DNA from: a virus
DNA: 64,000 nt
Virus record (IMG/VR): IMGVR_UViG_3300047548_000145
Location: 3,204-67,203 of that record
Direction: 5' to 3' (one strand)
The first letter of the stretch is position 1. Every line of letters starts with the position of its first letter. The position numbers and the translations under genes were made by a program. This document shows positions 1 through 64,000 of this stretch, one piece after another. The notes beneath the pieces were generated by a model. The model saw only the letters and a list, made by a program, of their open reading frames with translations. It had not been told where the DNA came from and ran no database searches.

Positions 1-136
1 ACAGTTCCGCTAAATACTGGGCATCTTCATCTATAGTGTCTCCAATTTTCTCTCCATCTATGAAAACATCGTATCCAGTAGTGTAGCAACACCCATCAGC
101 GCAAGTGTGTTCGTATGGTACAAGTTCTATCTTCAT
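1..136 (-). CDS. small hypothetical protein (truncated at window edge)
   Basis: ATG at 136 within the junction repeat; reads MKIELVPYEHTCADGCCYTTGYDVFIDGEKIG... to the window edge. Confidence 0.6.
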   Translation of the reverse strand, partial: MKIELVPYEHTCADGCCYTTGYDVFIDGEKIGDTIDEDAQYLAEL

Positions 137-155
137 TTCTAGTTAGTGTTAAAGG

Positions 156-356
156 TTACCACTTACGCAATTCGTTTATTGCCTGTACTATGAATACAGG
201 AATCATAGCAATTAATGCTACTAAGATCAGGGGCCATAGCAATGACACACCAGCCTGACCAACTACGTCATCCTCGTTATGTGCATCTTTAGGCCCGTGT
301 ATCCAGGCTGTAACAATAAAGCCTATCACGTAGATGGCTATGTATAGTAGTGTCAT
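156..356 (-). CDS. small membrane protein
   Basis: 66 aa, two hydrophobic segments; ATGA overlap with upstream ORF. Confidence 0.7.
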   Translation of the reverse strand: MTLLYIAIYVIGFIVTAWIHGPKDAHNEDDVVGQAGVSLLWPLILVALIAMIPVFIVQAINELRKW

Positions 357-565
357 TTCTCGCTGGTATATAAAAATGCTATGGCAACTATTTCTTCCCC
401 ATCGCTAAATGTTGCGATGTCATCTTCTTGTAATTCGTGAATAGAAGTTATTATTGCCTCATCATCTCCACCTCTTACTTGTTCGTCTTTCAAGTAATCG
501 TAGATTACTACATCTACATCTTGTGGAAGTAATTGCAATTCCTGAATAAGTTCTTTTACTTTCAT
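353..565 (-). CDS. hypothetical protein (MKVKELIQEL-type small phage protein)
   Basis: 70 aa in the tightly packed minus-strand array. Confidence 0.7.
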   Translation of the reverse strand: MKVKELIQELQLLPQDVDVVIYDYLKDEQVRGGDDEAIITSIHELQEDDIATFSDGEEIVAIAFLYTSEK

Positions 566-577
566 TTGTCTTTGGTT

Positions 578-790
578 TTAAATGTTTACATCACTAAACT
601 GGAAACAGAGTATCGCAACATATCCACCTCCTGGAATGCGGTGTCTTGCCCACATATCTTTAGTCATTGGTAATTGCATTTCTTCCCTATCATCATCAGC
701 GGGTACTATGATTATTTTTGTGTCAGATGGATAGTGTGCGATTTCAGATCTCAGTTCTCCGATTGTCATAATGTTGTTGTTTTGTTTCAT
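578..790 (-). CDS. hypothetical protein
   Basis: 70 aa, ATGA overlap with upstream ORF. Confidence 0.65.
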   Translation of the reverse strand: MKQNNNIMTIGELRSEIAHYPSDTKIIIVPADDDREEMQLPMTKDMWARHRIPGGGYVAILCFQFSDVNI

Positions 791-1113
791 TTCTCGTTGG
801 TGTTAAGTTTCTTGGGTTTTCTTTTCAAATACTTGTCAACCTTAATAGATAACCGTTCGGTACAAGGGATTGTAATTACTAATCTCAAATAAGGAAGCAG
901 TGCTGTAACTCCAATACCCCAATGTCCGCTAATTGTAAAAGCTATTTCAAAATCAAAAGCATCTCGTGTCCACACCTTAAAAAACATCCAATTAAAACTC
1001 CAATTGAATGTATTATATTCATCGGCTTTTCTATAACTTATTACGGGTATAAGTGGGAATGTATAATTTGTGTACCACTTGCGAAATTTTCTGTTTTCAC
1101 AATTTTCAATCAT
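787..1113 (-). CDS. hypothetical protein
   Basis: 108 aa, ends NTNEK* in the junction repeat. Confidence 0.65.
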   Translation of the reverse strand: MIENCENRKFRKWYTNYTFPLIPVISYRKADEYNTFNWSFNWMFFKVWTRDAFDFEIAFTISGHWGIGVTALLPYLRLVITIPCTERLSIKVDKYLKRKPKKLNTNEK

Positions 1114-1292
1114 TTCTCGTTGGTGTTTAATTCTTTAGCCAGTATAATTACAACGTTTATTGTAGTAAAAACAATTGCATAAACAAACCTTGCTGACTCG
1201 GTCCATTCGCTTGGATTCATATTCCAATTAACAAATGCAATCAAAAGGTATTGGAATACCATTAGTGCTAAAAATGTAAGTACGTGTTTCAT
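1110..1292 (-). CDS. small membrane protein
   Basis: 60 aa, two TM-like segments, ends NTNEK*. Confidence 0.65.
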   Translation of the reverse strand: MKHVLTFLALMVFQYLLIAFVNWNMNPSEWTESARFVYAIVFTTINVVIILAKELNTNEK

Positions 1293-1519
1293 TTATTGTT
1301 GGTGTTAAATGTTATTTCTCCTTTTACTTCTGTACAATAATTGTTTGGGTTAAACGTTTGTTGAACTTCTTCTTCGACAATGCAACAGTATCCATAAGGG
1401 TCAAGTTTATTAAAAAACTCCTCGCATTCTTCAGCCGCCTCTCGGTTGGTGAAGTAACCCATATTAATTCCATTATATTCTCCAACCCTAACTATGTATA
1501 TAATCATTATGTCTTTCAT
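1289..1519 (-). CDS. hypothetical protein
   Basis: 76 aa, ends FNTNNK*. Confidence 0.65.
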   Translation of the reverse strand: MKDIMIIYIVRVGEYNGINMGYFTNREAAEECEEFFNKLDPYGYCCIVEEEVQQTFNPNNYCTEVKGEITFNTNNK

Positions 1520-1716
1520 TTCTCGTTGGCGTTAAGTATTTCTTTCAATTGGTCGTATGTTGCTTTTGCGGCCTCGCCCCAATACATTTCGCACTCACCA
1601 TCTTTGATAGGCGATTGAACAAAAAAGGATTGGCGCATTCCAGCCATAGCCCTGAATCGGTAACAGGTTCCCTTCATATGGCAACCGTCTCCTTTGCATT
1701 TGGTTATGTCAGCCAT
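1516..1716 (-). CDS. small Cys-rich hypothetical protein
   Basis: MADITKCKGDGCHMKGTCYR...CEMYW; four Cys, possible metal binding. Confidence 0.7.
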   Translation of the reverse strand: MADITKCKGDGCHMKGTCYRFRAMAGMRQSFFVQSPIKDGECEMYWGEAAKATYDQLKEILNANEK

Positions 1717-1918
1717 TGTTGTTAAAGGTCTTGTTAAATAAATCTAATGCAGATGCCCTGCGGTATGATTCGTAACTATTGTCCTTGCACATAAAATCCA
1801 TAGTGAAATCAATCATCTGCTCCTTCTCCATTTCTTTAGCGGCTTGTATATCCAAATCAACTAATCCTTTTTCTTTGATGATTTGTTCAACCAACCACTC
1901 TACTGCTGTCTGTTTCAT
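1709..1918 (-). CDS. MKQTAVEWL-family small protein (paralogue 1)
   Basis: Shares MKQTAVEWL...AKEMEKEQ...FNKTFN with ORFs at 1915, 10923 and 55692. Confidence 0.75.
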   Translation of the reverse strand: MKQTAVEWLVEQIIKEKGLVDLDIQAAKEMEKEQMIDFTMDFMCKDNSYESYRRASALDLFNKTFNNNG

Positions 1919-2409
1919 TCCTCGCTGGCTTTATCTGTTTTACTTTCATCCCATCCTTTAGATCGTCTACTTGTTATTTCCTTAATTGCTTGTTTATACA
2001 ACTCATCACTTACCTGGGTTTTGGAAATCATCTCATCCTCATCTTTAAACGGATACATACCAACTTCTTGCATCAGCATAGTTATAACTCTTTCATTTGG
2101 AGTTTCCCATTCCCAATATCCATAAAACATACTCTTTGCAAATAGCTTTACTATTGTTTCTAATTTTTCTTCTCGTGTCATTTGCTCTTTTGTGCCGAAT
2201 GTTTCGTTGTAGTATTGTTCAAAGTATTGGAAATTACTATTAAGGCCTTTATGATATGTTTTTCGGTGCTGCTCATTCTCCATTTCTTTGGCCTGCTTAA
2301 TGATATATTCTCTTGTACTCTTATAGTTAGTTGTCTTGGGAGCAACTTTCATTTGCTCATCCAAAGCACCCAATGCACTAACCAACCATTCTACTGGTGT
2401 CTGTTTCAT
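1915..2409 (-). CDS. MKQTAVEWL-family protein fused to a second domain (paralogue 2)
   Basis: N-terminal ~75 aa match the family (MKQTPVEWL..AKEMENEQ..YYNETF), then the frame continues. Confidence 0.7.
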   Translation of the reverse strand: MKQTPVEWLVSALGALDEQMKVAPKTTNYKSTREYIIKQAKEMENEQHRKTYHKGLNSNFQYFEQYYNETFGTKEQMTREEKLETIVKLFAKSMFYGYWEWETPNERVITMLMQEVGMYPFKDEDEMISKTQVSDELYKQAIKEITSRRSKGWDESKTDKASEE

Positions 2410-2630
2410 TATAGTCTAACTTGTATTTCTAAAGATTTCACAAAAGATTCATATTGCTCATCCGTAAGGTGCTTTGGCTTCCTTAATATAAGCATAGGAC
2501 TGCAAGAATTTTCATTCCACTTCCATATCGAGTACCCCTTATAGTGCATCTTTTCGATGGTGTATGGATGTTTTACTGATTGTTTCATTTTAATTAAGTC
2601 GATTTCGCCATAATTAGAAATTACTGGCAT
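2409..2630 (-). CDS. hypothetical protein
   Basis: 73 aa ORF in the array. Confidence 0.55.
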   Translation of the reverse strand: MPVISNYGEIDLIKMKQSVKHPYTIEKMHYKGYSIWKWNENSCSPMLILRKPKHLTDEQYESFVKSLEIQVRL

Positions 2631-2631
2631 T

Positions 2632-3186
2632 TTATAGTGTCGGGAAGTTCACATCGCAGGTAAGCCAAACAACATCATCCTCCATATTCATTGCTGATAC
2701 CGTTAGCCCCTTAAACTTTGGAGACATTCTACCCATCTCTGCCCCTATGCAAATGTAAGGCCCGCCACTTGGGTCTACCATAGTAACTTTCTTGTCATCA
2801 GACATTGAGAACCTGTAATGCTTGAATGGGCCTTCCCACTTGATTAGGTTAATACTCTGCCAAGTGAATGTGTACAGATCACCGTATCTGTTCTTGTACT
2901 CTACTTTGCGCCCATTTTTCTTGCCTTGCGCCTGCTTTTCAGGTTTGTAATACTTTCGAATCACCTTAAAGATTCTTGATGTATCACTATCCAAGGATAT
3001 CACACCCGTCTTAGCACCGTAAAATGCTATGGTGTATCCGTAGTTAGCAGTCCAGTCCTCTTTCAGTACAACGTTACCATTAACACTGCGTAGGTATATC
3101 CAAGGGATGTTTCCAATAAGTTCGATTTCAATTCCAATCTTGCTGAGTCTGTTCTTCAGCACTTCCAATTCATTTTTCATAGTCAA
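2632..3186 (-). CDS. hypothetical protein
   Basis: 184 aa, apparently two domains; operonic packing. Confidence 0.7.
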   Translation of the reverse strand: MTMKNELEVLKNRLSKIGIEIELIGNIPWIYLRSVNGNVVLKEDWTANYGYTIAFYGAKTGVISLDSDTSRIFKVIRKYYKPEKQAQGKKNGRKVEYKNRYGDLYTFTWQSINLIKWEGPFKHYRFSMSDDKKVTMVDPSGGPYICIGAEMGRMSPKFKGLTVSAMNMEDDVVWLTCDVNFPTL

Positions 3187-3422
3187 TAAGTTAATCGTTT
3201 ACCTAGGTTGACAGATTTAGTCACTGCAAGGATGACAATGTCTGTAGCCTTATGTAGGTCATACCTGTAGATAAGTTGATCCATAAGCTTCTTGTCGTTT
3301 CTTATACAGCGCAACTCCATCCAGTCTGTAATTCCCCAAGCCTTCTTCTCAGCCCTCTTCCTAGCCTTGGTGTATGATATCTTTAATTCTAGATACCATA
3401 TGTCGTTAGTCTGTTCGCACAT
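3183..3422 (-). CDS. hypothetical protein
   Basis: 79 aa basic ORF overlapping the next start. Confidence 0.6.
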   Translation of the reverse strand: MCEQTNDIWYLELKISYTKARKRAEKKAWGITDWMELRCIRNDKKLMDQLIYRYDLHKATDIVILAVTKSVNLGKRLTY

Positions 3423-3436
3423 AGTATTTGTATTAG

Positions 3437-3506
3437 TAGCGGGTGGTGGATTCGAACCACCCTAGACCAGCTTATGAGACTGGTCGGCTCACCAGAGCTA
3501 CCCGCA
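3437..3506 (-). tRNA. tRNA with CAU anticodon (Met or Ile2), atypically short D-arm
   Basis: Minus strand: TGCGGGT..GCTC-TGGT-GAGC..CCAGT-CTCATAA-GCTGG..GGTGG-TTCGAAT-CCACC-ACCCGCT-A. Confidence 0.8.
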
Positions 3507-3511
3507 GTTTG

Positions 3512-3652
3512 TAGTCAGGGCAAGAATCGAACTTGCTCCCAGGGACGGTTCCCTTATCAGTCACACAGAGCTAATTACTTCCCTGCTTTACCTGCCGTGT
3601 AATGCTTTGTGGCCACTCCACACTACCAAAGGTCTCCAAAGACCACCTGACT
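3512..3652 (-). ncRNA. tRNA-like RNA A (tRNA shell with enlarged anticodon domain)
   Basis: Acceptor AGTCAGG/CCTGACT+A, D-like GGTC/GACC, variable arm AGGGA/TCCCT, T-arm GCAAG-TTCGATT-CTTGC; no 7-nt anticodon loop. Confidence 0.7.
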
Positions 3653-3683
3653 GTGTTGCTCGTCTTTCCGAGCTGTCATTTTA

Positions 3684-3920
3684 TTAATGTAATGACTTAG
3701 CAATACCCTTTACTGCATACATCTGAGCCGTTTCTAGCTCAGTCATTGCAATAGAAAAGCATCGTTTAACTTCTGGATTTGTTGTATGATTCTGTAAATT
3801 GTTACAGTAATCAATAGCATCTGCCATCATTCGTTTAAACGTCCCAATCTTGTCATCCGAAGATGGGTTAAAGTTAATGTGGCAACGCTCCTCTCCAAGA
3901 GTCATTCCTTCTTGTTCCAT
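3684..3920 (-). CDS. Acb2/Tad1-like anti-defence nucleotide-sponge protein
   Basis: 78 aa, helical, with C-terminal motif RCFSIAMTELETAQMYAVKG typical of the Acb2/Tad1 hairpin family. Confidence 0.65.
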   Translation of the reverse strand: MEQEGMTLGEERCHINFNPSSDDKIGTFKRMMADAIDYCNNLQNHTTNPEVKRCFSIAMTELETAQMYAVKGIAKSLH

Positions 3921-4001
3921 TGTTTTTTGTATTAAAATGCTGCTACCACTTGAACGCAGGTAGCTTCTCGTACCATTTTGTTGGCTTCAACAATTTGGTT
4001 G

Positions 4002-4166
4002 TAGTCAGAGTCTGATTCGAACAGACATTGTACGTCTACAATCCACACGGGTTTCCAAGCTTACGATATACCCTCTACGGTTTATGTATATCTCCCGAGC
4101 TCACGCTTTAATATAGAAACTAAAGGTCGTGTATCTGTGGTGCGTCTACCATTCCGCCACCTGACT
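4002..4166 (-). ncRNA. tRNA-like RNA B (Leu-type shell, ~85-nt insert replacing the anticodon loop)
   Basis: AGTCAGG-TG-GCGGAATGGTAGACGC-A-CCACA...TGTGG-ATTGTA(GACG)TACAAT-GTCTG-TTCGAAT-CAGAC-TCTGACT-A. Confidence 0.75.
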
Positions 4167-4175
4167 ATTTTTTTG

Positions 4176-4307
4176 AGAAGCAGGTGAGAATCGAACTCAC
4201 GTTTGCACTTTGGACTGTTGTGCAATCTGTCATACCTTCCAATCAGGTGTCGGTCCTGACTACCCAATCCAGTATGACAAGCGTCTACCACTTCGCCAAT
4301 CTGCTTC
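4176..4307 (-). ncRNA. tRNA-like RNA C (Leu/Ser-type shell, extended anticodon arm)
   Basis: GAAGCAG..GGCGAAGTGGTAGACGC-T-TGTCATAC...GTATGACA..TTGCAC/GTGCAA..GTGAG-TTCGATT-CTCAC-CTGCTTC. Confidence 0.75.
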
Positions 4308-4334
4308 ATTCCAATATGTCAAAGAACTCTAACC

Positions 4335-4670
4335 TTACTTTTCGATCCCGATGTCTGCCTTCAACTTGACGTGTTTAGCGATGCTGTCAATTGATGCCCT
4401 TCCATCTTTAAATTCATTTAAGCATTCCTTTGAAACAAGGACCGTGTTGTCACCATCTTTATTCACAATCATAATGACGGGCCACCTGTCGTAGTCCTCG
4501 CCCTGTATGGGTTTGTTCAACACTACATCCCTGCCATCAAGTTTGGCGGAGAACAGCTTAAAGTACACAACCTTGCTGTTCTTGTCTAGTCCCCTGAATT
4601 GGGGGCCATCAGCTCCTATAAAGCTGAGGCCCCATTCAAAACAGAGAAACACACCAATCGCCTTGGTCAT
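4335..4670 (-). CDS. hypothetical protein
   Basis: 111 aa, coupled to the upstream ORF. Confidence 0.65.
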   Translation of the reverse strand: MTKAIGVFLCFEWGLSFIGADGPQFRGLDKNSKVVYFKLFSAKLDGRDVVLNKPIQGEDYDRWPVIMIVNKDGDNTVLVSKECLNEFKDGRASIDSIAKHVKLKADIGIEK

Positions 4671-4957
4671 TAGAATGGCAGATCGTCACTGCTCAACTGA
4701 GGCTGTTCAGGACGGCCTTGTGGAGCAGCTGCACGAGGAGTCTGTCCCTGTGCTGCAGACTGGGCACGTGGGTTGAACACAGTGCAGATAGGCTTACCAG
4801 ACTTGGTATCCTTCACGTCCAGGTTCACGTAGCCCTTCTGGTTGGCGTACTTCTTCAGCTCCTCAAGCTGTTCTACCTTGAAGCTGATTCGGTATCCACC
4901 GAACTTACCTGCCTCTGCAAACCCGATGATGTCGGAGCTATACGTCTTCTGTTCCAT
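4670..4957 (-). CDS. putative single-stranded DNA-binding protein
   Basis: Small beta-rich domain, Q/P/A-rich linker, acidic DDLPF tail; next to ERF and exonuclease genes. Confidence 0.6.
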   Translation of the reverse strand: MEQKTYSSDIIGFAEAGKFGGYRISFKVEQLEELKKYANQKGYVNLDVKDTKSGKPICTVFNPRAQSAAQGQTPRAAAPQGRPEQPQLSSDDLPF

Positions 4958-4980
4958 TTGTTTTTGATTTAGTTATTACA

Positions 4981-4988
4981 CAAAGTTA
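4981..4988 (-). promoter_or_regulatory. Bacteroidota-type -7 promoter element
   Basis: TAACTTTG ~25 nt upstream of the SSB-like gene. Confidence 0.55.
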
Positions 4989-5021
4989 AGTTAATCAGTC
5001 AGTTACTATGTTAAGAAATTG

Positions 5022-5777
5022 TTAAACCTCTTCTATATCGTAGAATCTGTAGGCTTCCTTTGGACTGAAAACAAAGTTCCTTACATTCTCTACTGCTCTT
5101 TCAAACTTCAAGCGTCCACCTTCCAGAGTACGCTCTGATGCCTGAAATATCTTGGGAGTGTATGGATAACTAGTATCCTGTGCTACCCAATAATACCGAT
5201 CCGTGTTCGCCAACTGCGTATAGATATACGCCTGAATGTCGTACCCGAAAGAGTATATGTCACGCTTGAACCCAGAGATAGCACGTGTAGACTTGGAGTC
5301 AGACACGTAGTAACTACCCTTGCAATCCAAGAAACCACGTACAGGGGCATCTCCAATGAATCCAGCCAACTCAACTTGGTACTGACCCTTTAGATAGTCC
5401 TCTATAATACCAGAGTCCTCAAGTCTGTTAATCATATCAATAGCCTTGTTGTAGTCCTCCATTCCAACGAGTGTCTTGCTTGTCTCTGACAACTCAGCCT
5501 TCCACTCCTTGTAAGCCTTGGTGGCACGTGGTGACGCACCTCCAATCTTTGCAACAATCTCAGAGTCATCCATCACCGTGAAGCTGTTCTCAAACAACTC
5601 TGGTGTGAACAGCAGGGTGTCGTACAGCCTACCGAACGTGAGTGCATCTGAATCTTTATGAAGTTTACCCTGGACGTACAATTCAAATAGACGCACATCC
5701 TGGATGGCATACTTAAGCGAGGTGTAGGTAAGGTAGTCCTTACCCGTCACCTGCTGTAGTTTAAGTGCAAACTCCAT
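5022..5777 (-). CDS. PD-(D/E)XK exonuclease, RecE/ExoVIII-like (DUF3799-type)
   Basis: Motifs LTYTSLK, ALTFGRLYD, RGFLD, DSKST, YDIQAYIY; adjacent to ERF. Confidence 0.75.
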   Translation of the reverse strand: MEFALKLQQVTGKDYLTYTSLKYAIQDVRLFELYVQGKLHKDSDALTFGRLYDTLLFTPELFENSFTVMDDSEIVAKIGGASPRATKAYKEWKAELSETSKTLVGMEDYNKAIDMINRLEDSGIIEDYLKGQYQVELAGFIGDAPVRGFLDCKGSYYVSDSKSTRAISGFKRDIYSFGYDIQAYIYTQLANTDRYYWVAQDTSYPYTPKIFQASERTLEGGRLKFERAVENVRNFVFSPKEAYRFYDIEEV

Positions 5778-6382
5778 TACTTCACAAACTTCTTGAGAGC
5801 GCTAATCTGTGCCTCAGAGAAACCTGTACCATACTTGGCGATGATGGCATCATAGGCCTTGGCCTTGTCTGAAGAACTTTTCAGGAAGTCAATTGCCTGC
5901 TGAAACGTATCCTGTGCAGGGGCAGAAGGAACAGCCTTTGTAGTCTGTACATCCTTGCCGTGCGTGTTGGTAGAGTCAGCGTCCTTGGTGTCATCAATCA
6001 AGAACATCCCGTTGAGCGCATATTTCCTTGCGTATGAGGATGAGGCACCGAAGCACTGAGCGATATCCATACCCTTACGATTCGGATCGATACCTGCCTG
6101 TGCAGACACAGAGATTAAATCTGTACCATCCGTGAGGTGGACATTAGCCTCCACATACACAATACCACAAACTTCCTCAATGCTGTCCGAGATGGTCATA
6201 GACAAACCATACTTCTTCAGAAGTGGTTTGACAGCCTCAAGGATGTCTTCTGCATTGCGGTAAGAATACTTACCGAAGCTGTTGTACTGACTCTTAGGAG
6301 CCTTTAACTCGCTCTGAATAGCGATTACTTTGTCGTTAAACGACTGAGCATCAGGTTGTGATGCGGGCTTTGTTGTAGCCAT
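5777..6382 (-). CDS. ERF-family single-strand annealing protein
   Basis: IQSELKAPKSQYNSFGKYSYRNAEDILEAVKP ... GASSSYARKYALNGMFLIDDTKDAD. Confidence 0.9.
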   Translation of the reverse strand: MATTKPASQPDAQSFNDKVIAIQSELKAPKSQYNSFGKYSYRNAEDILEAVKPLLKKYGLSMTISDSIEEVCGIVYVEANVHLTDGTDLISVSAQAGIDPNRKGMDIAQCFGASSSYARKYALNGMFLIDDTKDADSTNTHGKDVQTTKAVPSAPAQDTFQQAIDFLKSSSDKAKAYDAIIAKYGTGFSEAQISALKKFVK

Positions 6383-6444
6383 AATTGAATTGATTTTAGT
6401 TAATTGAATTGAGTTAAGAATATAGTTGGCGCTACGTCCCCTCT

Positions 6445-6477
6445 TCGCTTGAGCTAGGGGGCTTGAGGCCCTACGCT
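6445..6477. repeat. intergenic GC-rich motif, copy 1 (copy 2 at 15519)
   Basis: TCGCTTGAGCTAGGGGGCTTGAGGCCCTACGCT vs TCGCTTGGCTAGGGGGCTTGGGGGCCCCTGCGCT. Confidence 0.65.
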
Positions 6478-6531
6478 CTACGCTTTAAACGTGCAAAGAC
6501 TTTGCGAAGATACAAGTCACCGAGGACATAG

Positions 6532-6891
6532 TCAAGGATTCTGTGTTAAATTATCGTTAACATTATCTAGGTATCTTACAGCAACACTTGAAAACTCGTA
6601 GCCTTTCTTCTGATTCTGATGGTGTTGCGTCACATAGTTAGCACACATAAGTTCAAGGTCATCTTCTTTGTATAGTGTCAGGTATAACTTTCTGATCGGA
6701 TCCTTGGAGGCAATGTATCCATCAAGAGAGTCAAGGTCTCCATCCAGTACGTACTCAATACCCTTGTGTTCAAACAGCAGGTTTGCGCTGTAAGAGTCGT
6801 TGAAGATTAGTTCCTTCTTCACCTTGTCTCCGTCAATAAGCATATCTAACTTCGCACGGATGATGTCTCCTTTTAAAACTTCTAGGTTCAT
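6532..6891 (-). CDS. hypothetical protein
   Basis: 119 aa ORF. Confidence 0.65.
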   Translation of the reverse strand: MNLEVLKGDIIRAKLDMLIDGDKVKKELIFNDSYSANLLFEHKGIEYVLDGDLDSLDGYIASKDPIRKLYLTLYKEDDLELMCANYVTQHHQNQKKGYEFSSVAVRYLDNVNDNLTQNP

Positions 6892-7015
6892 ACGATTAGG
6901 TTTATGATTACTTTGATTATGCTAACAAATACAATCAGGGTGATTACGTTCCTGAGCGCCTTCTTCATCTCGACTACCCGCTTGTTGTACGACTCGTTGT
7001 TATACTTGGCCTGAC

Positions 7016-7288
7016 TCATAGTCCCTTGCTTGACTCCCAAGTGTTACGACTATCCTCGTTCTTGGTGACGATAAACGTCTCAGAGTTTGACCAGTACTTT
7101 GGCTGGGTATATACTACCAGACCGCTGTCGAACTTGGTCTCCCAAGCATAGTGCTTTCGGTTCTTGGCTCCGTAGCAGACCTTTCCGCCTGATACTACAT
7201 CTAGTACAGCCTCTACAGCAGCAGCGTGGTCTATGTCTTTCTCCTTGATGTTAATCAGGATTCGATTAATCTTTGTTTCTCGTGGCAT
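7016..7288 (-). CDS. hypothetical protein
   Basis: Likely start MPRETKINRIL at 7288, just after the exonuclease stop. Confidence 0.6.
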   Translation of the reverse strand: MPRETKINRILINIKEKDIDHAAAVEAVLDVVSGGKVCYGAKNRKHYAWETKFDSGLVVYTQPKYWSNSETFIVTKNEDSRNTWESSKGL

Positions 7289-7289
7289 C

Positions 7290-8075
7290 TTATTGGATGT
7301 TATAGGTTTTGTTGTAGTATTCTTCGAATGTAATCTGTTCTCCTGTTCTGGTGTAAATCTCTGAGTTATTCCAAGCATCTTCAAGTTGGTCTTTGTATAT
7401 ATGACGTGCGATGTACATAGTTCCACGTAGCAGTTCTGGCTGTCCCATCTTCAACAGACTCAGGGAAGACAGGTAACGCATAATCCAGGTAGGTAATGTG
7501 CTGTCGCTGTACTCGTCTAGGATGTTTACGTCTACAATCTCAATGCGCTTCTCTTTATCTACAGGAACCAACTTGTTTACATATCGCATCTGAAGTAGGC
7601 AGTCAACCATAGCGTTGTGGGTCATCTCTTCAGTACCTATGCGCAGGGCCGTGTAATGCTCCCCAATCGGATCGAACAGCCTCTCGATGGTTCTGATATC
7701 AAGACACCCCCTGTAGTTGAAGTACAGGTTAACTCCATTCTTACGTGCAAAGTGAGTAAGGATTGGAATATCGAACGTAGAGTGACTCCATATCTGACAG
7801 CCTTCGTTCTTCTTCAGGAACTTGGACAGGGACTTGAGCGTAGACACCACGTCTGACGTGCCTGAGGTGACGTATGAGCGCACTTTATCCGTTACCATAG
7901 TGTTCCACCATTCGGTAGTTGATTCGTCATCCTGATAGGCTGTATTGTTGCGAGCCATCCGTTCGTCAAAGGTGTCGATGATTTCGTTCCCTTCCCATAC
8001 TACAGCGGCAATCTGATAGATGAAACATTCAGGCGTTATTCCTGATGTCTCAATGTCAATGGTCATTCGTTTCAT
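7290..8075 (-). CDS. DEDD-family 3'-5' exonuclease with C-terminal extension
   Basis: IDIETSG (ExoI), HSTFDIPIL (ExoII), HNAMVD (ExoIII). Confidence 0.85.
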   Translation of the reverse strand: MKRMTIDIETSGITPECFIYQIAAVVWEGNEIIDTFDERMARNNTAYQDDESTTEWWNTMVTDKVRSYVTSGTSDVVSTLKSLSKFLKKNEGCQIWSHSTFDIPILTHFARKNGVNLYFNYRGCLDIRTIERLFDPIGEHYTALRIGTEEMTHNAMVDCLLQMRYVNKLVPVDKEKRIEIVDVNILDEYSDSTLPTWIMRYLSSLSLLKMGQPELLRGTMYIARHIYKDQLEDAWNNSEIYTRTGEQITFEEYYNKTYNIQ

Positions 8076-8932
8076 TACTTCTTGATTTTGAATTTAAGGT
8101 AGTGCCAACCAGTCAACTCTGTCTCTTTGCCATCTTTGTCAACGAGGACTGGTGTGAACTCACTATGATTGAAACCAATCTCCTTAAAGTGATTGCCTTC
8201 AATTGCAAGAATATGCCGAATAAAAATAGGCTTATTTGCTCTGAATGTATCGATTACGAAACTCTCAGTGAAGTTAAACAACTCTGGATTTAATGTCTTT
8301 AAATATGCCTTGAACACATCCTCAACAATTGGACGCTGGGTTGAAGTGGCGGCCTTTAGCATCTCTTCAATCTTCTCTGCCGACACGTGCACAGTTTCTT
8401 GAAATGGTTTAAACATACCTTGAATCTTTCTTTGCCAGGGGCCACAGGCTACATCGTAGATGCGTTTCAATTCACTCACTGGGATAAGTAATCCCTTCGG
8501 ATGTAAATCTAAATCTTCAGCAGGCGATAGCCAATCTTGGTGGTAACTATATCCACTGTGAAAATTATCACCAGTGATGTTTACATACCACCCACCAGGG
8601 CTCTCAAATACTTTGGATACAACTCCAATCTTGTCCTTTGTGAGATCCATACTTTTTACCCAATGTGGCTTACCAGATTCATCAATTATTTTTTTTCTAA
8701 CGATTACTCGTTGCCCTACTTTGAATTTTGGTTCCATTGTTTCTGTTGTTTCTTGTTTTTTAGATTTGATTTTCTTTAATTTATCTTGATTGGCTGGCCT
8801 TGTGCCGTAATTGTCCCAAAAGATATAGGGTACAGTAGAAATTTCACTAACAGTTCCAACCTCTCCAGCAGGAACACCAAAAGATGCATTTAGTAGTTCA
8901 ACCCTGTCTCCTATTTTAAACTTTGGTTCCAT
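8075..8932 (-). CDS. hypothetical protein with tandem KFKxGD(R)V SH3/KOW-like repeats
   Basis: Two MEPKFK(I/V)G repeats; start placed at ATG 8932, downstream of TATCTTTG (8963-8970). Confidence 0.65.
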   Translation of the reverse strand: MEPKFKIGDRVELLNASFGVPAGEVGTVSEISTVPYIFWDNYGTRPANQDKLKKIKSKKQETTETMEPKFKVGQRVIVRKKIIDESGKPHWVKSMDLTKDKIGVVSKVFESPGGWYVNITGDNFHSGYSYHQDWLSPAEDLDLHPKGLLIPVSELKRIYDVACGPWQRKIQGMFKPFQETVHVSAEKIEEMLKAATSTQRPIVEDVFKAYLKTLNPELFNFTESFVIDTFRANKPIFIRHILAIEGNHFKEIGFNHSEFTPVLVDKDGKETELTGWHYLKFKIKK

Positions 8933-8993
8933 CTTGTGTTTAATTAAGTTAATTTGTTTTGTCAAAGATACATATACTCAACGATATACGCAA

Positions 8994-9530
8994 CTAAAAC
9001 TTCTCTTTTAGGTTATTTTTTTCTATTACTTTTCGTAGTGCTTCTTCGTAGTGTTGAGCCTCTGCGTAGTTAGACAGCAGGTTGTAAAACTCATCTTCGG
9101 TTCGGCACTTGTTAGCGTAGGCAGCACACCATAGGGCATAGTCCACAACACAGTCCTCCCAGTTGTCGTAGTAGGCGTGGCCTCGGTTAGTCCCTCGTGC
9201 TGTAGTAACACGTTGACGTGCTTGTTTCATCCCGAACAGATTATTATTCTCACGGAAGATTGGCGACTTGAATCCTCCGCTCTCAACCTTGGCCTGCGCT
9301 AAGGCAATGTGCGGGAATCGCAGGTTCAACTTCTTCAATTCACGAATCAGGCGTTCCTCGGTGAAGTTGTTTTGTGACACGTTAACGCTCACAACAGGTT
9401 CGTAGACGAGCGTGTTACCACTGAAGGCCGCAAGTCCAATAGAGGCCATTAAAACGGCTCCTACAGCCACGTTCTTCTTCAGGTTAGACGTGCGTTCAAA
9501 CGTCAGGGTTTCTTTATTGTAGCGGTACAT
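8994..9530 (-). CDS. glucosaminidase (GH73-like peptidoglycan hydrolase) with N-terminal TM/signal
   Basis: IALAQAKVESG..NNNLFGMK..YYDNWEDCVVDY..YAEAQHY. Confidence 0.8.
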   Translation of the reverse strand: MYRYNKETLTFERTSNLKKNVAVGAVLMASIGLAAFSGNTLVYEPVVSVNVSQNNFTEERLIRELKKLNLRFPHIALAQAKVESGGFKSPIFRENNNLFGMKQARQRVTTARGTNRGHAYYDNWEDCVVDYALWCAAYANKCRTEDEFYNLLSNYAEAQHYEEALRKVIEKNNLKEKF

Positions 9531-9912
9531 AATACTTTGTTACAAATTTTCCCTTTGAAATGTTATACCAAAAATCATATCCTTGACTTGACTTTTTCCA
9601 CACGAACGAGCCTGCAATAAACCCAGAAAAGGTATCAGTCCCTTTAAGTAGCCACTCAACATCTGCTTCTCCACGAAGTTTCACCACATCGTGCCTCCAC
9701 ATAACTTGGACTTCATCAGGCAGTTTGGTAAGCCAACTTGCTCCAGTTCTTACGGATGGCCCACGCAGGTCAATGGTCTTAGGTACAAAGTTCCGCTTGA
9801 ACTCAAGCATAGCCTCGATAATCCATTCCCGATCGACAGCGTGGAAGTGGTACTCGTTCTTGTCCTCGTACTTTGCGAGGATTTCACTTGCGATTTCTTT
9901 CTTTGATTTCAT
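9514..9912 (-). CDS. hypothetical protein
   Basis: 132 aa; C-terminal FxWxxSxQGYDFW motif. Confidence 0.65.
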   Translation of the reverse strand: MKSKKEIASEILAKYEDKNEYHFHAVDREWIIEAMLEFKRNFVPKTIDLRGPSVRTGASWLTKLPDEVQVMWRHDVVKLRGEADVEWLLKGTDTFSGFIAGSFVWKKSSQGYDFWYNISKGKFVTKYYVPLQ

Positions 9913-10127
9913 TTTGTTGATGTTAATTTATTTAATAAGTCAATTTGAGATTCAACTGAATGACCATTCCTTACTCCTTCTTCTATGTCGTTAGATAACC
10001 TCTGCATATTTGTTCCAAGATGTTTTAGGGAAAAATCAACTATATTCTGGTAATCTTCATCGCTCATCCATTCTTTTCTTGGAATAAGAATGTTCATCAT
10101 TTTGTTTATCTGTTCTTGGTAGTTCAT
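9909..10127 (-). CDS. hypothetical protein
   Basis: 72 aa, ATGA overlaps on both sides. Confidence 0.6.
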   Translation of the reverse strand: MNYQEQINKMMNILIPRKEWMSDEDYQNIVDFSLKHLGTNMQRLSNDIEEGVRNGHSVESQIDLLNKLTSTK

Positions 10128-10642
10128 TTTTCGTTGCTATTAAGTAATTTATTTATTTCTGTAATAATTAAATCTCCGATATACTCACGGCAGATGTCTG
10201 CTGTTTCTTTTGATTTATGTCCCATAGAATTAGTATAGGCAGCATAAGAAGCATAACCATAATCGCTAAAAACAGCATAAAAAGCATCTGTAGCGCCTAA
10301 AGGATTCGCTCTTCCAGTGTCCTTTGCGGCCATCCAAAGAGCGTGTTCAGCATTATTTACAGATTCATTTAAATCTTTAAATGTTGCTCTACCTTCACCA
10401 AACGCAATAGCTACGTCTACTGCGTTTATACTTTCATCATATTTCATTAAATGTCTAACGGTATTTGCACAATGTCCTTTTGCAAGTGTTAATTTTTGGA
10501 AATCAATTTTTACAATATCTACCAAACTTAATATCCAATCACCCCTGTGGCATTGTTCAATAAACTCCTCAATCGTTTTATCATACGCCCATTTTATTAG
10601 TGGAATAGATTCAAGTATCAATAATTCATTAAATGTTTTCAT
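10124..10642 (-). CDS. Ala-rich helical hypothetical protein (possibly Imm5-like)
   Basis: CHRGDWIL..LTLAKGHCANTVRHLM..AVDVAIAFGEG; ends NSNEK*. Confidence 0.6.
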   Translation of the reverse strand: MKTFNELLILESIPLIKWAYDKTIEEFIEQCHRGDWILSLVDIVKIDFQKLTLAKGHCANTVRHLMKYDESINAVDVAIAFGEGRATFKDLNESVNNAEHALWMAAKDTGRANPLGATDAFYAVFSDYGYASYAAYTNSMGHKSKETADICREYIGDLIITEINKLLNSNEK

Positions 10643-10671
10643 TTCTCGCTTGTGTTAAAGGTTTATCAATT

Positions 10672-10926
10672 CTACAGCAAATCTGTTGACCTCAGATATC
10701 CAACATACATTCCTCTATCTTCCCAGTAGATATCTCCAGAATGCATTACCTCTTTCCTGACATCTTTCTCTTCATCATCAATATCTTTGATTGAATCCTC
10801 AACAGCTTTGATTGCCATATCTTTATTCTGGAATGCTCCAATCAAACTCCAATCGAGCGCTCCCCACGTGGGGCCTCCTCCTTTGTATGCTAAATGAACT
10901 TTCATAATCTTGTTTTTCTGTTTCAT
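10672..10926 (-). CDS. hypothetical protein
   Basis: 84 aa between two junction repeats. Confidence 0.6.
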   Translation of the reverse strand: MKQKNKIMKVHLAYKGGGPTWGALDWSLIGAFQNKDMAIKAVEDSIKDIDDEEKDVRKEVMHSGDIYWEDRGMYVGYLRSTDLL

Positions 10927-11150
10927 TTCTCGTTGGTGTTAAAGGTTTCGTTGTAGTAGTCTTCGAATGATTTTTCTTTACCGATATAGTTATCCCCCAT
11001 ATATTCACTTCTGCTCTCGTCCCATACGTCTCTCATCTGCTCCTTCTCCATTTCTAATGCTCGCTCCAAGACATCGTCTATTTCTGGTTGTTCCATCCCT
11101 GCGCTATTTTGCACTGTGTTAATCAACCATTCTACTGCTGTCTGTTTCAT
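10923..11150 (-). CDS. MKQTAVEWL-family small protein (paralogue 3)
   Basis: MKQTAVEWL..ALEMEKEQM..YYNETFNTNEK. Confidence 0.75.
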   Translation of the reverse strand: MKQTAVEWLINTVQNSAGMEQPEIDDVLERALEMEKEQMRDVWDESRSEYMGDNYIGKEKSFEDYYNETFNTNEK

Positions 11151-11329
11151 TTTACTGCTGTTTTAATTTGCTTCTCCTCGACTCGGAAGGAATGGTTTTT
11201 AGGATTTTCTTTTTGCTTGTGGTAGTCAAGGTGCAGGAGCCATTTAGAAGAGTGATTGTGAAATATCTCCCGTGTTCCCTCGATACCGAACCTGTCGGTT
11301 CTCTTAAAATGCAGGACGTAAACTTTCAT
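11147..11329 (-). CDS. hypothetical protein
   Basis: 60 aa, ATGA overlaps. Confidence 0.55.
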   Translation of the reverse strand: MKVYVLHFKRTDRFGIEGTREIFHNHSSKWLLHLDYHKQKENPKNHSFRVEEKQIKTAVK

Positions 11330-11724
11330 TTGAATTGGATTTGTGTTCTGTTCTTAACATCGTAGGCATACGTTGCTCCTGTGTAGATGGTGGCAAACAT
11401 AGCGTCCTCAAGCCTGTCGAAACGTTCGTACATATTGAGGCTGTACTTCTGCCCCTCCTGAACTAGCCCGTAGTAGTATCCCCTCGGTGCAGGGCCTGCC
11501 TTCTCAAGCCACAGCCGTACCCAGTCCTCCTTCATCACGTAGTGGTGGGCGGACAGGTAGGTGTCTCCTGTTGGAATCAAGTACCCATCCGTGGGCATAT
11601 TCATAGCGCTGTCGATGAAGACCAATGACAGCATTTCGATTCTGCCCGCCATAACGTGCGCTATGGTTTCAGGCGCAGGATTCTTCATCTCCCTGTAATA
11701 GTTAAAGTTAAAGAAGTTCATCAA
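11326..11724 (-). CDS. hypothetical protein
   Basis: 132 aa ORF. Confidence 0.65.
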   Translation of the reverse strand: MMNFFNFNYYREMKNPAPETIAHVMAGRIEMLSLVFIDSAMNMPTDGYLIPTGDTYLSAHHYVMKEDWVRLWLEKAGPAPRGYYYGLVQEGQKYSLNMYERFDRLEDAMFATIYTGATYAYDVKNRTQIQFK

Positions 11725-12058
11725 AGTAATAGTTTAAGACATCTACTATAAGTTCTTCACCAAGTGCTGTCTTTGGATTAATGCTGGTCAGCGTAGTGTT
11801 CTGCAATGTGATGCTGTCGTACATCTCCAAGATTTCGAAGTAGTCAACAGCGGCCACCATAGTCGCTCCGTAGTCGTAGTCGAAGTGCTTGTCGCAGAAG
11901 ATTTCAAGGTCATCCACCGTTTCTACTCCGTACTTAGACCTGTGCCTGTACAGGTACTCGTCAAGGTCTCCGAGGTCGCATTCAATGTATGCTGTCTTCG
12001 GTCTGCTGTAGGTCAACTTGGCCATTAGTTCCCAAGTGCAGCAGTTCGTGGAATACAA
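11708..12058 (-). CDS. acidic hypothetical protein
   Basis: Start may lie at the downstream MAKLTYS. Confidence 0.6.
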   Translation of the reverse strand: MYSTNCCTWELMAKLTYSRPKTAYIECDLGDLDEYLYRHRSKYGVETVDDLEIFCDKHFDYDYGATMVAAVDYFEILEMYDSITLQNTTLTSINPKTALGEELIVDVLNYYFDELL

Positions 12059-12237
12059 AGGGCGTGGACATCGTTGTACTCGTCATTAGAGAAGAATACT
12101 CCATCGTACATATAGCCGTCTCGATTCCAATTGCGTGACGTGAATAGTTCCTGCGTGATATGGTGTACGGCTCTGCGTTTCATATCCTCGCTCAATCCCT
12201 TGGTAACCTTGTTTACTTTTTCTTCGGTGGTAAGCAT
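12025..12237 (-). CDS. hypothetical protein
   Basis: Likely start MLTTEEK at 12237 after an A-rich leader. Confidence 0.5.
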   Translation of the reverse strand: MLTTEEKVNKVTKGLSEDMKRRAVHHITQELFTSRNWNRDGYMYDGVFFSNDEYNDVHALCIPRTAALGN

Positions 12238-12322
12238 AACGTAAATTTTTAAGTTTAGTTTGTTTTCAATTAGTTCAATTATTTCCTCCTGAGTCAGGTG
12301 CTCAAGTATTTTCTCCATTCGG

Positions 12323-12739
12323 TCAAGCGCCCAATACCTGTTCATATACTGACTCTCCGTTACTGAATGAACCTACTTTTACCATCTTCGCCCAAGGCCG
12401 AACAGCCTTGTTGAAGTTCTTTTCTACCCAAGTATCGGCTTCCTCATCCAAGGCAATTTCTTCCTTGCGTGACAGGTAGGCGGAGTCGGTCTCATCCGTG
12501 CGCACGGACAGGGATACAATGCCGCAGTACTCTGCGATGGCGATTTCCACTACTCCGTTTCGGAGGATTACGTTGTTCTCTCCGACCCATTCATCACAGG
12601 TTTCCATATTTGGAAACAGGCCCGTAACGTGTTCCTGAATGTCTTCAATCAGGTAGTCGAACAAGACGTGCTCTTCTTCATCGAATTGGAAGTAGATAAC
12701 AGCCTTTGCATTTGGTAGGTAACTTACTGAACGTCCCAT
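12323..12739 (-). CDS. hypothetical protein
   Basis: 138 aa; MGRSVSY...EYCGIVSLS...GSFSNGESVY. Confidence 0.7.
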   Translation of the reverse strand: MGRSVSYLPNAKAVIYFQFDEEEHVLFDYLIEDIQEHVTGLFPNMETCDEWVGENNVILRNGVVEIAIAEYCGIVSLSVRTDETDSAYLSRKEEIALDEEADTWVEKNFNKAVRPWAKMVKVGSFSNGESVYEQVLGA

Positions 12740-12761
12740 TTTGTTTACTTGTTTTTAATGG

Positions 12762-12950
12762 TTAAACTAATTGGAAGCCGAATGCCTCTTCGAAATCTTT
12801 GCGGCCAAACTCGCCATCCCATTCCTGATACAGGCGCTGTCCTTCTTCAATCCAAGATACGGATACGTTGTACGCTTTTCCTGTCACCTGCAGGTCTACC
12901 TGTACTTGCTTAGCCTCGAACAGGCTTTGGTTAGTGATTTGTGTTTTCAT
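12762..12950 (-). CDS. hypothetical protein
   Basis: Likely start MKTQITNQS at 12950. Confidence 0.55.
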   Translation of the reverse strand: MKTQITNQSLFEAKQVQVDLQVTGKAYNVSVSWIEEGQRLYQEWDGEFGRKDFEEAFGFQLV

Positions 12951-12955
12951 TTTGT

Positions 12956-13138
12956 TTATTTGTTTAATTTGTTTTTTTGTTCGTAAATGATTTCGATTTG
13001 GATGTCCACAAAACAGAGGGACAGGGCAGTGATGATTGCGAGAATAGCCCGTGTGTAGTGCTCGGTCTGCATTGCCTGTACGCCTGCGATAATGATGGCC
13101 ACGATGGCTAAGCGTACGAGGAAGATTGATGTTTTCAT
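12956..13138 (-). CDS. small membrane protein
   Basis: 60 aa, two TM-like segments, downstream of the promoter at 13161. Confidence 0.65.
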   Translation of the reverse strand: MKTSIFLVRLAIVAIIIAGVQAMQTEHYTRAILAIITALSLCFVDIQIEIIYEQKNKLNK

Positions 13139-13160
13139 AGTTTGATTTGTTTTGGATAGT

Positions 13161-13191
13161 CAAATGTAATACTAAATTCTGAACTGACAAA
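13161..13191 (-). promoter_or_regulatory. Bacteroidota sigma-type promoter (-33 TTTG, -7 TACATTTG)
   Basis: Minus strand TTTGTCAGTTCAGAATTTAGTATTACATTTG. Confidence 0.65.
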
Positions 13192-13196
13192 CTTTT

Positions 13197-13376
13197 TTAG
13201 AAATTATTTTCAATGAACTGGATGAGGGACTTTTTTGTACGGAAGTACATAGTGTGTACGTTCGTCTGCAGGTGGTTGCCCTCAAGTAGTGCCCAAGATT
13301 TCAGGTATCTGGCAGGCCATTGTGCGTATGCAAAGTAGAAGGTCTTTCCGTTGTGGGTGATGCTCTGTGCTTTCAT
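13197..13376 (-). CDS. small hypothetical protein (59 aa, not in ORF track)
   Basis: MKAQSITHNGKTFYFAYAQWPARYLKSW...; starts just after hammerhead 1 with the shared ATCGAAATG leader. Confidence 0.6.
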   Translation of the reverse strand: MKAQSITHNGKTFYFAYAQWPARYLKSWALLEGNHLQTNVHTMYFRTKKSLIQFIENNF

Positions 13377-13389
13377 TTCGATCGATTTT

Positions 13390-13441
13390 GGTTAAGACGG
13401 GCTTTCGCCCGTTTCGGATATTCAATCCTCGTCAGTTAACC
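13390..13441 (-). ncRNA. type I hammerhead ribozyme (copy 1)
   Basis: GGTTAA-CTGACGA-GGAT(TGAAT)ATCC-GAAA-CGGGC(GAAA)GCCCG-TC|TTAACC; complete core and three stems. Confidence 0.9.
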
Positions 13442-13588
13442 TTTTAGCATTTTGTTTTTCATTTCTTCGAGCGCCCAAAGTTTGTAGCGCCATAGTGCGG
13501 CAGGGCTCAACTTGTTGGGGACATTAAGGCTGTCCTGCAGGTCTTGGATGGCGGCTATGGTGTCCATCTTTTTTGCTTCGTATTCCAT
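13436..13588 (-). CDS. small hypothetical protein (50 aa, not in ORF track)
   Basis: MEYEAKKMDTIAAIQDLQDSL...; TAA stop lies in hammerhead 1 stem I. Confidence 0.55.
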   Translation of the reverse strand: MEYEAKKMDTIAAIQDLQDSLNVPNKLSPAALWRYKLWALEEMKNKMLKG

Positions 13589-13626
13589 TTTGATAGTGTT
13601 TTTAGTTTTGTTAGTGTATGTTAATA

Positions 13627-13827
13627 TTAGTATTTCTTTTCGGCTGCGTCAAGGAAGGAAATAACGCTAACAGCGAACAGCATCAGGGGGAGGATGCAGA
13701 TAATGGCGATACTTGCAGTGATTTCCCCGCCCATTTCTTGGTGACGGATTGTGGCGTAAAGCATAGCGCCTGACTGAATAGCACAAAGTAGCATCAGGAC
13801 CGCACGGAAGGTTTGCGTGATTTTCAT
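13627..13827 (-). CDS. small membrane protein
   Basis: 66 aa, two TM-like segments, immediately after hammerhead 2. Confidence 0.65.
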   Translation of the reverse strand: MKITQTFRAVLMLLCAIQSGAMLYATIRHQEMGGEITASIAIICILPLMLFAVSVISFLDAAEKKY

Positions 13828-13850
13828 TTCGATTGAATTTAGTGTTTCTT

Positions 13851-13900
13851 GGTTAAGACCCCCGAAGGGGTTTCGGCTACTTAAGCCTCTTCAGTTAACC
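13851..13900 (-). ncRNA. type I hammerhead ribozyme (copy 2)
   Basis: GGTTAA-CTGAAGA-GGCT(TAAGT)AGCC-GAAA-CCCC(TTCG)GGGG-TC|TTAACC. Confidence 0.9.
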
Positions 13901-13912
13901 TGATTTACCGCT

Positions 13913-14296
13913 CTAACCGAATACTATCTCGCTGAAGAACACCTGCTGAAGGATGCAGTCGGCTGTATCTGCGTCATCACGCTCTTCAATCATTTCAAGC
14001 AATTTGTTGACAGGAGTTTGCTGAACTCGCTCGTGAACGTCCTGCAGATTGATGCTGTAACTCTCCTCCGCATCGAGGTCAACTATAGTCAGGCTTTTCC
14101 CGTCTCGCAGAATTTGCATCAGCACGTCCACGTAGCACACATCTGAAGCCTCCTTCACCAACGTAGCATTCGCAGAGGCATAGTCAACAGCCTCGTAAGT
14201 AAGTTGAAGGTCGTAGTAACCCATCTGCGCTAAGCCATTGCACAGGGCGTTGTAGAAGTACATTTCGCTCTCTTGGGGGGTCAATTTGATTTCCAT
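13913..14296 (-). CDS. acidic hypothetical protein
   Basis: 127 aa ending DDADTADCILQQVFFSEIVFG; lies between hammerheads 3 and 2. Confidence 0.75.
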   Translation of the reverse strand: MEIKLTPQESEMYFYNALCNGLAQMGYYDLQLTYEAVDYASANATLVKEASDVCYVDVLMQILRDGKSLTIVDLDAEESYSINLQDVHERVQQTPVNKLLEMIEERDDADTADCILQQVFFSEIVFG

Positions 14297-14318
14297 TTCG
14301 ATTGAATTTTAGGATTTT

Positions 14319-14368
14319 GGTTAAGACCCCCGAAGGGGTTTCGGCTACTTAAGCCTCGTCAGTTAACC
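14319..14368 (-). ncRNA. type I hammerhead ribozyme (copy 3)
   Basis: GGTTAA-CTGACGA-GGCT(TAAGT)AGCC-GAAA-CCCC(TTCG)GGGG-TC|TTAACC; upstream ORF stop lies in stem I. Confidence 0.9.
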
Positions 14369-14596
14369 TTCGATACCACAGCACTTCTTGAGGTCTCCGT
14401 CCTGTATCATTTGTTGGATTACGTCTATGCAATCCTTCTTGCTGCAGCGGGTGTCCATCCATTCGTTGCCGTAGAACAGGTTCCATTCTCCTGAGGGAGC
14501 GCAGTTATCATTCAGGCGCTGACTTACAAACAGAGGCAAGGGAAGACCTTCGATGGAAACTTGGTACTTACCTGCGATTACTTTAGTGACTTTCAT
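14363..14596 (-). CDS. hypothetical protein, first gene of the early operon
   Basis: 77 aa downstream of the promoter at 14632. Confidence 0.7.
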   Translation of the reverse strand: MKVTKVIAGKYQVSIEGLPLPLFVSQRLNDNCAPSGEWNLFYGNEWMDTRCSKKDCIDVIQQMIQDGDLKKCCGIEG

Positions 14597-14631
14597 AACG
14601 TGTAGTGGTTAGTTGTTGTTGTTTGACATTG

Positions 14632-14662
14632 CAAACATACGGCAACAATCTGAATACGCAAG
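14632..14662 (-). promoter_or_regulatory. early Bacteroidota-type promoter (-7 TATGTTTG)
   Basis: Minus strand CTTGCGTATTCAGATTGTTGCCGTATGTTTG. Confidence 0.65.
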
Positions 14663-14808
14663 AAATATTTTTACGGAATATCGCAACTCGCTCATAAACC
14701 CCAACAAAATCAAGGGTTTACAGGTGAAAAAAAGTTTACAGCAGGGCAACAATTGCACAACAGCACAGCAGAAGGTATCCAAAACTGGCCTCTCCAGGAA
14801 CGAGGCTA

Positions 14809-14957
14809 ATGGGGACAAGTGGGACAAGGTGGGAACAAGTGGGGAAGGAAAGGGGAAGAAGTGGGGAAGGGGATATAGGTAATAAGGGGAAGGGGATTGT
14901 CCCTATCCTCCTCCTCTTTCAACTAACTTCCTCCACCTACTTTCCATCCTCCTCCCA
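14809..14957 (+). repeat. purine/G-rich degenerate repeat followed by a pyrimidine-rich tract
   Basis: GGGGACAAGTGGGACAAGGTGGGAACAAGTGGGGAAGG... then CCCTATCCTCCTCCTC...CCTCCTCCC. Confidence 0.7.
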
Positions 14958-15267
14958 ACACACTTCCAAACACAGCAGCAGGTATCCTAAGGTGCTCTCT
15001 ATAGGCTGTCAAAAACGCTGAATTCCCACACGGATTTGGATGCTTGGAAGGGGGGTTGGGTTTGGGATTTCGTTTCGGTATATGGAACCGCACGTGCGTA
15101 AAATATATATTATCCCCTGGATGCGTATAACTCTCTCCCATAAAAGAACGCAGTTCGTGTCGAAGACTCTGTTCCACAAGTCGCATCTTCGATGCTGAGT
15201 GCCATAGGCACGAACTGTACCTTATCACTGAAATGCACGATAGGCTGATTTATCGCCTGAATAGGTG

Positions 15268-15330
15268 ATACCGTACATCATACCGTACATCATACCGCAC
15301 ATCATACCGTACAAGATACCGCACATCATA
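15268..15330 (+). repeat. 12-bp tandem repeat x5 (iteron-like)
   Basis: ATACCG(T/C)ACATC units at 15268, 15280, 15292, 15304 (variant ..ACAAG) and 15316. Confidence 0.85.
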
Positions 15331-15518
15331 TGCGTGTGCATATAAGAATCTGTTCTTAGACTTGTTTATATGCTTGTGCGTATACAGTTCAGGAATCTGT
15401 TGACTTTTGGGAAGTAATTCGGGTATTCCTAGAATTGAATAGGTAAATCTGACATAAAAGCAGACCTCTGGGCGGAGTATACAGCATCCCCATAACCTCC
15501 TTAGTAGTGTCGTCAGTG

Positions 15519-15552
15519 TCGCTTGGCTAGGGGGCTTGGGGGCCCCTGCGCT
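15519..15552. repeat. intergenic GC-rich motif, copy 2 (copy 1 at 6445)
   Basis: TCGCTTGGCTAGGGGGCTTGGGGGCCCCTGCGCT. Confidence 0.65.
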
Positions 15553-15782
15553 GTGCTCTATGCGTGTTTACCAGTGCGATGCAACTGTTAAGCGGGGAAG
15601 CGTGTTGACGTGTTCGGCATCTTACTTACGTCCTATGACGCTGCTAAGGTAAATGAAATAATTGACATTTCCAAATGCGTTTAGACAAAATCTATCACAA
15701 ATGGTATCTTAATAGATTTTATCTATCACCTTATAGAGGACATAGGAACAGCCTATAGTCCCTTACAAGACACAAAAGTGTG

Positions 15783-15790
15783 TATATTTG
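15783..15790 (+). promoter_or_regulatory. -7 promoter element for the plus-strand module
   Basis: TATATTTG 19 nt before ATG 15809; TAnnTTTG also precedes genes at 17522, 22338, 24832, 31665, 32278, 35849, 42501 and 44670. Confidence 0.6.
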
Positions 15791-15808
15791 TATCTCTAAA
15801 GACAAGTT

Positions 15809-16156
15809 ATGAAAGCTGTTAAGAAATATGCTGTAGGTGGTACAGTGCCCAAGAAAGAGAGTTGGGTACAGTCTGGCAGGTCTCCTATGGATCCAAGTAC
15901 CACACAGAAGCAACAGATTACTAACAAGGAGCTTTTAGAGCGTCTCACGCATCAGAAGGCACTAGAGGCACTGAAGAGGTCTGGAGTAGGCACTATCAGC
16001 TCAGACAGCACCAAGGTAGTACGTATGGACGCTTCAGGTAAGACTGAGATCTTAGACAACAACTACGCTAAGACCATCGCACTCGCTAAGGAGAAGGGTT
16101 TATACGATATAGCTAGACAGGAAGCTGTCAAGGATTTTAGAAACAGAAAAGCTTAA
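15809..16156 (+). CDS. hypothetical protein with KKYxxGG motif
   Basis: MKAVKKYAVGG... Confidence 0.7.
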   Translation: MKAVKKYAVGGTVPKKESWVQSGRSPMDPSTTQKQQITNKELLERLTHQKALEALKRSGVGTISSDSTKVVRMDASGKTEILDNNYAKTIALAKEKGLYDIARQEAVKDFRNRKA

Positions 16157-16159
16157 GAT

Positions 16160-16318
16160 ATGAAAACAAACAAGAAGATGTATATGGGTGGCGGGATGGC
16201 ACCTAAATACGGTATGGGAGGTATGATGAAGAAGTACCTCAAGGGTGGACAGGTTAAACTGGACAAGGACCAGGATGGCAAGATCACGGGTAAGGACTTT
16301 AAGATGATGAAGAAATGA
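16160..16318 (+). CDS. small protein with three YxxGG motifs and an EF-hand-like loop
   Basis: MKTNKKMYMGGGMAPKYGMGGMMKKYLKGGQVKLDKDQDGKITGKDFKMMKK. Confidence 0.65.
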   Translation: MKTNKKMYMGGGMAPKYGMGGMMKKYLKGGQVKLDKDQDGKITGKDFKMMKK

Positions 16319-16488
16319 AAATCAAGAAGTACAGCGAAGGCGGTGAGATGGAATCTGGCCGTATGGTAGAGGTGAAGGCTATGAGTCTGGATGAGGCTGT
16401 CAAGCAAGTTATGGCTGCAGTCAAAGTAAGCAAAGAACAGCCTACCCACTACAAGATCAAAGCCTGCTACTACTCCGAGGAGGAATGA
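16315..16488 (+). CDS. small protein with KKYxxGG motif
   Basis: MKIKKYSEGGEMESG...; ATGA coupled. Confidence 0.6.
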   Translation: MKIKKYSEGGEMESGRMVEVKAMSLDEAVKQVMAAVKVSKEQPTHYKIKACYYSEEE

Positions 16489-16652
16489 AGATCACCAAGA
16501 AGAATAACAAGATGATGGTAACGGCACCAGAGGGATATCACTGGATGTCCGAGAAGGGTCGTTACTACCTGATGAAGCACGAGGGTAAGTTCGTTCCCCA
16601 CGAGGGAGCTAGCCTAGAGGCATCGTTCAGGATTAAAGAGAAGCACCAATGA
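16485..16652 (+). CDS. small hypothetical protein
   Basis: MKITKKNNKMMVTAPEGYHWM...; ATGA coupled. Confidence 0.6.
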   Translation: MKITKKNNKMMVTAPEGYHWMSEKGRYYLMKHEGKFVPHEGASLEASFRIKEKHQ

Positions 16653-16789
16653 AACTAATCAAGAGAGCAGACGGCACCTACTCCAAGAGAGGGCTGTGGG
16701 ATAACATCCGTGCTAACAAGGGTTCAGGCAAGAAGCCTACCAAGGCTATGCTAGAAGCTGAAAAGAAGATTAAAAATGAAAGTAAGTAA
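16649..16789 (+). CDS. small basic protein
   Basis: MKLIKRADGTYSKRGLWDNIRANKGSGKKPTKAML... Confidence 0.6.
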   Translation: MKLIKRADGTYSKRGLWDNIRANKGSGKKPTKAMLEAEKKIKNESK

Positions 16790-17024
16790 GACCTCCAAGT
16801 ACTACAAGGAGAACCCTGAGGCTGCAGAGAAGCGCAGAGAGTACCAGCGTGAGTACAACAAGTCTACAGAGCGTAAGAAGTACAGAGCACTGCTCAATAA
16901 GTACAACAGAGAGCAAGGTACCTACGGGAATGGAGATGGCCTAGATGCCTCCCATACCAAGTCAGGTAAACTTGTATTTGAGAAGGCTTCAGCAAACAGA
17001 GCACGTAACAGAGGGAAGAAGTAA
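16776..17024 (+). CDS. small basic protein, possibly HNH-like
   Basis: GDGLDASH....NRARN resembles a minimal HNH motif. Confidence 0.5.
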   Translation: MKVSKTSKYYKENPEAAEKRREYQREYNKSTERKKYRALLNKYNREQGTYGNGDGLDASHTKSGKLVFEKASANRARNRGKK

Positions 17025-17534
17025 CTAGCGCTGGGGGTCTACAATCTGTCCACCCACGAGCCAGTACGACTTTCTCTTGATAGCAGACTTCCCTTCAAGT
17101 TTCTTGTAGAAGTCCTGTACGTGCAACTTACCCTTCTGGGTGAGAGAGAACCGATTGCTATACACCTCTGACTCTATGTTACGCATAGCCAACTGCTCCA
17201 TAGTGATGCCCTCACTCTTTCTGTTGTACATAACGTCAATGAGGCCATAGGCACGGATAGTAGGCAGTATCTTGACACGTATATAGCTCTCGGAGAACCC
17301 TGAACGCTTGGCTGCATAAGGGATAGTAAAGAACTCGTAGTCATACGACCACAACATAAAGGCTACGTGGGCAAATGACAGCCTCCTGTCGTCACGGAAG
17401 TCTCCAACAGCCGATGCAAGATTGCTGCAGTAGCTCGCTCCTATCTTGTCTGGGTCTGCTTTAGAGAACTCTCTGAACTTCCTAGAGGGGTGCTTACGAA
17501 AACGCTTCATACTTAATTTCATATATTTGTACAA
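17025..17534 (-). CDS. putative winged-HTH DNA-binding regulator
   Basis: Lone minus-strand gene; HTH-like segment and FSLTQKG wing motif (MarR-like). Confidence 0.55.
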   Translation of the reverse strand: MYKYMKLSMKRFRKHPSRKFREFSKADPDKIGASYCSNLASAVGDFRDDRRLSFAHVAFMLWSYDYEFFTIPYAAKRSGFSESYIRVKILPTIRAYGLIDVMYNRKSEGITMEQLAMRNIESEVYSNRFSLTQKGKLHVQDFYKKLEGKSAIKRKSYWLVGGQIVDPQR

Positions 17535-17546
17535 AAATACGAGATT

Positions 17547-18764
17547 ATGGGCAGTTTAGCTTCCGTTAAGGTAAAAGATGGTTACCCCACGCTCCTGAAG
17601 ACGGAGACCAGCACTCTGAGCAGTACTCTACAGATTGTAGAAGATGGTATCGGTACCAATTCTGCACTTCTTATTGGAACAGACTCTATCGGTGTGTCTG
17701 GAAACCAGTTCTTCACCAATGGTTTGGTTGTAGACAATACGGAACTCACTGGTGTTTTTCTAGACGCTAACAACAGACTCGTAAAAAGAGAGCTTGGAAC
17801 AGACGCATTTTCATCTACAGGTGACTATACAGCCTCTGCACCTATCAGCATCAGCACAAACGTAATAAACCTGCTAGCACCTAGCGTTATCGCACAGATT
17901 ACTGCCGCTGGCCTGGTTTCTGGCGACTCAATGCTAGTATACGACCAGTCAGACTCTGTCTACAAGGGGATGACGATGTTGGACTTTAACGACTATTTGT
18001 TCAAGAATCCATCTTTTACTGTCCGCCCGCCATTGGCATACGATTCTTCCCTGAAGATATTCTCCCTGCAGAACCCAGAAAATATGCCTGCAGGCCTAAT
18101 TACGCCTGTAAGCACCACACAGTTCGTTGTGTCTAACCCAACGGGGTCTGGATATGGTGGAGTTACCTTCGATACGCTGGTGACAGAGATTGCTGCATCT
18201 ATTGCACTACCTGCTGCAGGAAGCACTGGACAGATTCAGTTCAATAACTCTGGCGTATTTTACGCATCTTCCTCCTTTGTAATCAGCGGATCAGCAGGAG
18301 CAGAGACCTTGCAGTTTGCTGGTCTTATGTCCGAGAATAAGGAGTCATCCGACTCTGATACTTTCGTCTTCAGAAAGAGTGGAAGCCCTGATTTCCTAGG
18401 AAGTGCAGCCACTAAGACCCTGATGTTCTCCGATGACGTGAATACGGGCCTTGGATGGCGTACTATGGCTACAGTAGATGGGCTTGGTAAGTACAAGGCT
18501 GTCATTATGGACTATGTGATGTACAACGACTCTGAGTCTAAAGTACGTGTAGGTAGGCTGTCTGGCTGCTGGAACACCATCTTGTCGTCTTCTGCCACCT
18601 ATACAGACACCGTCTTGACTTACTTTGGTAGTGGAATTGACGCAAACCCACTGCTGCGTATTTCAATCAGCGGTGCTGGAGTTATCACCATCGAAATCAA
18701 TAACAGCCTTGGTGAGCAGATACACGTCCGTGCTGAGGCTAAGTTTATGTACTCTTACTTCTAA
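17547..18764 (+). CDS. putative virion structural/fibre protein
   Basis: S/T/G-rich, with a GSTGQIQFNNSG fibre-type motif. Confidence 0.55.
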   Translation: MGSLASVKVKDGYPTLLKTETSTLSSTLQIVEDGIGTNSALLIGTDSIGVSGNQFFTNGLVVDNTELTGVFLDANNRLVKRELGTDAFSSTGDYTASAPISISTNVINLLAPSVIAQITAAGLVSGDSMLVYDQSDSVYKGMTMLDFNDYLFKNPSFTVRPPLAYDSSLKIFSLQNPENMPAGLITPVSTTQFVVSNPTGSGYGGVTFDTLVTEIAASIALPAAGSTGQIQFNNSGVFYASSSFVISGSAGAETLQFAGLMSENKESSDSDTFVFRKSGSPDFLGSAATKTLMFSDDVNTGLGWRTMATVDGLGKYKAVIMDYVMYNDSESKVRVGRLSGCWNTILSSSATYTDTVLTYFGSGIDANPLLRISISGAGVITIEINNSLGEQIHVRAEAKFMYSYF

Positions 18765-18776
18765 TAAAACAATCCA

Positions 18777-19058
18777 ATGAAATTTAAAGACTACACGGAC
18801 CTGTTTATGTTTGTCAACGAACAGACTCAGGAAATCAAGAACAGAATCGAAGAGTCAGGGATGGATAACGAGGTAGACATCCTTGTAGTCGTATCTTGCC
18901 AGAAGCAGGGCTCCGATAAGGGTCAGGCATATATCGAAATCTCTAACAACGATGTAGAGGTGGTGGCAGATATGCTTGAACTGGTTGTGGACGCTATTGA
19001 CTCAGACGAGAGCAGCCGCATTGACTTTACCAATTTCGACAAGTTAGATATCAATTAA
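18777..19058 (+). CDS. acidic hypothetical protein
   Basis: 93 aa ORF. Confidence 0.65.
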   Translation: MKFKDYTDLFMFVNEQTQEIKNRIEESGMDNEVDILVVVSCQKQGSDKGQAYIEISNNDVEVVADMLELVVDAIDSDESSRIDFTNFDKLDIN

Positions 19059-19067
19059 AACAACGTT

Positions 19068-19304
19068 ATGGAAATAATTAGAAAAATCGTCATCGGGCCA
19101 GATCCGATGAAGGCGATGGCCTACTATGTTGGCCAGAAAGCAGGGGCACATACGGTGTCCGCAATTGTACTTGACGAAAAGTATCTGCATATGCACAATG
19201 AACGCAGGTACGCTATCTACATTCAGGACGAAGACGGGTCGCAGATGATCTGGAAGCGTGTTGAAGGTATGCCTGTAGTAGTCGAGTTCGACTGCAACTT
19301 CTAA
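19068..19304 (+). CDS. hypothetical protein
   Basis: IIRKIVIGPDPMKAMAYYVGQ..; precedes the GroES-like gene. Confidence 0.7.
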   Translation: MEIIRKIVIGPDPMKAMAYYVGQKAGAHTVSAIVLDEKYLHMHNERRYAIYIQDEDGSQMIWKRVEGMPVVVEFDCNF

Positions 19305-19332
19305 GAAAACTCAATTTAATTTACTTACTGGA

Positions 19333-19932
19333 ATGAAACCACTACACGATTTTATCGTATACCTGCCCAAGCGTGTAAAAGACACGGTAACCATTGGAGG
19401 ACAGGAAATCTACCTAGAAAGCAAGTTCAACGAGTTTGAGCACCGCATCAACTACGCTGAGATTGTAGCAGTGCCCCTAAAGCATCAGACAGGTGCCGAG
19501 GTTGGAGATATGCTGTTCATCCACCACCACGTGATGGATTACGGAGGAGCGCAGTGCATCGACAAAGAGAAACACCTGTACAAGGTGGTGTACAACCCTG
19601 AGGGAGGATTTGGTACGCAGTGCTACGCCTACAAGAAGAAGGATACAGGAGAGATTCATATGATGACTGACTGGGTGTTTGTAGAGCCAGTAGAACAGCC
19701 TAAAAAACTCAAGAGCGACATCATTGAGATTATTGAGACCGAAGAGCCCGTAAACGAGTACGGACGTGTGTGGTCTGACTCCACCTTCCTGAATGAGAAC
19801 GGAGTGTACAAGGGAGACATCGTTCGCTTTGAGAAGAACGCTGACTACTCTATGGACGTGGATGGCAAGAAGGTGTGGCGTATGATGTTTAACCACCTGA
19901 TGTTTGTCACCGATGAAGTCCCAGGAAAGTAA
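19333..19932 (+). CDS. GroES-like co-chaperonin (tandem domain)
   Basis: MKPLHDFIV..AEIVAVP..EVGD, then a second repeat DWVFVEPVE..KGDIVRF. Confidence 0.65.
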   Translation: MKPLHDFIVYLPKRVKDTVTIGGQEIYLESKFNEFEHRINYAEIVAVPLKHQTGAEVGDMLFIHHHVMDYGGAQCIDKEKHLYKVVYNPEGGFGTQCYAYKKKDTGEIHMMTDWVFVEPVEQPKKLKSDIIEIIETEEPVNEYGRVWSDSTFLNENGVYKGDIVRFEKNADYSMDVDGKKVWRMMFNHLMFVTDEVPGK

Positions 19933-20212
19933 GTTTACCACGGTAGATGCAGCACGAAGGCTGTTGTCTTCTATGGAGCAAGCTATCAATGGACTTATTG
20001 AGGAGATTCGTAAGCCAGTAGATGCTGAACTTACAGGCTCTGCCAGGAAGGCGGAACTCAGCGCCATCAAGCAGTCTGTTATAGACGCACGTGAACTGAT
20101 TCAGGAGCGTCAGAGGTTGGAGGAACTTATCAGGTCGCTAGAAGACAATGACGAGGTATCCGAGGATAGAGACTTTAAGGCTGGCTTTGCCGAGCGTAAG
20201 ATAAAAGGATAA
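19904..20212 (+). CDS. putative terminase small subunit
   Basis: Helical 102 aa protein directly upstream of TerL; ends GFAERK. Confidence 0.5.
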   Translation: MSPMKSQESKFTTVDAARRLLSSMEQAINGLIEEIRKPVDAELTGSARKAELSAIKQSVIDARELIQERQRLEELIRSLEDNDEVSEDRDFKAGFAERKIKG

Positions 20213-22332
20213 TGGCTGGATTAAAGGTCGTAGACAAGGAGACTATTATAAACATATGTCCCGACAACACTGCTGGTGACATCATAGAGCTATTTGACCT
20301 ATTTATACAGCTTCCTAAGCAGCCAGAGAAGAAGGACATCCTGTTCAGCGATATGAAGAAGTCTGAGCAGATGTGGAGACGCATAGACCTGCCTAAAGAA
20401 CTGCTTTCTATCAAGTCTATGGACGAGTGGTACGAGACTCCACGTGAATTTCAATTGCGCTACTCTCCAATCATTGATAAGGAGTTTGACCGCAGACGGA
20501 ATGGTGTGTGGTTTATGAATAATGGAGAGCCTACATACATCACAGGGCACCACTATATGTTCCTACAGTGGTCTCGTATAGATATCGGATACCCATCTTA
20601 CCTAGAATTCCAGCGTAGGCTGTTCCTGCATCAGATGGCCTGTGAGGTTGACCCTAGATGTATGGGACAGATTTACGTCAAGTGTAGACGTTCTGGGTAT
20701 ACCAATATGTGTAGTTCTATCATTACTGACGAGGCTACGCAGGTGAAGGAGAAGTTGCTTGGCGTAATGTCCAAGACGGGTACGGACGCACAGGAGGCTG
20801 TCTTTATGTCTAAGGTTGTCCCCATCTTTAGGTCCTATCCATTCTTCTTCAAGCCCATCCAGGACGGTACCACAAACCCACGTGTGGAGTTAGCGTTCCG
20901 TGAGCCAGCTAAACGAATCACCAAGACCAATAAAACCTCTCAGCGTGGAGAGGCACTCGATACTATAATTAACTGGAAGAATACAACAAACAACGCATAT
21001 GACGGATCTAAAACACACCTACTATTCTTTGATGAGGCTGGTAAGTGGCTCAAACCCAGTGACATACGTGAGTCTTGGCGTATCCATAGAACCTGTCTCC
21101 TTATTGGTCGTAAGATTATTGGAAAGGCTCTTGTAGGTTCTACGGTAAACCCGCTGGATCAGGGAGGTCGCCAGTACAGAGACTTGTACTATAATTCTGA
21201 TCCAAAAGACCGAAACGATAACGACAGAACAAAGTCTGGCCTGTATAAGGTATTTATCCCTGCATACGAGGCGCTAGAAGGCTTCTTTGACAAGTACGGT
21301 AATCCCATCGTGGACGATCCGAAGGAGCCTATTGTTAGTATGGATGGTGATGTCATCAAGATTGGAGCTAAGACGTTCTTGAAGAACGAAAGAAAGGCGC
21401 TAACCAACGACAGCTACGAACTCAACGAAGTCATCCGCCAGTTCCCGTTTACGGAAGACGAGGCGTTCCGAGACTCTACCAAGTCAAGTCTGTTCAACAT
21501 TGGAAAGATATACGAACAGATTCAGTATAACGATGAGTTGTATCCAGACCCCGTGGTGCGTGGAAACTTCGTATGGGAGAATGGAGTACAGGACACCAAG
21601 GTGCAGTTCAAGCCTGATTCGGATGGCAGGTGGTACATCACCTGGATGCCAGACCCTGAGGATAGGAGCGTGATGAAGATGGAGAACGGTAAGCGTGTGC
21701 CGCCTAACCATATGTACGGATGTGGAGGCGTTGACTCCTATGACCTAGATGCTACGGTGGATGGTCGTTCTTCTAAAGGTGCCTGCCATATGTACCTCAA
21801 GTTTAATATGAAGTACCCAAGCAACACCTTCATCGCAGAGTATGCATCAAGGCCGCCATTGGCTAGAATCTTCTACGAGGATGTACTGATGGCTTCTGTG
21901 TTCTTCGGCTTCCCGCTGCTGATAGAAAACAATAAGTACGGCATCGTGAGATACTTTGAGTCTAGGGGGTATGATGGTTATGTTATGGACAGACCTGAAC
22001 ACCTCGGTGGTTCTACAAACCACGTCACGGTAAAGTCAAAGGGTATCCCATCTAACTCACAGGATGTCATCCAGGCTCACGCACAGGCTATTGAGGCATT
22101 TATCCACGAGCACGTAGGGCTGAATAATGACAGCGGAACCTACGGAAAGATGTATTTCAATAGGACGCTAGAGGACTGGATCAATTTCAAGATTGATGAC
22201 AGAACCAAGTATGACTTGTCTATATCGTCAGGTCTTGCACTGCTAGCAGCACAGAAGGTAGCCAAGGAGAAGAAGATAGTAAACTTCAACGACAAGGTGT
22301 TCTTCCGCAAGGCAAAACAGATAGTTAGATAA
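20212..22332 (+). CDS. terL: terminase large subunit
   Basis: Walker A-like KCRRSGYT, Walker B LLFFDEAGK, GST motif, nuclease GVDSYD and IENNK. Confidence 0.9.
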   Translation: MAGLKVVDKETIINICPDNTAGDIIELFDLFIQLPKQPEKKDILFSDMKKSEQMWRRIDLPKELLSIKSMDEWYETPREFQLRYSPIIDKEFDRRRNGVWFMNNGEPTYITGHHYMFLQWSRIDIGYPSYLEFQRRLFLHQMACEVDPRCMGQIYVKCRRSGYTNMCSSIITDEATQVKEKLLGVMSKTGTDAQEAVFMSKVVPIFRSYPFFFKPIQDGTTNPRVELAFREPAKRITKTNKTSQRGEALDTIINWKNTTNNAYDGSKTHLLFFDEAGKWLKPSDIRESWRIHRTCLLIGRKIIGKALVGSTVNPLDQGGRQYRDLYYNSDPKDRNDNDRTKSGLYKVFIPAYEALEGFFDKYGNPIVDDPKEPIVSMDGDVIKIGAKTFLKNERKALTNDSYELNEVIRQFPFTEDEAFRDSTKSSLFNIGKIYEQIQYNDELYPDPVVRGNFVWENGVQDTKVQFKPDSDGRWYITWMPDPEDRSVMKMENGKRVPPNHMYGCGGVDSYDLDATVDGRSSKGACHMYLKFNMKYPSNTFIAEYASRPPLARIFYEDVLMASVFFGFPLLIENNKYGIVRYFESRGYDGYVMDRPEHLGGSTNHVTVKSKGIPSNSQDVIQAHAQAIEAFIHEHVGLNNDSGTYGKMYFNRTLEDWINFKIDDRTKYDLSISSGLALLAAQKVAKEKKIVNFNDKVFFRKAKQIVR

Positions 22333-22387
22333 ATCAATACCTTTGTAGGATATATACGACATTATGTCGTAAAATAAGGCTTAACGT

Positions 22388-24829
22388 ATGATAGATGATG
22401 TAGGATTGAGCTCAGGGCTCGGATTTCCAGACCCACTAGCGCCACACGCTACGAAGGTCACAAAGGAATACGGGCTCAAATATGCGAAAGGCGTATACGC
22501 TCAGTGGGGTGGAACAGAAACTACAGGCTCTCTGTACAATAGACGCTGGAAGGAATTCCAGGTCAACAGGGACTATGCCAACGGTACGCAGGACACCAAT
22601 ATATACAAACAGATTCTAACCTCGCTGGACCCGAACAACGGAGACGGTGCACTGATGTCCCTAGACTGGACACCTGTACCTATCGTCCCTAAGTTCGTGA
22701 AGGTAGTAGTGAATAAGATTCTGTCCACTGAACCATTCCCCAACGTAGACGCTATCGATCCCATCTCTCAGACCGAGAAAGATAAGGAGAAGGCTAGAAT
22801 CAAATTCCGCATTGAGAACAAGGCTGCCATCAAGCAGGCCAAGGACGCAGGTATCGATGTAGACTTCAATCCTGATGATTTGCCCGACACCACCGAGGAG
22901 GCAGAGATTTTCCTAGAGTCTTCCGTTAAGACAGGCGCAGAGATTGCTGCACAGATTGCTACAAGACTTACGCTGTCCTGGAATGACTTCAACGAGCGCA
23001 TCTACAGACGTAATGTAGAAGACATCGTCACTGTAGGTATGGCAGTTGTCAAGAGAGACAATGACCCAAACTACGGAATCAAGACCAAGTACGTAGACCC
23101 AGCATTCTTCATCCATAGTTTCACAGACGACCCGAACTTTACGGACTGCGTCTATATGGGCAGTATCCAGCGGATGACTATCCAAGAGTTAAAGAGAATC
23201 GCTAGAGACCAATTCACGGAAGAGGAATACGAGCGTATCGCACGTAGCGTAGCCAATAGACTTGGCAACAATGCCGACAGACTGATGGATATGCACTTCG
23301 ACCCATCGCTGAGTTCCTACAACTACGGATACGATGAGTTCACCGTAGAGATTATGGACTTCGAGTTTGTGAGCGTAGACCAAATCATCTTCGAGAAGAA
23401 GACCTCACGCTTCGGTAACGAAGGATTCTACTACAAGGGGTACACCTACAAGGCCCCAGCGCAGTCTGTGTACGACAGAGAGCCTGTGGCTATGAATAAC
23501 GCTACCCTCTATGGAGGTAAGTACATCGTAGGTACAGACTACCTATTTGACTACGGCCTGAAGAAGAATATCCCGAAAAACATCCACGACCTCTCTAGAA
23601 CTCGGTTCTCGTACTCTGTTGTTGCGACAAACATCAGACGTATGATCCCTAAGTCTATGGTTAGTGGCGTAATTGGATTTGCGGACCAGTTGCAACTCTC
23701 TCACCTAAAGATTCAGCAATCTGTTGCCAAGGCCAAGCCTGACGGATTGCTTGTAGACATCGAGGGTCTTGAGAATGTACAACTCGGACGTGGCGGAGAA
23801 CTACAGCCTCTAGACATCCAGGACATCTACGAGCAGACGGGTGTATTCTACTACCGCTCTAAGAACCCTGATGGAGGATTCCAGAACCCACCTGTCCGCT
23901 CACTGGACAACAGCATCAGAAACATCAATGAACTGATTACGCTGTACAACCACTACCTACGTATGATCCGTGACGCTACGGGTATCAACGAGGCTATGGA
24001 CGCTTCTACCCCAAAGGGAGAGCAGCTAGTAGGCGTACGTCAGCAGGCCATTGCGGCTGGAAATAACGCCATCTACGACATTACTAACGCTTCTATGGTA
24101 CTCTACCGCAGAGTGTGTGAAGATGTCGTTAAATGCCTTCAAATCATCCCTGTGAACTCTATCCTGTACAAGGCATACGAGAACGCTATCGGAAGAGAGA
24201 ATATGTCCGTGCTAAGTTCGTTTAAGGACTTACCTATGTACAACTTCGGTGTACGTGTAGTTACCGAGATGAACGACCAGGACAAGGCTTACTTGGAGGC
24301 TAACATCCAAGCAGCATTGAGCACGGGTGAGATTGACCTAGAAGATGCTATCGCCATCCGACAGCTTCGTGACGTAGATCAGGCCGAGAAGTTGCTTATC
24401 GTGCGTAGAAAGAAGCGCATCAAGCAGCGTCAGGAGGTTGCAGCACAGAACTCTCAGATGCAGGCACAGGCCAATATTCAGACGGCACAGGCTACTGCTC
24501 AGGGCGAGGCTCAACTGGAGCAACTTAAGTCTCAGCTGGACATCCAGAAGATGCAGATTGAGGCCCAGGTGAAGTCGCAACTCCTGCAGGTGGAATACAA
24601 CCTGAAGATGCAGCTGGAGCAGTTGAAGCTAGGAGTCCAGCAGCAGCAGGATGACCAGAAGACGCAGCAGATGCAGGCAATGGAAGAGATGAAGGAGGAG
24701 AAGAAAGATGAGCGCATCGACAAACAGGCTGTCGCTCAGTCCAAACTCATCTCCCAGAGACAGGGCAAGAGACCTGAACTGACGGACGAACAGGAGGATG
24801 ACATTATGAAAATCCTTGCTGGAGAATAA
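22388..24829 (+). CDS. portal protein
   Basis: 813 aa after TerL; LDWTPVPIVPKFV, IRDATGINEA; Q-rich coiled-coil C-terminus. Confidence 0.85.
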   Translation: MIDDVGLSSGLGFPDPLAPHATKVTKEYGLKYAKGVYAQWGGTETTGSLYNRRWKEFQVNRDYANGTQDTNIYKQILTSLDPNNGDGALMSLDWTPVPIVPKFVKVVVNKILSTEPFPNVDAIDPISQTEKDKEKARIKFRIENKAAIKQAKDAGIDVDFNPDDLPDTTEEAEIFLESSVKTGAEIAAQIATRLTLSWNDFNERIYRRNVEDIVTVGMAVVKRDNDPNYGIKTKYVDPAFFIHSFTDDPNFTDCVYMGSIQRMTIQELKRIARDQFTEEEYERIARSVANRLGNNADRLMDMHFDPSLSSYNYGYDEFTVEIMDFEFVSVDQIIFEKKTSRFGNEGFYYKGYTYKAPAQSVYDREPVAMNNATLYGGKYIVGTDYLFDYGLKKNIPKNIHDLSRTRFSYSVVATNIRRMIPKSMVSGVIGFADQLQLSHLKIQQSVAKAKPDGLLVDIEGLENVQLGRGGELQPLDIQDIYEQTGVFYYRSKNPDGGFQNPPVRSLDNSIRNINELITLYNHYLRMIRDATGINEAMDASTPKGEQLVGVRQQAIAAGNNAIYDITNASMVLYRRVCEDVVKCLQIIPVNSILYKAYENAIGRENMSVLSSFKDLPMYNFGVRVVTEMNDQDKAYLEANIQAALSTGEIDLEDAIAIRQLRDVDQAEKLLIVRRKKRIKQRQEVAAQNSQMQAQANIQTAQATAQGEAQLEQLKSQLDIQKMQIEAQVKSQLLQVEYNLKMQLEQLKLGVQQQQDDQKTQQMQAMEEMKEEKKDERIDKQAVAQSKLISQRQGKRPELTDEQEDDIMKILAGE

Positions 24830-24887
24830 CGTATATTTGCATAACATAGTATTGACCCTTGCTTTTTGAACTTTTATCTTTTGAACT

Positions 24888-25160
24888 ATGGCTTACGAGA
24901 ATATTCAGGCGGATACTAATTTCTACCGCCAATCCTTCGGTCAGAAGGGCTTTAGAATTATCACATCCGCTTTCACTCCAGTGGCTGACGAGCAGTATCG
25001 TGTTATTGTCCCGTTAGAGGATTCAACCGTTAGTGCTACTTCACTTGGAGCAGTCGGAGATAATCTGTCATCTACCGCAATTCCTGCTGGGTTAGCGGTT
25101 TATGGACTATTCAGCTCTGTAACTGTATCTACTGGTAAAGTACTAGCCTACATCGCCTAA
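24888..25160 (+). CDS. small virion protein
   Basis: 90 aa, beta-rich, ends VTVSTGKVLAY. Confidence 0.6.
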   Translation: MAYENIQADTNFYRQSFGQKGFRIITSAFTPVADEQYRVIVPLEDSTVSATSLGAVGDNLSSTAIPAGLAVYGLFSSVTVSTGKVLAYIA

Positions 25161-25163
25161 GTT

Positions 25164-27086
25164 ATGTTAGGTTTAGGCTTGGGTGTAAGCAAGTCTGGCA
25201 CAACTAAAGATGCAGCCAGTTCTTTGCTCAGTTCCTACATTTCCAGAGTAACTACTGCTGGTGGTTATCTTGAGGGTAATGGATGTGCTCTTCAGAAACT
25301 TAGGTCTTTAAAGACTCAAGGATTGCTAAATGACGCTTCTTGGGTGCTTATTCCAGAGGGTATTGAGGAAGATATTGTATATGCCCAAAAGTCAACCAAT
25401 GGATTGGGGGATTTGACCTTCACCCGTGCGAGCGATGCCACCCGTACCAATAGTGCAGGGGTGATTGAACGGACTCCGTGGAATCTACTTACGTCATCGG
25501 AAATGTTTACCGATGCAACTTGGACGAAAAGAAACGGCACTATATCTGCAAATGTTGTAAATGCCCCAAATGGAACGTTAACTGCTGACAAAATTGTAGA
25601 GGCTGCTACAACTGGATTTCACTCTATACTGCAATCAAATACTTCTCGTCTTGGCGTAGCATATACCTTCTCGGTTTATCTTAAAGCAGCTGAAAGAACT
25701 TGGGCATTGGTTTGGTTTGATGCCGAAATCGCTGGTGCTTATGTTAATTTGTCAACTGGCGAACTTGGAACGGTTTCCGCTGGGGTTACCGCAAGTGTAA
25801 CAAGTGTTGGCGATGGATGGTATAGGTGTGTTATTTCGAAGAATATAGTCACTGGTGCGAATGTTGCGGTATATACAGCAACAAGCAACGGAGGAGCATC
25901 TTACGTTGGAAATGGAACAAGCGGTCTTTTTGCTTGGGGAGCCCAACTCGTTGAAGGCACAGACGCAAAGCCCTACTTCGCAACTACCAACCGCCAAGAT
26001 GTACCACGCCTGGACTACCGCAATGCAGACGGGAGTTTGAGTACTTGTCCTCGGCTCTTGCTTGAACCCCAGCGCACCAACTCCATCCGCAACTCAACGA
26101 TGGTGGGGGCGGTGGCGGGTAGTCCTGGGACTTTGCCTACGAATTGGGGGGTAACAAGTGGGGGGTTAACGCAAACAATTGTAGGGGTCGGAACTGAAGA
26201 CGGACTACCATACATTGACGTGCGATTAAACGGCACGGCAACTGGAACCGCTGCACAAATAAGTAGCGAAGGTGTAGCACAAATTGTAGCTGCTCAAGGC
26301 CAAGTTTGGGCAAATTCAATTTATGCAAAAGTAATAAGCGCCCCAAATCCGCCACTTTCGTATGACATTTCATTTCGTGAAGGAGATTCGGGCAGCAATT
26401 TAATAGCAACTGGAACGGTGCCTTTTACACCGACCTCGGTACTAACAAGATTTTCAGCAACCAGAACACTAACAGGAGCTGCTACCACCCGTATTCAGCC
26501 AAGGATTCAAATTAACCTCACCAACGGAGCCGCCTACGACTTCACCATCCGCATCGCTGCTCCTCAAATGGAATTGGGGGCAACTGCAAGTACGTTCATT
26601 CCTACAACGACTGCTGCGGTGACGAGGTTGGCAGATTTTGCAAATAAGACTGGGGTTTCTGATTTGATTGGGCAGACGGAGGGGACTTTTTATACAGATT
26701 TGCAAATAAGCCAAACAACCACAAGGGCTATATTTTCACTTGACATAGGAACTACCACTAATTACATAGCAGCAACTACAAATACTACTAATCAGGTGAG
26801 GGTAGCCATTGCTCAAGCAGGTTCGGCAACTAACGTAATAACGTCATCTGCTCTAACTTTGGGACGGCATAAATTGGCTATTGCTTACAAATCTGGTGAT
26901 TATGCGCTTTACATTGATGGAGTTCAAGCAGGCACAAGTAGTTCAACAAACTTCCCGATTGGTGTATTGAGTCAAATTATACTTGCAAGTTCTGGTTATG
27001 GCCAATTGAGCGATGGCTATGCCCAAGCTGCTCTATTCCCTACCCGATTGACAAACGCCCAACTGGCACAACTCACCACGCTATGA
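25164..27086 (+). CDS. fibre/spike protein with carbohydrate-binding and LamG-like domains
   Basis: MLGLGLG N-terminus; FTRASDATR, WGAQL, PRLDY, LLLEPQRTN; C-terminal concanavalin-like HKLAIAY..ALYIDG. Confidence 0.65.
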   Translation: MLGLGLGVSKSGTTKDAASSLLSSYISRVTTAGGYLEGNGCALQKLRSLKTQGLLNDASWVLIPEGIEEDIVYAQKSTNGLGDLTFTRASDATRTNSAGVIERTPWNLLTSSEMFTDATWTKRNGTISANVVNAPNGTLTADKIVEAATTGFHSILQSNTSRLGVAYTFSVYLKAAERTWALVWFDAEIAGAYVNLSTGELGTVSAGVTASVTSVGDGWYRCVISKNIVTGANVAVYTATSNGGASYVGNGTSGLFAWGAQLVEGTDAKPYFATTNRQDVPRLDYRNADGSLSTCPRLLLEPQRTNSIRNSTMVGAVAGSPGTLPTNWGVTSGGLTQTIVGVGTEDGLPYIDVRLNGTATGTAAQISSEGVAQIVAAQGQVWANSIYAKVISAPNPPLSYDISFREGDSGSNLIATGTVPFTPTSVLTRFSATRTLTGAATTRIQPRIQINLTNGAAYDFTIRIAAPQMELGATASTFIPTTTAAVTRLADFANKTGVSDLIGQTEGTFYTDLQISQTTTRAIFSLDIGTTTNYIAATTNTTNQVRVAIAQAGSATNVITSSALTLGRHKLAIAYKSGDYALYIDGVQAGTSSSTNFPIGVLSQIILASSGYGQLSDGYAQAALFPTRLTNAQLAQLTTL

Positions 27087-27403
27087 CCTATCTAAAACAC
27101 GCTTGGCCAACCGAAGGCCAATTCATCACCGATATGCTTTCAGCAGGATTCGCCACGATGGAAGAAGACCAAATCACGTTTGTTGATTGCTACGTTCATC
27201 AAATCGGACTTGTTGAAAACGACCCACGTTGGGCAGTTGACATCATCTGGACGGGTGACGTACAATTTGAATCTTTGTGCGTGTGGCCTACGCCAGGTAG
27301 TGCTGTTCACTTTTTCGCAGGCTATGAAGCTCAGTACGCTGCTGACTTTTGTGCAAACAATCCTGAATCTCCATTTTGTACCTTAGCACTTGAAAATGAG
27401 TAA
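27083..27403 (+). CDS. hypothetical protein (possible fibre-associated)
   Basis: 106 aa coupled to the fibre gene. Confidence 0.6.
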   Translation: MTYLKHAWPTEGQFITDMLSAGFATMEEDQITFVDCYVHQIGLVENDPRWAVDIIWTGDVQFESLCVWPTPGSAVHFFAGYEAQYAADFCANNPESPFCTLALENE

Positions 27404-27405
27404 CG

Positions 27406-27567
27406 ATGAAACACGATAGCACAGAGGCCGTAGCAGCATCTTGGGGGCTTACTATAGGTGGCCTAACATTGGCACAAGTACACCAGATTGCTGGTCTATT
27501 TGTAATGGTAGTATCCTTCTGCTACACTCTGTGGCGTTGGCATAGAGATATTAAAAACGGAAAATGA
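27406..27567 (+). CDS. small membrane protein (holin/antiholin candidate)
   Basis: 53 aa, TM segment and basic C-terminus; first gene of the lysis cassette. Confidence 0.55.
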   Translation: MKHDSTEAVAASWGLTIGGLTLAQVHQIAGLFVMVVSFCYTLWRWHRDIKNGK

Positions 27568-27770
27568 ACTTGCTTATAGAACGCATCTTCAAGAACTGGA
27601 AGACCACACTGCTGGGCTTGGCTATGATAGTCGCCTGCTTTGTGTTGGTATTCCTAGAGAAGGCTACACTATCTGAAGCCTCTATGTTCATTGTAGGTGG
27701 GTTCACTATGCTGTTCTTACGTGACAGCGCAGACTCGGCAAAGCCAACAAAGAAGTACGATGGAGAGTGA
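27564..27770 (+). CDS. putative holin
   Basis: KNWKTTLLG, two TM segments, upstream of the endolysin. Confidence 0.65.
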   Translation: MNLLIERIFKNWKTTLLGLAMIVACFVLVFLEKATLSEASMFIVGGFTMLFLRDSADSAKPTKKYDGE

Positions 27771-28230
27771 ATACTTTGAACTCTGGGAAGTAGAAGCCTC
27801 GCACACTGCGAAGCGTCTAGGCATTGACAACACCGCACCTAAGGATGTTGTAAAGAATGCTGAGTACTTAGCTCAACAGCTTTTAGATAAGGTACGTGAG
27901 CACTTCGGTGTGCCTGTGTACACGTCCTCTTGGTATCGCTCTCCCGCCTTGAATAAGAAGGTGAAAGGTTCATCTACCTCACTCCACCTGACGGGGTCTG
28001 CAGTAGACATTGATATGGATGGACGTAACTCCATCTCCAACAGACAGATATTCGAATACATCAAGGACAACTTGCTGTTCACAGAACTAATCCTAGAACA
28101 TCCTGATAAGAACGGTAACCCAGCGTGGGTACACGTAGCTCTTGTAAAGGGAAGAGAGGAAGAGATGGAAGTATTAATCGCTAAAAGAAACAAAGATGGC
28201 AAGACTGTTTATTCTCCTTATTCTGCTTAG
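27697..28230 (+). CDS. endolysin, peptidase M15A family
   Basis: SWYRSPALN..SLHLTGSAVD..WVHV; true start probably the downstream MESEYF. Confidence 0.85.
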   Translation: MGSLCCSYVTAQTRQSQQRSTMESEYFELWEVEASHTAKRLGIDNTAPKDVVKNAEYLAQQLLDKVREHFGVPVYTSSWYRSPALNKKVKGSSTSLHLTGSAVDIDMDGRNSISNRQIFEYIKDNLLFTELILEHPDKNGNPAWVHVALVKGREEEMEVLIAKRNKDGKTVYSPYSA

Positions 28231-28600
28231 TTCCTGCTCTGCGGAGTGGCACCTAAAGAAGGCACTGAAGAAAGACCCCAAGATTATAGAGACCAAGGTT
28301 ATCAATATCTACGATACCCTGTGGACTAACTCTATTAAGTTCAAGGACTCTGTCAACATTGACTTCAAGGACAGCCTTATTATTACGAACGATACCGTGC
28401 AGGTAAAGCTGTACAAGAAAGGTAAGCGTCAACTTATCGTTAAGACGGTAGTTAAGCCATACCCTATCTACAAGAAGGTGAGAATCGTGGAGACTAAGTA
28501 CAAGCGGCACTGGAACAGTATTCTGTGGCAAGTAGTATTTGCTGTTGGTTCCGTGTACTGTGCTGGCATTGTAATCAACAACTTGCTAAACAGAAAGTAA
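28196..28600 (+). CDS. putative unimolecular spanin
   Basis: Lipoprotein signal (LLSSC) plus C-terminal TM helix, right after the endolysin. Confidence 0.6.
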   Translation: MARLFILLILLSSCSAEWHLKKALKKDPKIIETKVINIYDTLWTNSIKFKDSVNIDFKDSLIITNDTVQVKLYKKGKRQLIVKTVVKPYPIYKKVRIVETKYKRHWNSILWQVVFAVGSVYCAGIVINNLLNRK

Positions 28601-31600
28601 GTGGGTCTTATAGACGTATATAGAATCAACCCTGCGGACTCATTCTCCGTAAAGAGCGCTTCCCTAAAGAAGCAGCAGGACATCACGTACTTCACGCTCC
28701 TAGCGAAGATACGTGGAGATCTTAACCTTACTTCTATAGACAGCAATGTAGACAACTGGAACTCCGCATACGACAACGTAGTGGTGTCAGGCAATGTCAC
28801 GGGATACAATACCAAAACCATCAACCTAGTACGTAGGGATGGCTCTGTAGTGTCATTCAGCTTTGAGGACTTAAATTCTCCAGAAGTTGACACGCTTGAT
28901 ACGGTCACCACCAGAGGAAACGTGACTGTGAATACCATAGACGTAGGTGGGGTAAAGACAGACTACGTTCAATTTGACACCACAGCTAGTCCTACGCTCA
29001 GCGTTGGGATGATGGCCTGGAATACTACTGATGGTACTGCAGACATTCGGTTGATGGGCAACAACGTTACCTTGCAGGTTGGTCAGGAGGAAGTAATCAG
29101 AGTTGTAAACAAGACAGGCTCTAACCTTCTAGAGTCTCAGTATAAGGTAGTGAGGGTACGTACTGCTGCTGAGGGTGGTGCTCAAGGGCAAAGACTTGCC
29201 GTACTTCTTGCTCAGGCAAACAGCAGGGCGAATCACAGCGGTGTCCTTGGACTTGTTACTGAGAACATAAACAACAACCAAGAAGGATTTGTTACCGCCT
29301 TTGGTTTTATTAGAAACATAAATACAACTGGAAATCTTCAGGGAGAGAGTTGGTCTGACGGAGATGCGCTATGGCTGTCTGCAACTGTGGCTGGGAATGT
29401 TACTAACATTGAACCTGCTGACCACCCCGTACAGATTGGCTATGTGACATATGCACACCAAAATAACGGGAAGATATTTGTAAAGATTGAAAATGGAGTT
29501 GATGAATTATCTGAACTGCACGATGTAAAAATTACGTCTATAGCGAACAACCAGATATTAAAGTACAATTCTTTTACTCAGCGATGGGAGAACGTAAATA
29601 TATCTTCTGTAGCTGCAACACTAGCATTTAGCACTATCGCTGTGTCTGGGCAATTTAGTATAGTAGCTGACTCTACAGCTGATACACTTACTGTTGCTGC
29701 TGGCACTGGTATGTCTATTACGACAAATGCTGGAACTGATACGCTAACAATTACAAATAACGACAGAGGGTCTTCTCAGAATATCTTCAAGAATATAGCA
29801 GTAGCAGGACAGAGCACAGTAGTAGCTGATAGTAATAACGACACGCTTACCCTTATTGCTGGGTCTAATGTTACCATCACCACCGATGCTGTCAATGATA
29901 CGATTACCATCAACTCTACGGGTGGTGGTGGAGGTGCTAGCGGAACTGTTACGTATGTAGATGTAGTAGGAGGTACTGGCATCAGTACTACGGGTGGACC
30001 TGTAACTACCACTGGTACCATTACCGTTACCAATACCGACCCAGGGTCTGCGCAGAATATATTTAAGAATGTAGCAGTAAGCGGTCAGAGCGATATTGTA
30101 GCAGACTCTAACAACGACACGTTAACTGTTGCTGGAGGTACTGGCATATCTCTAACTACGAATGCAACTACAGACACGCTTACCATTACAAACTCAGCCC
30201 CCGACCAGACTGTAGTACTTACCGCTGGAGCAAACGTATCCATTACGGGAACGTATCCTTCGTTTACCATCGCATCTAGCGACCAGTTTGTAGGCACGGT
30301 AACTTCCGTAAACCTTACTGCAGGAACGGGTATGGCTGTCTCTGGAGGCCCCATCACCACAAGCGGCTCTATAACCGTCACCAACAACGACAGAGGATCT
30401 TCTCAGAACATATTCAAGGTTATAGACGTGGCAGGACAGACTCCCGTCACTGCAACGAGCAACAGCACTGTCTTAACAGTAGAAGCTGGAACAGGTATCT
30501 CTGTAACTACAAACGCACTAGCTGGTTCTATACGGTTCACCAACTCAGACCTGGGTTCTGCACAGAACATATTCAAGAACATAGCAGTAAGTGGAAGTAG
30601 TACTATCGTAGCGGACAACAACAATGACACGCTAACGGTAACGGCTGGTACTGGAATAACTTTGTCTGGTAATGCTACCACTGATACGTTAACGATAACA
30701 AACAGTGCCCCCGACCAAGTTGTTAGTATCACTGGTGCTGGCACTACCACTGTAAGTGGGACGTATCCAAACTTTACTGTAACCTCTAACGACCAGTATG
30801 TAGGAACCGTAACTTCTGTGGGTGTTACAGCAGGAACTGGCATTACCGTTTCAGGGTCTCCTATTACTAGCAGCGGGTCTATAACTGTTACTAATAACGA
30901 CAGGGGTTCTAGTCAGAATATATTTAAGAATGTTGCCGTACCTGGAAGCCCTACTATAGTAGCAGCTAACAATAACGATACTTTCACAATTAAACCAGGC
31001 AGCGGTATATCCGCCACGACAACTGGAAATGACATAACGCTGTCAAATACTGACCCAGGTTCTACGCAAAACATATTTAAAAACATTGCAGTAGCTGGAC
31101 AGTCTACCATCGTTGCTGATAGCAACAACGATACTCTTACCCTTGTTGCTGGATCTAATGTTACGCTGACTACAAATGCGACAACAGATTCTGTAACCAT
31201 AGATGTATCCACACCTTCATCTGCAACTCCTGCTGACGCTATATACCAAAGGGATTACGCATCTCCGTTTGTAATTCCAGGCACCTGGGCTGTTGTTAAT
31301 ATAAACTCTTTTGATATTAGAGTGTCTGTAAACAAGACACCTGCAGACGACAACAGAGCGTATTTCTTTGTGACATTTGAGGTAGAGAGTACAGAGTCTG
31401 GTCCACAGTTCCGTATGTTTAAGTATAAGCTGTACAACTCTACTCTTGCGGCAGATGTGACAGATTCAGAATCTTACTGGGTTGGTTATATGTACGGAAC
31501 ATCAGAAGTGCCATATACTACCTTTTCCTTCCATATTCCTAGTGATGACTCAAATCTAACCGCTGGAGACGTTATAGAACTTCAGGTACAAGAGCTTTCA

Positions 31601-31660
31601 GCAGGCACTGCGCCTAACATTACCTATGCGGCATTAAGCTACATCGATGCTGTTGGATAA
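28601..31660 (+). CDS. long tail fibre with internal repeats
   Basis: Repeated GSxQNIFKNIAVxGQSTIVADSNNDTLT and GTVTSV modules; ELSELHDV motif. Confidence 0.75.
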   Translation: MGLIDVYRINPADSFSVKSASLKKQQDITYFTLLAKIRGDLNLTSIDSNVDNWNSAYDNVVVSGNVTGYNTKTINLVRRDGSVVSFSFEDLNSPEVDTLDTVTTRGNVTVNTIDVGGVKTDYVQFDTTASPTLSVGMMAWNTTDGTADIRLMGNNVTLQVGQEEVIRVVNKTGSNLLESQYKVVRVRTAAEGGAQGQRLAVLLAQANSRANHSGVLGLVTENINNNQEGFVTAFGFIRNINTTGNLQGESWSDGDALWLSATVAGNVTNIEPADHPVQIGYVTYAHQNNGKIFVKIENGVDELSELHDVKITSIANNQILKYNSFTQRWENVNISSVAATLAFSTIAVSGQFSIVADSTADTLTVAAGTGMSITTNAGTDTLTITNNDRGSSQNIFKNIAVAGQSTVVADSNNDTLTLIAGSNVTITTDAVNDTITINSTGGGGGASGTVTYVDVVGGTGISTTGGPVTTTGTITVTNTDPGSAQNIFKNVAVSGQSDIVADSNNDTLTVAGGTGISLTTNATTDTLTITNSAPDQTVVLTAGANVSITGTYPSFTIASSDQFVGTVTSVNLTAGTGMAVSGGPITTSGSITVTNNDRGSSQNIFKVIDVAGQTPVTATSNSTVLTVEAGTGISVTTNALAGSIRFTNSDLGSAQNIFKNIAVSGSSTIVADNNNDTLTVTAGTGITLSGNATTDTLTITNSAPDQVVSITGAGTTTVSGTYPNFTVTSNDQYVGTVTSVGVTAGTGITVSGSPITSSGSITVTNNDRGSSQNIFKNVAVPGSPTIVAANNNDTFTIKPGSGISATTTGNDITLSNTDPGSTQNIFKNIAVAGQSTIVADSNNDTLTLVAGSNVTLTTNATTDSVTIDVSTPSSATPADAIYQRDYASPFVIPGTWAVVNINSFDIRVSVNKTPADDNRAYFFVTFEVESTESGPQFRMFKYKLYNSTLAADVTDSESYWVGYMYGTSEVPYTTFSFHIPSDDSNLTAGDVIELQVQELSAGTAPNITYAALSYIDAVG

Positions 31661-31690
31661 GCATTATCTTTGTATTAAATTTAAATCCAT

Positions 31691-31948
31691 ATGAACCAAG
31701 AAAACAAGAAACTCGAACAGAGCGAATTGGACAGCCTCAAGCAGGCAGTTCAGAACACCGCAGAGCTGGAAGCAGCAATCGCAAAGCTGTCTATCCGCAG
31801 ACTATCCATCCAGGGTGAGATTGAATCTTACTTTGAAAAGTGGAAGCATCACGCAGAACAGCTTGAAGGTATTCGCAAATCCATCGCTGAGAAATACGGA
31901 GATGGATCTATTAACATTGAAGACGGAACCTTTACACCTAAGGAATAA
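31691..31948 (+). CDS. coiled-coil hypothetical protein
   Basis: Ends EKYGDGSINIEDGTF. Confidence 0.7.
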   Translation: MNQENKKLEQSELDSLKQAVQNTAELEAAIAKLSIRRLSIQGEIESYFEKWKHHAEQLEGIRKSIAEKYGDGSINIEDGTFTPKE

Positions 31949-32232
31949 TGGACGAACGTATCAAGAATCTGTTGCAGAAGAATGGGCTTAGCGGGGTTAA
32001 CAAACCCAAGCGCACACCTAGCCATCCCAAGAAGTCACACGTGGTGCTGGCTAAAGATGGCAACAAGGTTAGGCTTATTCGTTTTGGAGAACAGGGGGCT
32101 GATACAGTTACAGAGAGTAACCCTTCACCGCAGAGAGCAAAGAAGCGGGCTAGCTTCAAGGCACGTCACGCTAAGAATATTGCCAAGGGTAAGATGAGTG
32201 CTGCTTGGTGGGCCGATCGCTATAAGTGGTGA
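31948..32232 (+). CDS. small basic conserved phage protein
   Basis: NKPKRTPSHPKKSHVVLAK..RFGEQG..SFKARH..SAAWWAD. Confidence 0.75.
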   Translation: MDERIKNLLQKNGLSGVNKPKRTPSHPKKSHVVLAKDGNKVRLIRFGEQGADTVTESNPSPQRAKKRASFKARHAKNIAKGKMSAAWWADRYKW

Positions 32233-32313
32233 AAATCAACAAGTTACATACGCAAACACACGCTTGATATTTTTTGATAATTTTGCTTTTGTTAAACCAA
32301 TAATTTAATTAAG

Positions 32314-33468
32314 ATGAGTGATTCTTTGAATAACGATGACTTGAAGGCCCTAGGCTTTGATGTCTCTGATACTATGCCAGGTGATGTCTCACTAGAAGGA
32401 GTTGATTTTGACAACTCAGGACAGGGAGATGGAGACTTGTCTCAGGTATTCGGTCCAGCAGATATTGATCTGACTAAGACTGCAGAACCTGAACCAACAG
32501 CCTCGGAGCCAGCAACGGGAAGCGCACCTGCGTCTACTGAACCTGCTCCAGATAGTTCTTTAAATAGTGAACCCCAATCGCAAGACATTTCTGATGAGGA
32601 AATTGAATCTGTTGTATTGGACTTTCTGAGCGAGCGGCTCGGACGTTCAATTGCCAGCCTAGAGGAACTCACAGCAACGTCAAGCGAAGCACAGCGAGAA
32701 ATCGATGAGCGTGTGAAGGTGATTGCAGACTTCGTTGAGAAGACTGGCAGATCTCCAGAAGACTGGTTCCGATACCAATCACTCAACCCATCCGATATGG
32801 ATGATATGAGTGCTGTCCGTCTTAAGATGGCGAATGAGTATCCTAATCTGTCCTCAGAAGAGGTCGGCCTGCTTGTCAACTCTCAGTACAAACTCGATGA
32901 GGATATGTACTCAGAGGATGAAGTCAGATTGTCTAAGCTACGTTTAAAGATTGACGCAGAAAAGGCTAGGAATGAGATTGAATCTGTTCGCAGTTCATAC
33001 CTTATGCCGAAGCCTAAGGAACAGAATCAGGAAGCCGTTTATGAGTCTCCGTTCGATGATTCTTGGAGAGGTCAATTGTACAAGGAGGTTGATGAATTTG
33101 AATCGATTGAGTTTGAACTCGGTCAGGACAAGTCCTTCAAGTTCGGTATTAACGACACCTACAAGAACGAACTGAAACAAAAGAACGGTAATCTGGAGAC
33201 TTTCTTTGACCAGTACGTGAACGAGAAAGGGGACTGGAACTACGAGATGCTGAACGCACACAGAACTGTTTTGGACAACATTGATGAAATTGTCAAGAAT
33301 GTCTACAACCAGGGCCTGTCGGACGGTCAGCGCAAACTTGTAGAGAAGGCCGCTAACGTTGACGCTGGATCACCGAACCCAGTCAATGTTCCAACAAATG
33401 ATGCTGTTCTAGAGCAGTTGAGGAATGCTTTAGGACAGTCCGACAATCTCCTCAGATTCCGTGTTTAA
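32314..33468 (+). CDS. putative capsid scaffolding protein
   Basis: Acidic, helical, immediately upstream of the MCP. Confidence 0.6.
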   Translation: MSDSLNNDDLKALGFDVSDTMPGDVSLEGVDFDNSGQGDGDLSQVFGPADIDLTKTAEPEPTASEPATGSAPASTEPAPDSSLNSEPQSQDISDEEIESVVLDFLSERLGRSIASLEELTATSSEAQREIDERVKVIADFVEKTGRSPEDWFRYQSLNPSDMDDMSAVRLKMANEYPNLSSEEVGLLVNSQYKLDEDMYSEDEVRLSKLRLKIDAEKARNEIESVRSSYLMPKPKEQNQEAVYESPFDDSWRGQLYKEVDEFESIEFELGQDKSFKFGINDTYKNELKQKNGNLETFFDQYVNEKGDWNYEMLNAHRTVLDNIDEIVKNVYNQGLSDGQRKLVEKAANVDAGSPNPVNVPTNDAVLEQLRNALGQSDNLLRFRV

Positions 33469-33487
33469 CACATAAAACAAAAGAAAA

Positions 33488-34909
33488 ATGTCAGTAACAG
33501 TCCCAGCGGATTTTTCACCCGCAGCGTTTAGACGCTTAGACCCGACCAAGTACGTATCCTTGGGCGATTTTATTAACCAGGTTAACAAACCTGACAACCG
33601 TGATATGCTGGTTAAGACCTATGGCAACCAGACCATCACAGGATTTTTGCAAATGACAGGAGCTGTCAAGTCTAACGGTACTGCCGATGAGGTTCAGTAC
33701 TGGGAAGAGACTCGTCTGCACCCCGCACAAGTTGTTACGTTCGCTGCATCTGCTGCTCCTGGAGCAACTGCTTTGACGTTGAATATGGCTTCTGCTGCTA
33801 CTAGTGCAACTGGAGCTACTAAGGCTGCCGCTCAGAAGTACTTGCGCCTGAATGACGTAGTGTTGATTAATGGTGTCGACAGATTCATCATCACTGGTAT
33901 TACTGGTGGAGAATTGAGCGGACCTAGTGGAGCTACTGCATCTATGCAAACTGCTACTGCTGCTGCTACTGCTGTTGCTCTGTCTTCTGTTGGCTTGACT
34001 GCTTCTGCTGCAGCCGCTTCCGCTACCCTTCCTATCGTTGGTAACTTGTTCGCACAAGGTTCTGACCAGAACCAAGGCTACTTGGAGAGCGATGTAGTTA
34101 GACGCACCAATCCTTATATGATCTTGAAAGAGACCTACAAGGTTACTGGTTCTCAGGCTACGAACATCGGCTGGATCAACTTGGGTAATGGCGACTACCG
34201 CTGGTACATCAAGTCTGAACAAGATACCCGTAAGCGTTTCTTGGACAAGCGTGAGATGATGATGCTGTTGGGTGTTACCAATACTAACAACGTTTCCATT
34301 AACGGAACCATCGAAGGCTCTGAAGGTTACTTCTCTGCTATCGAGAATCGTGGTATGGTAAATAGCGGATACCTTCAAACCTTGACTGATATTGATGATA
34401 TGGTTAAAGAGTTTGACAAGCAGGGCTCCGCTCCTGAGTACGCTATGTACATTAACCGTCAGCAGGACTTGTTCTTGGATGACCTGATTGCTCGTGGATT
34501 GAATGGCGCTACTGCAAATGTTGCTACCATCGGTTCTCAAGCCTTCGGCACATTTAGCAATGGAGAGGCTGCTGTTAAGTTGGGCTTCACTTCTTTCAAG
34601 CGTGGTTCTTACACGTTCCACAAGCAGTCTTGGAAATTGTTGAACGAGCCTACCTTGTTGGCAAATTCTGTTTACAAGGGTGTTGCTATCCCAATGGCTA
34701 CTGTAGTTGATCCTAAGACTGGAGATCGTTCTCCCGCTTTGGAAATGAACTACAAAGCATCTAACGGATACAGCCGTGAAATGGAGCACTGGATGACTGG
34801 TTCTATCTTGGGCGTAACGAACACCAACGTTGACTCGTTGCAGTTCAACTACCGTTCCGAGTGCAACTTGGTTACTCGTGCTGCTAACCGCCACTTGTTG
34901 ATTAAGTAA
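33488..34909 (+). CDS. major capsid protein
   Basis: 473 aa, strong codon bias, follows the scaffold and precedes a terminator; YWEETRLH, GSEGYFSAIENRG, GFTSFKRGSYTFHK. Confidence 0.8.
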   Translation: MSVTVPADFSPAAFRRLDPTKYVSLGDFINQVNKPDNRDMLVKTYGNQTITGFLQMTGAVKSNGTADEVQYWEETRLHPAQVVTFAASAAPGATALTLNMASAATSATGATKAAAQKYLRLNDVVLINGVDRFIITGITGGELSGPSGATASMQTATAAATAVALSSVGLTASAAAASATLPIVGNLFAQGSDQNQGYLESDVVRRTNPYMILKETYKVTGSQATNIGWINLGNGDYRWYIKSEQDTRKRFLDKREMMMLLGVTNTNNVSINGTIEGSEGYFSAIENRGMVNSGYLQTLTDIDDMVKEFDKQGSAPEYAMYINRQQDLFLDDLIARGLNGATANVATIGSQAFGTFSNGEAAVKLGFTSFKRGSYTFHKQSWKLLNEPTLLANSVYKGVAIPMATVVDPKTGDRSPALEMNYKASNGYSREMEHWMTGSILGVTNTNVDSLQFNYRSECNLVTRAANRHLLIK

Positions 34910-34923
34910 TCACCTGAGTAGTT

Positions 34924-34950
34924 GGAGGGGCCTTGTGCCCCTCCTTTCTA
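34924..34950 (+). terminator. intrinsic terminator after the MCP gene
   Basis: GGAGGGGC-CTTGT-GCCCCTCC followed by a T-rich tract. Confidence 0.75.
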
Positions 34951-34983
34951 CTCTTTTCTTTTTAATGTTAATTATATTCAGTT

Positions 34984-35796
34984 ATGGCTTACCAAAAAAA
35001 GACGGCTCCCGTCTCTCCCGCTGTTGAGGCAGCATCATCCGACATCCCAGTCGTTAAAAGAAAGGAAAAGGTTCAAGATGGACCAAAACAAAAGATTTAC
35101 GTAATTGACTCTGGAGGTGGTGTAGTGTTCCGCATCTCTCAGAACGATGTATTTGTATTCGACAAAGAGACTGGGCATAATAGAGCTATTAGGTATTGTC
35201 CTGGAGAGCGCTCTGTGTTTGCCGATGAACAGTCTCCAAATTCTGTCCGTAGCGATGTAGTGTTCCGTGATGGTATGCTTATGGTTGATGCAAATAAGCC
35301 AAACCTCGCCAAGTTCTTGGATATGCATCCAGACAACAGAGCAAATGGAGGTGGTATTTTCCGATTGATGGATACAGAGAAAAAAATTGAGGTTGAACTT
35401 GACTCCGAGTTCTTGGTACACGATGCCATTACCCTAGTACGTGAGAAGGGCATTGACGAACTGATTCCCGTGGCTATGTCTTTGGGTGTCAATACGGACC
35501 AGGGCGTTAAGGAGATCAAGCACGAGTTGCTTCGTGAGGCTAAGGCACGTCCACGTGTATTCATTGATATGTTTGACAACCCAGTAGTCAAGACCCGCTC
35601 TATGATTATGCAGGCTATGGACTTCCAGATTATCAGCGCACGTGGCGATGGTATGTACTGGTACGACTCAGGTCGTATTATCGTATCCACTCCAGCGGGT
35701 ATGGACAGCGTTGAGGTTATGACTCAGTTCTGTATGACCGACAAGGGTCTGCCTGTTACGGAGGAGTTAAAAAGGGAACTAAGCAAAATTGCTTAA
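34984..35796 (+). CDS. hypothetical protein downstream of the MCP
   Basis: 270 aa; RAIRYCPGERSVFADEQ, FLDMHPDN. Confidence 0.75.
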   Translation: MAYQKKTAPVSPAVEAASSDIPVVKRKEKVQDGPKQKIYVIDSGGGVVFRISQNDVFVFDKETGHNRAIRYCPGERSVFADEQSPNSVRSDVVFRDGMLMVDANKPNLAKFLDMHPDNRANGGGIFRLMDTEKKIEVELDSEFLVHDAITLVREKGIDELIPVAMSLGVNTDQGVKEIKHELLREAKARPRVFIDMFDNPVVKTRSMIMQAMDFQIISARGDGMYWYDSGRIIVSTPAGMDSVEVMTQFCMTDKGLPVTEELKRELSKIA

Positions 35797-35817
35797 ATTC
35801 TTAACTGCTTGAAAGTT

Positions 35818-35846
35818 AGAGGGGCCAAGTGCCCCTCTTCTTTTTT
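35818..35846 (+). terminator. intrinsic terminator
   Basis: AGAGGGGC-CAAGT-GCCCCTCT + TCTTTTTT. Confidence 0.75.
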
Positions 35847-35873
35847 CTTATCTTTGTGTCAAAGTATTCTATA

Positions 35874-36587
35874 ATGGCTAGTGTTTACAGGGTATATTCG
35901 GCACTAAAGGATTTGGTAAACAAGGACCAGCGTGGATTTGTCACGCCATCCGTATTTAACAGCCTTGCCTCTGCGGCACAGATGAACGTATATAATAATC
36001 TGTTCGAGTCTGCCGCCCTAAATAAGAGACTACGTATGTCCCAGTTTGACGCTGGTGCGGAGAAGTCTCGTGTAAAGATGGACAGCGAAGACCTGTCGGT
36101 GTTCTCTAAGTCTGCTACAGTATCTCTCACGTCAGGTGTCGGGGCTAAGCCTGCAGACCTTGGGCGTATCATCTCTATGGTCAATAATGCAAACTCTGCA
36201 CAGGTTGGACTCGTGTATGACGATGCCAAGATTGACTACATCAACAGAAGCTCTCTATCTGCGCCTACTGCGGCTGCTCCTGTGGCGCTTATCAGCAATG
36301 ACATTCAGGTATTCCCTACCAGTGTTGCTGCGGTTAAGTTGCGTTACTACAAGGTGCCCCAGGGTATTGTTCCTGCCACTGGAGCCAAGTCTGCTAGCCA
36401 GCCCAAGTTCGGATACACGGTAACCGCAGGTAAGGAAATCTACAGTGCAGCGAACAGCATTGACTTTGAACTGCCTGAGACTTACTTTTCCGAGTTGGTG
36501 ATTGAAATCGCTAAGATGATTGGAGTTAACTTGAGAGACCAGGACGTGTACGCATACGCTGCGAGTCAAGATAAAACAGCTCAGTAA
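35874..36587 (+). CDS. putative tail ring/adaptor protein
   Basis: Start MASVYRVY; NKDQRGFVTP..FN..AQM..DFELP; tail-module position. Confidence 0.6.
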   Translation: MASVYRVYSALKDLVNKDQRGFVTPSVFNSLASAAQMNVYNNLFESAALNKRLRMSQFDAGAEKSRVKMDSEDLSVFSKSATVSLTSGVGAKPADLGRIISMVNNANSAQVGLVYDDAKIDYINRSSLSAPTAAAPVALISNDIQVFPTSVAAVKLRYYKVPQGIVPATGAKSASQPKFGYTVTAGKEIYSAANSIDFELPETYFSELVIEIAKMIGVNLRDQDVYAYAASQDKTAQ

Positions 36588-37327
36588 TGGCAAGAAATAC
36601 GGTAACGATTAGTCAGATTGTCAACGACTTTATGTTGGGCATTGACAGCGATGACTACGCAAACAATGTCTCCGATGTAACTGTACGCAACTACGCACTG
36701 CGTGGTGTACGTGAGATGGGTTTTGATATCCTTAAGCGCATCAAGTCTACGCAGTTGACGCTCAACGCAAACAACACTGTAGACCTCCCTGTAGACTTCG
36801 TAGATATGCTCAAGATTGGAACTATCGGTTCTGACGGGCTGTTCTACGTGTACGGAGAGAACAAGAATATGAACTTGAGCAACGTCACTCCTATTGACGA
36901 CTCGGATAGCCTACTGTACGGATACGACTCCTACCTGTTCAGAAACTACGTGTACTCTACTTCTGATGGACGTATGTACGGACTAGGCGGTGGATTCTAC
37001 TCTGGTGAGTTTAGATTTGATATGGAGAACAACAGAATAATTCTGTCCTCTGATTCAAACGTGGAGAACATCTATATGGAGTACATCGCAGACGAAGCGC
37101 TCACTGCTGATCCATCTGTACACGTATACGCTGAAGAGGCGCTGCGTAAGTATATCTACTGGAGCATTGTTCAGAAGAAGGCTAACGTGCCTGCAAACGA
37201 GAAGGAACGTGCACGTAGAGACTACTACAATGAATTGCGCCTTGCTAACTCAAGACTGAAGTCGTTCTCTAAGGAGGAAGCTCTTAAGACCATCAGGAAA
37301 AATTTCCGCCAATCTCCTAAAGCTTAA
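36587..37327 (+). CDS. putative tail ring/tubular protein
   Basis: LPVDFVD..EYIAD..VHVYAEEALRKYI; precedes the nozzle-like gene. Confidence 0.6.
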   Translation: MARNTVTISQIVNDFMLGIDSDDYANNVSDVTVRNYALRGVREMGFDILKRIKSTQLTLNANNTVDLPVDFVDMLKIGTIGSDGLFYVYGENKNMNLSNVTPIDDSDSLLYGYDSYLFRNYVYSTSDGRMYGLGGGFYSGEFRFDMENNRIILSSDSNVENIYMEYIADEALTADPSVHVYAEEALRKYIYWSIVQKKANVPANEKERARRDYYNELRLANSRLKSFSKEEALKTIRKNFRQSPKA

Positions 37328-37333
37328 GCACTT

Positions 37334-40300
37334 ATGGCTATAGATAAGCTCACCCCCAGGTACCTCAACCTAGATGACGAGGCACGTCTTATCAAGAATA
37401 TGGAGATGACAGATGCACTGAACGTCCGTGTATCTGCTACCGAAGAGGGCAATGAGGGTGTTATTAAGAACGCATTTGGAAACAGTGCTGTAGCCTTTAA
37501 GTCTGGAAACAACTGGCAGAATAAGCCACACGCACTTCCCGCTGGAAGCAATCAGGTAGTAAGTTCTTTGGAGGACAAGGCTACTGGGCAGGTAATCTTC
37601 TTTGTGTGGAATAGTAATTCTAATCATAGCATCTACAGATTTACCACCTCATCGGATTTCTGTGAGTTGGTGTATAGAGATTCTGTTCTTTCGTTCAGAA
37701 GAAACTCACATATTCAGGCGAACATTATCAAGAACCTGAATGATGATTCATTGCTGTACTTTACAGATGGTAACGTATCCCCGAAGAGGATTAATATCAC
37801 AGCGGCAATCAGTGGTTTGTACTCTGATGTGTTAAACAGTGGAACAGCCTCAGAGAAGCTACAGTTCCTTACTGTGGCACGTATGCCTCCGATGGACCCT
37901 CCTTCGTATCAATTCAGAACTGATACAACATTTGAGGATAATCTGATCTACAACAAGAACTTTCAGTTTGCCTACCAGTACGTATACAATGACGGAGAGG
38001 TATCTGCTATCTCTAAATATACAGACTTAGCAGTTGCGCCTAATCAGTATCTAGATGGCATCATAGACGACCAGCAGGAACTAGAGTACAACTACATCAG
38101 ACTGACTTTAAAGAGCAGCGTTGCTGACGTTAGTAAACTGCGTGTACTTGCACGTAATGGAAATGAAGGGTCGTTCTTTATTATTGGAGAATTACCCAAC
38201 CCTATTTCTACCACGGTACAGAATCTCACTCTAGATTTCTACAACGACAGCACGTATAAGTACGTGTCTCAAGACGAGCAGGATAAGCTTTACGATGCTG
38301 TTCCTCTTACCGCTCAGGCGCAGACTATCTCAGGGAACAGATTGTTCTACGGTAACTACGTAGAGGGATACGAAAACACGAACACTTCGTCAACTACCCT
38401 TGTAAACTACGAAGCTGAGCCACAGACGATTAATATACCTGTAACGCTATCTTACGACACAATACTCAGAGCTGGCCCATCGTTGCAAAATCCTGGTAAT
38501 GACTCAGCGCAAAATGCGTATAACAATATAAAAATCAATTTAGATTTATCTGGATACTCCCCATCAAACAGCGTGTCTAGGGCAATCATAAACTTCTCGT
38601 TAAACCTAAGCGGAAAGGAAAACGATAAGGCATTTGATTTGTATTACTTTTTCCCTTTTGGTATATTTTTTAACTGGGTAGAGTTAGATGATGACTTAAT
38701 AGAAAAGAACGCTGGTGGATTGTTGCAATATGCTCGTGTTTTAGTTTCTAGCATAAATATAAACAAGTACATAAACATACCAGCAAATACGTCTACAACT
38801 GATCTTATCAACTTAATAGATAACGAAATATCAAACATCTACACTGCCTCTCTTGGCTCTGACACATCTGTCGCTGGGCAGGCTACAAAAATTCAAGAGG
38901 TAAAATCTCAACTAAATAGCTACCCACGCAGATGGATGTATATGCAAGGGACAGCCTCCTTTGATATATCTCTTTCAAGCAGTTCTGCGACAACGGCTCA
39001 ATTTAGTGTAAATTGTTTAAGCGCCAAAGTATCGCCAAAGGCTATATACAGGGGAGATAACTACTGGAGTCTATCAACTGGATATAACTACAATGCGCTT
39101 CCAAGTCCATCTAAAGAAGTAAACTTTAAGTCTTCTGATGAAGTTACTATTTCTTTTACATCTACCAGTAGGGTATACACAAAAACCAAGCTAGTTGATG
39201 GAGAGGTTATTCCAGATAGCTCTTTTAACGATGTGAATTATGCGGCTATACTTAGAGATATTCCAGTACTAGTAAACTCTCAGGCTTATATAGATGCTGG
39301 TACTTCTAACCTGAAATCATTTAAGGCTGGATCATCTCACTCTATTGGCCTTGTATATTATGACGATAGGGGACGCAGTTCTTTTGTGCAGAAAGTTAAG
39401 GACGCAGACGTTAAGTGGTATACCGACAGACCATATCCATATTACGGAGCTTCGTCTGTAGATTTACGTATCACGTCAAACGGACCTGTATGGGCCTCTA
39501 GATGGGCCCCTGTGCTGCGTAAAGCGGGGCAAGTGAACAGATTCATCCAATACACTGCGATAGACGCTTACACGGCCTCTAATCCAGTCGCTCAGAATGC
39601 TGTAGCAAACGTATCTAACAACGATGTTGTATACGTGTCTATGCGTTCATTAGAAGGCAAAGAGGATAGCTTCGTAAATGCCAAGAGCGCCCTTCTTGAT
39701 TACAAGTATCAGGAGGGTGATAGGCTTCGGATTGTTTCATACAGGGATACAAACATTGCTATTGTAACATTCCAATTTGGAACCACTGTAGCAATTGGCG
39801 ATGTGTACTCAAATAACGGAAGTAAGTATAGAGTAATATCTATTGATGCTGTAGGCACATCTAGAAAGATTACCCTTAAGAGAATCTCAGGGACCACTAC
39901 AATCTCCTCATCTGGATTGTTTACTAAAGGTTCTATCATCTCAGCTTTCTTCTCCTTTGTAGATGGGGCTTTCTACGCAGAGCGATATGTATATCCAGAC
40001 GTAGAATTCACGGTAGCAACGTATGTAAATCTGACAGACGATGTAACCTCTAACCCTATTCTAAACGAAGCAAATGATGATACTGTATACAATACAACTG
40101 GATGGTTCCTGGTACTCAACGACAACGATGCCAGATTCTTCAACAAGCAGTCTATTATTGACGGAGACTCTTCCTGGGCAAACGAAGTAGTAGTAGAAGT
40201 ATACAGCAAGAAAGTACCATCTAACGAAGACATTTACTTTGAGATTGGAAAGTCATTCCCAATTGTAAACGGGGTACACTCTGGAGACTCAAGACTTCTT

Positions 40301-42496
40301 ACGAGTCTGTCCGCACGTGTGCAGAGCGTCACTGCTGGCATTCAGGTTTACTTCACCCAGCGTGTATACAACGGTGATATCATCCGTGACAACAGCAACA
40401 ACAGATTCAGAGTAACAAACGTCCGCAGCGCAGTAAACGTGGCTGGAGGCATTACCTACTCGTATGTTGTAGATGGATTTATCGTGCAAGGTGGCTTCTC
40501 TCCAGGCGCTACCTTTGCTGGAGGTACTGGTTTACAGATTGTTAACACTACTGACGCTGTGTGTAACCTCACTGGTGGTGATGTGTACTTCAGACTGCGT
40601 CAGCTAAGAATTGGAAAAGATGCAAAGACATTTGGATATCTCGTCAGAAGTGTTGAGACTAACTCTGTATCTGACTTCTATAATTCGACTAGCACGTCCA
40701 TTGGTAGACCTTCTGCAGAGAGCCCCGATGCTCAGCGCACTTTCAGATCAGGTTCTGTTACTTATTCTGATCCGTTTGTCATAGACTCATATACCCTTGG
40801 ACTGTCTTCATTCAATCCATCCAAGGCAAACTTCTATGATTTAAACTACATCCACGGACCTATTCGCTCTCTAGTAAATAGAGACGACTCTGTTGTATTC
40901 TTACAAGAAAAGAAGGTTGGTATCTTCCCAGTTAATAGAAACATCCTAGAGACTGCTGATGGGCAGAGCGCACTGACAACTACCACAGATGTTGTAGGAA
41001 CTCCACGTTATTATCAAGATGATCTAGGCGTAAACAACAACCCAGAGTCTGTTTCGGTAGAACGTGGACGTATTTACTTCACTGACATCCGTGCTGGCAA
41101 AGTTGTACGCTTGTCTCAAGATGGGCTCACTGCTATTTCTGAGGCAAAGCTTGACAGCTACTTCAAGGGTAAGTTTAGAGACATCGTAAAGTTCAGCACC
41201 GTCAAGAGAGTAATTGGTGGAGTAGACTTGGAGGCTTCTGAGTATATGGTATCTGCTGAAGGAATTAAGCTGTTCTATATCAATGTCTATGCAGACGGTA
41301 CTCATACTACCCCTCAGTACCAATACGTCCTACAGACTAATACCAACGGAACCAGTGTGTATGTTCCAATTGTGTACAACGATTCTGTAATATACAAATT
41401 CGGTACCGAGAACAGAACCTTTATGAACATCTGCGATACGTTCAGCGAGTGCTTGAATGGAATCGTATTCTTGGACAGATTGGCTGACGGTCTTCCACTG
41501 TACCTTGGTAAGGAGATTGCGGACATAGATCCAGACCCCACGTTTGTGACGTGTATTGCTACAAACAGCACTTTTGACTTCTACATCCAGATTCTTGTAA
41601 ACATCTCTGACGGTTCATTCACGTTTATTAACACGTGTGGATCTCACGATGCATACATTGAACAGACTTATGGAGACGTTCTTCCGTTTACCACCTCCTG
41701 GGATACTGATGACTCTGTATGGAACACTCACTATTCATTCATACCTGAAAGCATCATCACCGTTGATGACACCTTGTATACCTTTAAAAACGGGAATATG
41801 TACAAGCATCACGATGGAGTAAACAGAGCTACATATTATGGAGTAGCTTATCCGTCTGTTGTAGAGGTAGTGTCTGGATATAACCCATCTATGATTAAGT
41901 CTTACGAGGCAATTAGCATCGAGGGGACCAAGTCTTGGGACGCTGTCCTAACCAACACAGATCAGTCTGCATCTATCAGTGACACCCCTGTTAGTATCGG
42001 TGGTATTACTTATCCTTTTGGAGAGTATGAGAAGAAGGAGAGAAACTTCTACGCATACATCCCTAGGGACTCCTCTGCTAACACGACTGTAGGTGGTGAG
42101 ATTACTGTTCTTTCTGGGTCTTCTGAAGTATACCCACTAGGAGCTGTTACCACTTCTACTATGTATACCATTTCGTTCTCTACGCCTATATCTGATATCA
42201 CGTTCCCATTTGGATCTGAAGTATACCAAGATAATGGAACCACATTGGTTAAAAAGGATTACAAGATTTCTGGAGTTGTTGATCAGAAGACAATTCTTGT
42301 TGACGCTCCTACTGATGCACTTGTGGCTGGGACTCTTCTTGTAGCAATATCTGCAAACCCATCTATTGAAGGAGACCAGATGCGTGACTATTACCTAAAG
42401 GTTAGGCTGTCCAGTAACTACACAGCAGAGACGGAGTTGTATGCGGTGAACGCAGTATACGCAAAGAGCAATCTACATAACGAACTCGGACAATAA
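37334..42496 (+). CDS. tail stabilisation/nozzle (muzzle)-like protein
   Basis: 1720 aa, beta-rich; DALNVRV, LLYFTDG, FQFAYQYVY, GNRLFYGNY, YFTD, KKERNFYAYIP, GDQMRDYY. Confidence 0.7.
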   Translation: MAIDKLTPRYLNLDDEARLIKNMEMTDALNVRVSATEEGNEGVIKNAFGNSAVAFKSGNNWQNKPHALPAGSNQVVSSLEDKATGQVIFFVWNSNSNHSIYRFTTSSDFCELVYRDSVLSFRRNSHIQANIIKNLNDDSLLYFTDGNVSPKRINITAAISGLYSDVLNSGTASEKLQFLTVARMPPMDPPSYQFRTDTTFEDNLIYNKNFQFAYQYVYNDGEVSAISKYTDLAVAPNQYLDGIIDDQQELEYNYIRLTLKSSVADVSKLRVLARNGNEGSFFIIGELPNPISTTVQNLTLDFYNDSTYKYVSQDEQDKLYDAVPLTAQAQTISGNRLFYGNYVEGYENTNTSSTTLVNYEAEPQTINIPVTLSYDTILRAGPSLQNPGNDSAQNAYNNIKINLDLSGYSPSNSVSRAIINFSLNLSGKENDKAFDLYYFFPFGIFFNWVELDDDLIEKNAGGLLQYARVLVSSININKYINIPANTSTTDLINLIDNEISNIYTASLGSDTSVAGQATKIQEVKSQLNSYPRRWMYMQGTASFDISLSSSSATTAQFSVNCLSAKVSPKAIYRGDNYWSLSTGYNYNALPSPSKEVNFKSSDEVTISFTSTSRVYTKTKLVDGEVIPDSSFNDVNYAAILRDIPVLVNSQAYIDAGTSNLKSFKAGSSHSIGLVYYDDRGRSSFVQKVKDADVKWYTDRPYPYYGASSVDLRITSNGPVWASRWAPVLRKAGQVNRFIQYTAIDAYTASNPVAQNAVANVSNNDVVYVSMRSLEGKEDSFVNAKSALLDYKYQEGDRLRIVSYRDTNIAIVTFQFGTTVAIGDVYSNNGSKYRVISIDAVGTSRKITLKRISGTTTISSSGLFTKGSIISAFFSFVDGAFYAERYVYPDVEFTVATYVNLTDDVTSNPILNEANDDTVYNTTGWFLVLNDNDARFFNKQSIIDGDSSWANEVVVEVYSKKVPSNEDIYFEIGKSFPIVNGVHSGDSRLLTSLSARVQSVTAGIQVYFTQRVYNGDIIRDNSNNRFRVTNVRSAVNVAGGITYSYVVDGFIVQGGFSPGATFAGGTGLQIVNTTDAVCNLTGGDVYFRLRQLRIGKDAKTFGYLVRSVETNSVSDFYNSTSTSIGRPSAESPDAQRTFRSGSVTYSDPFVIDSYTLGLSSFNPSKANFYDLNYIHGPIRSLVNRDDSVVFLQEKKVGIFPVNRNILETADGQSALTTTTDVVGTPRYYQDDLGVNNNPESVSVERGRIYFTDIRAGKVVRLSQDGLTAISEAKLDSYFKGKFRDIVKFSTVKRVIGGVDLEASEYMVSAEGIKLFYINVYADGTHTTPQYQYVLQTNTNGTSVYVPIVYNDSVIYKFGTENRTFMNICDTFSECLNGIVFLDRLADGLPLYLGKEIADIDPDPTFVTCIATNSTFDFYIQILVNISDGSFTFINTCGSHDAYIEQTYGDVLPFTTSWDTDDSVWNTHYSFIPESIITVDDTLYTFKNGNMYKHHDGVNRATYYGVAYPSVVEVVSGYNPSMIKSYEAISIEGTKSWDAVLTNTDQSASISDTPVSIGGITYPFGEYEKKERNFYAYIPRDSSANTTVGGEITVLSGSSEVYPLGAVTTSTMYTISFSTPISDITFPFGSEVYQDNGTTLVKKDYKISGVVDQKTILVDAPTDALVAGTLLVAISANPSIEGDQMRDYYLKVRLSSNYTAETELYAVNAVYAKSNLHNELGQ

Positions 42497-42512
42497 GTAG
42501 TATTTTTGTATT

Positions 42513-43442
42513 ATGAAGTACCAGAAAGACAAGAACGTAAAGAAATACATCGCAGGTGGTATGTTTCTAATACCAGCCGCTATCGGAGCAGGTCAAGCAA
42601 TCTACGGAGCTAGCCAAGCACAGCAGGCCAAGAAGATGGCTGCTGGACTGAAAACACCTAGTGTATCTTCTCCCCAGGAGTACGCACAGATGATGAAGGC
42701 TGCATACGATGCAGAGCTTATGAACAGACAGCTTGACGAAATCAATAGAAGTATGGCCACCTCTGTAGGCGCACTTCAACAGGCTGGTGGACGTGCACTT
42801 ATCGGTGGTCTTCCTGGTGTCACTCGTGCTGCTAACCAAGCTACGTTTGAGGCAGGTCAGTTTGAGAACCAGCAGAGAATTGGTGCTCTTGGTGAAATGG
42901 CTGGAGCCCAGGAGCGTCAGATGGGTAGAGAGATGGATCTGTACAACCAGCAACTTGGTATGGCCCAGGCCGCACTGAATGCAGGCACTCAGACTGCTGC
43001 TGCTGGCATCGGACAGATTGGTTCTGCCGCTATGTACGGAGCAGATGCTTTCGCTCAATACGAAGACCCAGGTGCTACTGTTTCTGCCCCACAGACAGAA
43101 AAGACGAGCATAGCTACTCCGAGCAGTGGACTTACTGATGGCCTTATGTCTAATAGAATCAATATCCAAAGACAGATACCTGCTGTATCACAAGCTGAGT
43201 ATGAGGCTATGCTTAGAAAGAAGTCTAGATTTGGAAATGAATTTCAAATGAAAAATGGAGGTATGATAACAGGTGGCAAGTTCAGCCACGATACCAACCC
43301 TATCGACATCGTACAGAAAGGCAAGAAGGTTGGCGAGATGACTGGCGGTGAGGTAATCCTAAATCCATCACAGGCAGCGAAGCTGTCCAAGGAGAGCGCA
43401 TACTTCCGTAAGCTTCTGAATAAATTTAACAAGAGCAAATAA
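42513..43442 (+). CDS. putative internal virion (ejection) protein
   Basis: G/A/Q-rich helical; KKYIAGG and MKNGG motifs; GEMTGGEVI. Confidence 0.6.
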   Translation: MKYQKDKNVKKYIAGGMFLIPAAIGAGQAIYGASQAQQAKKMAAGLKTPSVSSPQEYAQMMKAAYDAELMNRQLDEINRSMATSVGALQQAGGRALIGGLPGVTRAANQATFEAGQFENQQRIGALGEMAGAQERQMGREMDLYNQQLGMAQAALNAGTQTAAAGIGQIGSAAMYGADAFAQYEDPGATVSAPQTEKTSIATPSSGLTDGLMSNRINIQRQIPAVSQAEYEAMLRKKSRFGNEFQMKNGGMITGGKFSHDTNPIDIVQKGKKVGEMTGGEVILNPSQAAKLSKESAYFRKLLNKFNKSK

Positions 43443-44668
43443 TGGCTACAATTTTACCTACTACTCCTATTGAGATGCCAGACCTCGCTGGTCAGGCGTT
43501 TAAACTACAGGAGTACAGAGCAGGACAGAAGGCTGAGGCCGCAAAGGAAGCCAGAGAGCAGCAGGACAGAAGAGGCGCTAGCATCGGCCTAGATAAAGCC
43601 TACGCCCTTGGTGGTGAGGTAGGAAGACTTATGCCTCCCTATATCCCAGAGACTCAGAAAGCATTTCAGGAGTTTATCAAGGCTGGAGAACAGTATAAGT
43701 ATAGCGGACTAGAGAGCGACAAGCAGGCGTTCCTGGAGTCTCAGAATAACTTTAACGCACTATTTGGGTCGGCCCTGGAGAAAAGCAATAGCGATAGAGA
43801 AGAGATTGCTGGTTTCGCTAAAAAGCCATCAGCGTATGCTGTTTCTGGCGACCAATTCAATGAATTGACACAGGGCTACCTAAACACTTCACTTAATAAA
43901 GAACAGATTCTTAACCCTATGGAAAGATTCGTTCTACCAGTGGCGGAACAGATTAAGTTTTTACAGCCTTCAGATATGGCTAAGGAAGCATCTGGAATCG
44001 TTCTTGGCCCAAAGGTAAACGACTTCTCACCTGATGGAGTTGCGTTCAACAAGGGTAAAGCTGTTGAGTTTGTGGAAAAGCAATGGCTACCATCTATGCT
44101 CGCTGACCCAGACTTTTACACCAAGGCTATTATCTACGGAGCTAAGAAGACTGGATGGGGAGGTCTTCACAACAAAGAATTAAGTACGGCAGATTTAGAG
44201 CGCCTGAGAACATTGCCAGCTGACCAGAAGGAAGTGCTTGTTAATGAGTTCCGCAATGATACTATGAATCAGGTTCGCCAGACTATTCCTAATTCGATAG
44301 GTGAGTACGATAAGAAAGATTCTGAAACCAAGATGAGCACTGAGGCTAAGAATTACTCAAACCTTACGGCTGCTGGTACCGCAGCGCAGCCAGGTAAGTT
44401 GACTATCTCAGGAGGTAAGCCTACCTTTACTTCCAGAGGAGATAAGGTAAACGTTAAGATGGTTGAACTCCCTAGCAATCTATTTATAGGAACTAGAAAC
44501 TACGACATCGTAGGCTTTGGAAACGGTTCTGATGGACGTGGATATATTCGTACCCTCACTAAGACAGAGGATGGTGAAGTTAAAGAGTTAAGACGACTCA
44601 CTAAAGAAGACCGAACTGTCTTGAAAAACAAGATGAAGGAAGCGTATTGGGATTACTTCAATTATTAA
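43442..44668 (+). CDS. putative internal virion (ejection) protein
   Basis: 408 aa helical protein between the ejection-like and giant genes. Confidence 0.55.
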   Translation: MATILPTTPIEMPDLAGQAFKLQEYRAGQKAEAAKEAREQQDRRGASIGLDKAYALGGEVGRLMPPYIPETQKAFQEFIKAGEQYKYSGLESDKQAFLESQNNFNALFGSALEKSNSDREEIAGFAKKPSAYAVSGDQFNELTQGYLNTSLNKEQILNPMERFVLPVAEQIKFLQPSDMAKEASGIVLGPKVNDFSPDGVAFNKGKAVEFVEKQWLPSMLADPDFYTKAIIYGAKKTGWGGLHNKELSTADLERLRTLPADQKEVLVNEFRNDTMNQVRQTIPNSIGEYDKKDSETKMSTEAKNYSNLTAAGTAAQPGKLTISGGKPTFTSRGDKVNVKMVELPSNLFIGTRNYDIVGFGNGSDGRGYIRTLTKTEDGEVKELRRLTKEDRTVLKNKMKEAYWDYFNY

Positions 44669-44694
44669 CTAAATTTGCATATTAACAGTAGCAT

Positions 44695-47600
44695 ATGCAG
44701 GAACTGGAAGAATTAGTTAAATCAGCCAAGTTGGATGGTTTTTCACGAGATGAGTTTGTCGAAGCTATCTCACGGAACCCTAGATTCAAGGGAGTAAAGC
44801 CAGAACAGATTGAAGCTGCCTGGGGCGCTGGTGTAAAAAAAAAAGACCAGTCTCAGCCAAGCTCACTTGGGGCAAAGACGGCATCTACGGCCTCTCCTTT
44901 ACAGTCAGGCTTAAGAGAACAAGTTACTCCATCTATCTCGGACTCAGAAAGAGCAGCACCTAGTCTATATAAGGCAACTGGCAAGCCATCCGTAAGCACT
45001 GAGGCTGTTCCCACTCCTGCAGAGCCTGAATTCAAGCTCGCTAGACCAGGTAAAACTCCAGTACAGGCATCTGATGTTACATCTGTAGCTAACGCTAAGG
45101 AGCAGGACTTCTTGCGTCAGTATGGAGCTATCAAGTCTACTGCGGGAGATGCTTTATCCAAGAAGGTGGTTGAAATTGTAAACAACGCTCCAAAAGGAAA
45201 AGCTAGAGAAGCTATAATTACCAAGAAAGGAGAGTTGGATGAACTATATCGACAGTTCTCTCCTGATGAATCTTCTTCTATGTTTTCCCAGGATCAAGCG
45301 GGTAACGTAGATCTAGATGACACTAAGATAAAACAGGTTCTGTCTTTTATGGATATGAAATCCGTAAAGGATATTGCAAAACTTAGAGACCAAGAGGAGT
45401 TCAATAAAGAAGCTGGAGATGCTTGGCTAAACAATTCTATATCTAGAATAGGTCTTAATGCTATCGGGACATTTCTCACTGTTCCTGATATTGTTATGAA
45501 CATCCCTGAACTTGCTCCATATATGGCGAAGGGATTAGCTATTGAACTCGCATCTGGTGGAAATCCGTACATATCTGGAACATTAAGTGCTGCATTTAAT
45601 AAAGACTCTGGTTATATAAATAAAACAGAGTTGGGTGAAATCGGTCAAGCTCTGTTTAATTACAGCGCTGAATTAGGAATGGCTGAAAGAATTGATGACT
45701 TTGGCGAAGAACGTGCGGCTAAGGGAATCACTGGTAATTTCTCAGATGGTACGTTAAAGGGACTTGGAACTGGAGCTGCTATGCTTGGATCTAGTTTCAT
45801 TGACAACCTACCTCAGCTGGCATTGACAGTAGCTGCCCCAGAAGTGGCACTTCCTTTTCTTGGTGCTATGTCCGCAAGCGAGACATACAACAGAATAGTA
45901 GATGACTCAAGTCTAAGCGCAGGAGAAAAGGTAACATACGCTCTGGTTATGGGCGGTATAGAGTACGCATCAGAAAAGATTTTAAATTCTGATGTTTCTA
46001 TGCTTAGAAAGAGCATTAAAGATGCAGGAGTAGATCTTGGAACAAAACAAGGAAAGAAAGAGCTTGGCGATGCTATCTTCGGTTGGATGCCACCTGCTGC
46101 AAGATCTATCATAGAAGAACCTATTGAGGAAGCTATTGTAGCTGGCGTAGACCAGGTTATGAACAACCACCTGACAGGTAAGGCTGTAGACATTACTGAA
46201 ATTGCAGAGTCTGCATTAGCTGGACTTGGCTCTGGAGTTGGCACTACCGTTCTAACACGAGGAGTAACATCTGTGCTGCAATCTGATAAGGTACAAGATA
46301 CCATCAAGAGAACGGCAGCGATGAAAAAACTCAACAGCTTAATACAAGATGAGAATATTTCCGAGGAGGAGCGTTCTATCTTAAAGGAAGAGCTGTCAGA
46401 ACTTGTTAAGAAAGATGCCAAGATTAGAAAAGATGCAGCTAAGTTTTACGACAAATTCTCCCAGGAGGATGTTGATGAGACCGTAAAACTGAATGCTACT
46501 ATTATGAATGGAATTTCCTCGTATGCTAATATGCAAACGCAGGAAGGTAAGGACAGAGTCGTAAGTAGAGTAAAGGACGCTATGGCCAAAAAGAAAGCCA
46601 TAGAAGCTAAATATCAAGAAAATGTTAGTCAAGAAGGGAAACAAGTACCAGGTACAGAGCAAGGAGGGGAAACCGCTATCCAAGCCGAACCTGTCGAAGG
46701 AGCAGGCAAAAAAGAGACTCCAGCAGGTAGAGTTCTTCAAGCACCTGAAAAAGCGGTAAGCACTGTACGTGGCTTACTTAATAGACGAGCAACTTATTCC
46801 GATCCCATTTCTGGCACCATCGTAGAAGGTGATGTATACCAGGATGGGCAGCGTGTTGTAGTAGAGACTGAAGAGGGTAAGATCTTCGACATCGGTAACA
46901 TCGATGAGATCCAAGACAGACCCACTTCCGAGCTGGGTCTAAACGAGGCTAAGGGTCGTATCTCTGTAAACGAAGATGGATCATTCACATACAATGGTGG
47001 GGATAATCAGAAGATTCAGGGAGGCACTGTTATGGTTAACAGACAGGGCGGGCTGAAGTCTATCAAGAAAAACAAAGACGGCTCTATCAAGTCTGTCGCT
47101 ATGACTAGCCCTGATGGAACTGAGACATACAACCTAAAAGGTCAGGACGCAGTAGATGCCGCATACCAAATAATGTTAAACTTCTCAACCTCTCCAGAAC
47201 AGTCTGCAAGAGTTGAGCAAATGCTACAACAAAATGAAAAAGCAAGAACAGAAATCGAATCAGCAAGAGTCGCTCTTGAGCAAACTCCAGAAACTACCAC
47301 AGAAGAAGCAGCTGGAGATACTGTCAATGATACTGTCGGAGGATATGGACCTAGAGTCGGAGGAGTAGGCAAACAAGCTACCACCCAGGAGATTAGGACT
47401 AGAACAGCTTCAGACCCCCAGAAGGGAAATCTGTACAATGCTGTACGTAGAGCATCTAAGACTCTCTCTAGCATTATTCCTGACGCTACGTATGTATTCG
47501 TAGACTCTGACGCAGAAGCCGCTGAATACTACAAGGCTAATATGGCTGACGTAGACGCAAAAGAAAGTGGTTCAGACAAGGGAAGAATCTTCCAGAACAA

Positions 47601-50600
47601 GAACACAGGTAAGGTTGAAATCGTAATCAATACCAGCAAAGCAGACGATGTTACAGCTTATCACGAGTTGTTCCACGCTGCCTTCTTTAGAGTTTACGCT
47701 CAAGATGCAAAGACTGCTATCGACTTCTCTAACAGACTAGCTAAAGTACTTGAGTCAGGTACAGCTGCTGAGAAGGCTATTGCCAAGCGTGTAAAGGATC
47801 ACGTATCTAAGTATGAAGGAGATGCTGATGCTGTTGTAAGTGAAGAGTTTCTAGCTGAACTCGCTGGAATTATGACTTCTGATGCCAAGTCTATTACGCA
47901 GGGTATGGCAGCTAAGCTAGCAAACTTCTTCAACAGAATTGCCAAGGCTATGGGCATTGACCCAATCTTCAAGGAAGCAGCTACCACTAAGGAAGTTGTA
48001 GACTTTATGAACTCGTTTGCCAAAGCTGCTCGTCAAGGTGGAGACATATCTGCGTTCTTGAATGGACCAGTTGAGGCGTTCTTGAGCACACGCAGAGATG
48101 ACGCTGTAGACATTAAAGTTAAGCCCAGTAAACAAAAGGATACTCAAACTCTTGAGGAAGCCCGAGATGGTCTTAAGAAGAAACTACGTAAGTTTTTCCC
48201 TACTACAAGTGACGACTTGTTAACTCCGCAAGAAATAAGAGTCTATTTTATGGACGACAATTTCAAGTACAACAGGAAGTTCGGGAAAACATATGAAAAC
48301 GTAGCTAATATATTAGCTCATATGGCAGAACAAGAAGACGTGTACTTGTTTCCTAGTAGGAGTCTTCCTGGTGGATTTTTGTTTGGAGACTTCTTAAACG
48401 GCAGTGAGGCCCTTGATATGAACGTAGAACTGGCGCCAAATGCCGATGGAGACGTATATATCGAGACTGTTGAATCTTTTGATACAGACGGAACGAACAA
48501 GGGAGCAGGCACTCGATTAATGAATAGGCTAATCGAAGCTGCTGATTTTCTAGGAGTTAAACTTGCTCTAGATGCGTATCCGACCAAGAGATTCCAATAT
48601 GACGAAAACAGAGGAAAGGAGTTTACTAAAAAGCAGCTAGACGGTATGGCTGACAGACTCGTGACTGACTTCTATAGCAAGTTTGGATTTGTGTCTAAGT
48701 CAACTGATTCTAAAAACAAAGAGGAATTCCGCTCTATGTACAGGGAGCCAGCTGCTATGAGCGAAGAGGTTCTGACTGGAACATTTAGACCATCTAGTAG
48801 TAAATCTGTAGGCAAGGTTGATCCCAAGGCCAAGAGAGAGAATCTGGAACGCTCTAAGAACTTCCCAACTCAGACTGTATCCTCTATGGATTACGATGGT
48901 GAGACTGTTCTCACTACTCCATCTGATAGACTTGCAGCTGGAGCGTACACGCTTCCCTCTGGAGAGAAAGTAGAACTCAAGGGTGGATTTGGATACCCTG
49001 CACAGACTGGAAAGGTTTGGGCGGCATCTAAACTATCAAAAGCAACCCCTCTAGTTGGCCAGATAAATAGACAGATTAAAGAGCGGGGTTATGCACTTGT
49101 CGCTCCTATCATTATGGCTGATGCTTCGCATAAAAGTAACTACACATACTTTAGTGTTGCGATGAAGTTAATCAACCAAGCTGCCGACAAGAAGAAGCTT
49201 AGCAATAAGGATTTCTTGGATCAGGTAAAAAATGCTGGAAAGAAAGCTGGTGTTGATTTGTCAGATGTAAACGCAAAGACTGTAAAGGAGAATACTGATA
49301 TTCTGTTGGACAAGTTCTCTGTAGAAAGCGGGGCTTTTGAACGCAGAAAAGGTTTTATTACTGAGCTTCTTGGGAATACCACACCTGGGGGTAAAAACAA
49401 TGTTAAACTTAATGGCGTTGTAACTTCCGACCAGTTGGCTGCTATGCTGGCTGATCCAATCTTAGATGGTATGCCTAGAGGCGCAATTGTTTCCTTAATC
49501 AAGGTTACTAAGCCAGTAGTAGCTAGAAAGACATCTATTGAAGAGGACGGATTTCTATTTCACGAATCGTATCCAGCTGTTATTGAGACAGAGGAAGGTG
49601 GTATTGAAATGATTCTCATCGATGACGCTCAACTCGCAATGGAAGCAATTCCAGTAGCAGAGACTACAAATGGTAAAATCGTATCACTTGCGGCAAGAGA
49701 TGGCAACAAGAACGATTATGCCACAGATCTTGGCCTTAGCAATATACCAGGTGTCAACAAAGGGACTTTACGTATATCAGATACAGATGCAAATAAAACA
49801 GAACAAGATGGAAAAGAAGCAAAACGACCAGCAGCAGGCAACAGACTCTTCAATGAGCCCCTCACGGCAGTTAAGAGCATTGCGGACAAGTATTTCAAAG
49901 GAGCTTTCGGAACTGAAAGACCTAAGTTCGAAGGGACGAGGACGCTAGACGAAGCCAGAGCGAAGCGTATTAGTGATGCGTTTGATGCGATGAAACATTC
50001 GCCAAACGATCCAGAAGTTGCTGCTGCATACGAAGCGCTAGCTAAGGAGACTGTTGACCAGTACAATGCCTTCCTTGATGCTGGATACACCGTTGAGATT
50101 AACAATGATGAGCCGTATGCTAACTCTCAGGAGATGATTGATGACTTGAGAAACAACAAGCGTATCAAGATTTTCTCCACTGAGTCTGGATTCGGAGACA
50201 CTCCAATTACACCTAAGCAAAGAAAAGAGAACCCATTACTAGCGACTACTAAGTTCAAGGATGTCAACGGACAGCCTATGCTGGTCAATGACTTGTTCCG
50301 TGCTGTTCACGACTTCTATGGACACGCTGAGCTTGGTAACTCTTTCGGTGCAAAAGGCGAGGAAAATGCCTGGAACGTACACGCTCGTATGTTCTCTCCG
50401 CTGGCTAGACGTGCTATGACTACTGAGACTCGTGGTCAGAACTCTTATGTAAACTTCTCTGGTGTTAACGAAAAGATTGACAAACTTAGAGAAAAGGCTA
50501 GGAAGTTGCGTGAGGAGGGTAAGCTTGACGAGGCCCTGGATGTTGCTGGTCAGATTTACGAACTTACTTCATTTGCTGACCAGAAGGTTGGATTGCTTCC

Positions 50601-53600
50601 AGAAGAGTTCTCTCAGATTGATGGCCTTGAGGCTAGAAGCTCTAAGTTTGACGACAGTAAAAGAAGCTTCAGTAAGGCTGAACTTGACGAATTGCCCAAC
50701 AGTAGATACACTAAAGAGCAGATCGAGTCGATGATAAACAGCGGGACATATTCTCTTATGTCTGCCGAGAATCCACAAGCTGCTAAAACAGTGGAGGACA
50801 ATGACGAAAGAACTGCTAGAGCTGAAAAGTGGCTAAAGAAAAATGGCTACGGAAATTACACAAAAATCTATGGCGTATTCGGAAACAAGGAGAACAGCTT
50901 CCTTGTGCCAGATATGACTATGGAAGATGCTGAAGCATTCAGGAAAGAGTTTGATCAGGAATCTGTTGCTCACTCTGATGGATATATCGATAAATATGGT
51001 GTTAATCCAAGAGACAGAGAAGGTAACAAGTTTGGAATAGACTACAAAAATCCGAAAAGCAATAACTACTCTATCATAAAAGACTCTGAAGGTGATGTTA
51101 TTTCTTTCCAAACTAACTATAACTTCAAGGAGAGAGAAAGTTTTGATATTGCATCACGTTCATCTAAGGCTTCTCAAGATGCCTATGATATTGTTGATGA
51201 ACTAGCTACAGAAGGAGCGGTTAAGCCCACTACGATGCAGAAGGTTAAGGACAATACGCTCCGTGCATTTGTCCTGACTCCAGAGCAGCAGCTTGTGCGC
51301 TCATACAAAGAGACACAACAGTCTATGGTAGGTAGAGCTGGCAAGAAGATTCGTGTACAGGCAGAATCTCTTAATAAGTTACTCGGCAAGAATGACGAAC
51401 TGAGACTAGCGGTAACTGCGTATCTGTCTGGAGATCTTGCTAGCTCATACGATATCATCGACAAGAGCCCGAAGGGAGAACAGATTTTCGACTTGCTTAC
51501 TGATATGCGGGCTTTCGTTGACTCTATGTCTAGCGACCTGACTACCAGTCCTTCGTTTATGGCTCTTCCTGATGCCCTGAAGGCCACTATTCAGGCTAAT
51601 ATCGGCACTTACCTCAGAACCTCGTACAGATTCTGGAAAGATAAGAACTACAACATAGACAAGGCTATGCGTAGAGAGGCTATCGCCCACCAGTTTGATA
51701 GCAACGTTGCGTATGAACTTGACAAGCTGTTGAAGGAGGGAATGTCTCCCGATGATGCCGAGGTGAAGATCAACTCAAGCCGTGACGAAATACTTCGCAA
51801 GGCAGAGAAGCAGATTGATGAGTATATTGCTGAGGTTGAGAGAATCAGAAACGCCCCTGAGTTCAAGGCTTCTGGAGTAGTGACTGCTGGACAAATTAAG
51901 ATCCCTTCAGACCAGTTGTCTGGGAAGAAAACTGTTCCTGATTATATTCAGCAGCTGCTTGGAGTTGAGAAGGATCCTGTGGTTAGATTTGTAGATACTG
52001 CTGTAGCTCTTGCCAATATCAAATACAAGGGAGAGATGGTCTATAAGATTGTCACCTCGCTTGGAGCTGATTCAATCAAGACTGCTGATCAGGTTACTGA
52101 TGGACAGATTAAGAATAGAGAATTCATCAAGGTTAATGACAAGTTCTCTCCTCTTAACGATATGTACGTGCATAAAGATGTGTTTGATGTAATCAACAAC
52201 GAGGACATATACTCATCTGATATATCTTGGATACAGGGATATTTCAACATTCTAAAGCTGTCCAGAAAAAGTAAGGTTATATACAACTCACCGACTTGGA
52301 GAAAGAACATTACTGGTGGATGGCAAATTATGTTGGCTAATGGTGTAATTAACACTTCAACCATAACAGACTTAGTAAACAGAGCTAAGTTCCTGGCTGG
52401 CAAAGAAGATCCTGAAGTTGCAGTTCTGCTTGATCGTATGGCTGAGTTTGGACTTATTGGCACTGACGTTAATGCAAACATTATTGGAAATGTAGATGCC
52501 ATATATGCCTCTTCGCTCACTGGAGATACAAAGTTTCTTGACAAGGCTTCCAATTACATCAAGTCAGTTGATGCTAAAGTTGGGGAGAAGTACTCCGCAA
52601 TTGACGACTACACCAAGATGATTATCTTCAGAAACAAGCGTGACAATGCTGCTAAGAAGATGTTTGGTAAGCCGTTCAGTGAACTAACTGAAGCAGAACA
52701 ATACAAGTCTGATGCTGCGCTGGCAGAGGAGATCAAGAGAACTACACCTACGTTCTCAAGACTTCCACCAGCATACAAGAAACTTGCAAAGCTTCCTGTT
52801 GGTGACTTCTTGTCATTTAAATTGGAAGCCGCTAGATCTATATCTAACGTGTTCATTACAGCTGTAGAGGACATCAAGAAGAGCACAGACCCTAAATTGT
52901 CTAGCGTACAGAGAAAAGCGTATGCAATTAGTGGTGTCTCTAAGTTGATGGGAGCTTCAACTGCATTGTCTATGGCATACGTAATTCCTGCTATGCTGTC
53001 ATCTATGTTCCTAGGCGATGATGAAGAACTGTATGAAGATGCCCTTAAGCTCAGAGCCAACTGGATGGATGGTCACAACCTTGTAGTAAAGAAAGTATAT
53101 CCTGACGGTAGAATCGCTTACTACGATTTGTCTATGGAGGATACGTATGGAGACATCACTAACACTATATTTCAGTTGTCTAATGGCGAGCTAGAGTCCG
53201 CTATTAAATCACTAGCTGCTGACGTACAACCTAATATGGCTGTTGAATTACTTGTATCGATCTTCACTGGGAAGAATGAATATGCTGGAGACTTGTACGA
53301 GAGTTATGATCCTGTGTATATGAAGGCACTAAAGCTGGCTGGACACAGTGTAAAGAGCACTGTAGCTCCTCCATCAGCATATTCCTCAGGGAGGGACGCA
53401 TCTAAGGCTGTTGAAGACAACCCAGAACTTAATTGGACTCAGGAATTCCTGACCCGTTTTGTCAAGCGGATTGCAGTCAGGGACTACGAGTCTAATGCAG
53501 GAAAGCAGTTCTACTATATCGTTAAAGAGTCCAGTAGTGGAATCACTAAAGATGAACAGTACACCAAGCTTGAGGGAGACGCTAGAGAGAACAGATTCGA

Positions 53601-53754
53601 AGCACTTAGCGATATGAGAGAAGAGTACCTAGCGCTTACAAAGATTTCTCAGTACTACGGCAATAGAGAGCTTAAGAGAAACGCTAAGGACGCAGTTAAG
53701 CGATACCTGAACAAGGATGAAGAAGCTTATGTATTAAGAGGTAAAATAAGATAA
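44695..53754 (+). CDS. giant polyvalent internal virion protein (zincin-like HExxH, GNAT-like and other domains)
   Basis: 3019 aa; AYHELFHAAF, NKGAGTRLMNRLI..VKLALDAYP, FRAVHDFYGH, SAENP..GNKENSFLV. Confidence 0.75.
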   Translation: MQELEELVKSAKLDGFSRDEFVEAISRNPRFKGVKPEQIEAAWGAGVKKKDQSQPSSLGAKTASTASPLQSGLREQVTPSISDSERAAPSLYKATGKPSVSTEAVPTPAEPEFKLARPGKTPVQASDVTSVANAKEQDFLRQYGAIKSTAGDALSKKVVEIVNNAPKGKAREAIITKKGELDELYRQFSPDESSSMFSQDQAGNVDLDDTKIKQVLSFMDMKSVKDIAKLRDQEEFNKEAGDAWLNNSISRIGLNAIGTFLTVPDIVMNIPELAPYMAKGLAIELASGGNPYISGTLSAAFNKDSGYINKTELGEIGQALFNYSAELGMAERIDDFGEERAAKGITGNFSDGTLKGLGTGAAMLGSSFIDNLPQLALTVAAPEVALPFLGAMSASETYNRIVDDSSLSAGEKVTYALVMGGIEYASEKILNSDVSMLRKSIKDAGVDLGTKQGKKELGDAIFGWMPPAARSIIEEPIEEAIVAGVDQVMNNHLTGKAVDITEIAESALAGLGSGVGTTVLTRGVTSVLQSDKVQDTIKRTAAMKKLNSLIQDENISEEERSILKEELSELVKKDAKIRKDAAKFYDKFSQEDVDETVKLNATIMNGISSYANMQTQEGKDRVVSRVKDAMAKKKAIEAKYQENVSQEGKQVPGTEQGGETAIQAEPVEGAGKKETPAGRVLQAPEKAVSTVRGLLNRRATYSDPISGTIVEGDVYQDGQRVVVETEEGKIFDIGNIDEIQDRPTSELGLNEAKGRISVNEDGSFTYNGGDNQKIQGGTVMVNRQGGLKSIKKNKDGSIKSVAMTSPDGTETYNLKGQDAVDAAYQIMLNFSTSPEQSARVEQMLQQNEKARTEIESARVALEQTPETTTEEAAGDTVNDTVGGYGPRVGGVGKQATTQEIRTRTASDPQKGNLYNAVRRASKTLSSIIPDATYVFVDSDAEAAEYYKANMADVDAKESGSDKGRIFQNKNTGKVEIVINTSKADDVTAYHELFHAAFFRVYAQDAKTAIDFSNRLAKVLESGTAAEKAIAKRVKDHVSKYEGDADAVVSEEFLAELAGIMTSDAKSITQGMAAKLANFFNRIAKAMGIDPIFKEAATTKEVVDFMNSFAKAARQGGDISAFLNGPVEAFLSTRRDDAVDIKVKPSKQKDTQTLEEARDGLKKKLRKFFPTTSDDLLTPQEIRVYFMDDNFKYNRKFGKTYENVANILAHMAEQEDVYLFPSRSLPGGFLFGDFLNGSEALDMNVELAPNADGDVYIETVESFDTDGTNKGAGTRLMNRLIEAADFLGVKLALDAYPTKRFQYDENRGKEFTKKQLDGMADRLVTDFYSKFGFVSKSTDSKNKEEFRSMYREPAAMSEEVLTGTFRPSSSKSVGKVDPKAKRENLERSKNFPTQTVSSMDYDGETVLTTPSDRLAAGAYTLPSGEKVELKGGFGYPAQTGKVWAASKLSKATPLVGQINRQIKERGYALVAPIIMADASHKSNYTYFSVAMKLINQAADKKKLSNKDFLDQVKNAGKKAGVDLSDVNAKTVKENTDILLDKFSVESGAFERRKGFITELLGNTTPGGKNNVKLNGVVTSDQLAAMLADPILDGMPRGAIVSLIKVTKPVVARKTSIEEDGFLFHESYPAVIETEEGGIEMILIDDAQLAMEAIPVAETTNGKIVSLAARDGNKNDYATDLGLSNIPGVNKGTLRISDTDANKTEQDGKEAKRPAAGNRLFNEPLTAVKSIADKYFKGAFGTERPKFEGTRTLDEARAKRISDAFDAMKHSPNDPEVAAAYEALAKETVDQYNAFLDAGYTVEINNDEPYANSQEMIDDLRNNKRIKIFSTESGFGDTPITPKQRKENPLLATTKFKDVNGQPMLVNDLFRAVHDFYGHAELGNSFGAKGEENAWNVHARMFSPLARRAMTTETRGQNSYVNFSGVNEKIDKLREKARKLREEGKLDEALDVAGQIYELTSFADQKVGLLPEEFSQIDGLEARSSKFDDSKRSFSKAELDELPNSRYTKEQIESMINSGTYSLMSAENPQAAKTVEDNDERTARAEKWLKKNGYGNYTKIYGVFGNKENSFLVPDMTMEDAEAFRKEFDQESVAHSDGYIDKYGVNPRDREGNKFGIDYKNPKSNNYSIIKDSEGDVISFQTNYNFKERESFDIASRSSKASQDAYDIVDELATEGAVKPTTMQKVKDNTLRAFVLTPEQQLVRSYKETQQSMVGRAGKKIRVQAESLNKLLGKNDELRLAVTAYLSGDLASSYDIIDKSPKGEQIFDLLTDMRAFVDSMSSDLTTSPSFMALPDALKATIQANIGTYLRTSYRFWKDKNYNIDKAMRREAIAHQFDSNVAYELDKLLKEGMSPDDAEVKINSSRDEILRKAEKQIDEYIAEVERIRNAPEFKASGVVTAGQIKIPSDQLSGKKTVPDYIQQLLGVEKDPVVRFVDTAVALANIKYKGEMVYKIVTSLGADSIKTADQVTDGQIKNREFIKVNDKFSPLNDMYVHKDVFDVINNEDIYSSDISWIQGYFNILKLSRKSKVIYNSPTWRKNITGGWQIMLANGVINTSTITDLVNRAKFLAGKEDPEVAVLLDRMAEFGLIGTDVNANIIGNVDAIYASSLTGDTKFLDKASNYIKSVDAKVGEKYSAIDDYTKMIIFRNKRDNAAKKMFGKPFSELTEAEQYKSDAALAEEIKRTTPTFSRLPPAYKKLAKLPVGDFLSFKLEAARSISNVFITAVEDIKKSTDPKLSSVQRKAYAISGVSKLMGASTALSMAYVIPAMLSSMFLGDDEELYEDALKLRANWMDGHNLVVKKVYPDGRIAYYDLSMEDTYGDITNTIFQLSNGELESAIKSLAADVQPNMAVELLVSIFTGKNEYAGDLYESYDPVYMKALKLAGHSVKSTVAPPSAYSSGRDASKAVEDNPELNWTQEFLTRFVKRIAVRDYESNAGKQFYYIVKESSSGITKDEQYTKLEGDARENRFEALSDMREEYLALTKISQYYGNRELKRNAKDAVKRYLNKDEEAYVLRGKIR

Positions 53755-53755
53755 G

Positions 53756-53890
53756 ATGGCTAAAGCAAAAGAAGGAACAGCCTTTGTTCCAAAACCAAAG
53801 AAGAAGCGTAAAGGAGTACACGCTAAGACCAAGCACTCCAAGAGCAAGAACGCCACCAACTATAAGAAGGTAAGCATCGGACAGGGGTAA
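53756..53890 (+). CDS. small basic protein (44 aa)
   Basis: MAKAKEGTAFVPKPKKKRKGVHAKTKHSKSKNATNYKKVSIGQG. Confidence 0.6.
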   Translation: MAKAKEGTAFVPKPKKKRKGVHAKTKHSKSKNATNYKKVSIGQG

Positions 53891-53892
53891 AT

Positions 53893-53920
53893 GAAAAAGG
53901 GGCCAGTAGGCCCCTCTTTC
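53893..53920. terminator. bidirectional terminator at the convergence point
   Basis: GAAAAAGGGGCC-AGTA-GGCCCCTCTTTC. Confidence 0.7.
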
Positions 53921-55695
53921 TACCCATCGCAAGATGCACACGATTCGTCCATTGCTCTCGTGGCTATATCCCCACGAAGGACAGATTCTGTACGCATATA
54001 GTACAGCGTCTTCACTCCTAATTTCCAAGCCTCCATATGGACTTGGTTGATCCACTTTGGCGTGGCTTCGGATGGGAATGCCAGGTTAAGTGATTGTGAT
54101 TGGTCTATGTAACTCTGACGCAGGGCAGCCTGGCGTACCAATTCAAGCTGATTGATTTCTTTAAACGTCTTAAAGATGTCTTTCAACTTGTCAACAGTTT
54201 CAAACGAATCAACCTTGCTCGCCTCCTTCATCTTGCCGTTGACGTAGACCCACTCATCTAGGAAGTCAAGGTTCTGTACGGAACCTCCATCTACTAGAAT
54301 CTGTTCCCACACCTCTCTAGTGTTCTTGCCAATCTTGCCTAGCACACGCTCTAGCTCTGGGTTCTTACGGATGAACGTGCCTTTAGCGGACTGCTCAGTG
54401 AATACGTTTGCTGCCCAGGGCTCAATGCCAGCGGACACATTACCAGACAACTTGGAGTTAGACACAGTAGGTGCGATGGCAATCAGGTGCGTGTTACGCA
54501 TACCGAAACCTCGGCACCACAATGGCTCTCCATAGGTGCGGGCCATATCACGGCTAGCACGTTCTGCTTCCATCTTGATGTGTGAGAATACACGTCTTGT
54601 CTCAAGCTGTGCTGCAAGTCCTTCAAAGGGAAGTCCACGCTGCTGTAGGTAGGTATGCCATCCAAGTACACCAAGACCAAGGGCACGTCCCTTCTCTGCA
54701 GAGCGGACAGCATTCTCAAAGCCACGCATCGTCTTAGCCTTCTGAATGAACTCCTCCATAACGCCATCCAAGAACATTGTAGCGTAGTATACAGCATCTG
54801 TATTGCACCACTCGTCATACTTTGCTAGGTTCATAGAAGACAGACAGCACACGAAGCTGTGCGACTCGTCTGTGTGCAGGGTAATCTCAGAGCAGATGTT
54901 GGTCATAAAGACCTTCAATCCGTTGTGCTTGTACATCTCAGGGTTGTTCTTGTTCACGTTACCCTTGTACATAATGTACGGCTCTCCTGTTGCCTTACGC
55001 TTCTGCAGAACCTTAGACCAGCGCTTACGAGCCTCTGCGTCTCCCTCTTCCAACTTACGCATAAACTTGTCTCCTACTACAACACACTGGTGCAGGTTTA
55101 GAGACTGACGATTCACGTCACCTTTAGGCTCTCTGATTTCTAGGAAGTCATAGAAGTCTGGGTGGTCTATGTTCAGGTTTACAGATGCAGCACCTCTACG
55201 CACGTTGCCCTGTGATGTGGCTAGGATAGAGCTGTCGTATACCTTGCAGAATGGAACGACTCCGTCTGTGGTGCCATCACCGTTTGCAATGGGAGAACCT
55301 GCAGGGCGAATCATATTCATCCCGATGCCTACGCCCCCTCCGTGCTTGGCCAACAGCATCATCTCAAGGTTCTTAGAACCAATCTCCTGAATGCTGTCCC
55401 CTACGTCAATACCGAAGCAAGAGATAGGAAGCCCACGGTCTGTACCCATATTGGCAAGTACTGGTGTGGCAAGTCCGAGCCAGTTGTTCCACATCAGGTC
55501 AAAGAACTTAGCCTTCAGGTTTGGAGCCTTTAGTCTGTTCGCTGCTGCTGTAGCCACTCGGTTGTATGCATCTCTAGGTGTCTCGTTTCCAATAAGATAC
55601 CCCTTGGATATAGTCTTAACGTACACCTCAGTGTTACCCCATTCGGGCAGGTCCACACCTAGGACCCACCCAAACTGTTCTCCGTGATTTTTCAT
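53920..55695 (-). CDS. nrdA: class I ribonucleotide reductase alpha subunit (no ATP cone)
   Basis: ATPVLAN, PISCF, GGGVG, TNICSEI, LGLGVLG, IAPTVS, KTLYY, C-terminal CxxC. Confidence 0.95.
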   Translation of the reverse strand: MKNHGEQFGWVLGVDLPEWGNTEVYVKTISKGYLIGNETPRDAYNRVATAAANRLKAPNLKAKFFDLMWNNWLGLATPVLANMGTDRGLPISCFGIDVGDSIQEIGSKNLEMMLLAKHGGGVGIGMNMIRPAGSPIANGDGTTDGVVPFCKVYDSSILATSQGNVRRGAASVNLNIDHPDFYDFLEIREPKGDVNRQSLNLHQCVVVGDKFMRKLEEGDAEARKRWSKVLQKRKATGEPYIMYKGNVNKNNPEMYKHNGLKVFMTNICSEITLHTDESHSFVCCLSSMNLAKYDEWCNTDAVYYATMFLDGVMEEFIQKAKTMRGFENAVRSAEKGRALGLGVLGWHTYLQQRGLPFEGLAAQLETRRVFSHIKMEAERASRDMARTYGEPLWCRGFGMRNTHLIAIAPTVSNSKLSGNVSAGIEPWAANVFTEQSAKGTFIRKNPELERVLGKIGKNTREVWEQILVDGGSVQNLDFLDEWVYVNGKMKEASKVDSFETVDKLKDIFKTFKEINQLELVRQAALRQSYIDQSQSLNLAFPSEATPKWINQVHMEAWKLGVKTLYYMRTESVLRGDIATRAMDESCASCDG

Positions 55696-55925
55696 TTCTC
55701 TTTGGTGTTAAATGTTTCGTTGTAAAGGCGTTTAATTGTACTTAATTCTTCGGGGCGTATCCATTTATATTCTTTAAGGACTACTTTGGAAAATTTAACA
55801 ATCTGCTTCTTCTCCATTTCAAGGGCCTTTTCCCATTGTTCATCAAGTATGTGCTCCTCGTAAGCTGGCTGATTTTCATATAAATCTCTCAACCATTGTA
55901 CTGCTGTCTGTTTCATACTTACCAA
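55692..55925 (-). CDS. MKQTAVEWL-family small protein (paralogue 4), between nrdB and nrdA
   Basis: MKQTAVQWL..ALEMEKKQI..YNETFNTKEK. Confidence 0.75.
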   Translation of the reverse strand: MVSMKQTAVQWLRDLYENQPAYEEHILDEQWEKALEMEKKQIVKFSKVVLKEYKWIRPEELSTIKRLYNETFNTKEK

Positions 55926-56917
55926 ATTGATTCAAAGTCCTCTCCCTCATTTGCCTTGCTGTAGTCTGTTGGACGCATAGCGAAGAAGTCGGTCCAAGTT
56001 ATGCCACCTGTCAGGTGTCCGAACCATTCCATACGCTCTAGGGCTTCCTCGTCTACCTTGTAAGCAGACTCGTATCCTAGTTCCATCAGTTTCGTATTAG
56101 TGCGGTGCTTGATGAAGTTCTTCAGATCACTTGCTGACAAGTTCTCCAGTGATGCGTTCTCAATCTGGAAGATACCATCAATAAAAAACATCTCCATCTG
56201 AAGCATTAATGCAGCAGCCTGTTGCACCTCTTCACGAACAGCCTCACGAAGTTCTGGGTACTCGTTACACATATGATTAAACAGAGCAACGCCCATCGTA
56301 CTATGCAGAGACTCGTCACGCACTGACCACTTCATCTGCTGACCAATCCCCTTCAACAGATTACGCATCTGGAAGGAGTACAGGACTGCAAAGGAAGAGT
56401 ACAGAGCGACTCCCTCAGCAAAAGCAGAGAATATAGCGATAGAACGTGCAACGTCCCTACGTGCCTCCTCAGATGCCTTCAGGTCCTCGTGTGTATAGTC
56501 TGCCTTGGTGTTGACCAGGTTCTCGAAGCGCTTAGCCATAACCTCATCGTGCATAAATGCTTCGTAGTCCTCAAGGCCGAGCGTGTCGTTCAAGTAACTG
56601 TATGCAGCAGCGTGGATGGTTTCCTGGGACCCGAACATCATTGCCATCTGACGAATCTCGTGCTTGGGGAACCACTTGGTGACCATCGTTGTCCAGTAGT
56701 CCCCGACTGCACACTCTGTCTGAGCAAAGCCTAGTAGGATGTTTCCCACCACTTGGCGTTCGTCATCTGACAGATTCTCCCTGAAGTCTTTCAGGTCGTT
56801 CTGCATTGGAATTTCAGTGTGCATCCAGAAGGCTTGTGCCTGCTTTAGCCATCCGCCTGTATAGTAGACGGGATAGTCGAACGGCTTGTAAGGAATCCGT
56901 TCATCAAATAGTCCCAT
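55919..56917 (-). CDS. nrdB: class I ribonucleotide reductase beta subunit
   Basis: YKPFDYP, QETIHAAAYS, AEGVALYSSF, RDESLH, DFFAMRPTDY; start MGLFDER. Confidence 0.95.
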   Translation of the reverse strand: MGLFDERIPYKPFDYPVYYTGGWLKQAQAFWMHTEIPMQNDLKDFRENLSDDERQVVGNILLGFAQTECAVGDYWTTMVTKWFPKHEIRQMAMMFGSQETIHAAAYSYLNDTLGLEDYEAFMHDEVMAKRFENLVNTKADYTHEDLKASEEARRDVARSIAIFSAFAEGVALYSSFAVLYSFQMRNLLKGIGQQMKWSVRDESLHSTMGVALFNHMCNEYPELREAVREEVQQAAALMLQMEMFFIDGIFQIENASLENLSASDLKNFIKHRTNTKLMELGYESAYKVDEEALERMEWFGHLTGGITWTDFFAMRPTDYSKANEGEDFESIW

Positions 56918-56959
56918 AGGTGTTTTTTGTTTTTGGTTAAAGGGCTGCGAAGATAACAC

Positions 56960-57427
56960 TTATCCAGCTCCTGTCAAATCATTCCAAGTAATAAATATGC
57001 ACTTCTCTTTGGGTACGTGATACATAATATCAGAACCATTTCTATGTGAGGTGTTTATGTTTTTATGTACTCTGTATTCATCCCTAAAGATTTCATCGCT
57101 ATGGCACATAACCATACTCAGAGTCTCCTTGCATATGATAACGTACCAGAATCCAATCTCTGCCCACTTCTTTTTCCTAGCAAGGAAAGAGACGGTAGGA
57201 AACTTGAAATCTTCTTCGCTAGTGAATGGGTAATTTTTCTTTACCTCAACTTCGTAGTAACTCTCTTTGCCGTCTTTAATGGCTGTTATGTCAACTCTGT
57301 AGTCTTCTTTTGGTTTATTGAGTACTTCATACTCCCTCATCCGTAGAATGCGTGAGAAGTGCTCTATTGACCAATCGTTTTCTTCTTCGTAGGCTTCCTT
57401 GACGAACTTTCCTGCCGCTGTACCCAT
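56960..57427 (-). CDS. putative PD-(D/E)XK nuclease
   Basis: YRVDI....YYEVEVK motif. Confidence 0.55.
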   Translation of the reverse strand: MGTAAGKFVKEAYEEENDWSIEHFSRILRMREYEVLNKPKEDYRVDITAIKDGKESYYEVEVKKNYPFTSEEDFKFPTVSFLARKKKWAEIGFWYVIICKETLSMVMCHSDEIFRDEYRVHKNINTSHRNGSDIMYHVPKEKCIFITWNDLTGAG

Positions 57428-57963
57428 TACTGAATGTAATTGTAGTACGCAATGTACTTGTTCAGAGCCAGCACTCTTCCCTGTTTAGATACTTCCTCAG
57501 CGTACTCACCATCGTGGGTGTAGTTCTCTGACCAGCGGAACTGCTTTGCGTACTTCCACTTGACGATGTACGAAGCCGAGTCAATGTTACCTACTTGTGG
57601 AATTGTCACAGGAACGAGACGTTTTTCTCCACTTTTTACAATTTGACCCCAGGTTATCATAGCAAAATCCTTATCTAGGTGAGGTTTTATAGACTCGTAC
57701 CATTCAGGGTGAACGATGTTATCGCTGTCCATAAATGCTACCCAGTCCTCATCCTGGAAAGGATAGTTCTCTAGGGCGTGGTTTCTGTTGTGGGCTCCGA
57801 ACGCACCAGTCATACCTGAGCGCATTACTACAGCACCTTCGAGGTCTGGATGGTCATCCATAAGCTTGTCGTAGACTATAACCCAGTTACATTCTGCAGG
57901 TATAGACTGCTTAATTGTATCTAGATTCTCAGGTCTATGGCAGGGTGTGATGATATGAATCAT
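57427..57963 (-). CDS. GT-A fold glycosyltransferase
   Basis: IITPCHRPENL, RNHAL, FMDSDN (DxD), IDSA, HDG. Confidence 0.8.
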   Translation of the reverse strand: MIHIITPCHRPENLDTIKQSIPAECNWVIVYDKLMDDHPDLEGAVVMRSGMTGAFGAHNRNHALENYPFQDEDWVAFMDSDNIVHPEWYESIKPHLDKDFAMITWGQIVKSGEKRLVPVTIPQVGNIDSASYIVKWKYAKQFRWSENYTHDGEYAEEVSKQGRVLALNKYIAYYNYIQ

Positions 57964-58028
57964 AATTTTTTTTTGTTTTGTGGTGTTAGTACCCCCGATC
58001 GGATTCGAACCGATGACCGATTGCTTAG

Positions 58029-58681
58029 CTTACCACTCCATATTACTATGGCCCCTTTCGAGTTGTGGTCTGGACTATATCTTCACCATTTCAGGTGGAA
58101 TGCGTATAGTCTCTACGGATCCTGTCATAAGGCAGTTTCCTCGGGGTTGTCCAGAGAATTAAATTCTCTTAGGATATTCACCGATATAGCACTCTCCACT
58201 TTACTGGTTTCTCTGTTAAGTTGCATTTTTCTTGACAGCTTACCACGGCAGGATCTTGAACAGCAGGTAAAACTACCCTTCTTTTTCCCTATGTGAGTCT
58301 GTCTTTTCTCTTTCACGAAAACAGTAGAACATTCTGGGCATTTCAACTCAAACATTGTTCTACCTGTTTCAGGCATATGTAGTCTCCTATGATCTGAAGC
58401 AGTTAGGACTTCAAGGTTTTCAATCCTGTTGTCTTTCTTTATTTCGTTTTTGTGATGCACAACCTCATCAGCAGTGAGAAGTCTACCTAGATGATTTTCC
58501 ATTACTGCTCTATGATGAAGAACATAATTGTTCTTTGTCCGATTAGGATGGTTCCTAACGATGCAGTAATTGTAATCACCCTTGCTTACAACCTTCTCAA
58601 TGTTCCACAGTAAAGGCTCCATTTCGTATCCGTATTTAAGTTATTCTTGACAAATATACAAAAACTTAGGCTACTTTGCTA
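58029..58681 (-). mobile_element. group I self-splicing intron with homing endonuclease
   Basis: Preceded by exon U and ends in G; core elements GCTATATCGGTGAA (P), GACAACCCCGAGGAAA (Q), CCGTAGAGACTATA (R), AAGATATAGTCC (S). Confidence 0.85.
58125..58622 (-). CDS. intron-encoded HNH homing endonuclease
   Basis: LHHRAVME..VVHHKNEIKKDNRIENLEV..H; C-terminal CPEC..CCSRSC zinc finger. Confidence 0.9.
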   Translation of the reverse strand: MEPLLWNIEKVVSKGDYNYCIVRNHPNRTKNNYVLHHRAVMENHLGRLLTADEVVHHKNEIKKDNRIENLEVLTASDHRRLHMPETGRTMFELKCPECSTVFVKEKRQTHIGKKKGSFTCCSRSCRGKLSRKMQLNRETSKVESAISVNILREFNSLDNPEETAL

Positions 58682-58724
58682 AAGGCAATTGCTCTATCCA
58701 CTGAGCTACGGGGGCTAATACCAA

Positions 58725-59681
58725 TTACTTAATCATAGAGTTGATACGAATCTGGTTGAGTTTGTCAATGTGGTAATACTCCACACAGTAATCGTACAGA
58801 TTCTTTGCAAGTCTGTTCGCCTCAGGCTTGGTCATAGACTCAATGGCTTCCTTCCATTCTCCCTTGTCGTTTACCAAGATGCCAGTCACTCCGTGCTCAA
58901 TTACCTGCTTGTAGGGGGTAACGTTAGACGCAATGACTGCAGTCTTAGAGAATCCTGCCTCAGAAATCTTGAGGTCGGACTTGCAGTTGTTGAACTTGGT
59001 ATTGTTCAGCGGAACCAGAGACACATCGAAGTACTCGTATGCACGTCCGTAGCTAAACGTATCAGATGGAGACATAACATACTTGGCTCCAAGTCTGTCT
59101 GGATAGTCCTCTAGCATAACGCTGTACATCTCCTTGTCTGAGAAGTCGTATCCAATCAAGTCCAAGTCCTTCCCGTGTCCCATAGCGCCAAGGTATCCGA
59201 AGCGTACCTCTTTGCTAGGAATCTTCTGGATGTCCCACTGAGGGTCATCAGGATCAATTCCATTCGGGACGTAGTGATACTCAGCCTTAGGATTCAACCT
59301 ACGCATCTCCTTAATGAGAACGTGAGACGGTGACCAGATGATGTCTGCAATCTTGATGGTACCCTTGATCTCCTTGGCGAAGTACCTAAAGTACAACTCA
59401 CGTGCAGCATTGTGTGACTCCAACTCCCAGTAGTCGTCATTGTCCAGGATCAACTTCACGCCATACTTATCTAGAATCTTTCTAAATAAGGAGTGGTCTT
59501 CCACGTTCAACTTACGAGAGACAATCAGGTAATCAACCTTCTCTAGGTCAAGTTCTGCCAGACCCTTGAGTGAGTCAATCCAGTGGAAGAAGTGTCCCTG
59601 TTCCTGAAGTCGCTTCAGGGGGATAATGAGTCGGTGGTAGTTTACTCCGTGTAAACCATCCACATATACTACGCTTATCAT
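58725..59681 (-). CDS. GT-B fold glycosyltransferase
   Basis: YHRLIIP, DNDDYW, VPNGID, DVSLVPL..FNNCKSDLK..E, ASNVTPY..HGVTGIL. Confidence 0.8.
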   Translation of the reverse strand: MISVVYVDGLHGVNYHRLIIPLKRLQEQGHFFHWIDSLKGLAELDLEKVDYLIVSRKLNVEDHSLFRKILDKYGVKLILDNDDYWELESHNAARELYFRYFAKEIKGTIKIADIIWSPSHVLIKEMRRLNPKAEYHYVPNGIDPDDPQWDIQKIPSKEVRFGYLGAMGHGKDLDLIGYDFSDKEMYSVMLEDYPDRLGAKYVMSPSDTFSYGRAYEYFDVSLVPLNNTKFNNCKSDLKISEAGFSKTAVIASNVTPYKQVIEHGVTGILVNDKGEWKEAIESMTKPEANRLAKNLYDYCVEYYHIDKLNQIRINSMIK

Positions 59682-59899
59682 TTGCTCGCCTCCTCGTGGT
59701 ATTCACGTGCCATATCACGGATGAAGTCTACGTTCCACCGAATCTCCCGCATAGCATTTGCCGTGATCTTAGCAACTCGCTCTGGGTCCACAATCGGCTC
59801 TCCGTTACTTTCGTGTACAGCCTCGTACAATCTGTTTGCGATTTCGTGAAGTTCGTCACATCCTCTGAAGTAACCTTCTGATAGTCTATTAATTTCCAT
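59678..59899 (-). CDS. hypothetical protein
   Basis: 73 aa, coupled to its neighbours. Confidence 0.65.
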   Translation of the reverse strand: MEINRLSEGYFRGCDELHEIANRLYEAVHESNGEPIVDPERVAKITANAMREIRWNVDFIRDMAREYHEEASK

Positions 59900-60338
59900 T
59901 CTTTATTAGTTTTATTACGTGGTCAACTTGCTCTTTATTCTTCGGTATGTACAAGTCGTAGTCCATATGGTTAGCGTGTAGAAACTTCATAAACATCTTC
60001 CACCTAAGAGGAAAGCTGTCATTCGCCCTAACAAACCCCTTGGTCTCTATCACGAATCTATGCTTATGGCTTACGAAATCAGGCTTGTAAGTGATTGGTA
60101 ACACTTTCTTGCCAGTTGAGACAACCATCTCTTTGCTTTTAGGCACAGATTTAATGTAAGTGTTGGACGGTGTGAAACCCTCTTGTATGGTAAACGACTC
60201 TGATTCATAGCCGTAGTCGATACCTTCTTCACTGAGTCTTTTGGCGCAGTACGCTTCAAGGGCACTTTTGTAGATGCCGAGGTCTTTTTTCGTGGTTCTT
60301 TTTCCATTTGATTTATTTCGTTTTAGTGGCATACGCAA
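59889..60338 (-). CDS. endonuclease I-like (T7 gp3-type) resolvase
   Basis: YKSALE..YKPDF..IETKG motifs. Confidence 0.75.
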   Translation of the reverse strand: MRMPLKRNKSNGKRTTKKDLGIYKSALEAYCAKRLSEEGIDYGYESESFTIQEGFTPSNTYIKSVPKSKEMVVSTGKKVLPITYKPDFVSHKHRFVIETKGFVRANDSFPLRWKMFMKFLHANHMDYDLYIPKNKEQVDHVIKLIKNGN

Positions 60339-60343
60339 AGCTA

Positions 60344-62167
60344 TTAAAAGATATCGGCTCCTGCAATACCTGGTTCAACATTTAGGTTAAAAGTTTCTTG
60401 TACAAATTCGTAGGCCAGAGGCTTGAACAGCTTTGGCCCTATGATGGGATTAAAGCCCGTATTCGAGGAGTTCATCTCAAAGTAGATAGGCGAGTCGTAT
60501 GGAGTCTGTTCTCCTCCTGTCTCTACCTCTCGTACCTTTCTGACGTGCACCTCTGTTGTCCTGCGGATATGCGCCTCAGGGTGTCCAATCTTGCGGTGGA
60601 TGGTAATAAATCCATCAGCACGGTTGACAAACTTGCCCCCTCCTTCGGTATCCTCAGCCATAGGCGCTACAGGCTGTCCTGATTCGTCTCGTCTACGCTG
60701 TGCTTCCGTCACTGCGTGGGTGTTGAGCCACACTGCAATGTTGTTCTTCTTGGCGTAGGTGAGGAACTCAGACGCTGCCTCGTAGTGATACTCGTGGGTA
60801 GAGATACCATTATTGCCAGACATCTGAATCTTCAGGCTGTTGTAGGGATCAATGAAGAACCCATCAAACTTCCTGTTACGCTGCAACTTGTCTGCGAACA
60901 GAATCAGGTCCGTGTAGGAGTATACGTCTGAGTTATTGATGATGATGAAGTGTTCCTTCACCCAGTTGTATGCACGTACACGTTCCTTGTAGTCCATCTG
61001 TGCCACGGGACGCTCCACGTAGAACTGCATCAGCTTCATCTTGATGGAGGCTGTCTTGTTCTCTGAGGAGTATATTACCCACTTCCAGTTGTGGCGGATT
61101 ACGCTGTTTGCAATTAGGAACATAATGAACGTAGTCTTACCCACGTTGCTATGTCCGTTCACAATCATAAACTCACGCTTGTATCGGAAGTACTTGTCCA
61201 GGTTGTCGTTGCCTGTATCTAGGCCAACTTCAATCTTACCCTGTGCGTAGTCATCAATCCATCGGAAGTCCTCATCATCAGAAGATATGAAGGACATATC
61301 CCCGTCATTGATAAGCATCTCACGCTGGTAGGAAGACTCTTCCTCAATGATTTCACGGATGGGCATAGACTTACCCTTCTCGATTCCATCACGGATGGTT
61401 CTGATGGCAAGTTCCTCTGAGTCTATGTCACGCTTGAGAATCTCACGTGTAAGTACTCGGATTACTTCCTCCTCCTCCATACGTCCCGCAGAGATGTATC
61501 CACCGCATAGGACAGAGGCACGTAACAGCATACTGTGCTTCTCTCCATCTTCAGCGAAGCGTATCATCCGTGCTGCAATGTTCAGCTTCAGGTAGTCCGT
61601 GTAGGAATCCCGCTTCTCAACCTTCTGCTCTAGAGCCTCTTCAGACAGCATACCACCGAACCTCTGTGAGTATTCGTTGATAACGATGTCTGGGTCATAG
61701 GACTCAAAGCAGGCACGTGCTTCGTTGACTCCACTGCTATCCAACTCCAGTCCATACTGGTTTTGGAAGTAACGCTCAAGTGAGCGGAAGTGGTCTCGGT
61801 GTCTCTCTGGGTTTGTGATCCGAACGAGTGCCTTTAGTCCGTCTCCTGACGGTGACACCCAGCACGAATACACGTATGGGTCTGTACCTACAACAGACTT
61901 GACGCTGTCAACGTCAATGTGGTCAAAGTCTAGTACAATGTACCCTGAGTGGTTCTGTAAGTCATCATCGTTGCGACCTAGAAACTCACCTGAAAATAAT
62001 ACAATCGGAAGGGTCGTCTTCGCCTTTTTGTCGCCATCCCTCACTTGAGATATAAGTGTAGCCTGCTTGCCAGATGCTATCCGCTGTAGTGCTGTTTCCA
62101 AACTTATGTAGTTCGGGCTCTTGTCGTACAGACTCCGAAAGATTGTTACGTTCATCTTGTAATGCAA
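60344..62167 (-). CDS. primase-helicase (VirE-N/BT4734-like N-terminus, DnaB-like helicase)
   Basis: HSGYIVLDFD, SPSGDGLK, RACFESYDP; Walker A GHSNVGKT, IDPYNSL, EGGGKFVNRAD. Confidence 0.85.
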   Translation of the reverse strand: MHYKMNVTIFRSLYDKSPNYISLETALQRIASGKQATLISQVRDGDKKAKTTLPIVLFSGEFLGRNDDDLQNHSGYIVLDFDHIDVDSVKSVVGTDPYVYSCWVSPSGDGLKALVRITNPERHRDHFRSLERYFQNQYGLELDSSGVNEARACFESYDPDIVINEYSQRFGGMLSEEALEQKVEKRDSYTDYLKLNIAARMIRFAEDGEKHSMLLRASVLCGGYISAGRMEEEEVIRVLTREILKRDIDSEELAIRTIRDGIEKGKSMPIREIIEEESSYQREMLINDGDMSFISSDDEDFRWIDDYAQGKIEVGLDTGNDNLDKYFRYKREFMIVNGHSNVGKTTFIMFLIANSVIRHNWKWVIYSSENKTASIKMKLMQFYVERPVAQMDYKERVRAYNWVKEHFIIINNSDVYSYTDLILFADKLQRNRKFDGFFIDPYNSLKIQMSGNNGISTHEYHYEAASEFLTYAKKNNIAVWLNTHAVTEAQRRRDESGQPVAPMAEDTEGGGKFVNRADGFITIHRKIGHPEAHIRRTTEVHVRKVREVETGGEQTPYDSPIYFEMNSSNTGFNPIIGPKLFKPLAYEFVQETFNLNVEPGIAGADIF

Positions 62168-62408
62168 TTTTAAGTAAGATTAAATATCCGATGAGGTCTT
62201 GTACCGTATCTTCTGTCAAGTCGTTCAGCCCCTTGTTCTTGATGCGGAACAGCTTGTCATCGATTCGGGCACAGATGTTTTCTACTGCGCTACCCTTGGC
62301 AAAGATATTACCAGGTTTGAGTGCGCTGTCACCATACGCACGATTTTTTTCAATTAAAAGGTCCCTGACCCCATTTGCCGCCTCTATGATCTTGTCTTCT
62401 GTCTTCAT
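61986..62408 (-). CDS. DUF1599 / nucleotide-modification-associated domain protein
   Basis: KNRAYGDS..RIDDKLFRI..EDTVQDLIGY; 3' end overlaps the primase gene. Confidence 0.75.
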   Translation of the reverse strand: MKTEDKIIEAANGVRDLLIEKNRAYGDSALKPGNIFAKGSAVENICARIDDKLFRIKNKGLNDLTEDTVQDLIGYLILLKIALQDERNNLSESVRQEPELHKFGNSTTADSIWQAGYTYISSEGWRQKGEDDPSDCIIFR

Positions 62409-62519
62409 TTAGTTGTCTCTTCTATATGTTCTACTTCATCTCCTGGGTCTGATACTATAGATGCGCCATAGTTTCCTGGCTCATCCCATCCCCCATATCG
62501 GAAGTCAGACCCTAGGCCC

Positions 62520-62702
62520 TTATCCGTTCCAGCTCTTGTCTTTGGAATCATTGTGTTTATCTTTTAGTTTATTAATTCTTTCGTATATCTCTAGGTAGAT
62601 AGCAAAAGACAGACTTAATTTTTGCTGCTGTAGCATCTCAGAGCGAGATAGAACGTCATCTATTGCCTCACGTACTGCAGACATCATCTCACGTTTTTTC
62701 AC
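62520..62702 (-). CDS. hypothetical protein
   Basis: 60 aa coupled to thyX. Confidence 0.5.
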   Translation of the reverse strand: MKKREMMSAVREAIDDVLSRSEMLQQQKLSLSFAIYLEIYERINKLKDKHNDSKDKSWNG

Positions 62703-63319
62703 AGTTTAAACGCCTTAATAGTTAACTCAAATGGGTTCCCTTCAATCTGTTTAACCTGATGCAGCATCTGCTGTGCTAACTCTCGTACTTCCTTCTGTGC
62801 GTGTTCTGAATCCCGTAGTCGTAGGAAGTGAACGAACGAACGGAAGTTAAACGAGATGTCCATCGTAATCTGTGAGTTGAATGTCTTAAAGAAACGTGCT
62901 GACTCCTTTGCTCGTTTACGTCCAAGCATTGGAGTAAGTATCTCCAAGAAATTGTGGTAGTATTCGTTTGCCTGCTCGGTGAACTCGTACAAGTCCTGCT
63001 GCATTGTCTCAGGCCAATCCACAGGTAAGTACATCTTATCCTCCTTTAGTTCCTTGTAGCGTGCGGACTCACCATTGATGCTAACACCGATGCGATGCTT
63101 CAGCAGGTGGATGTGCGTTGCTTGGTCAACAGTTACCAGAAAGTGTAGCATAGATTTCTCGAACACTGTATGGTGTCCCTCTGTAGCCAGCATCTCCAAC
63201 AGGCTTCCAATCCTTCCAACCTTCTCTTCGTTTAACTCCCTCGAAGTAGAAGTCCACGCAGAAAGTGCGTGAGTTCTATCATCCCCATAATGTCCTATAA
63301 GTTCTACTTGGTTTGTCAT
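62699..63319 (-). CDS. thyX: flavin-dependent thymidylate synthase
   Basis: GHHTVFE, LLKHRIGVSINGESARY, NFRSFVHFLRLR..HAQKEVR. Confidence 0.9.
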   Translation of the reverse strand: MTNQVELIGHYGDDRTHALSAWTSTSRELNEEKVGRIGSLLEMLATEGHHTVFEKSMLHFLVTVDQATHIHLLKHRIGVSINGESARYKELKEDKMYLPVDWPETMQQDLYEFTEQANEYYHNFLEILTPMLGRKRAKESARFFKTFNSQITMDISFNFRSFVHFLRLRDSEHAQKEVRELAQQMLHQVKQIEGNPFELTIKAFKL

Positions 63320-63619
63320 TTTAAAAGTTGTCTCTTAAATAAATAGATAATAATAGCCCAGTAATTATTCCAATCAAATAACACCACGCCATCCACAGAA
63401 TGAGTTCGGCTTTTGGTTTGTCATTTTCCATAAAATGTTATTAAAATTCAAATGCGAGTGAGAGAGAGAGTTTCCCCGCCTCATCGCCTGTTAGCTTTTT
63501 TTGAAACCAATTACCTGACCATCCCTTACATATAGATATTTAGTCCCAGAGGACTTAGCTCCGTTTAAAATGCAAAAGAAAAGATAAAGTTGGCTTTGGT
63601 CAATTAACCTTGAGTTCAT

Positions 63620-63680
63620 AAAGTGTAAAGTGAAATGGTCACAAAGTGTAAAGTGAAACGCTCACATTTTGTAAAGTGAT
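63620..63680 (+). repeat. short tandem repeat with 23-bp period
   Basis: AAAGTGTAAAGTGAAATGGTCAC / AAAGTGTAAAGTGAAACGCTCAC / ..TGTAAAGTGA. Confidence 0.6.
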
Positions 63681-63728
63681 GGATAAATGCTTCATTAGTG
63701 CAGCAAAACGCACTTAATGATGGATATA

Positions 63729-63953
63729 TCAATCAAAGTTTAGGTTGTTATCGCTCATTAGTTCCCGCAGTTGTTCACGGCAGGCGTAGTACGCTTTCAA
63801 TTCACCTTCCGATGTTCCATCTGGTGCGTACTTGGTTTTACTGCGTAGCCATTGGTCTAAATCCCAAAGTACCGAGTGCATTCGGTGTGCGGATGTTGCC
63901 AAGTCGAACTCTATCTGGTCGTCTGGCAGATTGTATTCAATGGTCGCTTTCAT
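63729..63953 (-). CDS. hypothetical protein
   Basis: MKATIEYNLPDDQIEF..LWDLDQWLRSKTKY. Confidence 0.7.
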   Translation of the reverse strand: MKATIEYNLPDDQIEFDLATSAHRMHSVLWDLDQWLRSKTKYAPDGTSEGELKAYYACREQLRELMSDNNLNFD

Positions 63954-64000
63954 AATCTTTGTTTTTTATAAAATCAATATGAATAGCCCAAAACAAAAAT

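Follow-up and report, generated by a model that had tools for sequence, protein, structure and literature searches.

Three predicted type I hammerhead ribozymes among the small genes that open a phage operon

What are three hammerhead ribozymes doing among the small genes at the head of a phage operon? The question arises from a segment of 979 nt within the 64-kb stretch of DNA analysed here (termed the window), in which three predicted copies of this self-cutting RNA flank ORF127 and the pair ORF66 and ORF50. The DNA is assigned to a phage by its terminase, portal, tail and RNR matches; a megablast search of positions 12000-16000 against GenBank phages found no close relative, and a search for RNA sequencing runs covering 12800-14800 listed none. 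The reading favoured here, with a probability of roughly 70%, is that the hammerheads between these genes chop a long operon message into single-gene pieces.

Three hammerhead copies and their gene block

A descriptor was written for this analysis and used to search both strands of the window for type I hammerheads. A match consists of a CUGANGA core, a stem II hairpin, GAA, and a stem III hairpin closed by an A-U pair, together with a cleavage nucleotide other than G and a stem I no shorter than 4 bp. Exactly three elements were found, all on the minus strand; 200 windows generated from a first-order Markov model gave two matches in all and at most one per window, and the chance expectation is ~0.01 per window. 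When the core pattern is applied to the whole 67,203-base virus record, the same three sites are recovered, all on the reverse strand, and nothing else. In the order of the transcript, copy 3 occupies 14319..14368 (50 nt), copy 2 occupies 13851..13900 (50 nt) and copy 1 occupies 13390..13441 (52 nt), all on the minus strand. The predicted cuts fall after the C at 14325, 13857 and 13396, respectively--that is, at 14325/14324, 13857/13856 and 13396/13395--as follows from the lengths of the parts. The earlier note on this DNA had described three minus-strand type I hammerheads with intact cores at these coordinates and with these cuts, and both the sequence and the descriptor bear it out.

Stem I (GGUUAA/UUAACC) and the cleavage triplet GUC are common to all three copies. 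Copy 3 has the core CUGACGA, stem II GGCU-UAAGU-AGCC and stem III ACCCC-UUCG-GGGGU; copy 2 differs from it by a single base, having A rather than C at N7; and copy 1 has stem II GGAU-UGAAU-AUCC and stem III ACGGGC-GAAA-GCCCGU. The differences that set copy 1 apart from the other two are compensatory in stem II and in stem III alike; on the minus-strand sequence, then, the shared stem I and the compensatory changes claimed earlier both hold. Stem I has 6 bp, stem II 4 bp and stem III 5-6 bp, where the RNA ends lie in stem I and stems II and III are closed by loops. Compared with the core and adjoining-pair criteria given in the available text of Perreault 2011 (PMC3088659), every copy has C3 U4 G5 A6 N7 G8 A9, G12 A13 A14, the pair A15.1-U16.1 and an H17 other than G, and the pairs adjoining the core are standard (10.1-11.1 is G-C; 1.1-2.1 is U-A). 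Judged by sequence, all three elements are canonical type I hammerheads and predicted ribozymes.

When 20-nt flanks are included, copy 1 has the hammerhead as its minimum-free-energy fold (z -2.64). For copy 2, flanked in the same way, prediction favours a competing fold with upstream sequence by 6.3 kcal/mol (-24.0 vs -17.7 kcal/mol), and for copy 3, likewise flanked, the minimum-free-energy fold is not the full hammerhead, its stability being no better than that of shuffled sequences (z 0.08).

A covariance model (R1), built from the subfamily described below, finds only these three copies in the whole window, at 77.1 bits (copy 1), 72.5 bits (copy 3; E 2.3e-15) and 69.8 bits (copy 2), scores that arise partly by construction, since all three copies belonged to the model's seed. 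With filters off, R1 finds no extra or degenerate copy in the window, the next match scoring 12.2 bits (E 1.8). Substrate-only half sites are not above chance either: the cut-site 10-mer with one mismatch allowed occurs 8 times in the window vs 5.3 expected, and its exact matches are the three known ones only. A reading of the elements as intrinsic terminators was also considered and was rejected: no minus-strand terminator-like site coincides with any copy, and no run of U follows stem III.

Upstream of the gene block lies a conserved non-coding region (14597..14790, minus strand), the presumed promoter and primary leader, in which the stretch with a TAnnTTTG-type -7 box (at 14639-14632) has a mean column identity of 83% with two relatives (L067 and L035). 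We take TAnnTTTG to be a -7 box of the Bacteroidota style, and on this assumption 14639-14632 would be the promoter element of an operon that is probably 'early'; a scan for Sigma-70 promoters gave 12 sites vs 11.2 expected. The genes that follow are all on the minus strand. ORF77 (14363..14596), the operon's first gene and one without a family match, takes its final Gly codon and stop from the GGU UAA of copy 3 stem I (UAA at 14365-14363); ORF127 (13913..14296), a viral hypothetical protein between copies 3 and 2, has its stop at 13915-13913, 13 nt upstream of copy 2; ORF66 (13627..13827) is downstream of copy 2; ORF50 (13436..13588) ends with a Gly-stop inside copy 1 stem I (UAA at 13438-13436); and ORF59 (13197..13376), which starts MKAQSITHNG and is conserved in both relatives, is downstream of copy 1. 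The ORF tables thus agree with the earlier claims that the copies lie on the mRNA strand at gene junctions and that the upstream ORF stops at the stem I UAA in copies 1 and 3. The further claim, that hammerheads punctuate the operon, stands for the first junctions; with R1, the junction between ORF66 and ORF50 and every later junction are without one.

The ribozymes occupy that end of a tiny-ORF block which lies nearest the presumed promoter; recombination genes (for an Erf-like protein and exonucleases) follow the block. Searches of PHROGs and Pfam gave no usable match to the function of ORF77, ORF127, ORF66, ORF50 or ORF59: the sole matches were phrog_2355 (E 1.8e-4), confined to 24 residues at the end of ORF127, and PF03403, which is below its cut-off. 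Within the protein atlas, ORF127 belongs with viral hypothetical clusters only. From cut to AUG, the leaders measure 28 nt (copy 3 to ORF127), 29 nt (copy 2 to ORF66) and 19 nt (copy 1 to ORF59). All three close with AUCGAAAUG, the common ending that had been attributed to them; this 9-mer is present four times in the window vs 0.44 expected, and its fourth copy is inside a gene.

A phage subfamily of hammerheads

The earlier note had proposed a search with the Rfam hammerhead models and a survey of related phages. At gathering scores, the hammerhead models of Rfam 15 yield no match in the window, so that no copy is called: the best model, RAGATH-1-hammerhead (RF03152), reaches 18.9 and 18.6 bits vs a gathering score of 56.3, and does so for copies 3 and 2 only. 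In 15 related loci holding 50 descriptor hammerheads, Rfam at gathering likewise gives no hammerhead match, which indicates that the shortfall reflects model coverage rather than the motif. Standard annotation thus misses this subfamily, because Rfam 15 does not report it at gathering scores.

The survey placed the copies in a large phage subfamily, with at least 119 viral contigs matching each of two search patterns. One of these patterns fixes only the 5' half of the ribozyme and leaves the remainder unspecified, so that a test of completeness is non-circular; among the matches listed, 116 of 121 distinct sites are complete hammerheads. The other leaves stem I free and gives, among the matches listed, 93 distinct sites in 91 new loci, 89 of the sites being complete. 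An alignment of 60 members has changes on both sides in 13 of 16 pairs, and its covariation cells (179 vs 37.7 in shuffles, none of 500 of which reaches 179, and vs 16-45 with the partner column slid) and covariation score (0.554 vs 0.112 in shuffles) are to be read with the caveat that the rows were picked by a descriptor that itself demands pairing.

Some features hardly vary. In the stem-I-free sample, among the matches listed, the sequence of stem I is free (dozens of variants) and its length is exactly 6 bp in 89 of 89; it carries an A/A cap (A on the 5' side in 88 of 89, on the 3' side in 89 of 89), and its distal pair has G in 88 of 93. Loop II has the form U-N-A-N-U (U5 in 140/140, A7 in 131/140 and U9 in 120/140, among the matches listed). 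Such conservation fits a specific tertiary contact between stem I and loop II, which would account for it. Position is conserved as well: among the matches listed, 167 of 173 members have an ORF of at least 30 aa within 80 nt downstream, the median downstream ORF has 78 aa, and the cut-to-start leader has a median of 23 nt, with 151 members at 15-35 nt. The motif is statistically significant, covaries strongly across the family and occupies a fixed position before start codons. The subfamily can be defined by a stem I of 6 bp that has an A/A cap and ends distally in a G-C pair, by a U-N-A-N-U loop II, and by a cut ~23 nt before the AUG of a small gene. It is very common in phages, and this wider survey is more useful than the single locus.

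Processing of the message, and other readings

The favoured reading is best followed from the 5' end of the message. Each hammerhead would fold during RNA synthesis and cut itself after the C of GUC, converting the polycistronic RNA into about three separate pieces plus a remainder. The upstream fragment would retain its stop codon and gain a structured 3' end bearing a 2',3'-cyclic phosphate, since the type I topology leaves nearly the whole ribozyme on that fragment; the downstream fragment would begin with a 5'-OH and UUAACC, followed by a short leader (19-29 nt) that is A-rich and unstructured, precedes the AUG and is much like the leader of the primary transcript. Because the leaders would be alike and on separate pieces, the translation and decay of each gene may be independent of its neighbours. 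Cleavage in vivo, these consequences of it and its 'early' timing are what we infer from the arrangement.

A tentative alternative, which overlaps the processing reading and differs in emphasis, is that the ribozymes cut mainly in order to set RNA ends that control stability, with insulation of translation as a secondary effect. A 3' end rich in hairpins and bearing the cyclic phosphate would guard the upstream cistron, and the 5'-OH would guard the downstream one from 5'-end-dependent decay. With type I topology it is indeed the upstream fragment that ends, on its 3' side, in stems II and III, and the available text of Weinberg et al. 2019 (PMC6765202), a review that still calls the biological role of the class unproven, allows that processing could yield transcripts differing in stability or translation efficiency, for a purpose left undefined. 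The fixed, short spacing between cut and start codon (median 23 nt, among the matches listed) favours a downstream 5' leader at least equally, however.

Rather unlikely is a tie between cleavage and translation, whereby a ribosome terminating at an internal stop would keep the 5' half of the ribozyme unfolded; cutting could then take place only on RNA not yet reached by a ribosome, or once the ribosome has been released, and would depend on translation. In keeping with this, 94 of 168 upstream ORFs in the GGUUAA sample have their stop within the ribozyme (the stem I UAA for 55, the core UGA for 25 and a deeper stop for 14) and the UAA frame is over-represented (chi-square p 6e-7 overall; p 0.004 with one per locus), in each case among the matches listed; two of the three window copies use the stem I UAA. 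Yet stops occur in all three frames of the ribozyme, tight gene packing alone yields overlaps, and a preference for the UAA frame would follow just as well from its giving the smallest C-terminal extension (one Gly). In the stem-I-free sample, moreover, the last stem I triplet is the stop of 7 of 92 upstream ORFs even though 33 of 93 ribozymes carry a stop triplet at that position, and 36 of 92 upstream ORFs stop within 15 nt upstream (all among the matches listed); the stop before copy 2 is likewise outside its ribozyme. The earlier suggestion that folding is coupled to ribosome termination thus finds no specific support, given 55/168 vs 7/92 (among the matches listed) and a junction in L035 that is without a ribozyme. 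A stem I stop recurs in the subfamily but is not universal, and termination-coupled folding is for this reason speculative. The phrase 'stop codon' has no occurrence in the available main text of Perreault 2011 (PMC3088659), and the accessible portions of the literature on type I hammerheads in phages yielded no account of stop-codon overlap.

Somewhat less probable again is that modules of ribozyme plus leader are mainly recombination joints for the exchange of accessory genes, their RNA activity being secondary or a relic. Much about the relatives would suit such joints: the window, L067 and L035 have in common the promoter region and the genes from ORF59 onward, between which lie unrelated ORFs and 3, 4 and 1 hammerheads, respectively; these copies combine stems II and III in mixed ways; the variable parts of the ribozyme are more alike within a locus (0.52) than between loci (0.40); copies 2 and 3 are one base apart; and the phage has genes for an Erf-like annealing protein and for exonucleases. 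Nevertheless, 13 core nucleotides and three helices are retained family-wide with abundant compensatory change, which only selection on the RNA explains. In L067, the hammerhead before the conserved ORF59 has the same stem II and a compensatory stem III (ACCUGC/GCAGGU). Homologues of ORF127, furthermore, have no hammerhead within 2.5 kb in three of three other phage contigs, and in L015 the nearest is ~1.5 kb off, so that genes do not travel with their ribozyme; nor do these contigs support a cassette that carries its own.

The relatives also bear on the need for a ribozyme at any one place. Because the orthologous ORF59 junction in L035 has no hammerhead, and because one of the first four junctions of the window and all of its later ones have none, ribozymes are dispensable at a given junction. 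From an experimental perspective, relatives with three, four and one copies around one conserved promoter and conserved downstream genes provide a natural comparison for the effect of the ribozymes on neighbouring expression.

More doubtful still is that the motifs are too slow for the cell--minimal hammerheads that lack a working tertiary contact and are carried as neutral passengers. Stem I has just 6 bp and lacks an internal loop, inspection of the flanks by eye revealed no pseudoknot partner for loop II, and the Rfam model scores are low, as this would predict. Its weakness is that a specific contact between stem I and loop II would be expected to leave just such traces (a constant length of stem I, the A/A cap, a G-C pair at the distal end and conserved loop II bases), and that neutral passengers would not keep the core intact in 89/93 and 116/121 sites (among the matches listed).

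It is very improbable that in this DNA phage the released fragments, of a predicted 468 and 461 nt, are sealed into circular single-gene mRNAs, given that, in the available text of Perreault et al. 2011 (PMC3088659), circular or spliced products were looked for and none was seen. (Each fragment would start with UUAACC and end with GGUUAA, the ribozyme body and a cyclic phosphate, ends that are complementary because one stem I is common to the three copies; the two ends of a fragment could then re-form a complete nicked hammerhead, whose nick would be sealed by the reverse reaction or by a host RtcB-type ligase.) As a side observation, adjacent hammerhead pairs in the stem-I-free sample have compatible ends in 19 of 36 cases and incompatible ends in 17 (among the matches listed), and this although stem I varies widely between genomes, which speaks for circles; duplication of a ribozyme-plus-leader module would also give a shared stem I within a genome.

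Comparison with known systems

The arrangement, and with it the idea that an operon message is processed into gene-length pieces, has been in print since 2011. According to the available text of Perreault et al. 2011 (PLoS Comput Biol, PMC3088659), clustered hammerheads flank single phage genes, cleave in vitro and suggest mRNA processing; three tandem sets in prophage-type contexts, taken from Clostridium scindens, Azorhizobium caulinodans and Agrobacterium tumefaciens, underwent the expected cuts while being transcribed in vitro; and the accepted hypothesis for such clusters is that long phage transcripts are processed into gene-length mRNAs. The novelty that the earlier note implied is therefore not upheld. 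Like those clusters, the present one consists of several complete hammerheads with canonical cores in one phage transcription unit, among small genes of changing identity. Unlike the tested sets, all three of its copies are type I and of one subfamily, in an uncultured phage of lytic type with Bacteroidota-style signals. The locus is a clean further example and not a new kind: it adds a fully canonical three-copy case to a known class and opens no new question.

Among Rfam families, RAGATH-1 (RF03152) alone touches these copies, and like them it is of type I, with a stem I that is short and A/U-rich, a short stem II and a cut at GUC; it differs in its upstream hairpin, which is not convincingly present here (the alignment has one unpaired position and a 33-nt insertion). 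The available text of Lopez-Galiano et al. 2026 (NAR, PMC13725137) treats type I hammerheads in bacteria and phages as already described. [quoted passage not shown] In contrast to the window's phage, however, these are ribozymes of eukaryotic RNA viruses, for which an IRES-like role is proposed and in which, per the authors, the usual loop-loop contacts are absent (PMC13725137). The literature on crAss-type phages and hammerheads contains nothing relevant among the matches listed. Hammerheads of the human microbiome were reportedly described by Jimenez et al. in 2011 (JBC).

Two further systems invite comparison. The early mRNA of phage T7 has RNase III sites between its cistrons, which are cut by a host protein enzyme, and the RiboJ insulator is an engineered type III hammerhead that remains on the downstream RNA. 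The principle is alike, in that cuts between cistrons give each gene a defined 5' end of its own; unlike either T7 or RiboJ, the predicted ribozyme here is natural and of type I, and would stay on the upstream RNA.

Three type I hammerheads in the window

On the minus strand, within 13200-14800, three elements of 50-52 nt match a descriptor of our own--that is, a type I hammerhead pattern in which pairing is required--and lie, in transcript order, at 14368-14319 (copy 3), 13900-13851 (copy 2) and 13441-13390 (copy 1). Each reads, from 5' to 3', GGUUAA, CUGA(C/A)GA, a hairpin of 4 bp capped by a 5-nt loop, GAA, a second hairpin of 5-6 bp with A at its opening and U at its closing, C, and UUAACC; because stem I is open, stems II and III are closed and the cleavage site in this layout follows the C after stem III, the order of parts identifies a type I hammerhead. 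Searched on both strands of the window, the descriptor yields these three matches in total, as compared with two in 200 random first-order Markov windows, and the whole 67,203-base record contains the core pattern three times, always on the reverse strand. Copies 2 and 3 differ solely at N7; in copy 1 the third pair of stem II is A-U in place of C-G and stem III is wholly unlike that of the other copies, yet both stems are fully paired, as expected of the compensatory changes reported in the earlier note. The three hammerheads are real, and that note described them well.

With R1, a covariance model built on the subfamily, copies 1, 3 and 2 score 77.1, 72.5 and 69.8 bits, respectively; since all three belong to its seed of 60 sequences, the sole new information from this search is that the window holds no further copies, the next-best match scoring 12.2 bits. 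That weak match (63596-63611, minus strand, E 1.8) consists solely of the two strands of stem I, with their A flanks, placed directly against each other; it has no ribozyme body and is probably due to chance. In the Rfam search that had been proposed as a check, Rfam 15 gives no match at gathering scores anywhere in the window and, at relaxed thresholds, RAGATH-1-hammerhead alone (18.9 and 18.6 bits versus 56.3).

Folds computed for naked RNA are thermodynamic predictions that decide nothing: the copies alone are predicted to adopt the hammerhead fold or nearly so (-16.2 to -17.1 kcal/mol); with 20-nt flanks, the minimum-free-energy structure of copy 1 is the hammerhead (z -2.64), copy 3 retains stems II and III with no clean stem I (z 0.08), and in copy 2 a fold that involves the end of ORF127 competes with the hammerhead (-24.0 versus -17.7 kcal/mol). 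On these predictions, copy 2 would most likely be the one to depend on co-transcriptional folding or ribosome traffic.

A covarying structural subfamily

The survey of related phages suggested in the earlier note uncovered a family, most members of which have a small gene downstream. Pattern 1, in which UUAA, the core, two pairs of stem II and GAAAC are the sole fixed parts, matched at least 119 stretches in viral contigs. Among the matches listed, 116 of 121 distinct sites are complete type I hammerheads, and three of the five incomplete ones, judged by eye, merely have a longer stem III; the descriptor finds 184 hammerheads in 116 of these 119 loci, 41 of which carry two to six. Pattern 2, which leaves stem I free, added 91 new loci with 93 distinct sites among the matches listed, 89 of them complete. 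Here, again among the matches listed, stem I takes dozens of sequences and is exactly 6 bp long in 89/89, with A on its 5' side in 88/89 and on its 3' side in 89/89, and the distal pair carries G in 88 of the 93 sites. Loop II reads U-N-A-N-U (U 140/140, A 131/140, U 120/140 among the matches listed).

Across 60 aligned members both sides have changed in 13 of 16 pairs, giving 179 covariation cells versus 37.7 in shuffles (0 of 500 reach 179) and 16-45 in slid-partner controls; because the descriptor used to pick the rows already requires pairing, the share of paired positions is circular evidence, which the variety of pair types is not. The GGUUAA stem I is thus no universal feature; it is the most common form within a structurally well-defined subfamily. 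This variant is rare in bacterial and archaeal genomes (21 stretches in a collection of 185,579 species), about half of the 21 coming from Bacteroidota-type organisms, as judged from record titles.

On 15 related loci with 50 descriptor hammerheads, Rfam reports no hammerhead, and one twister-P3 and one DUF805b RNA. One viral contig (L086) carries a type-P3 twister ribozyme (6669-6747, RF03154, 40.3 bits versus a gathering score of 39.9) beside three type I hammerheads of the subfamily; different ribozyme classes are known to co-occur in phage DNA, and this contig is in line with that.

Placement at gene junctions

The first gene, ORF77 (14363-14596, 77 aa), ends at the stem I UAA of copy 3 and ORF50 (13436-13588, 50 aa) at that of copy 1, as had been noticed earlier, and ORF127 (13913-14296, 127 aa) stops 13 nt before copy 2. 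The predicted cuts at 14325/14324, 13857/13856 and 13396/13395 were recovered, as were the short leaders on the 3' products (28, 29 and 19 nt), which end in the same 9-mer (four occurrences in the window versus 0.44 expected). The R1 search of the window found no hammerhead at the ORF66/ORF50 junction or at any later junction.

Among the matches listed, 167 of 173 evaluable subfamily members have, within 80 nt downstream, an ORF that encodes 30 aa or more; these ORFs are small (median 78 aa), and leaders have a median length of 23 nt, 151 falling at 15-35 nt. After the cut, leaders are near-identical between copies of one phage (as in L033, L079, L049 and L038). Some leaders at pattern 1 and 2 loci among the matches listed contain Shine-Dalgarno-like AGGAG or GGGG and others do not; the subfamily therefore spans phages whose hosts initiate translation in different ways.

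Upstream genes stop at or in the ribozyme. Among the matches listed, in 168 GGUUAA-type and 93 stem-I-free cases respectively, the stop lies at the stem I UAA or last stem I triplet in 55 and 7, at the core UGA in 25 and 20, deeper in the ribozyme in 14 and 15, up to 15 nt upstream in 50 and 36, and further upstream in 14 and 9; it lies elsewhere inside stem I in 5 of the stem-I-free cases (no separate class for GGUUAA-type), and no upstream ORF was found for 10 and 1. Because stops occur in all three frames of the ribozyme, the overlap follows from tight packing. In the GGUUAA sample the UAA frame is over-represented (p 0.004, one hammerhead per locus, among the matches listed); the shortest C-terminal extension, a single Gly, explains this as well as any mechanism that couples folding to termination, the possibility raised earlier.

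Two close relatives, L067 and L035, have in common with the window the promoter region, ORF59 and the genes that come after it (tblastx segments of 56-85% identity); between these conserved flanks lie unrelated small ORFs, with four hammerheads in L067 and one in L035. In all three genomes a hammerhead follows the first gene, whose last codons are Gly-stop every time; at the junction preceding ORF59, one is present in L067, with a compensatory stem III, but absent from L035. As a device, then, the ribozymes are conserved, yet any single junction can do without one. Nor do genes take their own ribozyme along, since no hammerhead lies within 2.5 kb of the ORF127 homologues of three other phages. 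At 4157-4180 of L035, the gene that follows its only hammerhead likewise has Gly-stop at its end, within GGTTAAC, and TTAAACCAAAA comes a few bases on with no ribozyme body between; this resembles the two strands of a stem I that lacks the core, and is either a deletion scar or chance.

Probable processing of a plausibly early transcript

The source record (IMG/VR; 67,203 bases, rated 100% complete, with the window at bases 3204-67203) is a tailed phage, with genes for large terminase, portal, tail proteins, ribonucleotide reductase and primase-helicase. The hammerheads occupy the beginning of a minus-strand block that is preceded by about 1.2 kb of non-coding sequence containing tandem repeats. 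Many tiny ORFs in this block lack family matches; further along come genes for an Erf-like annealing protein and for exonucleases, and an endolysin-like gene. Over the 190 nt that precede the first gene, which are conserved in two relatives, mean column identity is 83%; this stretch contains a TAnnTTTG box at 14639-14632, which we take to be the Bacteroidota -7 element. The "first early operon" of the earlier note is therefore a plausible reading.

Upstream of the presumed promoter, the non-coding region holds, at 14810-14968, a purine-rich tract of 10-11-nt repeats (for example GGGACAAGT and GGGAAGAAGTG, + strand) and, after it, the pyrimidine-rich complement. The two make up a long imperfect hairpin that matches microRNA precursors in Rfam weakly (E 0.012 at best, well short of gathering). 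Between the divergent gene blocks, the ~1.2-kb region includes a 12-nt tandem repeat (15268-15330; 5.2 copies of ATACCGTACATC, + strand, 86% matches), which may be an origin or regulator site.

The best reading is that the nascent polycistronic RNA self-cleaves at three junctions. Given the type I layout, ribozyme and stop codon would stay on the upstream piece, and the downstream gene would receive a 5'-OH leader that is short and A-rich and resembles, in length and composition, the primary leader that follows the promoter. Among relatives, the last bases before the AUG are even identical in ribozyme-made leaders and the primary leader. The motif, its covariation and its placement are established, as is a published precedent; cleavage would presumably take place in vivo and early, and affect translation or decay.

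Perreault et al. 2011 (PMC3088659) describe prophages in which multiple hammerheads flank one gene or a short run of genes, show that three tandem arrangements cleaved during in vitro transcription, propose that long phage transcripts are processed to gene-length mRNAs, and report no circular or spliced products; 'stop codon' does not appear in the main text. A 2019 review (PMC6765202) regards the purpose as still undefined. Lopez-Galiano et al. 2026 (PMC13725137) set DNA bacteriophage hits aside as already described and place type I hammerheads of RNA viruses a few nt before ORFs. The arrangement is hence of a known type, that of phage hammerhead clusters, to which the window adds a further example.

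Follow-up and report, generated by a model that had tools for sequence, protein, structure and literature searches.

The three hammerhead ribozymes in this stretch of viral DNA (64,000 nucleotides, hereafter the window) probably act mainly as mRNA-processing modules between the first genes of an early operon, where they would yield separate linear messages, and probably serve as patches of DNA homology as well; the probability of this reading is put at roughly 60%. The position of the ribozymes fits the production of monocistronic mRNAs with short leaders in hosts that are probably Bacteroidota. In the portions of two papers that deal with bacterial and phage hammerheads, their function is still called an open question (PMC6155905, PMC6765202), and the locus, together with a few hundred sampled copies, offers a clean and testable picture of the role of hammerheads in phages.

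Three type I hammerheads at the head of the early operon

A long operon that runs leftward has the array within its first 1.3 kb and begins directly after a control region of which the part adjoining the ORF77 start codon is conserved in relatives. The following features were used in the analysis; bit scores refer to covariance model R1.

14597-15808, non-coding control region of 1.2 kb between the leftward operon and the rightward genes
14363-14596, minus strand, ORF77, first gene of the leftward operon; its UAA stop lies within stem I of hammerhead 3
14319-14368, minus strand, hammerhead 3, type I, transcribed first; predicted cut 14325/14324; 72.1 bits
13857-14324, minus strand, predicted 468-nt fragment: 28-nt A-rich leader, ORF127 and most of hammerhead 2; fold z -1.34
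13913-14296, minus strand, ORF127, 127 aa, acidic; its stop lies 12 nt before hammerhead 2
13851-13900, minus strand, hammerhead 2, type I; predicted cut 13857/13856; 70.9 bits
13396-13856, minus strand, predicted 461-nt fragment: 29-nt leader, ORF66, ORF50 and most of hammerhead 1; fold z +0.06
13627-13827, minus strand, ORF66, 66 aa, small and, as judged by eye, hydrophobic; no family match
13436-13588, minus strand, ORF50, 50 aa; its UAA stop lies within stem I of hammerhead 1
13390-13441, minus strand, hammerhead 1, type I; predicted cut 13396/13395; 72.8 bits
13197-13376, minus strand, ORF59, first gene past the array; conserved in the related loci L229-L233
5777-6382, minus strand, ERF-family single-strand annealing recombinase (Pfam), adjoining a PDDEXK-like protein at 5022-5777

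The three hammerheads assumed in the initial annotation were confirmed from the sequence and by a structural scan; all are complete, of type I and on the minus strand. Each motif is 50-52 nt long, and its core is enclosed by three helices, of which stem I is open and the other two are closed. Stem I is 6 bp long and reads GGUUAA/UUAACC in all three copies, stem II has 4 bp with a 5-nt loop, and stem III has 5-6 bp with a tetraloop. The core CUGANGA...GAAA and the GUC preceding the cut are present in every copy; residues C3-U4-G5-A6-N7-G8-A9 and G12-A13-A14 are kept, as are the A15.1-U16.1 pair and C17, i.e. a residue other than G at position 17. Hammerheads 2 and 3 were found to differ, as had been noted before, at a single one of 53 bases, which is the free core position N7, while hammerhead 1 is distinguished from both by compensatory changes in stems II and III.

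A pattern search of the complete viral record (67,203 bases, judged complete) gave exactly three matches, all on one strand, with none on the opposite strand and none for a reversed control pattern. A covariance model built from 55 unrelated copies and the three of the window scored the window copies, which are thus part of its seed, at 70.9-72.8 bits (E ~1e-15) and gave no further match over the 64 kb window; 14 copies from relatives that were not in the seed scored 68-73.6 bits with the same model. The three one-strand matches, the empty controls and the model scores indicate that the motifs are not chance occurrences, and self-cleavage is predicted at all three sites. With Rfam 15, the hammerheads were not reported at the gathering score over the whole window, nor was any hammerhead family matched at E<=10 in 9000-19000.

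Cleavage at the three predicted sites would set free two RNAs, of 468 and 461 nt; their sizes and the positions of the three ORFs that they carry agreed with those given previously. The leaders that follow the cuts are 28, 29 and 19 nt long. The bodies of the two fragments are unrelated to each other, and the repeat consists of the ribozyme and its leader only. None of the ORFs between the ribozymes gave a match above threshold in PHROGs or Pfam. ORF127 belongs to a widespread family of no known function, with 332 proteins at E<=0.001.

The virus is probably a crAss-like phage, and its host probably a member of the Bacteroidota; the A-rich leaders, which have no Shine-Dalgarno sequence, would fit such a host. 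A Pfam scan of the 34 larger ORFs out of 56 listed detected a crassvirus muzzle-protein domain on a 1720-aa protein and showed that a BT4734-like primase-helicase, a ribonucleotide reductase and ThyX are encoded; an ORF of 3019 aa is also present. A blastn search of a phage GenBank collection with 12700-15000 gave no match. A literature search on crAss and hammerhead returned no title or abstract about hammerheads in crAss-like phages.

The wider hammerhead family and its placement

Loci with the exact stem I and core pattern of the window were collected from IMG/VR (set 1; at least 119 contigs). Among the matches listed, a structural scan identified 185 hammerheads in 112 sources, comprising 167 distinct sequences, and stem I was exactly 6 bp long in 180 of the 185. 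In 171 sequence contexts, an A was observed just 5' of stem I (position -7) in 99% and just 3' of it (position +7) in 98%, although neither position is part of the search pattern; the A-rich tail and the loop II consensus U-N-A-N-U, likewise left unspecified by the pattern, were conserved in the same contexts. A second collection (set 2) was made with a pattern that specified the core and loop II alone and was therefore not selected on stem I; it yielded at least 129 matches in 106 new loci. Stems I and III were both present in 111 of the 129 set 2 matches listed, with a stem I of exactly 6 bp in 110. Its sequence varies and covaries in this set, and GGUUAA/UUAACC, which was found in only 5 of the 111, was rejected as a universal feature.

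Covariation was assessed in an alignment (A1) of 58 copies, i.e. 55 unrelated ones and the three of the window. Changes on both sides were found for 12 of 15 pairs, 0 of 500 shuffles attained the observed score, and the core columns were invariant across all 58 members; as the rows had been pre-selected for pairing, the percentage of paired positions is circular, while the pair types are not. The 111 of 129 set 2 matches with both stems provide a check that is free of this selection. The motif is a member of a large class of phage hammerheads in which stem I has 6 bp and a conserved A on either side. This sub-form is abundant in viral metagenomes yet unreported by Rfam 15, which matters for annotation, and it may already be included in the alignments of Perreault 2011.

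The absence of a match to the window copies in the Rfam models would also be expected of inactive relics, or of RNAs with a purely structural role (e.g. as stabilisers) that do not cut, and variants of the core or cleavage site do occur in relatives: L232 has one hammerhead and one copy with a U4-to-C core change, and one of the four hammerheads in L229 and L231 has A17. The window copies, however, keep all conserved core bases, the A15.1-U16.1 pair and C17, and covariation and invariant core columns extend over the family, which makes a loss of cutting very improbable as an explanation of the array.

Copies within a locus were always located on a single strand (111 of 111 pairs in set 1 and 71 of 71 in set 2). 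The next ORF of at least 30 codons started at a median of 22 nt after the cut in set 1 (quartiles 21-26; 139 of 150 copies) and at a median of 28 nt in set 2 (quartiles 23-39; 108 of 116 copies). The stop codon of the upstream frame was located inside the ribozyme in 96 of 150 copies of set 1 and in 71 of 116 copies of set 2. Conservation of stem I for the sake of this stop codon was considered and rejected: in only 76 of 176 copies does the frame that ends in this UAA exceed all other open upstream frames in length, the 5' part of the ribozyme gives stops in two frames, and the stem I of many members contains no stop codon.

In the processing model that we favour, the module consists of a type I hammerhead of 50-52 nt followed by an A-rich leader of 19-29 nt up to the next start codon, with the upstream gene ending within the ribozyme or 12 nt ahead of it. 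Self-cleavage of the polycistronic transcript would give a leader-ORF77 RNA, the 468-nt and 461-nt linear mRNAs, and an RNA with the remainder of the operon. The downstream pieces would begin with 5'-OH-UUAACCA and a short unstructured leader, and the upstream pieces would carry a cyclic phosphate at the end of a folded ribozyme. In this way, neighbouring genes would be uncoupled in their stability and translation.

Gene turnover between the ribozymes

Five IMG/VR loci (L229-L233) share flanking genes with the window. L229 and L231 are almost identical; L069, located on the same contig as L229, shows 78-100% amino acid identity to the window in the flanking ORFs. L232 and L233 are more distant, with a 138-aa anchor protein that is 51-54% identical. 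Four hammerheads were found in L229, three in L230, four in L231 and one in L233. The ORFs between the ribozymes of these loci are unrelated to those of the window, with two exceptions: a 57-aa relative of ORF50 occupies the same place ahead of the last hammerhead in L230, and a relative of ORF127 is present in L232, where it is located after ORF59 and has no adjoining ribozyme. ORF77 has no relative in L229-L233; it was found on a contig of metagenome run X9. The initial annotation had suggested gene swapping at the DNA level and a comparison of gene content between the ribozymes of relatives. This content is not invariant, since unrelated ORFs and from one to four hammerheads are found, and gene swapping is thereby supported.

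Several boundaries of sequence homology coincide with the ribozymes or lie close to them. At the nucleotide level, L231 and L230 become homologous to the window at 13445, which is 4 nt ahead of hammerhead 1; the homology also spans hammerhead 3 and its leader and ends at 14287-14290, just past the start codon of ORF127. The first hammerhead of L231, which occupies a non-orthologous position, matches a 57-nt stretch over hammerhead 1 with 100% identity, and the DNA around this stretch is 76-86% identical. A hammerhead precedes ORF59 in the window and in L229, L230 and L231, and is absent from this place in L232 and L233.

Contigs of four metagenomic DNA runs were compared with the window at 85% likeness. 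Record 23 of X9 follows the window through ORF77 and hammerhead 3 to 14317, continues with 262 letters of other sequence, the last of which form a different hammerhead, and rejoins the window exactly at 13856. Record 11 of X4 has 562 other letters between 14307 and 13829, and in a contig of X3 hammerhead 1 and its leader (13377-13442) are replaced by 10 letters. The segment 14010-14277 was not covered by any of the four runs, and this gap was counted only where a contig bridges it (X4 record 11 and X9 record 23). Two joints with short sides are weak, namely 14370-to-14607 in X4 (29 letters) and 13901-to-14607 in X3 (32 letters). Since the ribozyme is repeated and the evidence comes from contigs, the joints are taken as supporting and not as decisive.

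The early region is mosaic throughout, stretches without hammerheads included, and the ribozyme modules are therefore unnecessary for explaining gene turnover. Relatives of ORF127 had no ribozyme in L234-L236 or in any of 21 metagenome loci (21/21). A crude list, overlapping frames included, contained 229 ORFs between adjacent ribozymes; 126 of these had no relative in other loci, and 75 of the other 103 had a relative outside a ribozyme pair. Transfer of hammerhead-bounded cassettes as units between unrelated phages was unsupported by these results, i.e. by the ribozyme-free relatives of ORF127 and by the 75 of 103 ORFs with relatives outside pairs. The comparison of loci points instead to modules that are repeated junctions within the array of a lineage, at which genes get replaced, and not vehicles between phages.

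According to the favoured model, the repeated module of about 85 nt would act in DNA as a patch of homology, at which related phages gain, lose or replace small early genes. The ERF recombinase encoded in the window is a plausible enzyme for recombination at such short repeats. When the stem II and stem III variants of the window and its relatives were compared, no pair of variants showed all four combinations, three being the most observed; recombination inside the ribozyme is plausible but unproven, and stepwise divergence would also explain these combinations.

The locus belongs to a known kind, the clustered hammerheads that flank small variable genes of phages: several intergenic ribozymes on the same strand flank small variable genes in phage DNA. 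Closely spaced hammerheads on the same strand with small non-conserved ORFs between them likewise characterise the phage and prophage clusters described in Perreault 2011 (PMC3088659) and reviewed in de la Pena 2017 (PMC6155905) and in PMC6765202. In the part of Perreault 2011 that treats them, the hammerheads flank variable gene blocks in prophages and processing into gene-length mRNAs was proposed (PMC3088659). The triple arrays tested there are from prophage regions of Clostridium, Azorhizobium and Agrobacterium (PMC3088659, same part), whereas the present one is from a crAss-like virus of an environmental metagenome. The window copies belong to a type I sub-form with a fixed 6-bp stem I between conserved A's.

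At the DNA level, the array appears to resemble most closely the PeSL cassettes of T4-type phages, as they are presented in the relevant passages of Arbiol 2010 (PMC2839356). In both, a repeated intergenic module accompanies small non-essential early genes in a hyperplastic region, and the modules mark the ends of the indels and replacements that distinguish close relatives. In the window, too, the module is found at breakpoints of indels and replacements, and the region is mosaic also where the module is absent. A PeSL is, however, a promoter with a terminator stem-loop, whereas the module of the window is a ribozyme with a translation leader, and no sigma-70 promoter or terminator coincides with the three modules. 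DNA mini-circles have been shown for PeSLs (PMC2839356, in the same passages). Integron cassettes have an integrase with attC-type sites; no integrase domain was found among the 34 ORFs scanned with Pfam.

Given this precedent (PMC2839356), the hammerhead and its leader might form a regulatory cassette whose nature is chiefly selfish or mobile. Such a cassette would be the ribozyme equivalent of the PeSL; it would spread by recombination and shuffle genes in the process, and RNA cleavage would be secondary. The presence of the module before ORF59 in L229-L231 and its absence in L232 and L233, the X3 contig with 10 letters in place of hammerhead 1, the identical 57-nt copies at non-orthologous positions and the spread of the same stem I over at least 119 IMG/VR contigs, with 167 distinct ribozymes among the 185 listed, would all agree with such mobility. 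This explanation is nevertheless rather unlikely: a start codon at a very narrowly kept distance and a core left intact in hundreds of copies indicate selection on an RNA function, the genes of the region shuffle without hammerheads as well, and the modules do not coincide with any promoter or terminator consensus.

Matching ends and possible fates of the predicted RNA fragments

The ends of the predicted fragments had been described as able to rebuild a whole hammerhead, and this holds, since one stem I is common to all three copies and the ends are therefore interchangeable. In set 2, 23 of 36 adjacent pairs showed full pairing between the 3' strand of stem I in one copy and the 5' strand in the copy that follows, compared with 5.5% of random pairs. 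Pairing in the reverse direction was equally frequent (20 of 36). When the same test was applied to the variable pairs of the other stems, compatibility was found in 9 of 36 for stem II (16% in random pairs) and in 15 of 36 for stem III (9% in random pairs). Neighbouring copies keep stem I interchangeable while the hairpins drift.

This compatibility is predicted equally by end-joining of RNA and by recombination of DNA, and the data do not separate the two. Recombination of DNA predicts uniformity of stem I because its strands are located at the outer ends of the motif, where any crossover separates them. In the processing model, a crossover inside a type I ribozyme would thus split the stem I strands, which may explain why neighbours are cross-compatible. 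The interchangeable stems and the replacements that end at modules hint that a type I ribozyme may double as a recombination joint.

It had also been suggested that the fragments could be phage-encoded circular mRNAs. During infection, either a host ligase of the RtcB type or the hammerhead itself, once re-formed, would close the RNAs into stable circles, and the uniform stem I would be selected for matching ends. The 5' end of each fragment can indeed pair with its own 3' ribozyme part by way of the identical stem I, adjacent copies are cross-compatible more often than random ones (23 of 36 in set 2 against 5.5%), and type I hammerhead RNAs of animal retrozymes with such ends are circularised in vitro by RtcB, according to the sections of PMC7229834 concerned with ligation. 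The same sections report self-ligation of retrozyme RNA at only 1-3%, efficient closure requiring RtcB, and the 34 scanned ORFs of the 56 showed neither an RtcB nor an RNA-ligase domain. Moreover, 13 of 36 adjacent pairs were not cross-compatible, and the uniformity of stem I would be expected from DNA recombination through a type I ribozyme as well. The fragments are coding and fold no better than their shuffled counterparts (z -1.34 and +0.06), with the 5' UUAACC end unpaired in the minimum-energy folds of both. Intercistronic processing is preferred over circle-making because the ribozyme is solitary half of the time and because it is placed between a stop and a start codon: among set 2 copies whose flanks extend for 2.5 kb in both directions, 25 of 50 had no neighbour within this distance and would hence be unable to give circles.

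Spliced or circular products were raised by Perreault 2011 for other phage clusters, and neither was detectable when sought (data not shown there; PMC3088659, in the part that discusses them). Phage-encoded circular mRNAs thus receive no support from the evidence presented here, and the idea is neither refuted nor new; we regard circularisation as the fate of these fragments as quite unlikely. Little probability is likewise assigned to the broader proposal that identical cut ends are re-closed or re-joined, by the ribozyme or by an RtcB-type ligase, to give circular mRNAs, with stem I serving as a code of end compatibility for both RNA joining and DNA exchange.

The stem I strands, being identical on all three ribozymes, might also allow cut ends to be re-joined in new combinations, so that skipping or permutation of exons at the RNA level would change which genes share a message. 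This idea is present in the same part of Perreault 2011 (PMC3088659), whose authors failed to detect such products, and a 6-bp, A/U-rich stem I would probably hold separated fragments only weakly; re-joining is accordingly given almost no weight as an explanation of the array.

As in the retrozymes and viroid-like RNAs covered by the relevant portions of PMC7229834 and PMC7761336, tandem type I hammerheads of the same polarity would release RNAs of a few hundred nucleotides, with predicted 5'-OH and cyclic-phosphate ends that could re-form the ribozyme. Retrozyme units are described in those portions as repeats of one non-coding, highly self-paired sequence. The units of the window, in contrast, are unrelated protein-coding sequences with ordinary folding energy in the operon of a DNA phage; they are not repeats of one sequence, and their RNA is neither highly self-paired nor non-coding.

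The two fragments had further been described as near-equal units. This is numerically true (468 and 461 nt); however, it is not conserved in the family and was therefore treated as a coincidence. Across the family, adjacent cuts were 179 to 7018 nt apart (medians 454 and 606). Consecutive spacings that differ by 7 nt or less were seen in just 1 of 43 pairs from other arrays, and in 1.5% of pairs drawn at random from the family spacings; in the closest relatives, the cuts were separated by 377, 268 and 436 nt in L231 and by 327 and 240 nt in L230. The near-equal lengths look like chance and appear to be incidental.

In the fold of the 461-nt fragment, an 8-nt complementarity between the leader that follows the ribozyme and loop II of hammerhead 1 was also observed.

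Leader sequences and predicted 5′ ends

The leader of ORF77, the first gene of the leftward early operon (14363-14596, minus strand), was similar at window 14597-14640 to the leaders that follow the predicted hammerhead cuts in L232 (2040-2085 and 2735-2760), a related IMG/VR locus with common flanking genes. An AACC-A word and identical bases before the AUG were common to the ORF77 leader and the L232 post-cut leaders. Because of this resemblance, predicted cleavage may, judging from sequence, leave every gene with a 5′ end similar to the one found on a primary transcript.

In the leader that follows hammerhead 2 (13828-13856), an 8-nt word has its complement in hammerhead 1, at stem II/loop II (13409-13421), and the two were paired when the predicted 461-nt cleavage product (13396-13856) was folded at minimum energy. 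The pairing in this modelled fold may be due to chance.

Variant hammerhead copies and near-equal spacing in other loci

Altered copies were present in the related loci L232, L229 and L231, and a further array in L046, another hammerhead-family locus:
L232, 2683-2733: hammerhead copy carrying C instead of the conserved core U4
L229/L231, 2924-2973: hammerhead copy with A replacing C at cleavage-site position 17
L046, 5217-5627: array of three hammerheads with spacings of 180 and 179 nt

The L232 copy was otherwise the same in stems II and III as hammerheads 2 and 3 of the window, and scored 68.4 bits with the covariance model of 58 family copies despite its core change; it is possibly a disabled copy. 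The stems of the L229/L231 copy were likewise as in hammerheads 2 and 3, and A17 was also found in a contig of another metagenome run (X9), at the position of hammerhead 2. Among the matches listed (43 spacing pairs), L046 was the sole other array of near-equal units, which may represent a true tandem duplication.

Control region and phage identity

Within the non-coding control region upstream of ORF77, a 12-nt unit is repeated six times head-to-tail at 15256-15342. Contigs of two other runs (X3 and X7) were missing 48 nt, corresponding to four of these units; repeat copy number therefore differs among relatives. Short repeated C/T-rich words with strong strand bias were also observed at 14800-14950 (minus strand), upstream of the first early gene. 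An Rfam search of this stretch yielded only spurious microRNA matches; the words could be promoter or origin elements.

Three further genes were noted:
44695-53754: ORF of 3019 aa, without Pfam match
37334-42496: ORF of 1720 aa with a crassvirus muzzle-protein C-terminal domain (Pfam)
58125-58622: free-standing HNH endonuclease gene amid replication genes (Pfam)

The first two mark the phage as crAss-like, although its genome is only 67 kb.
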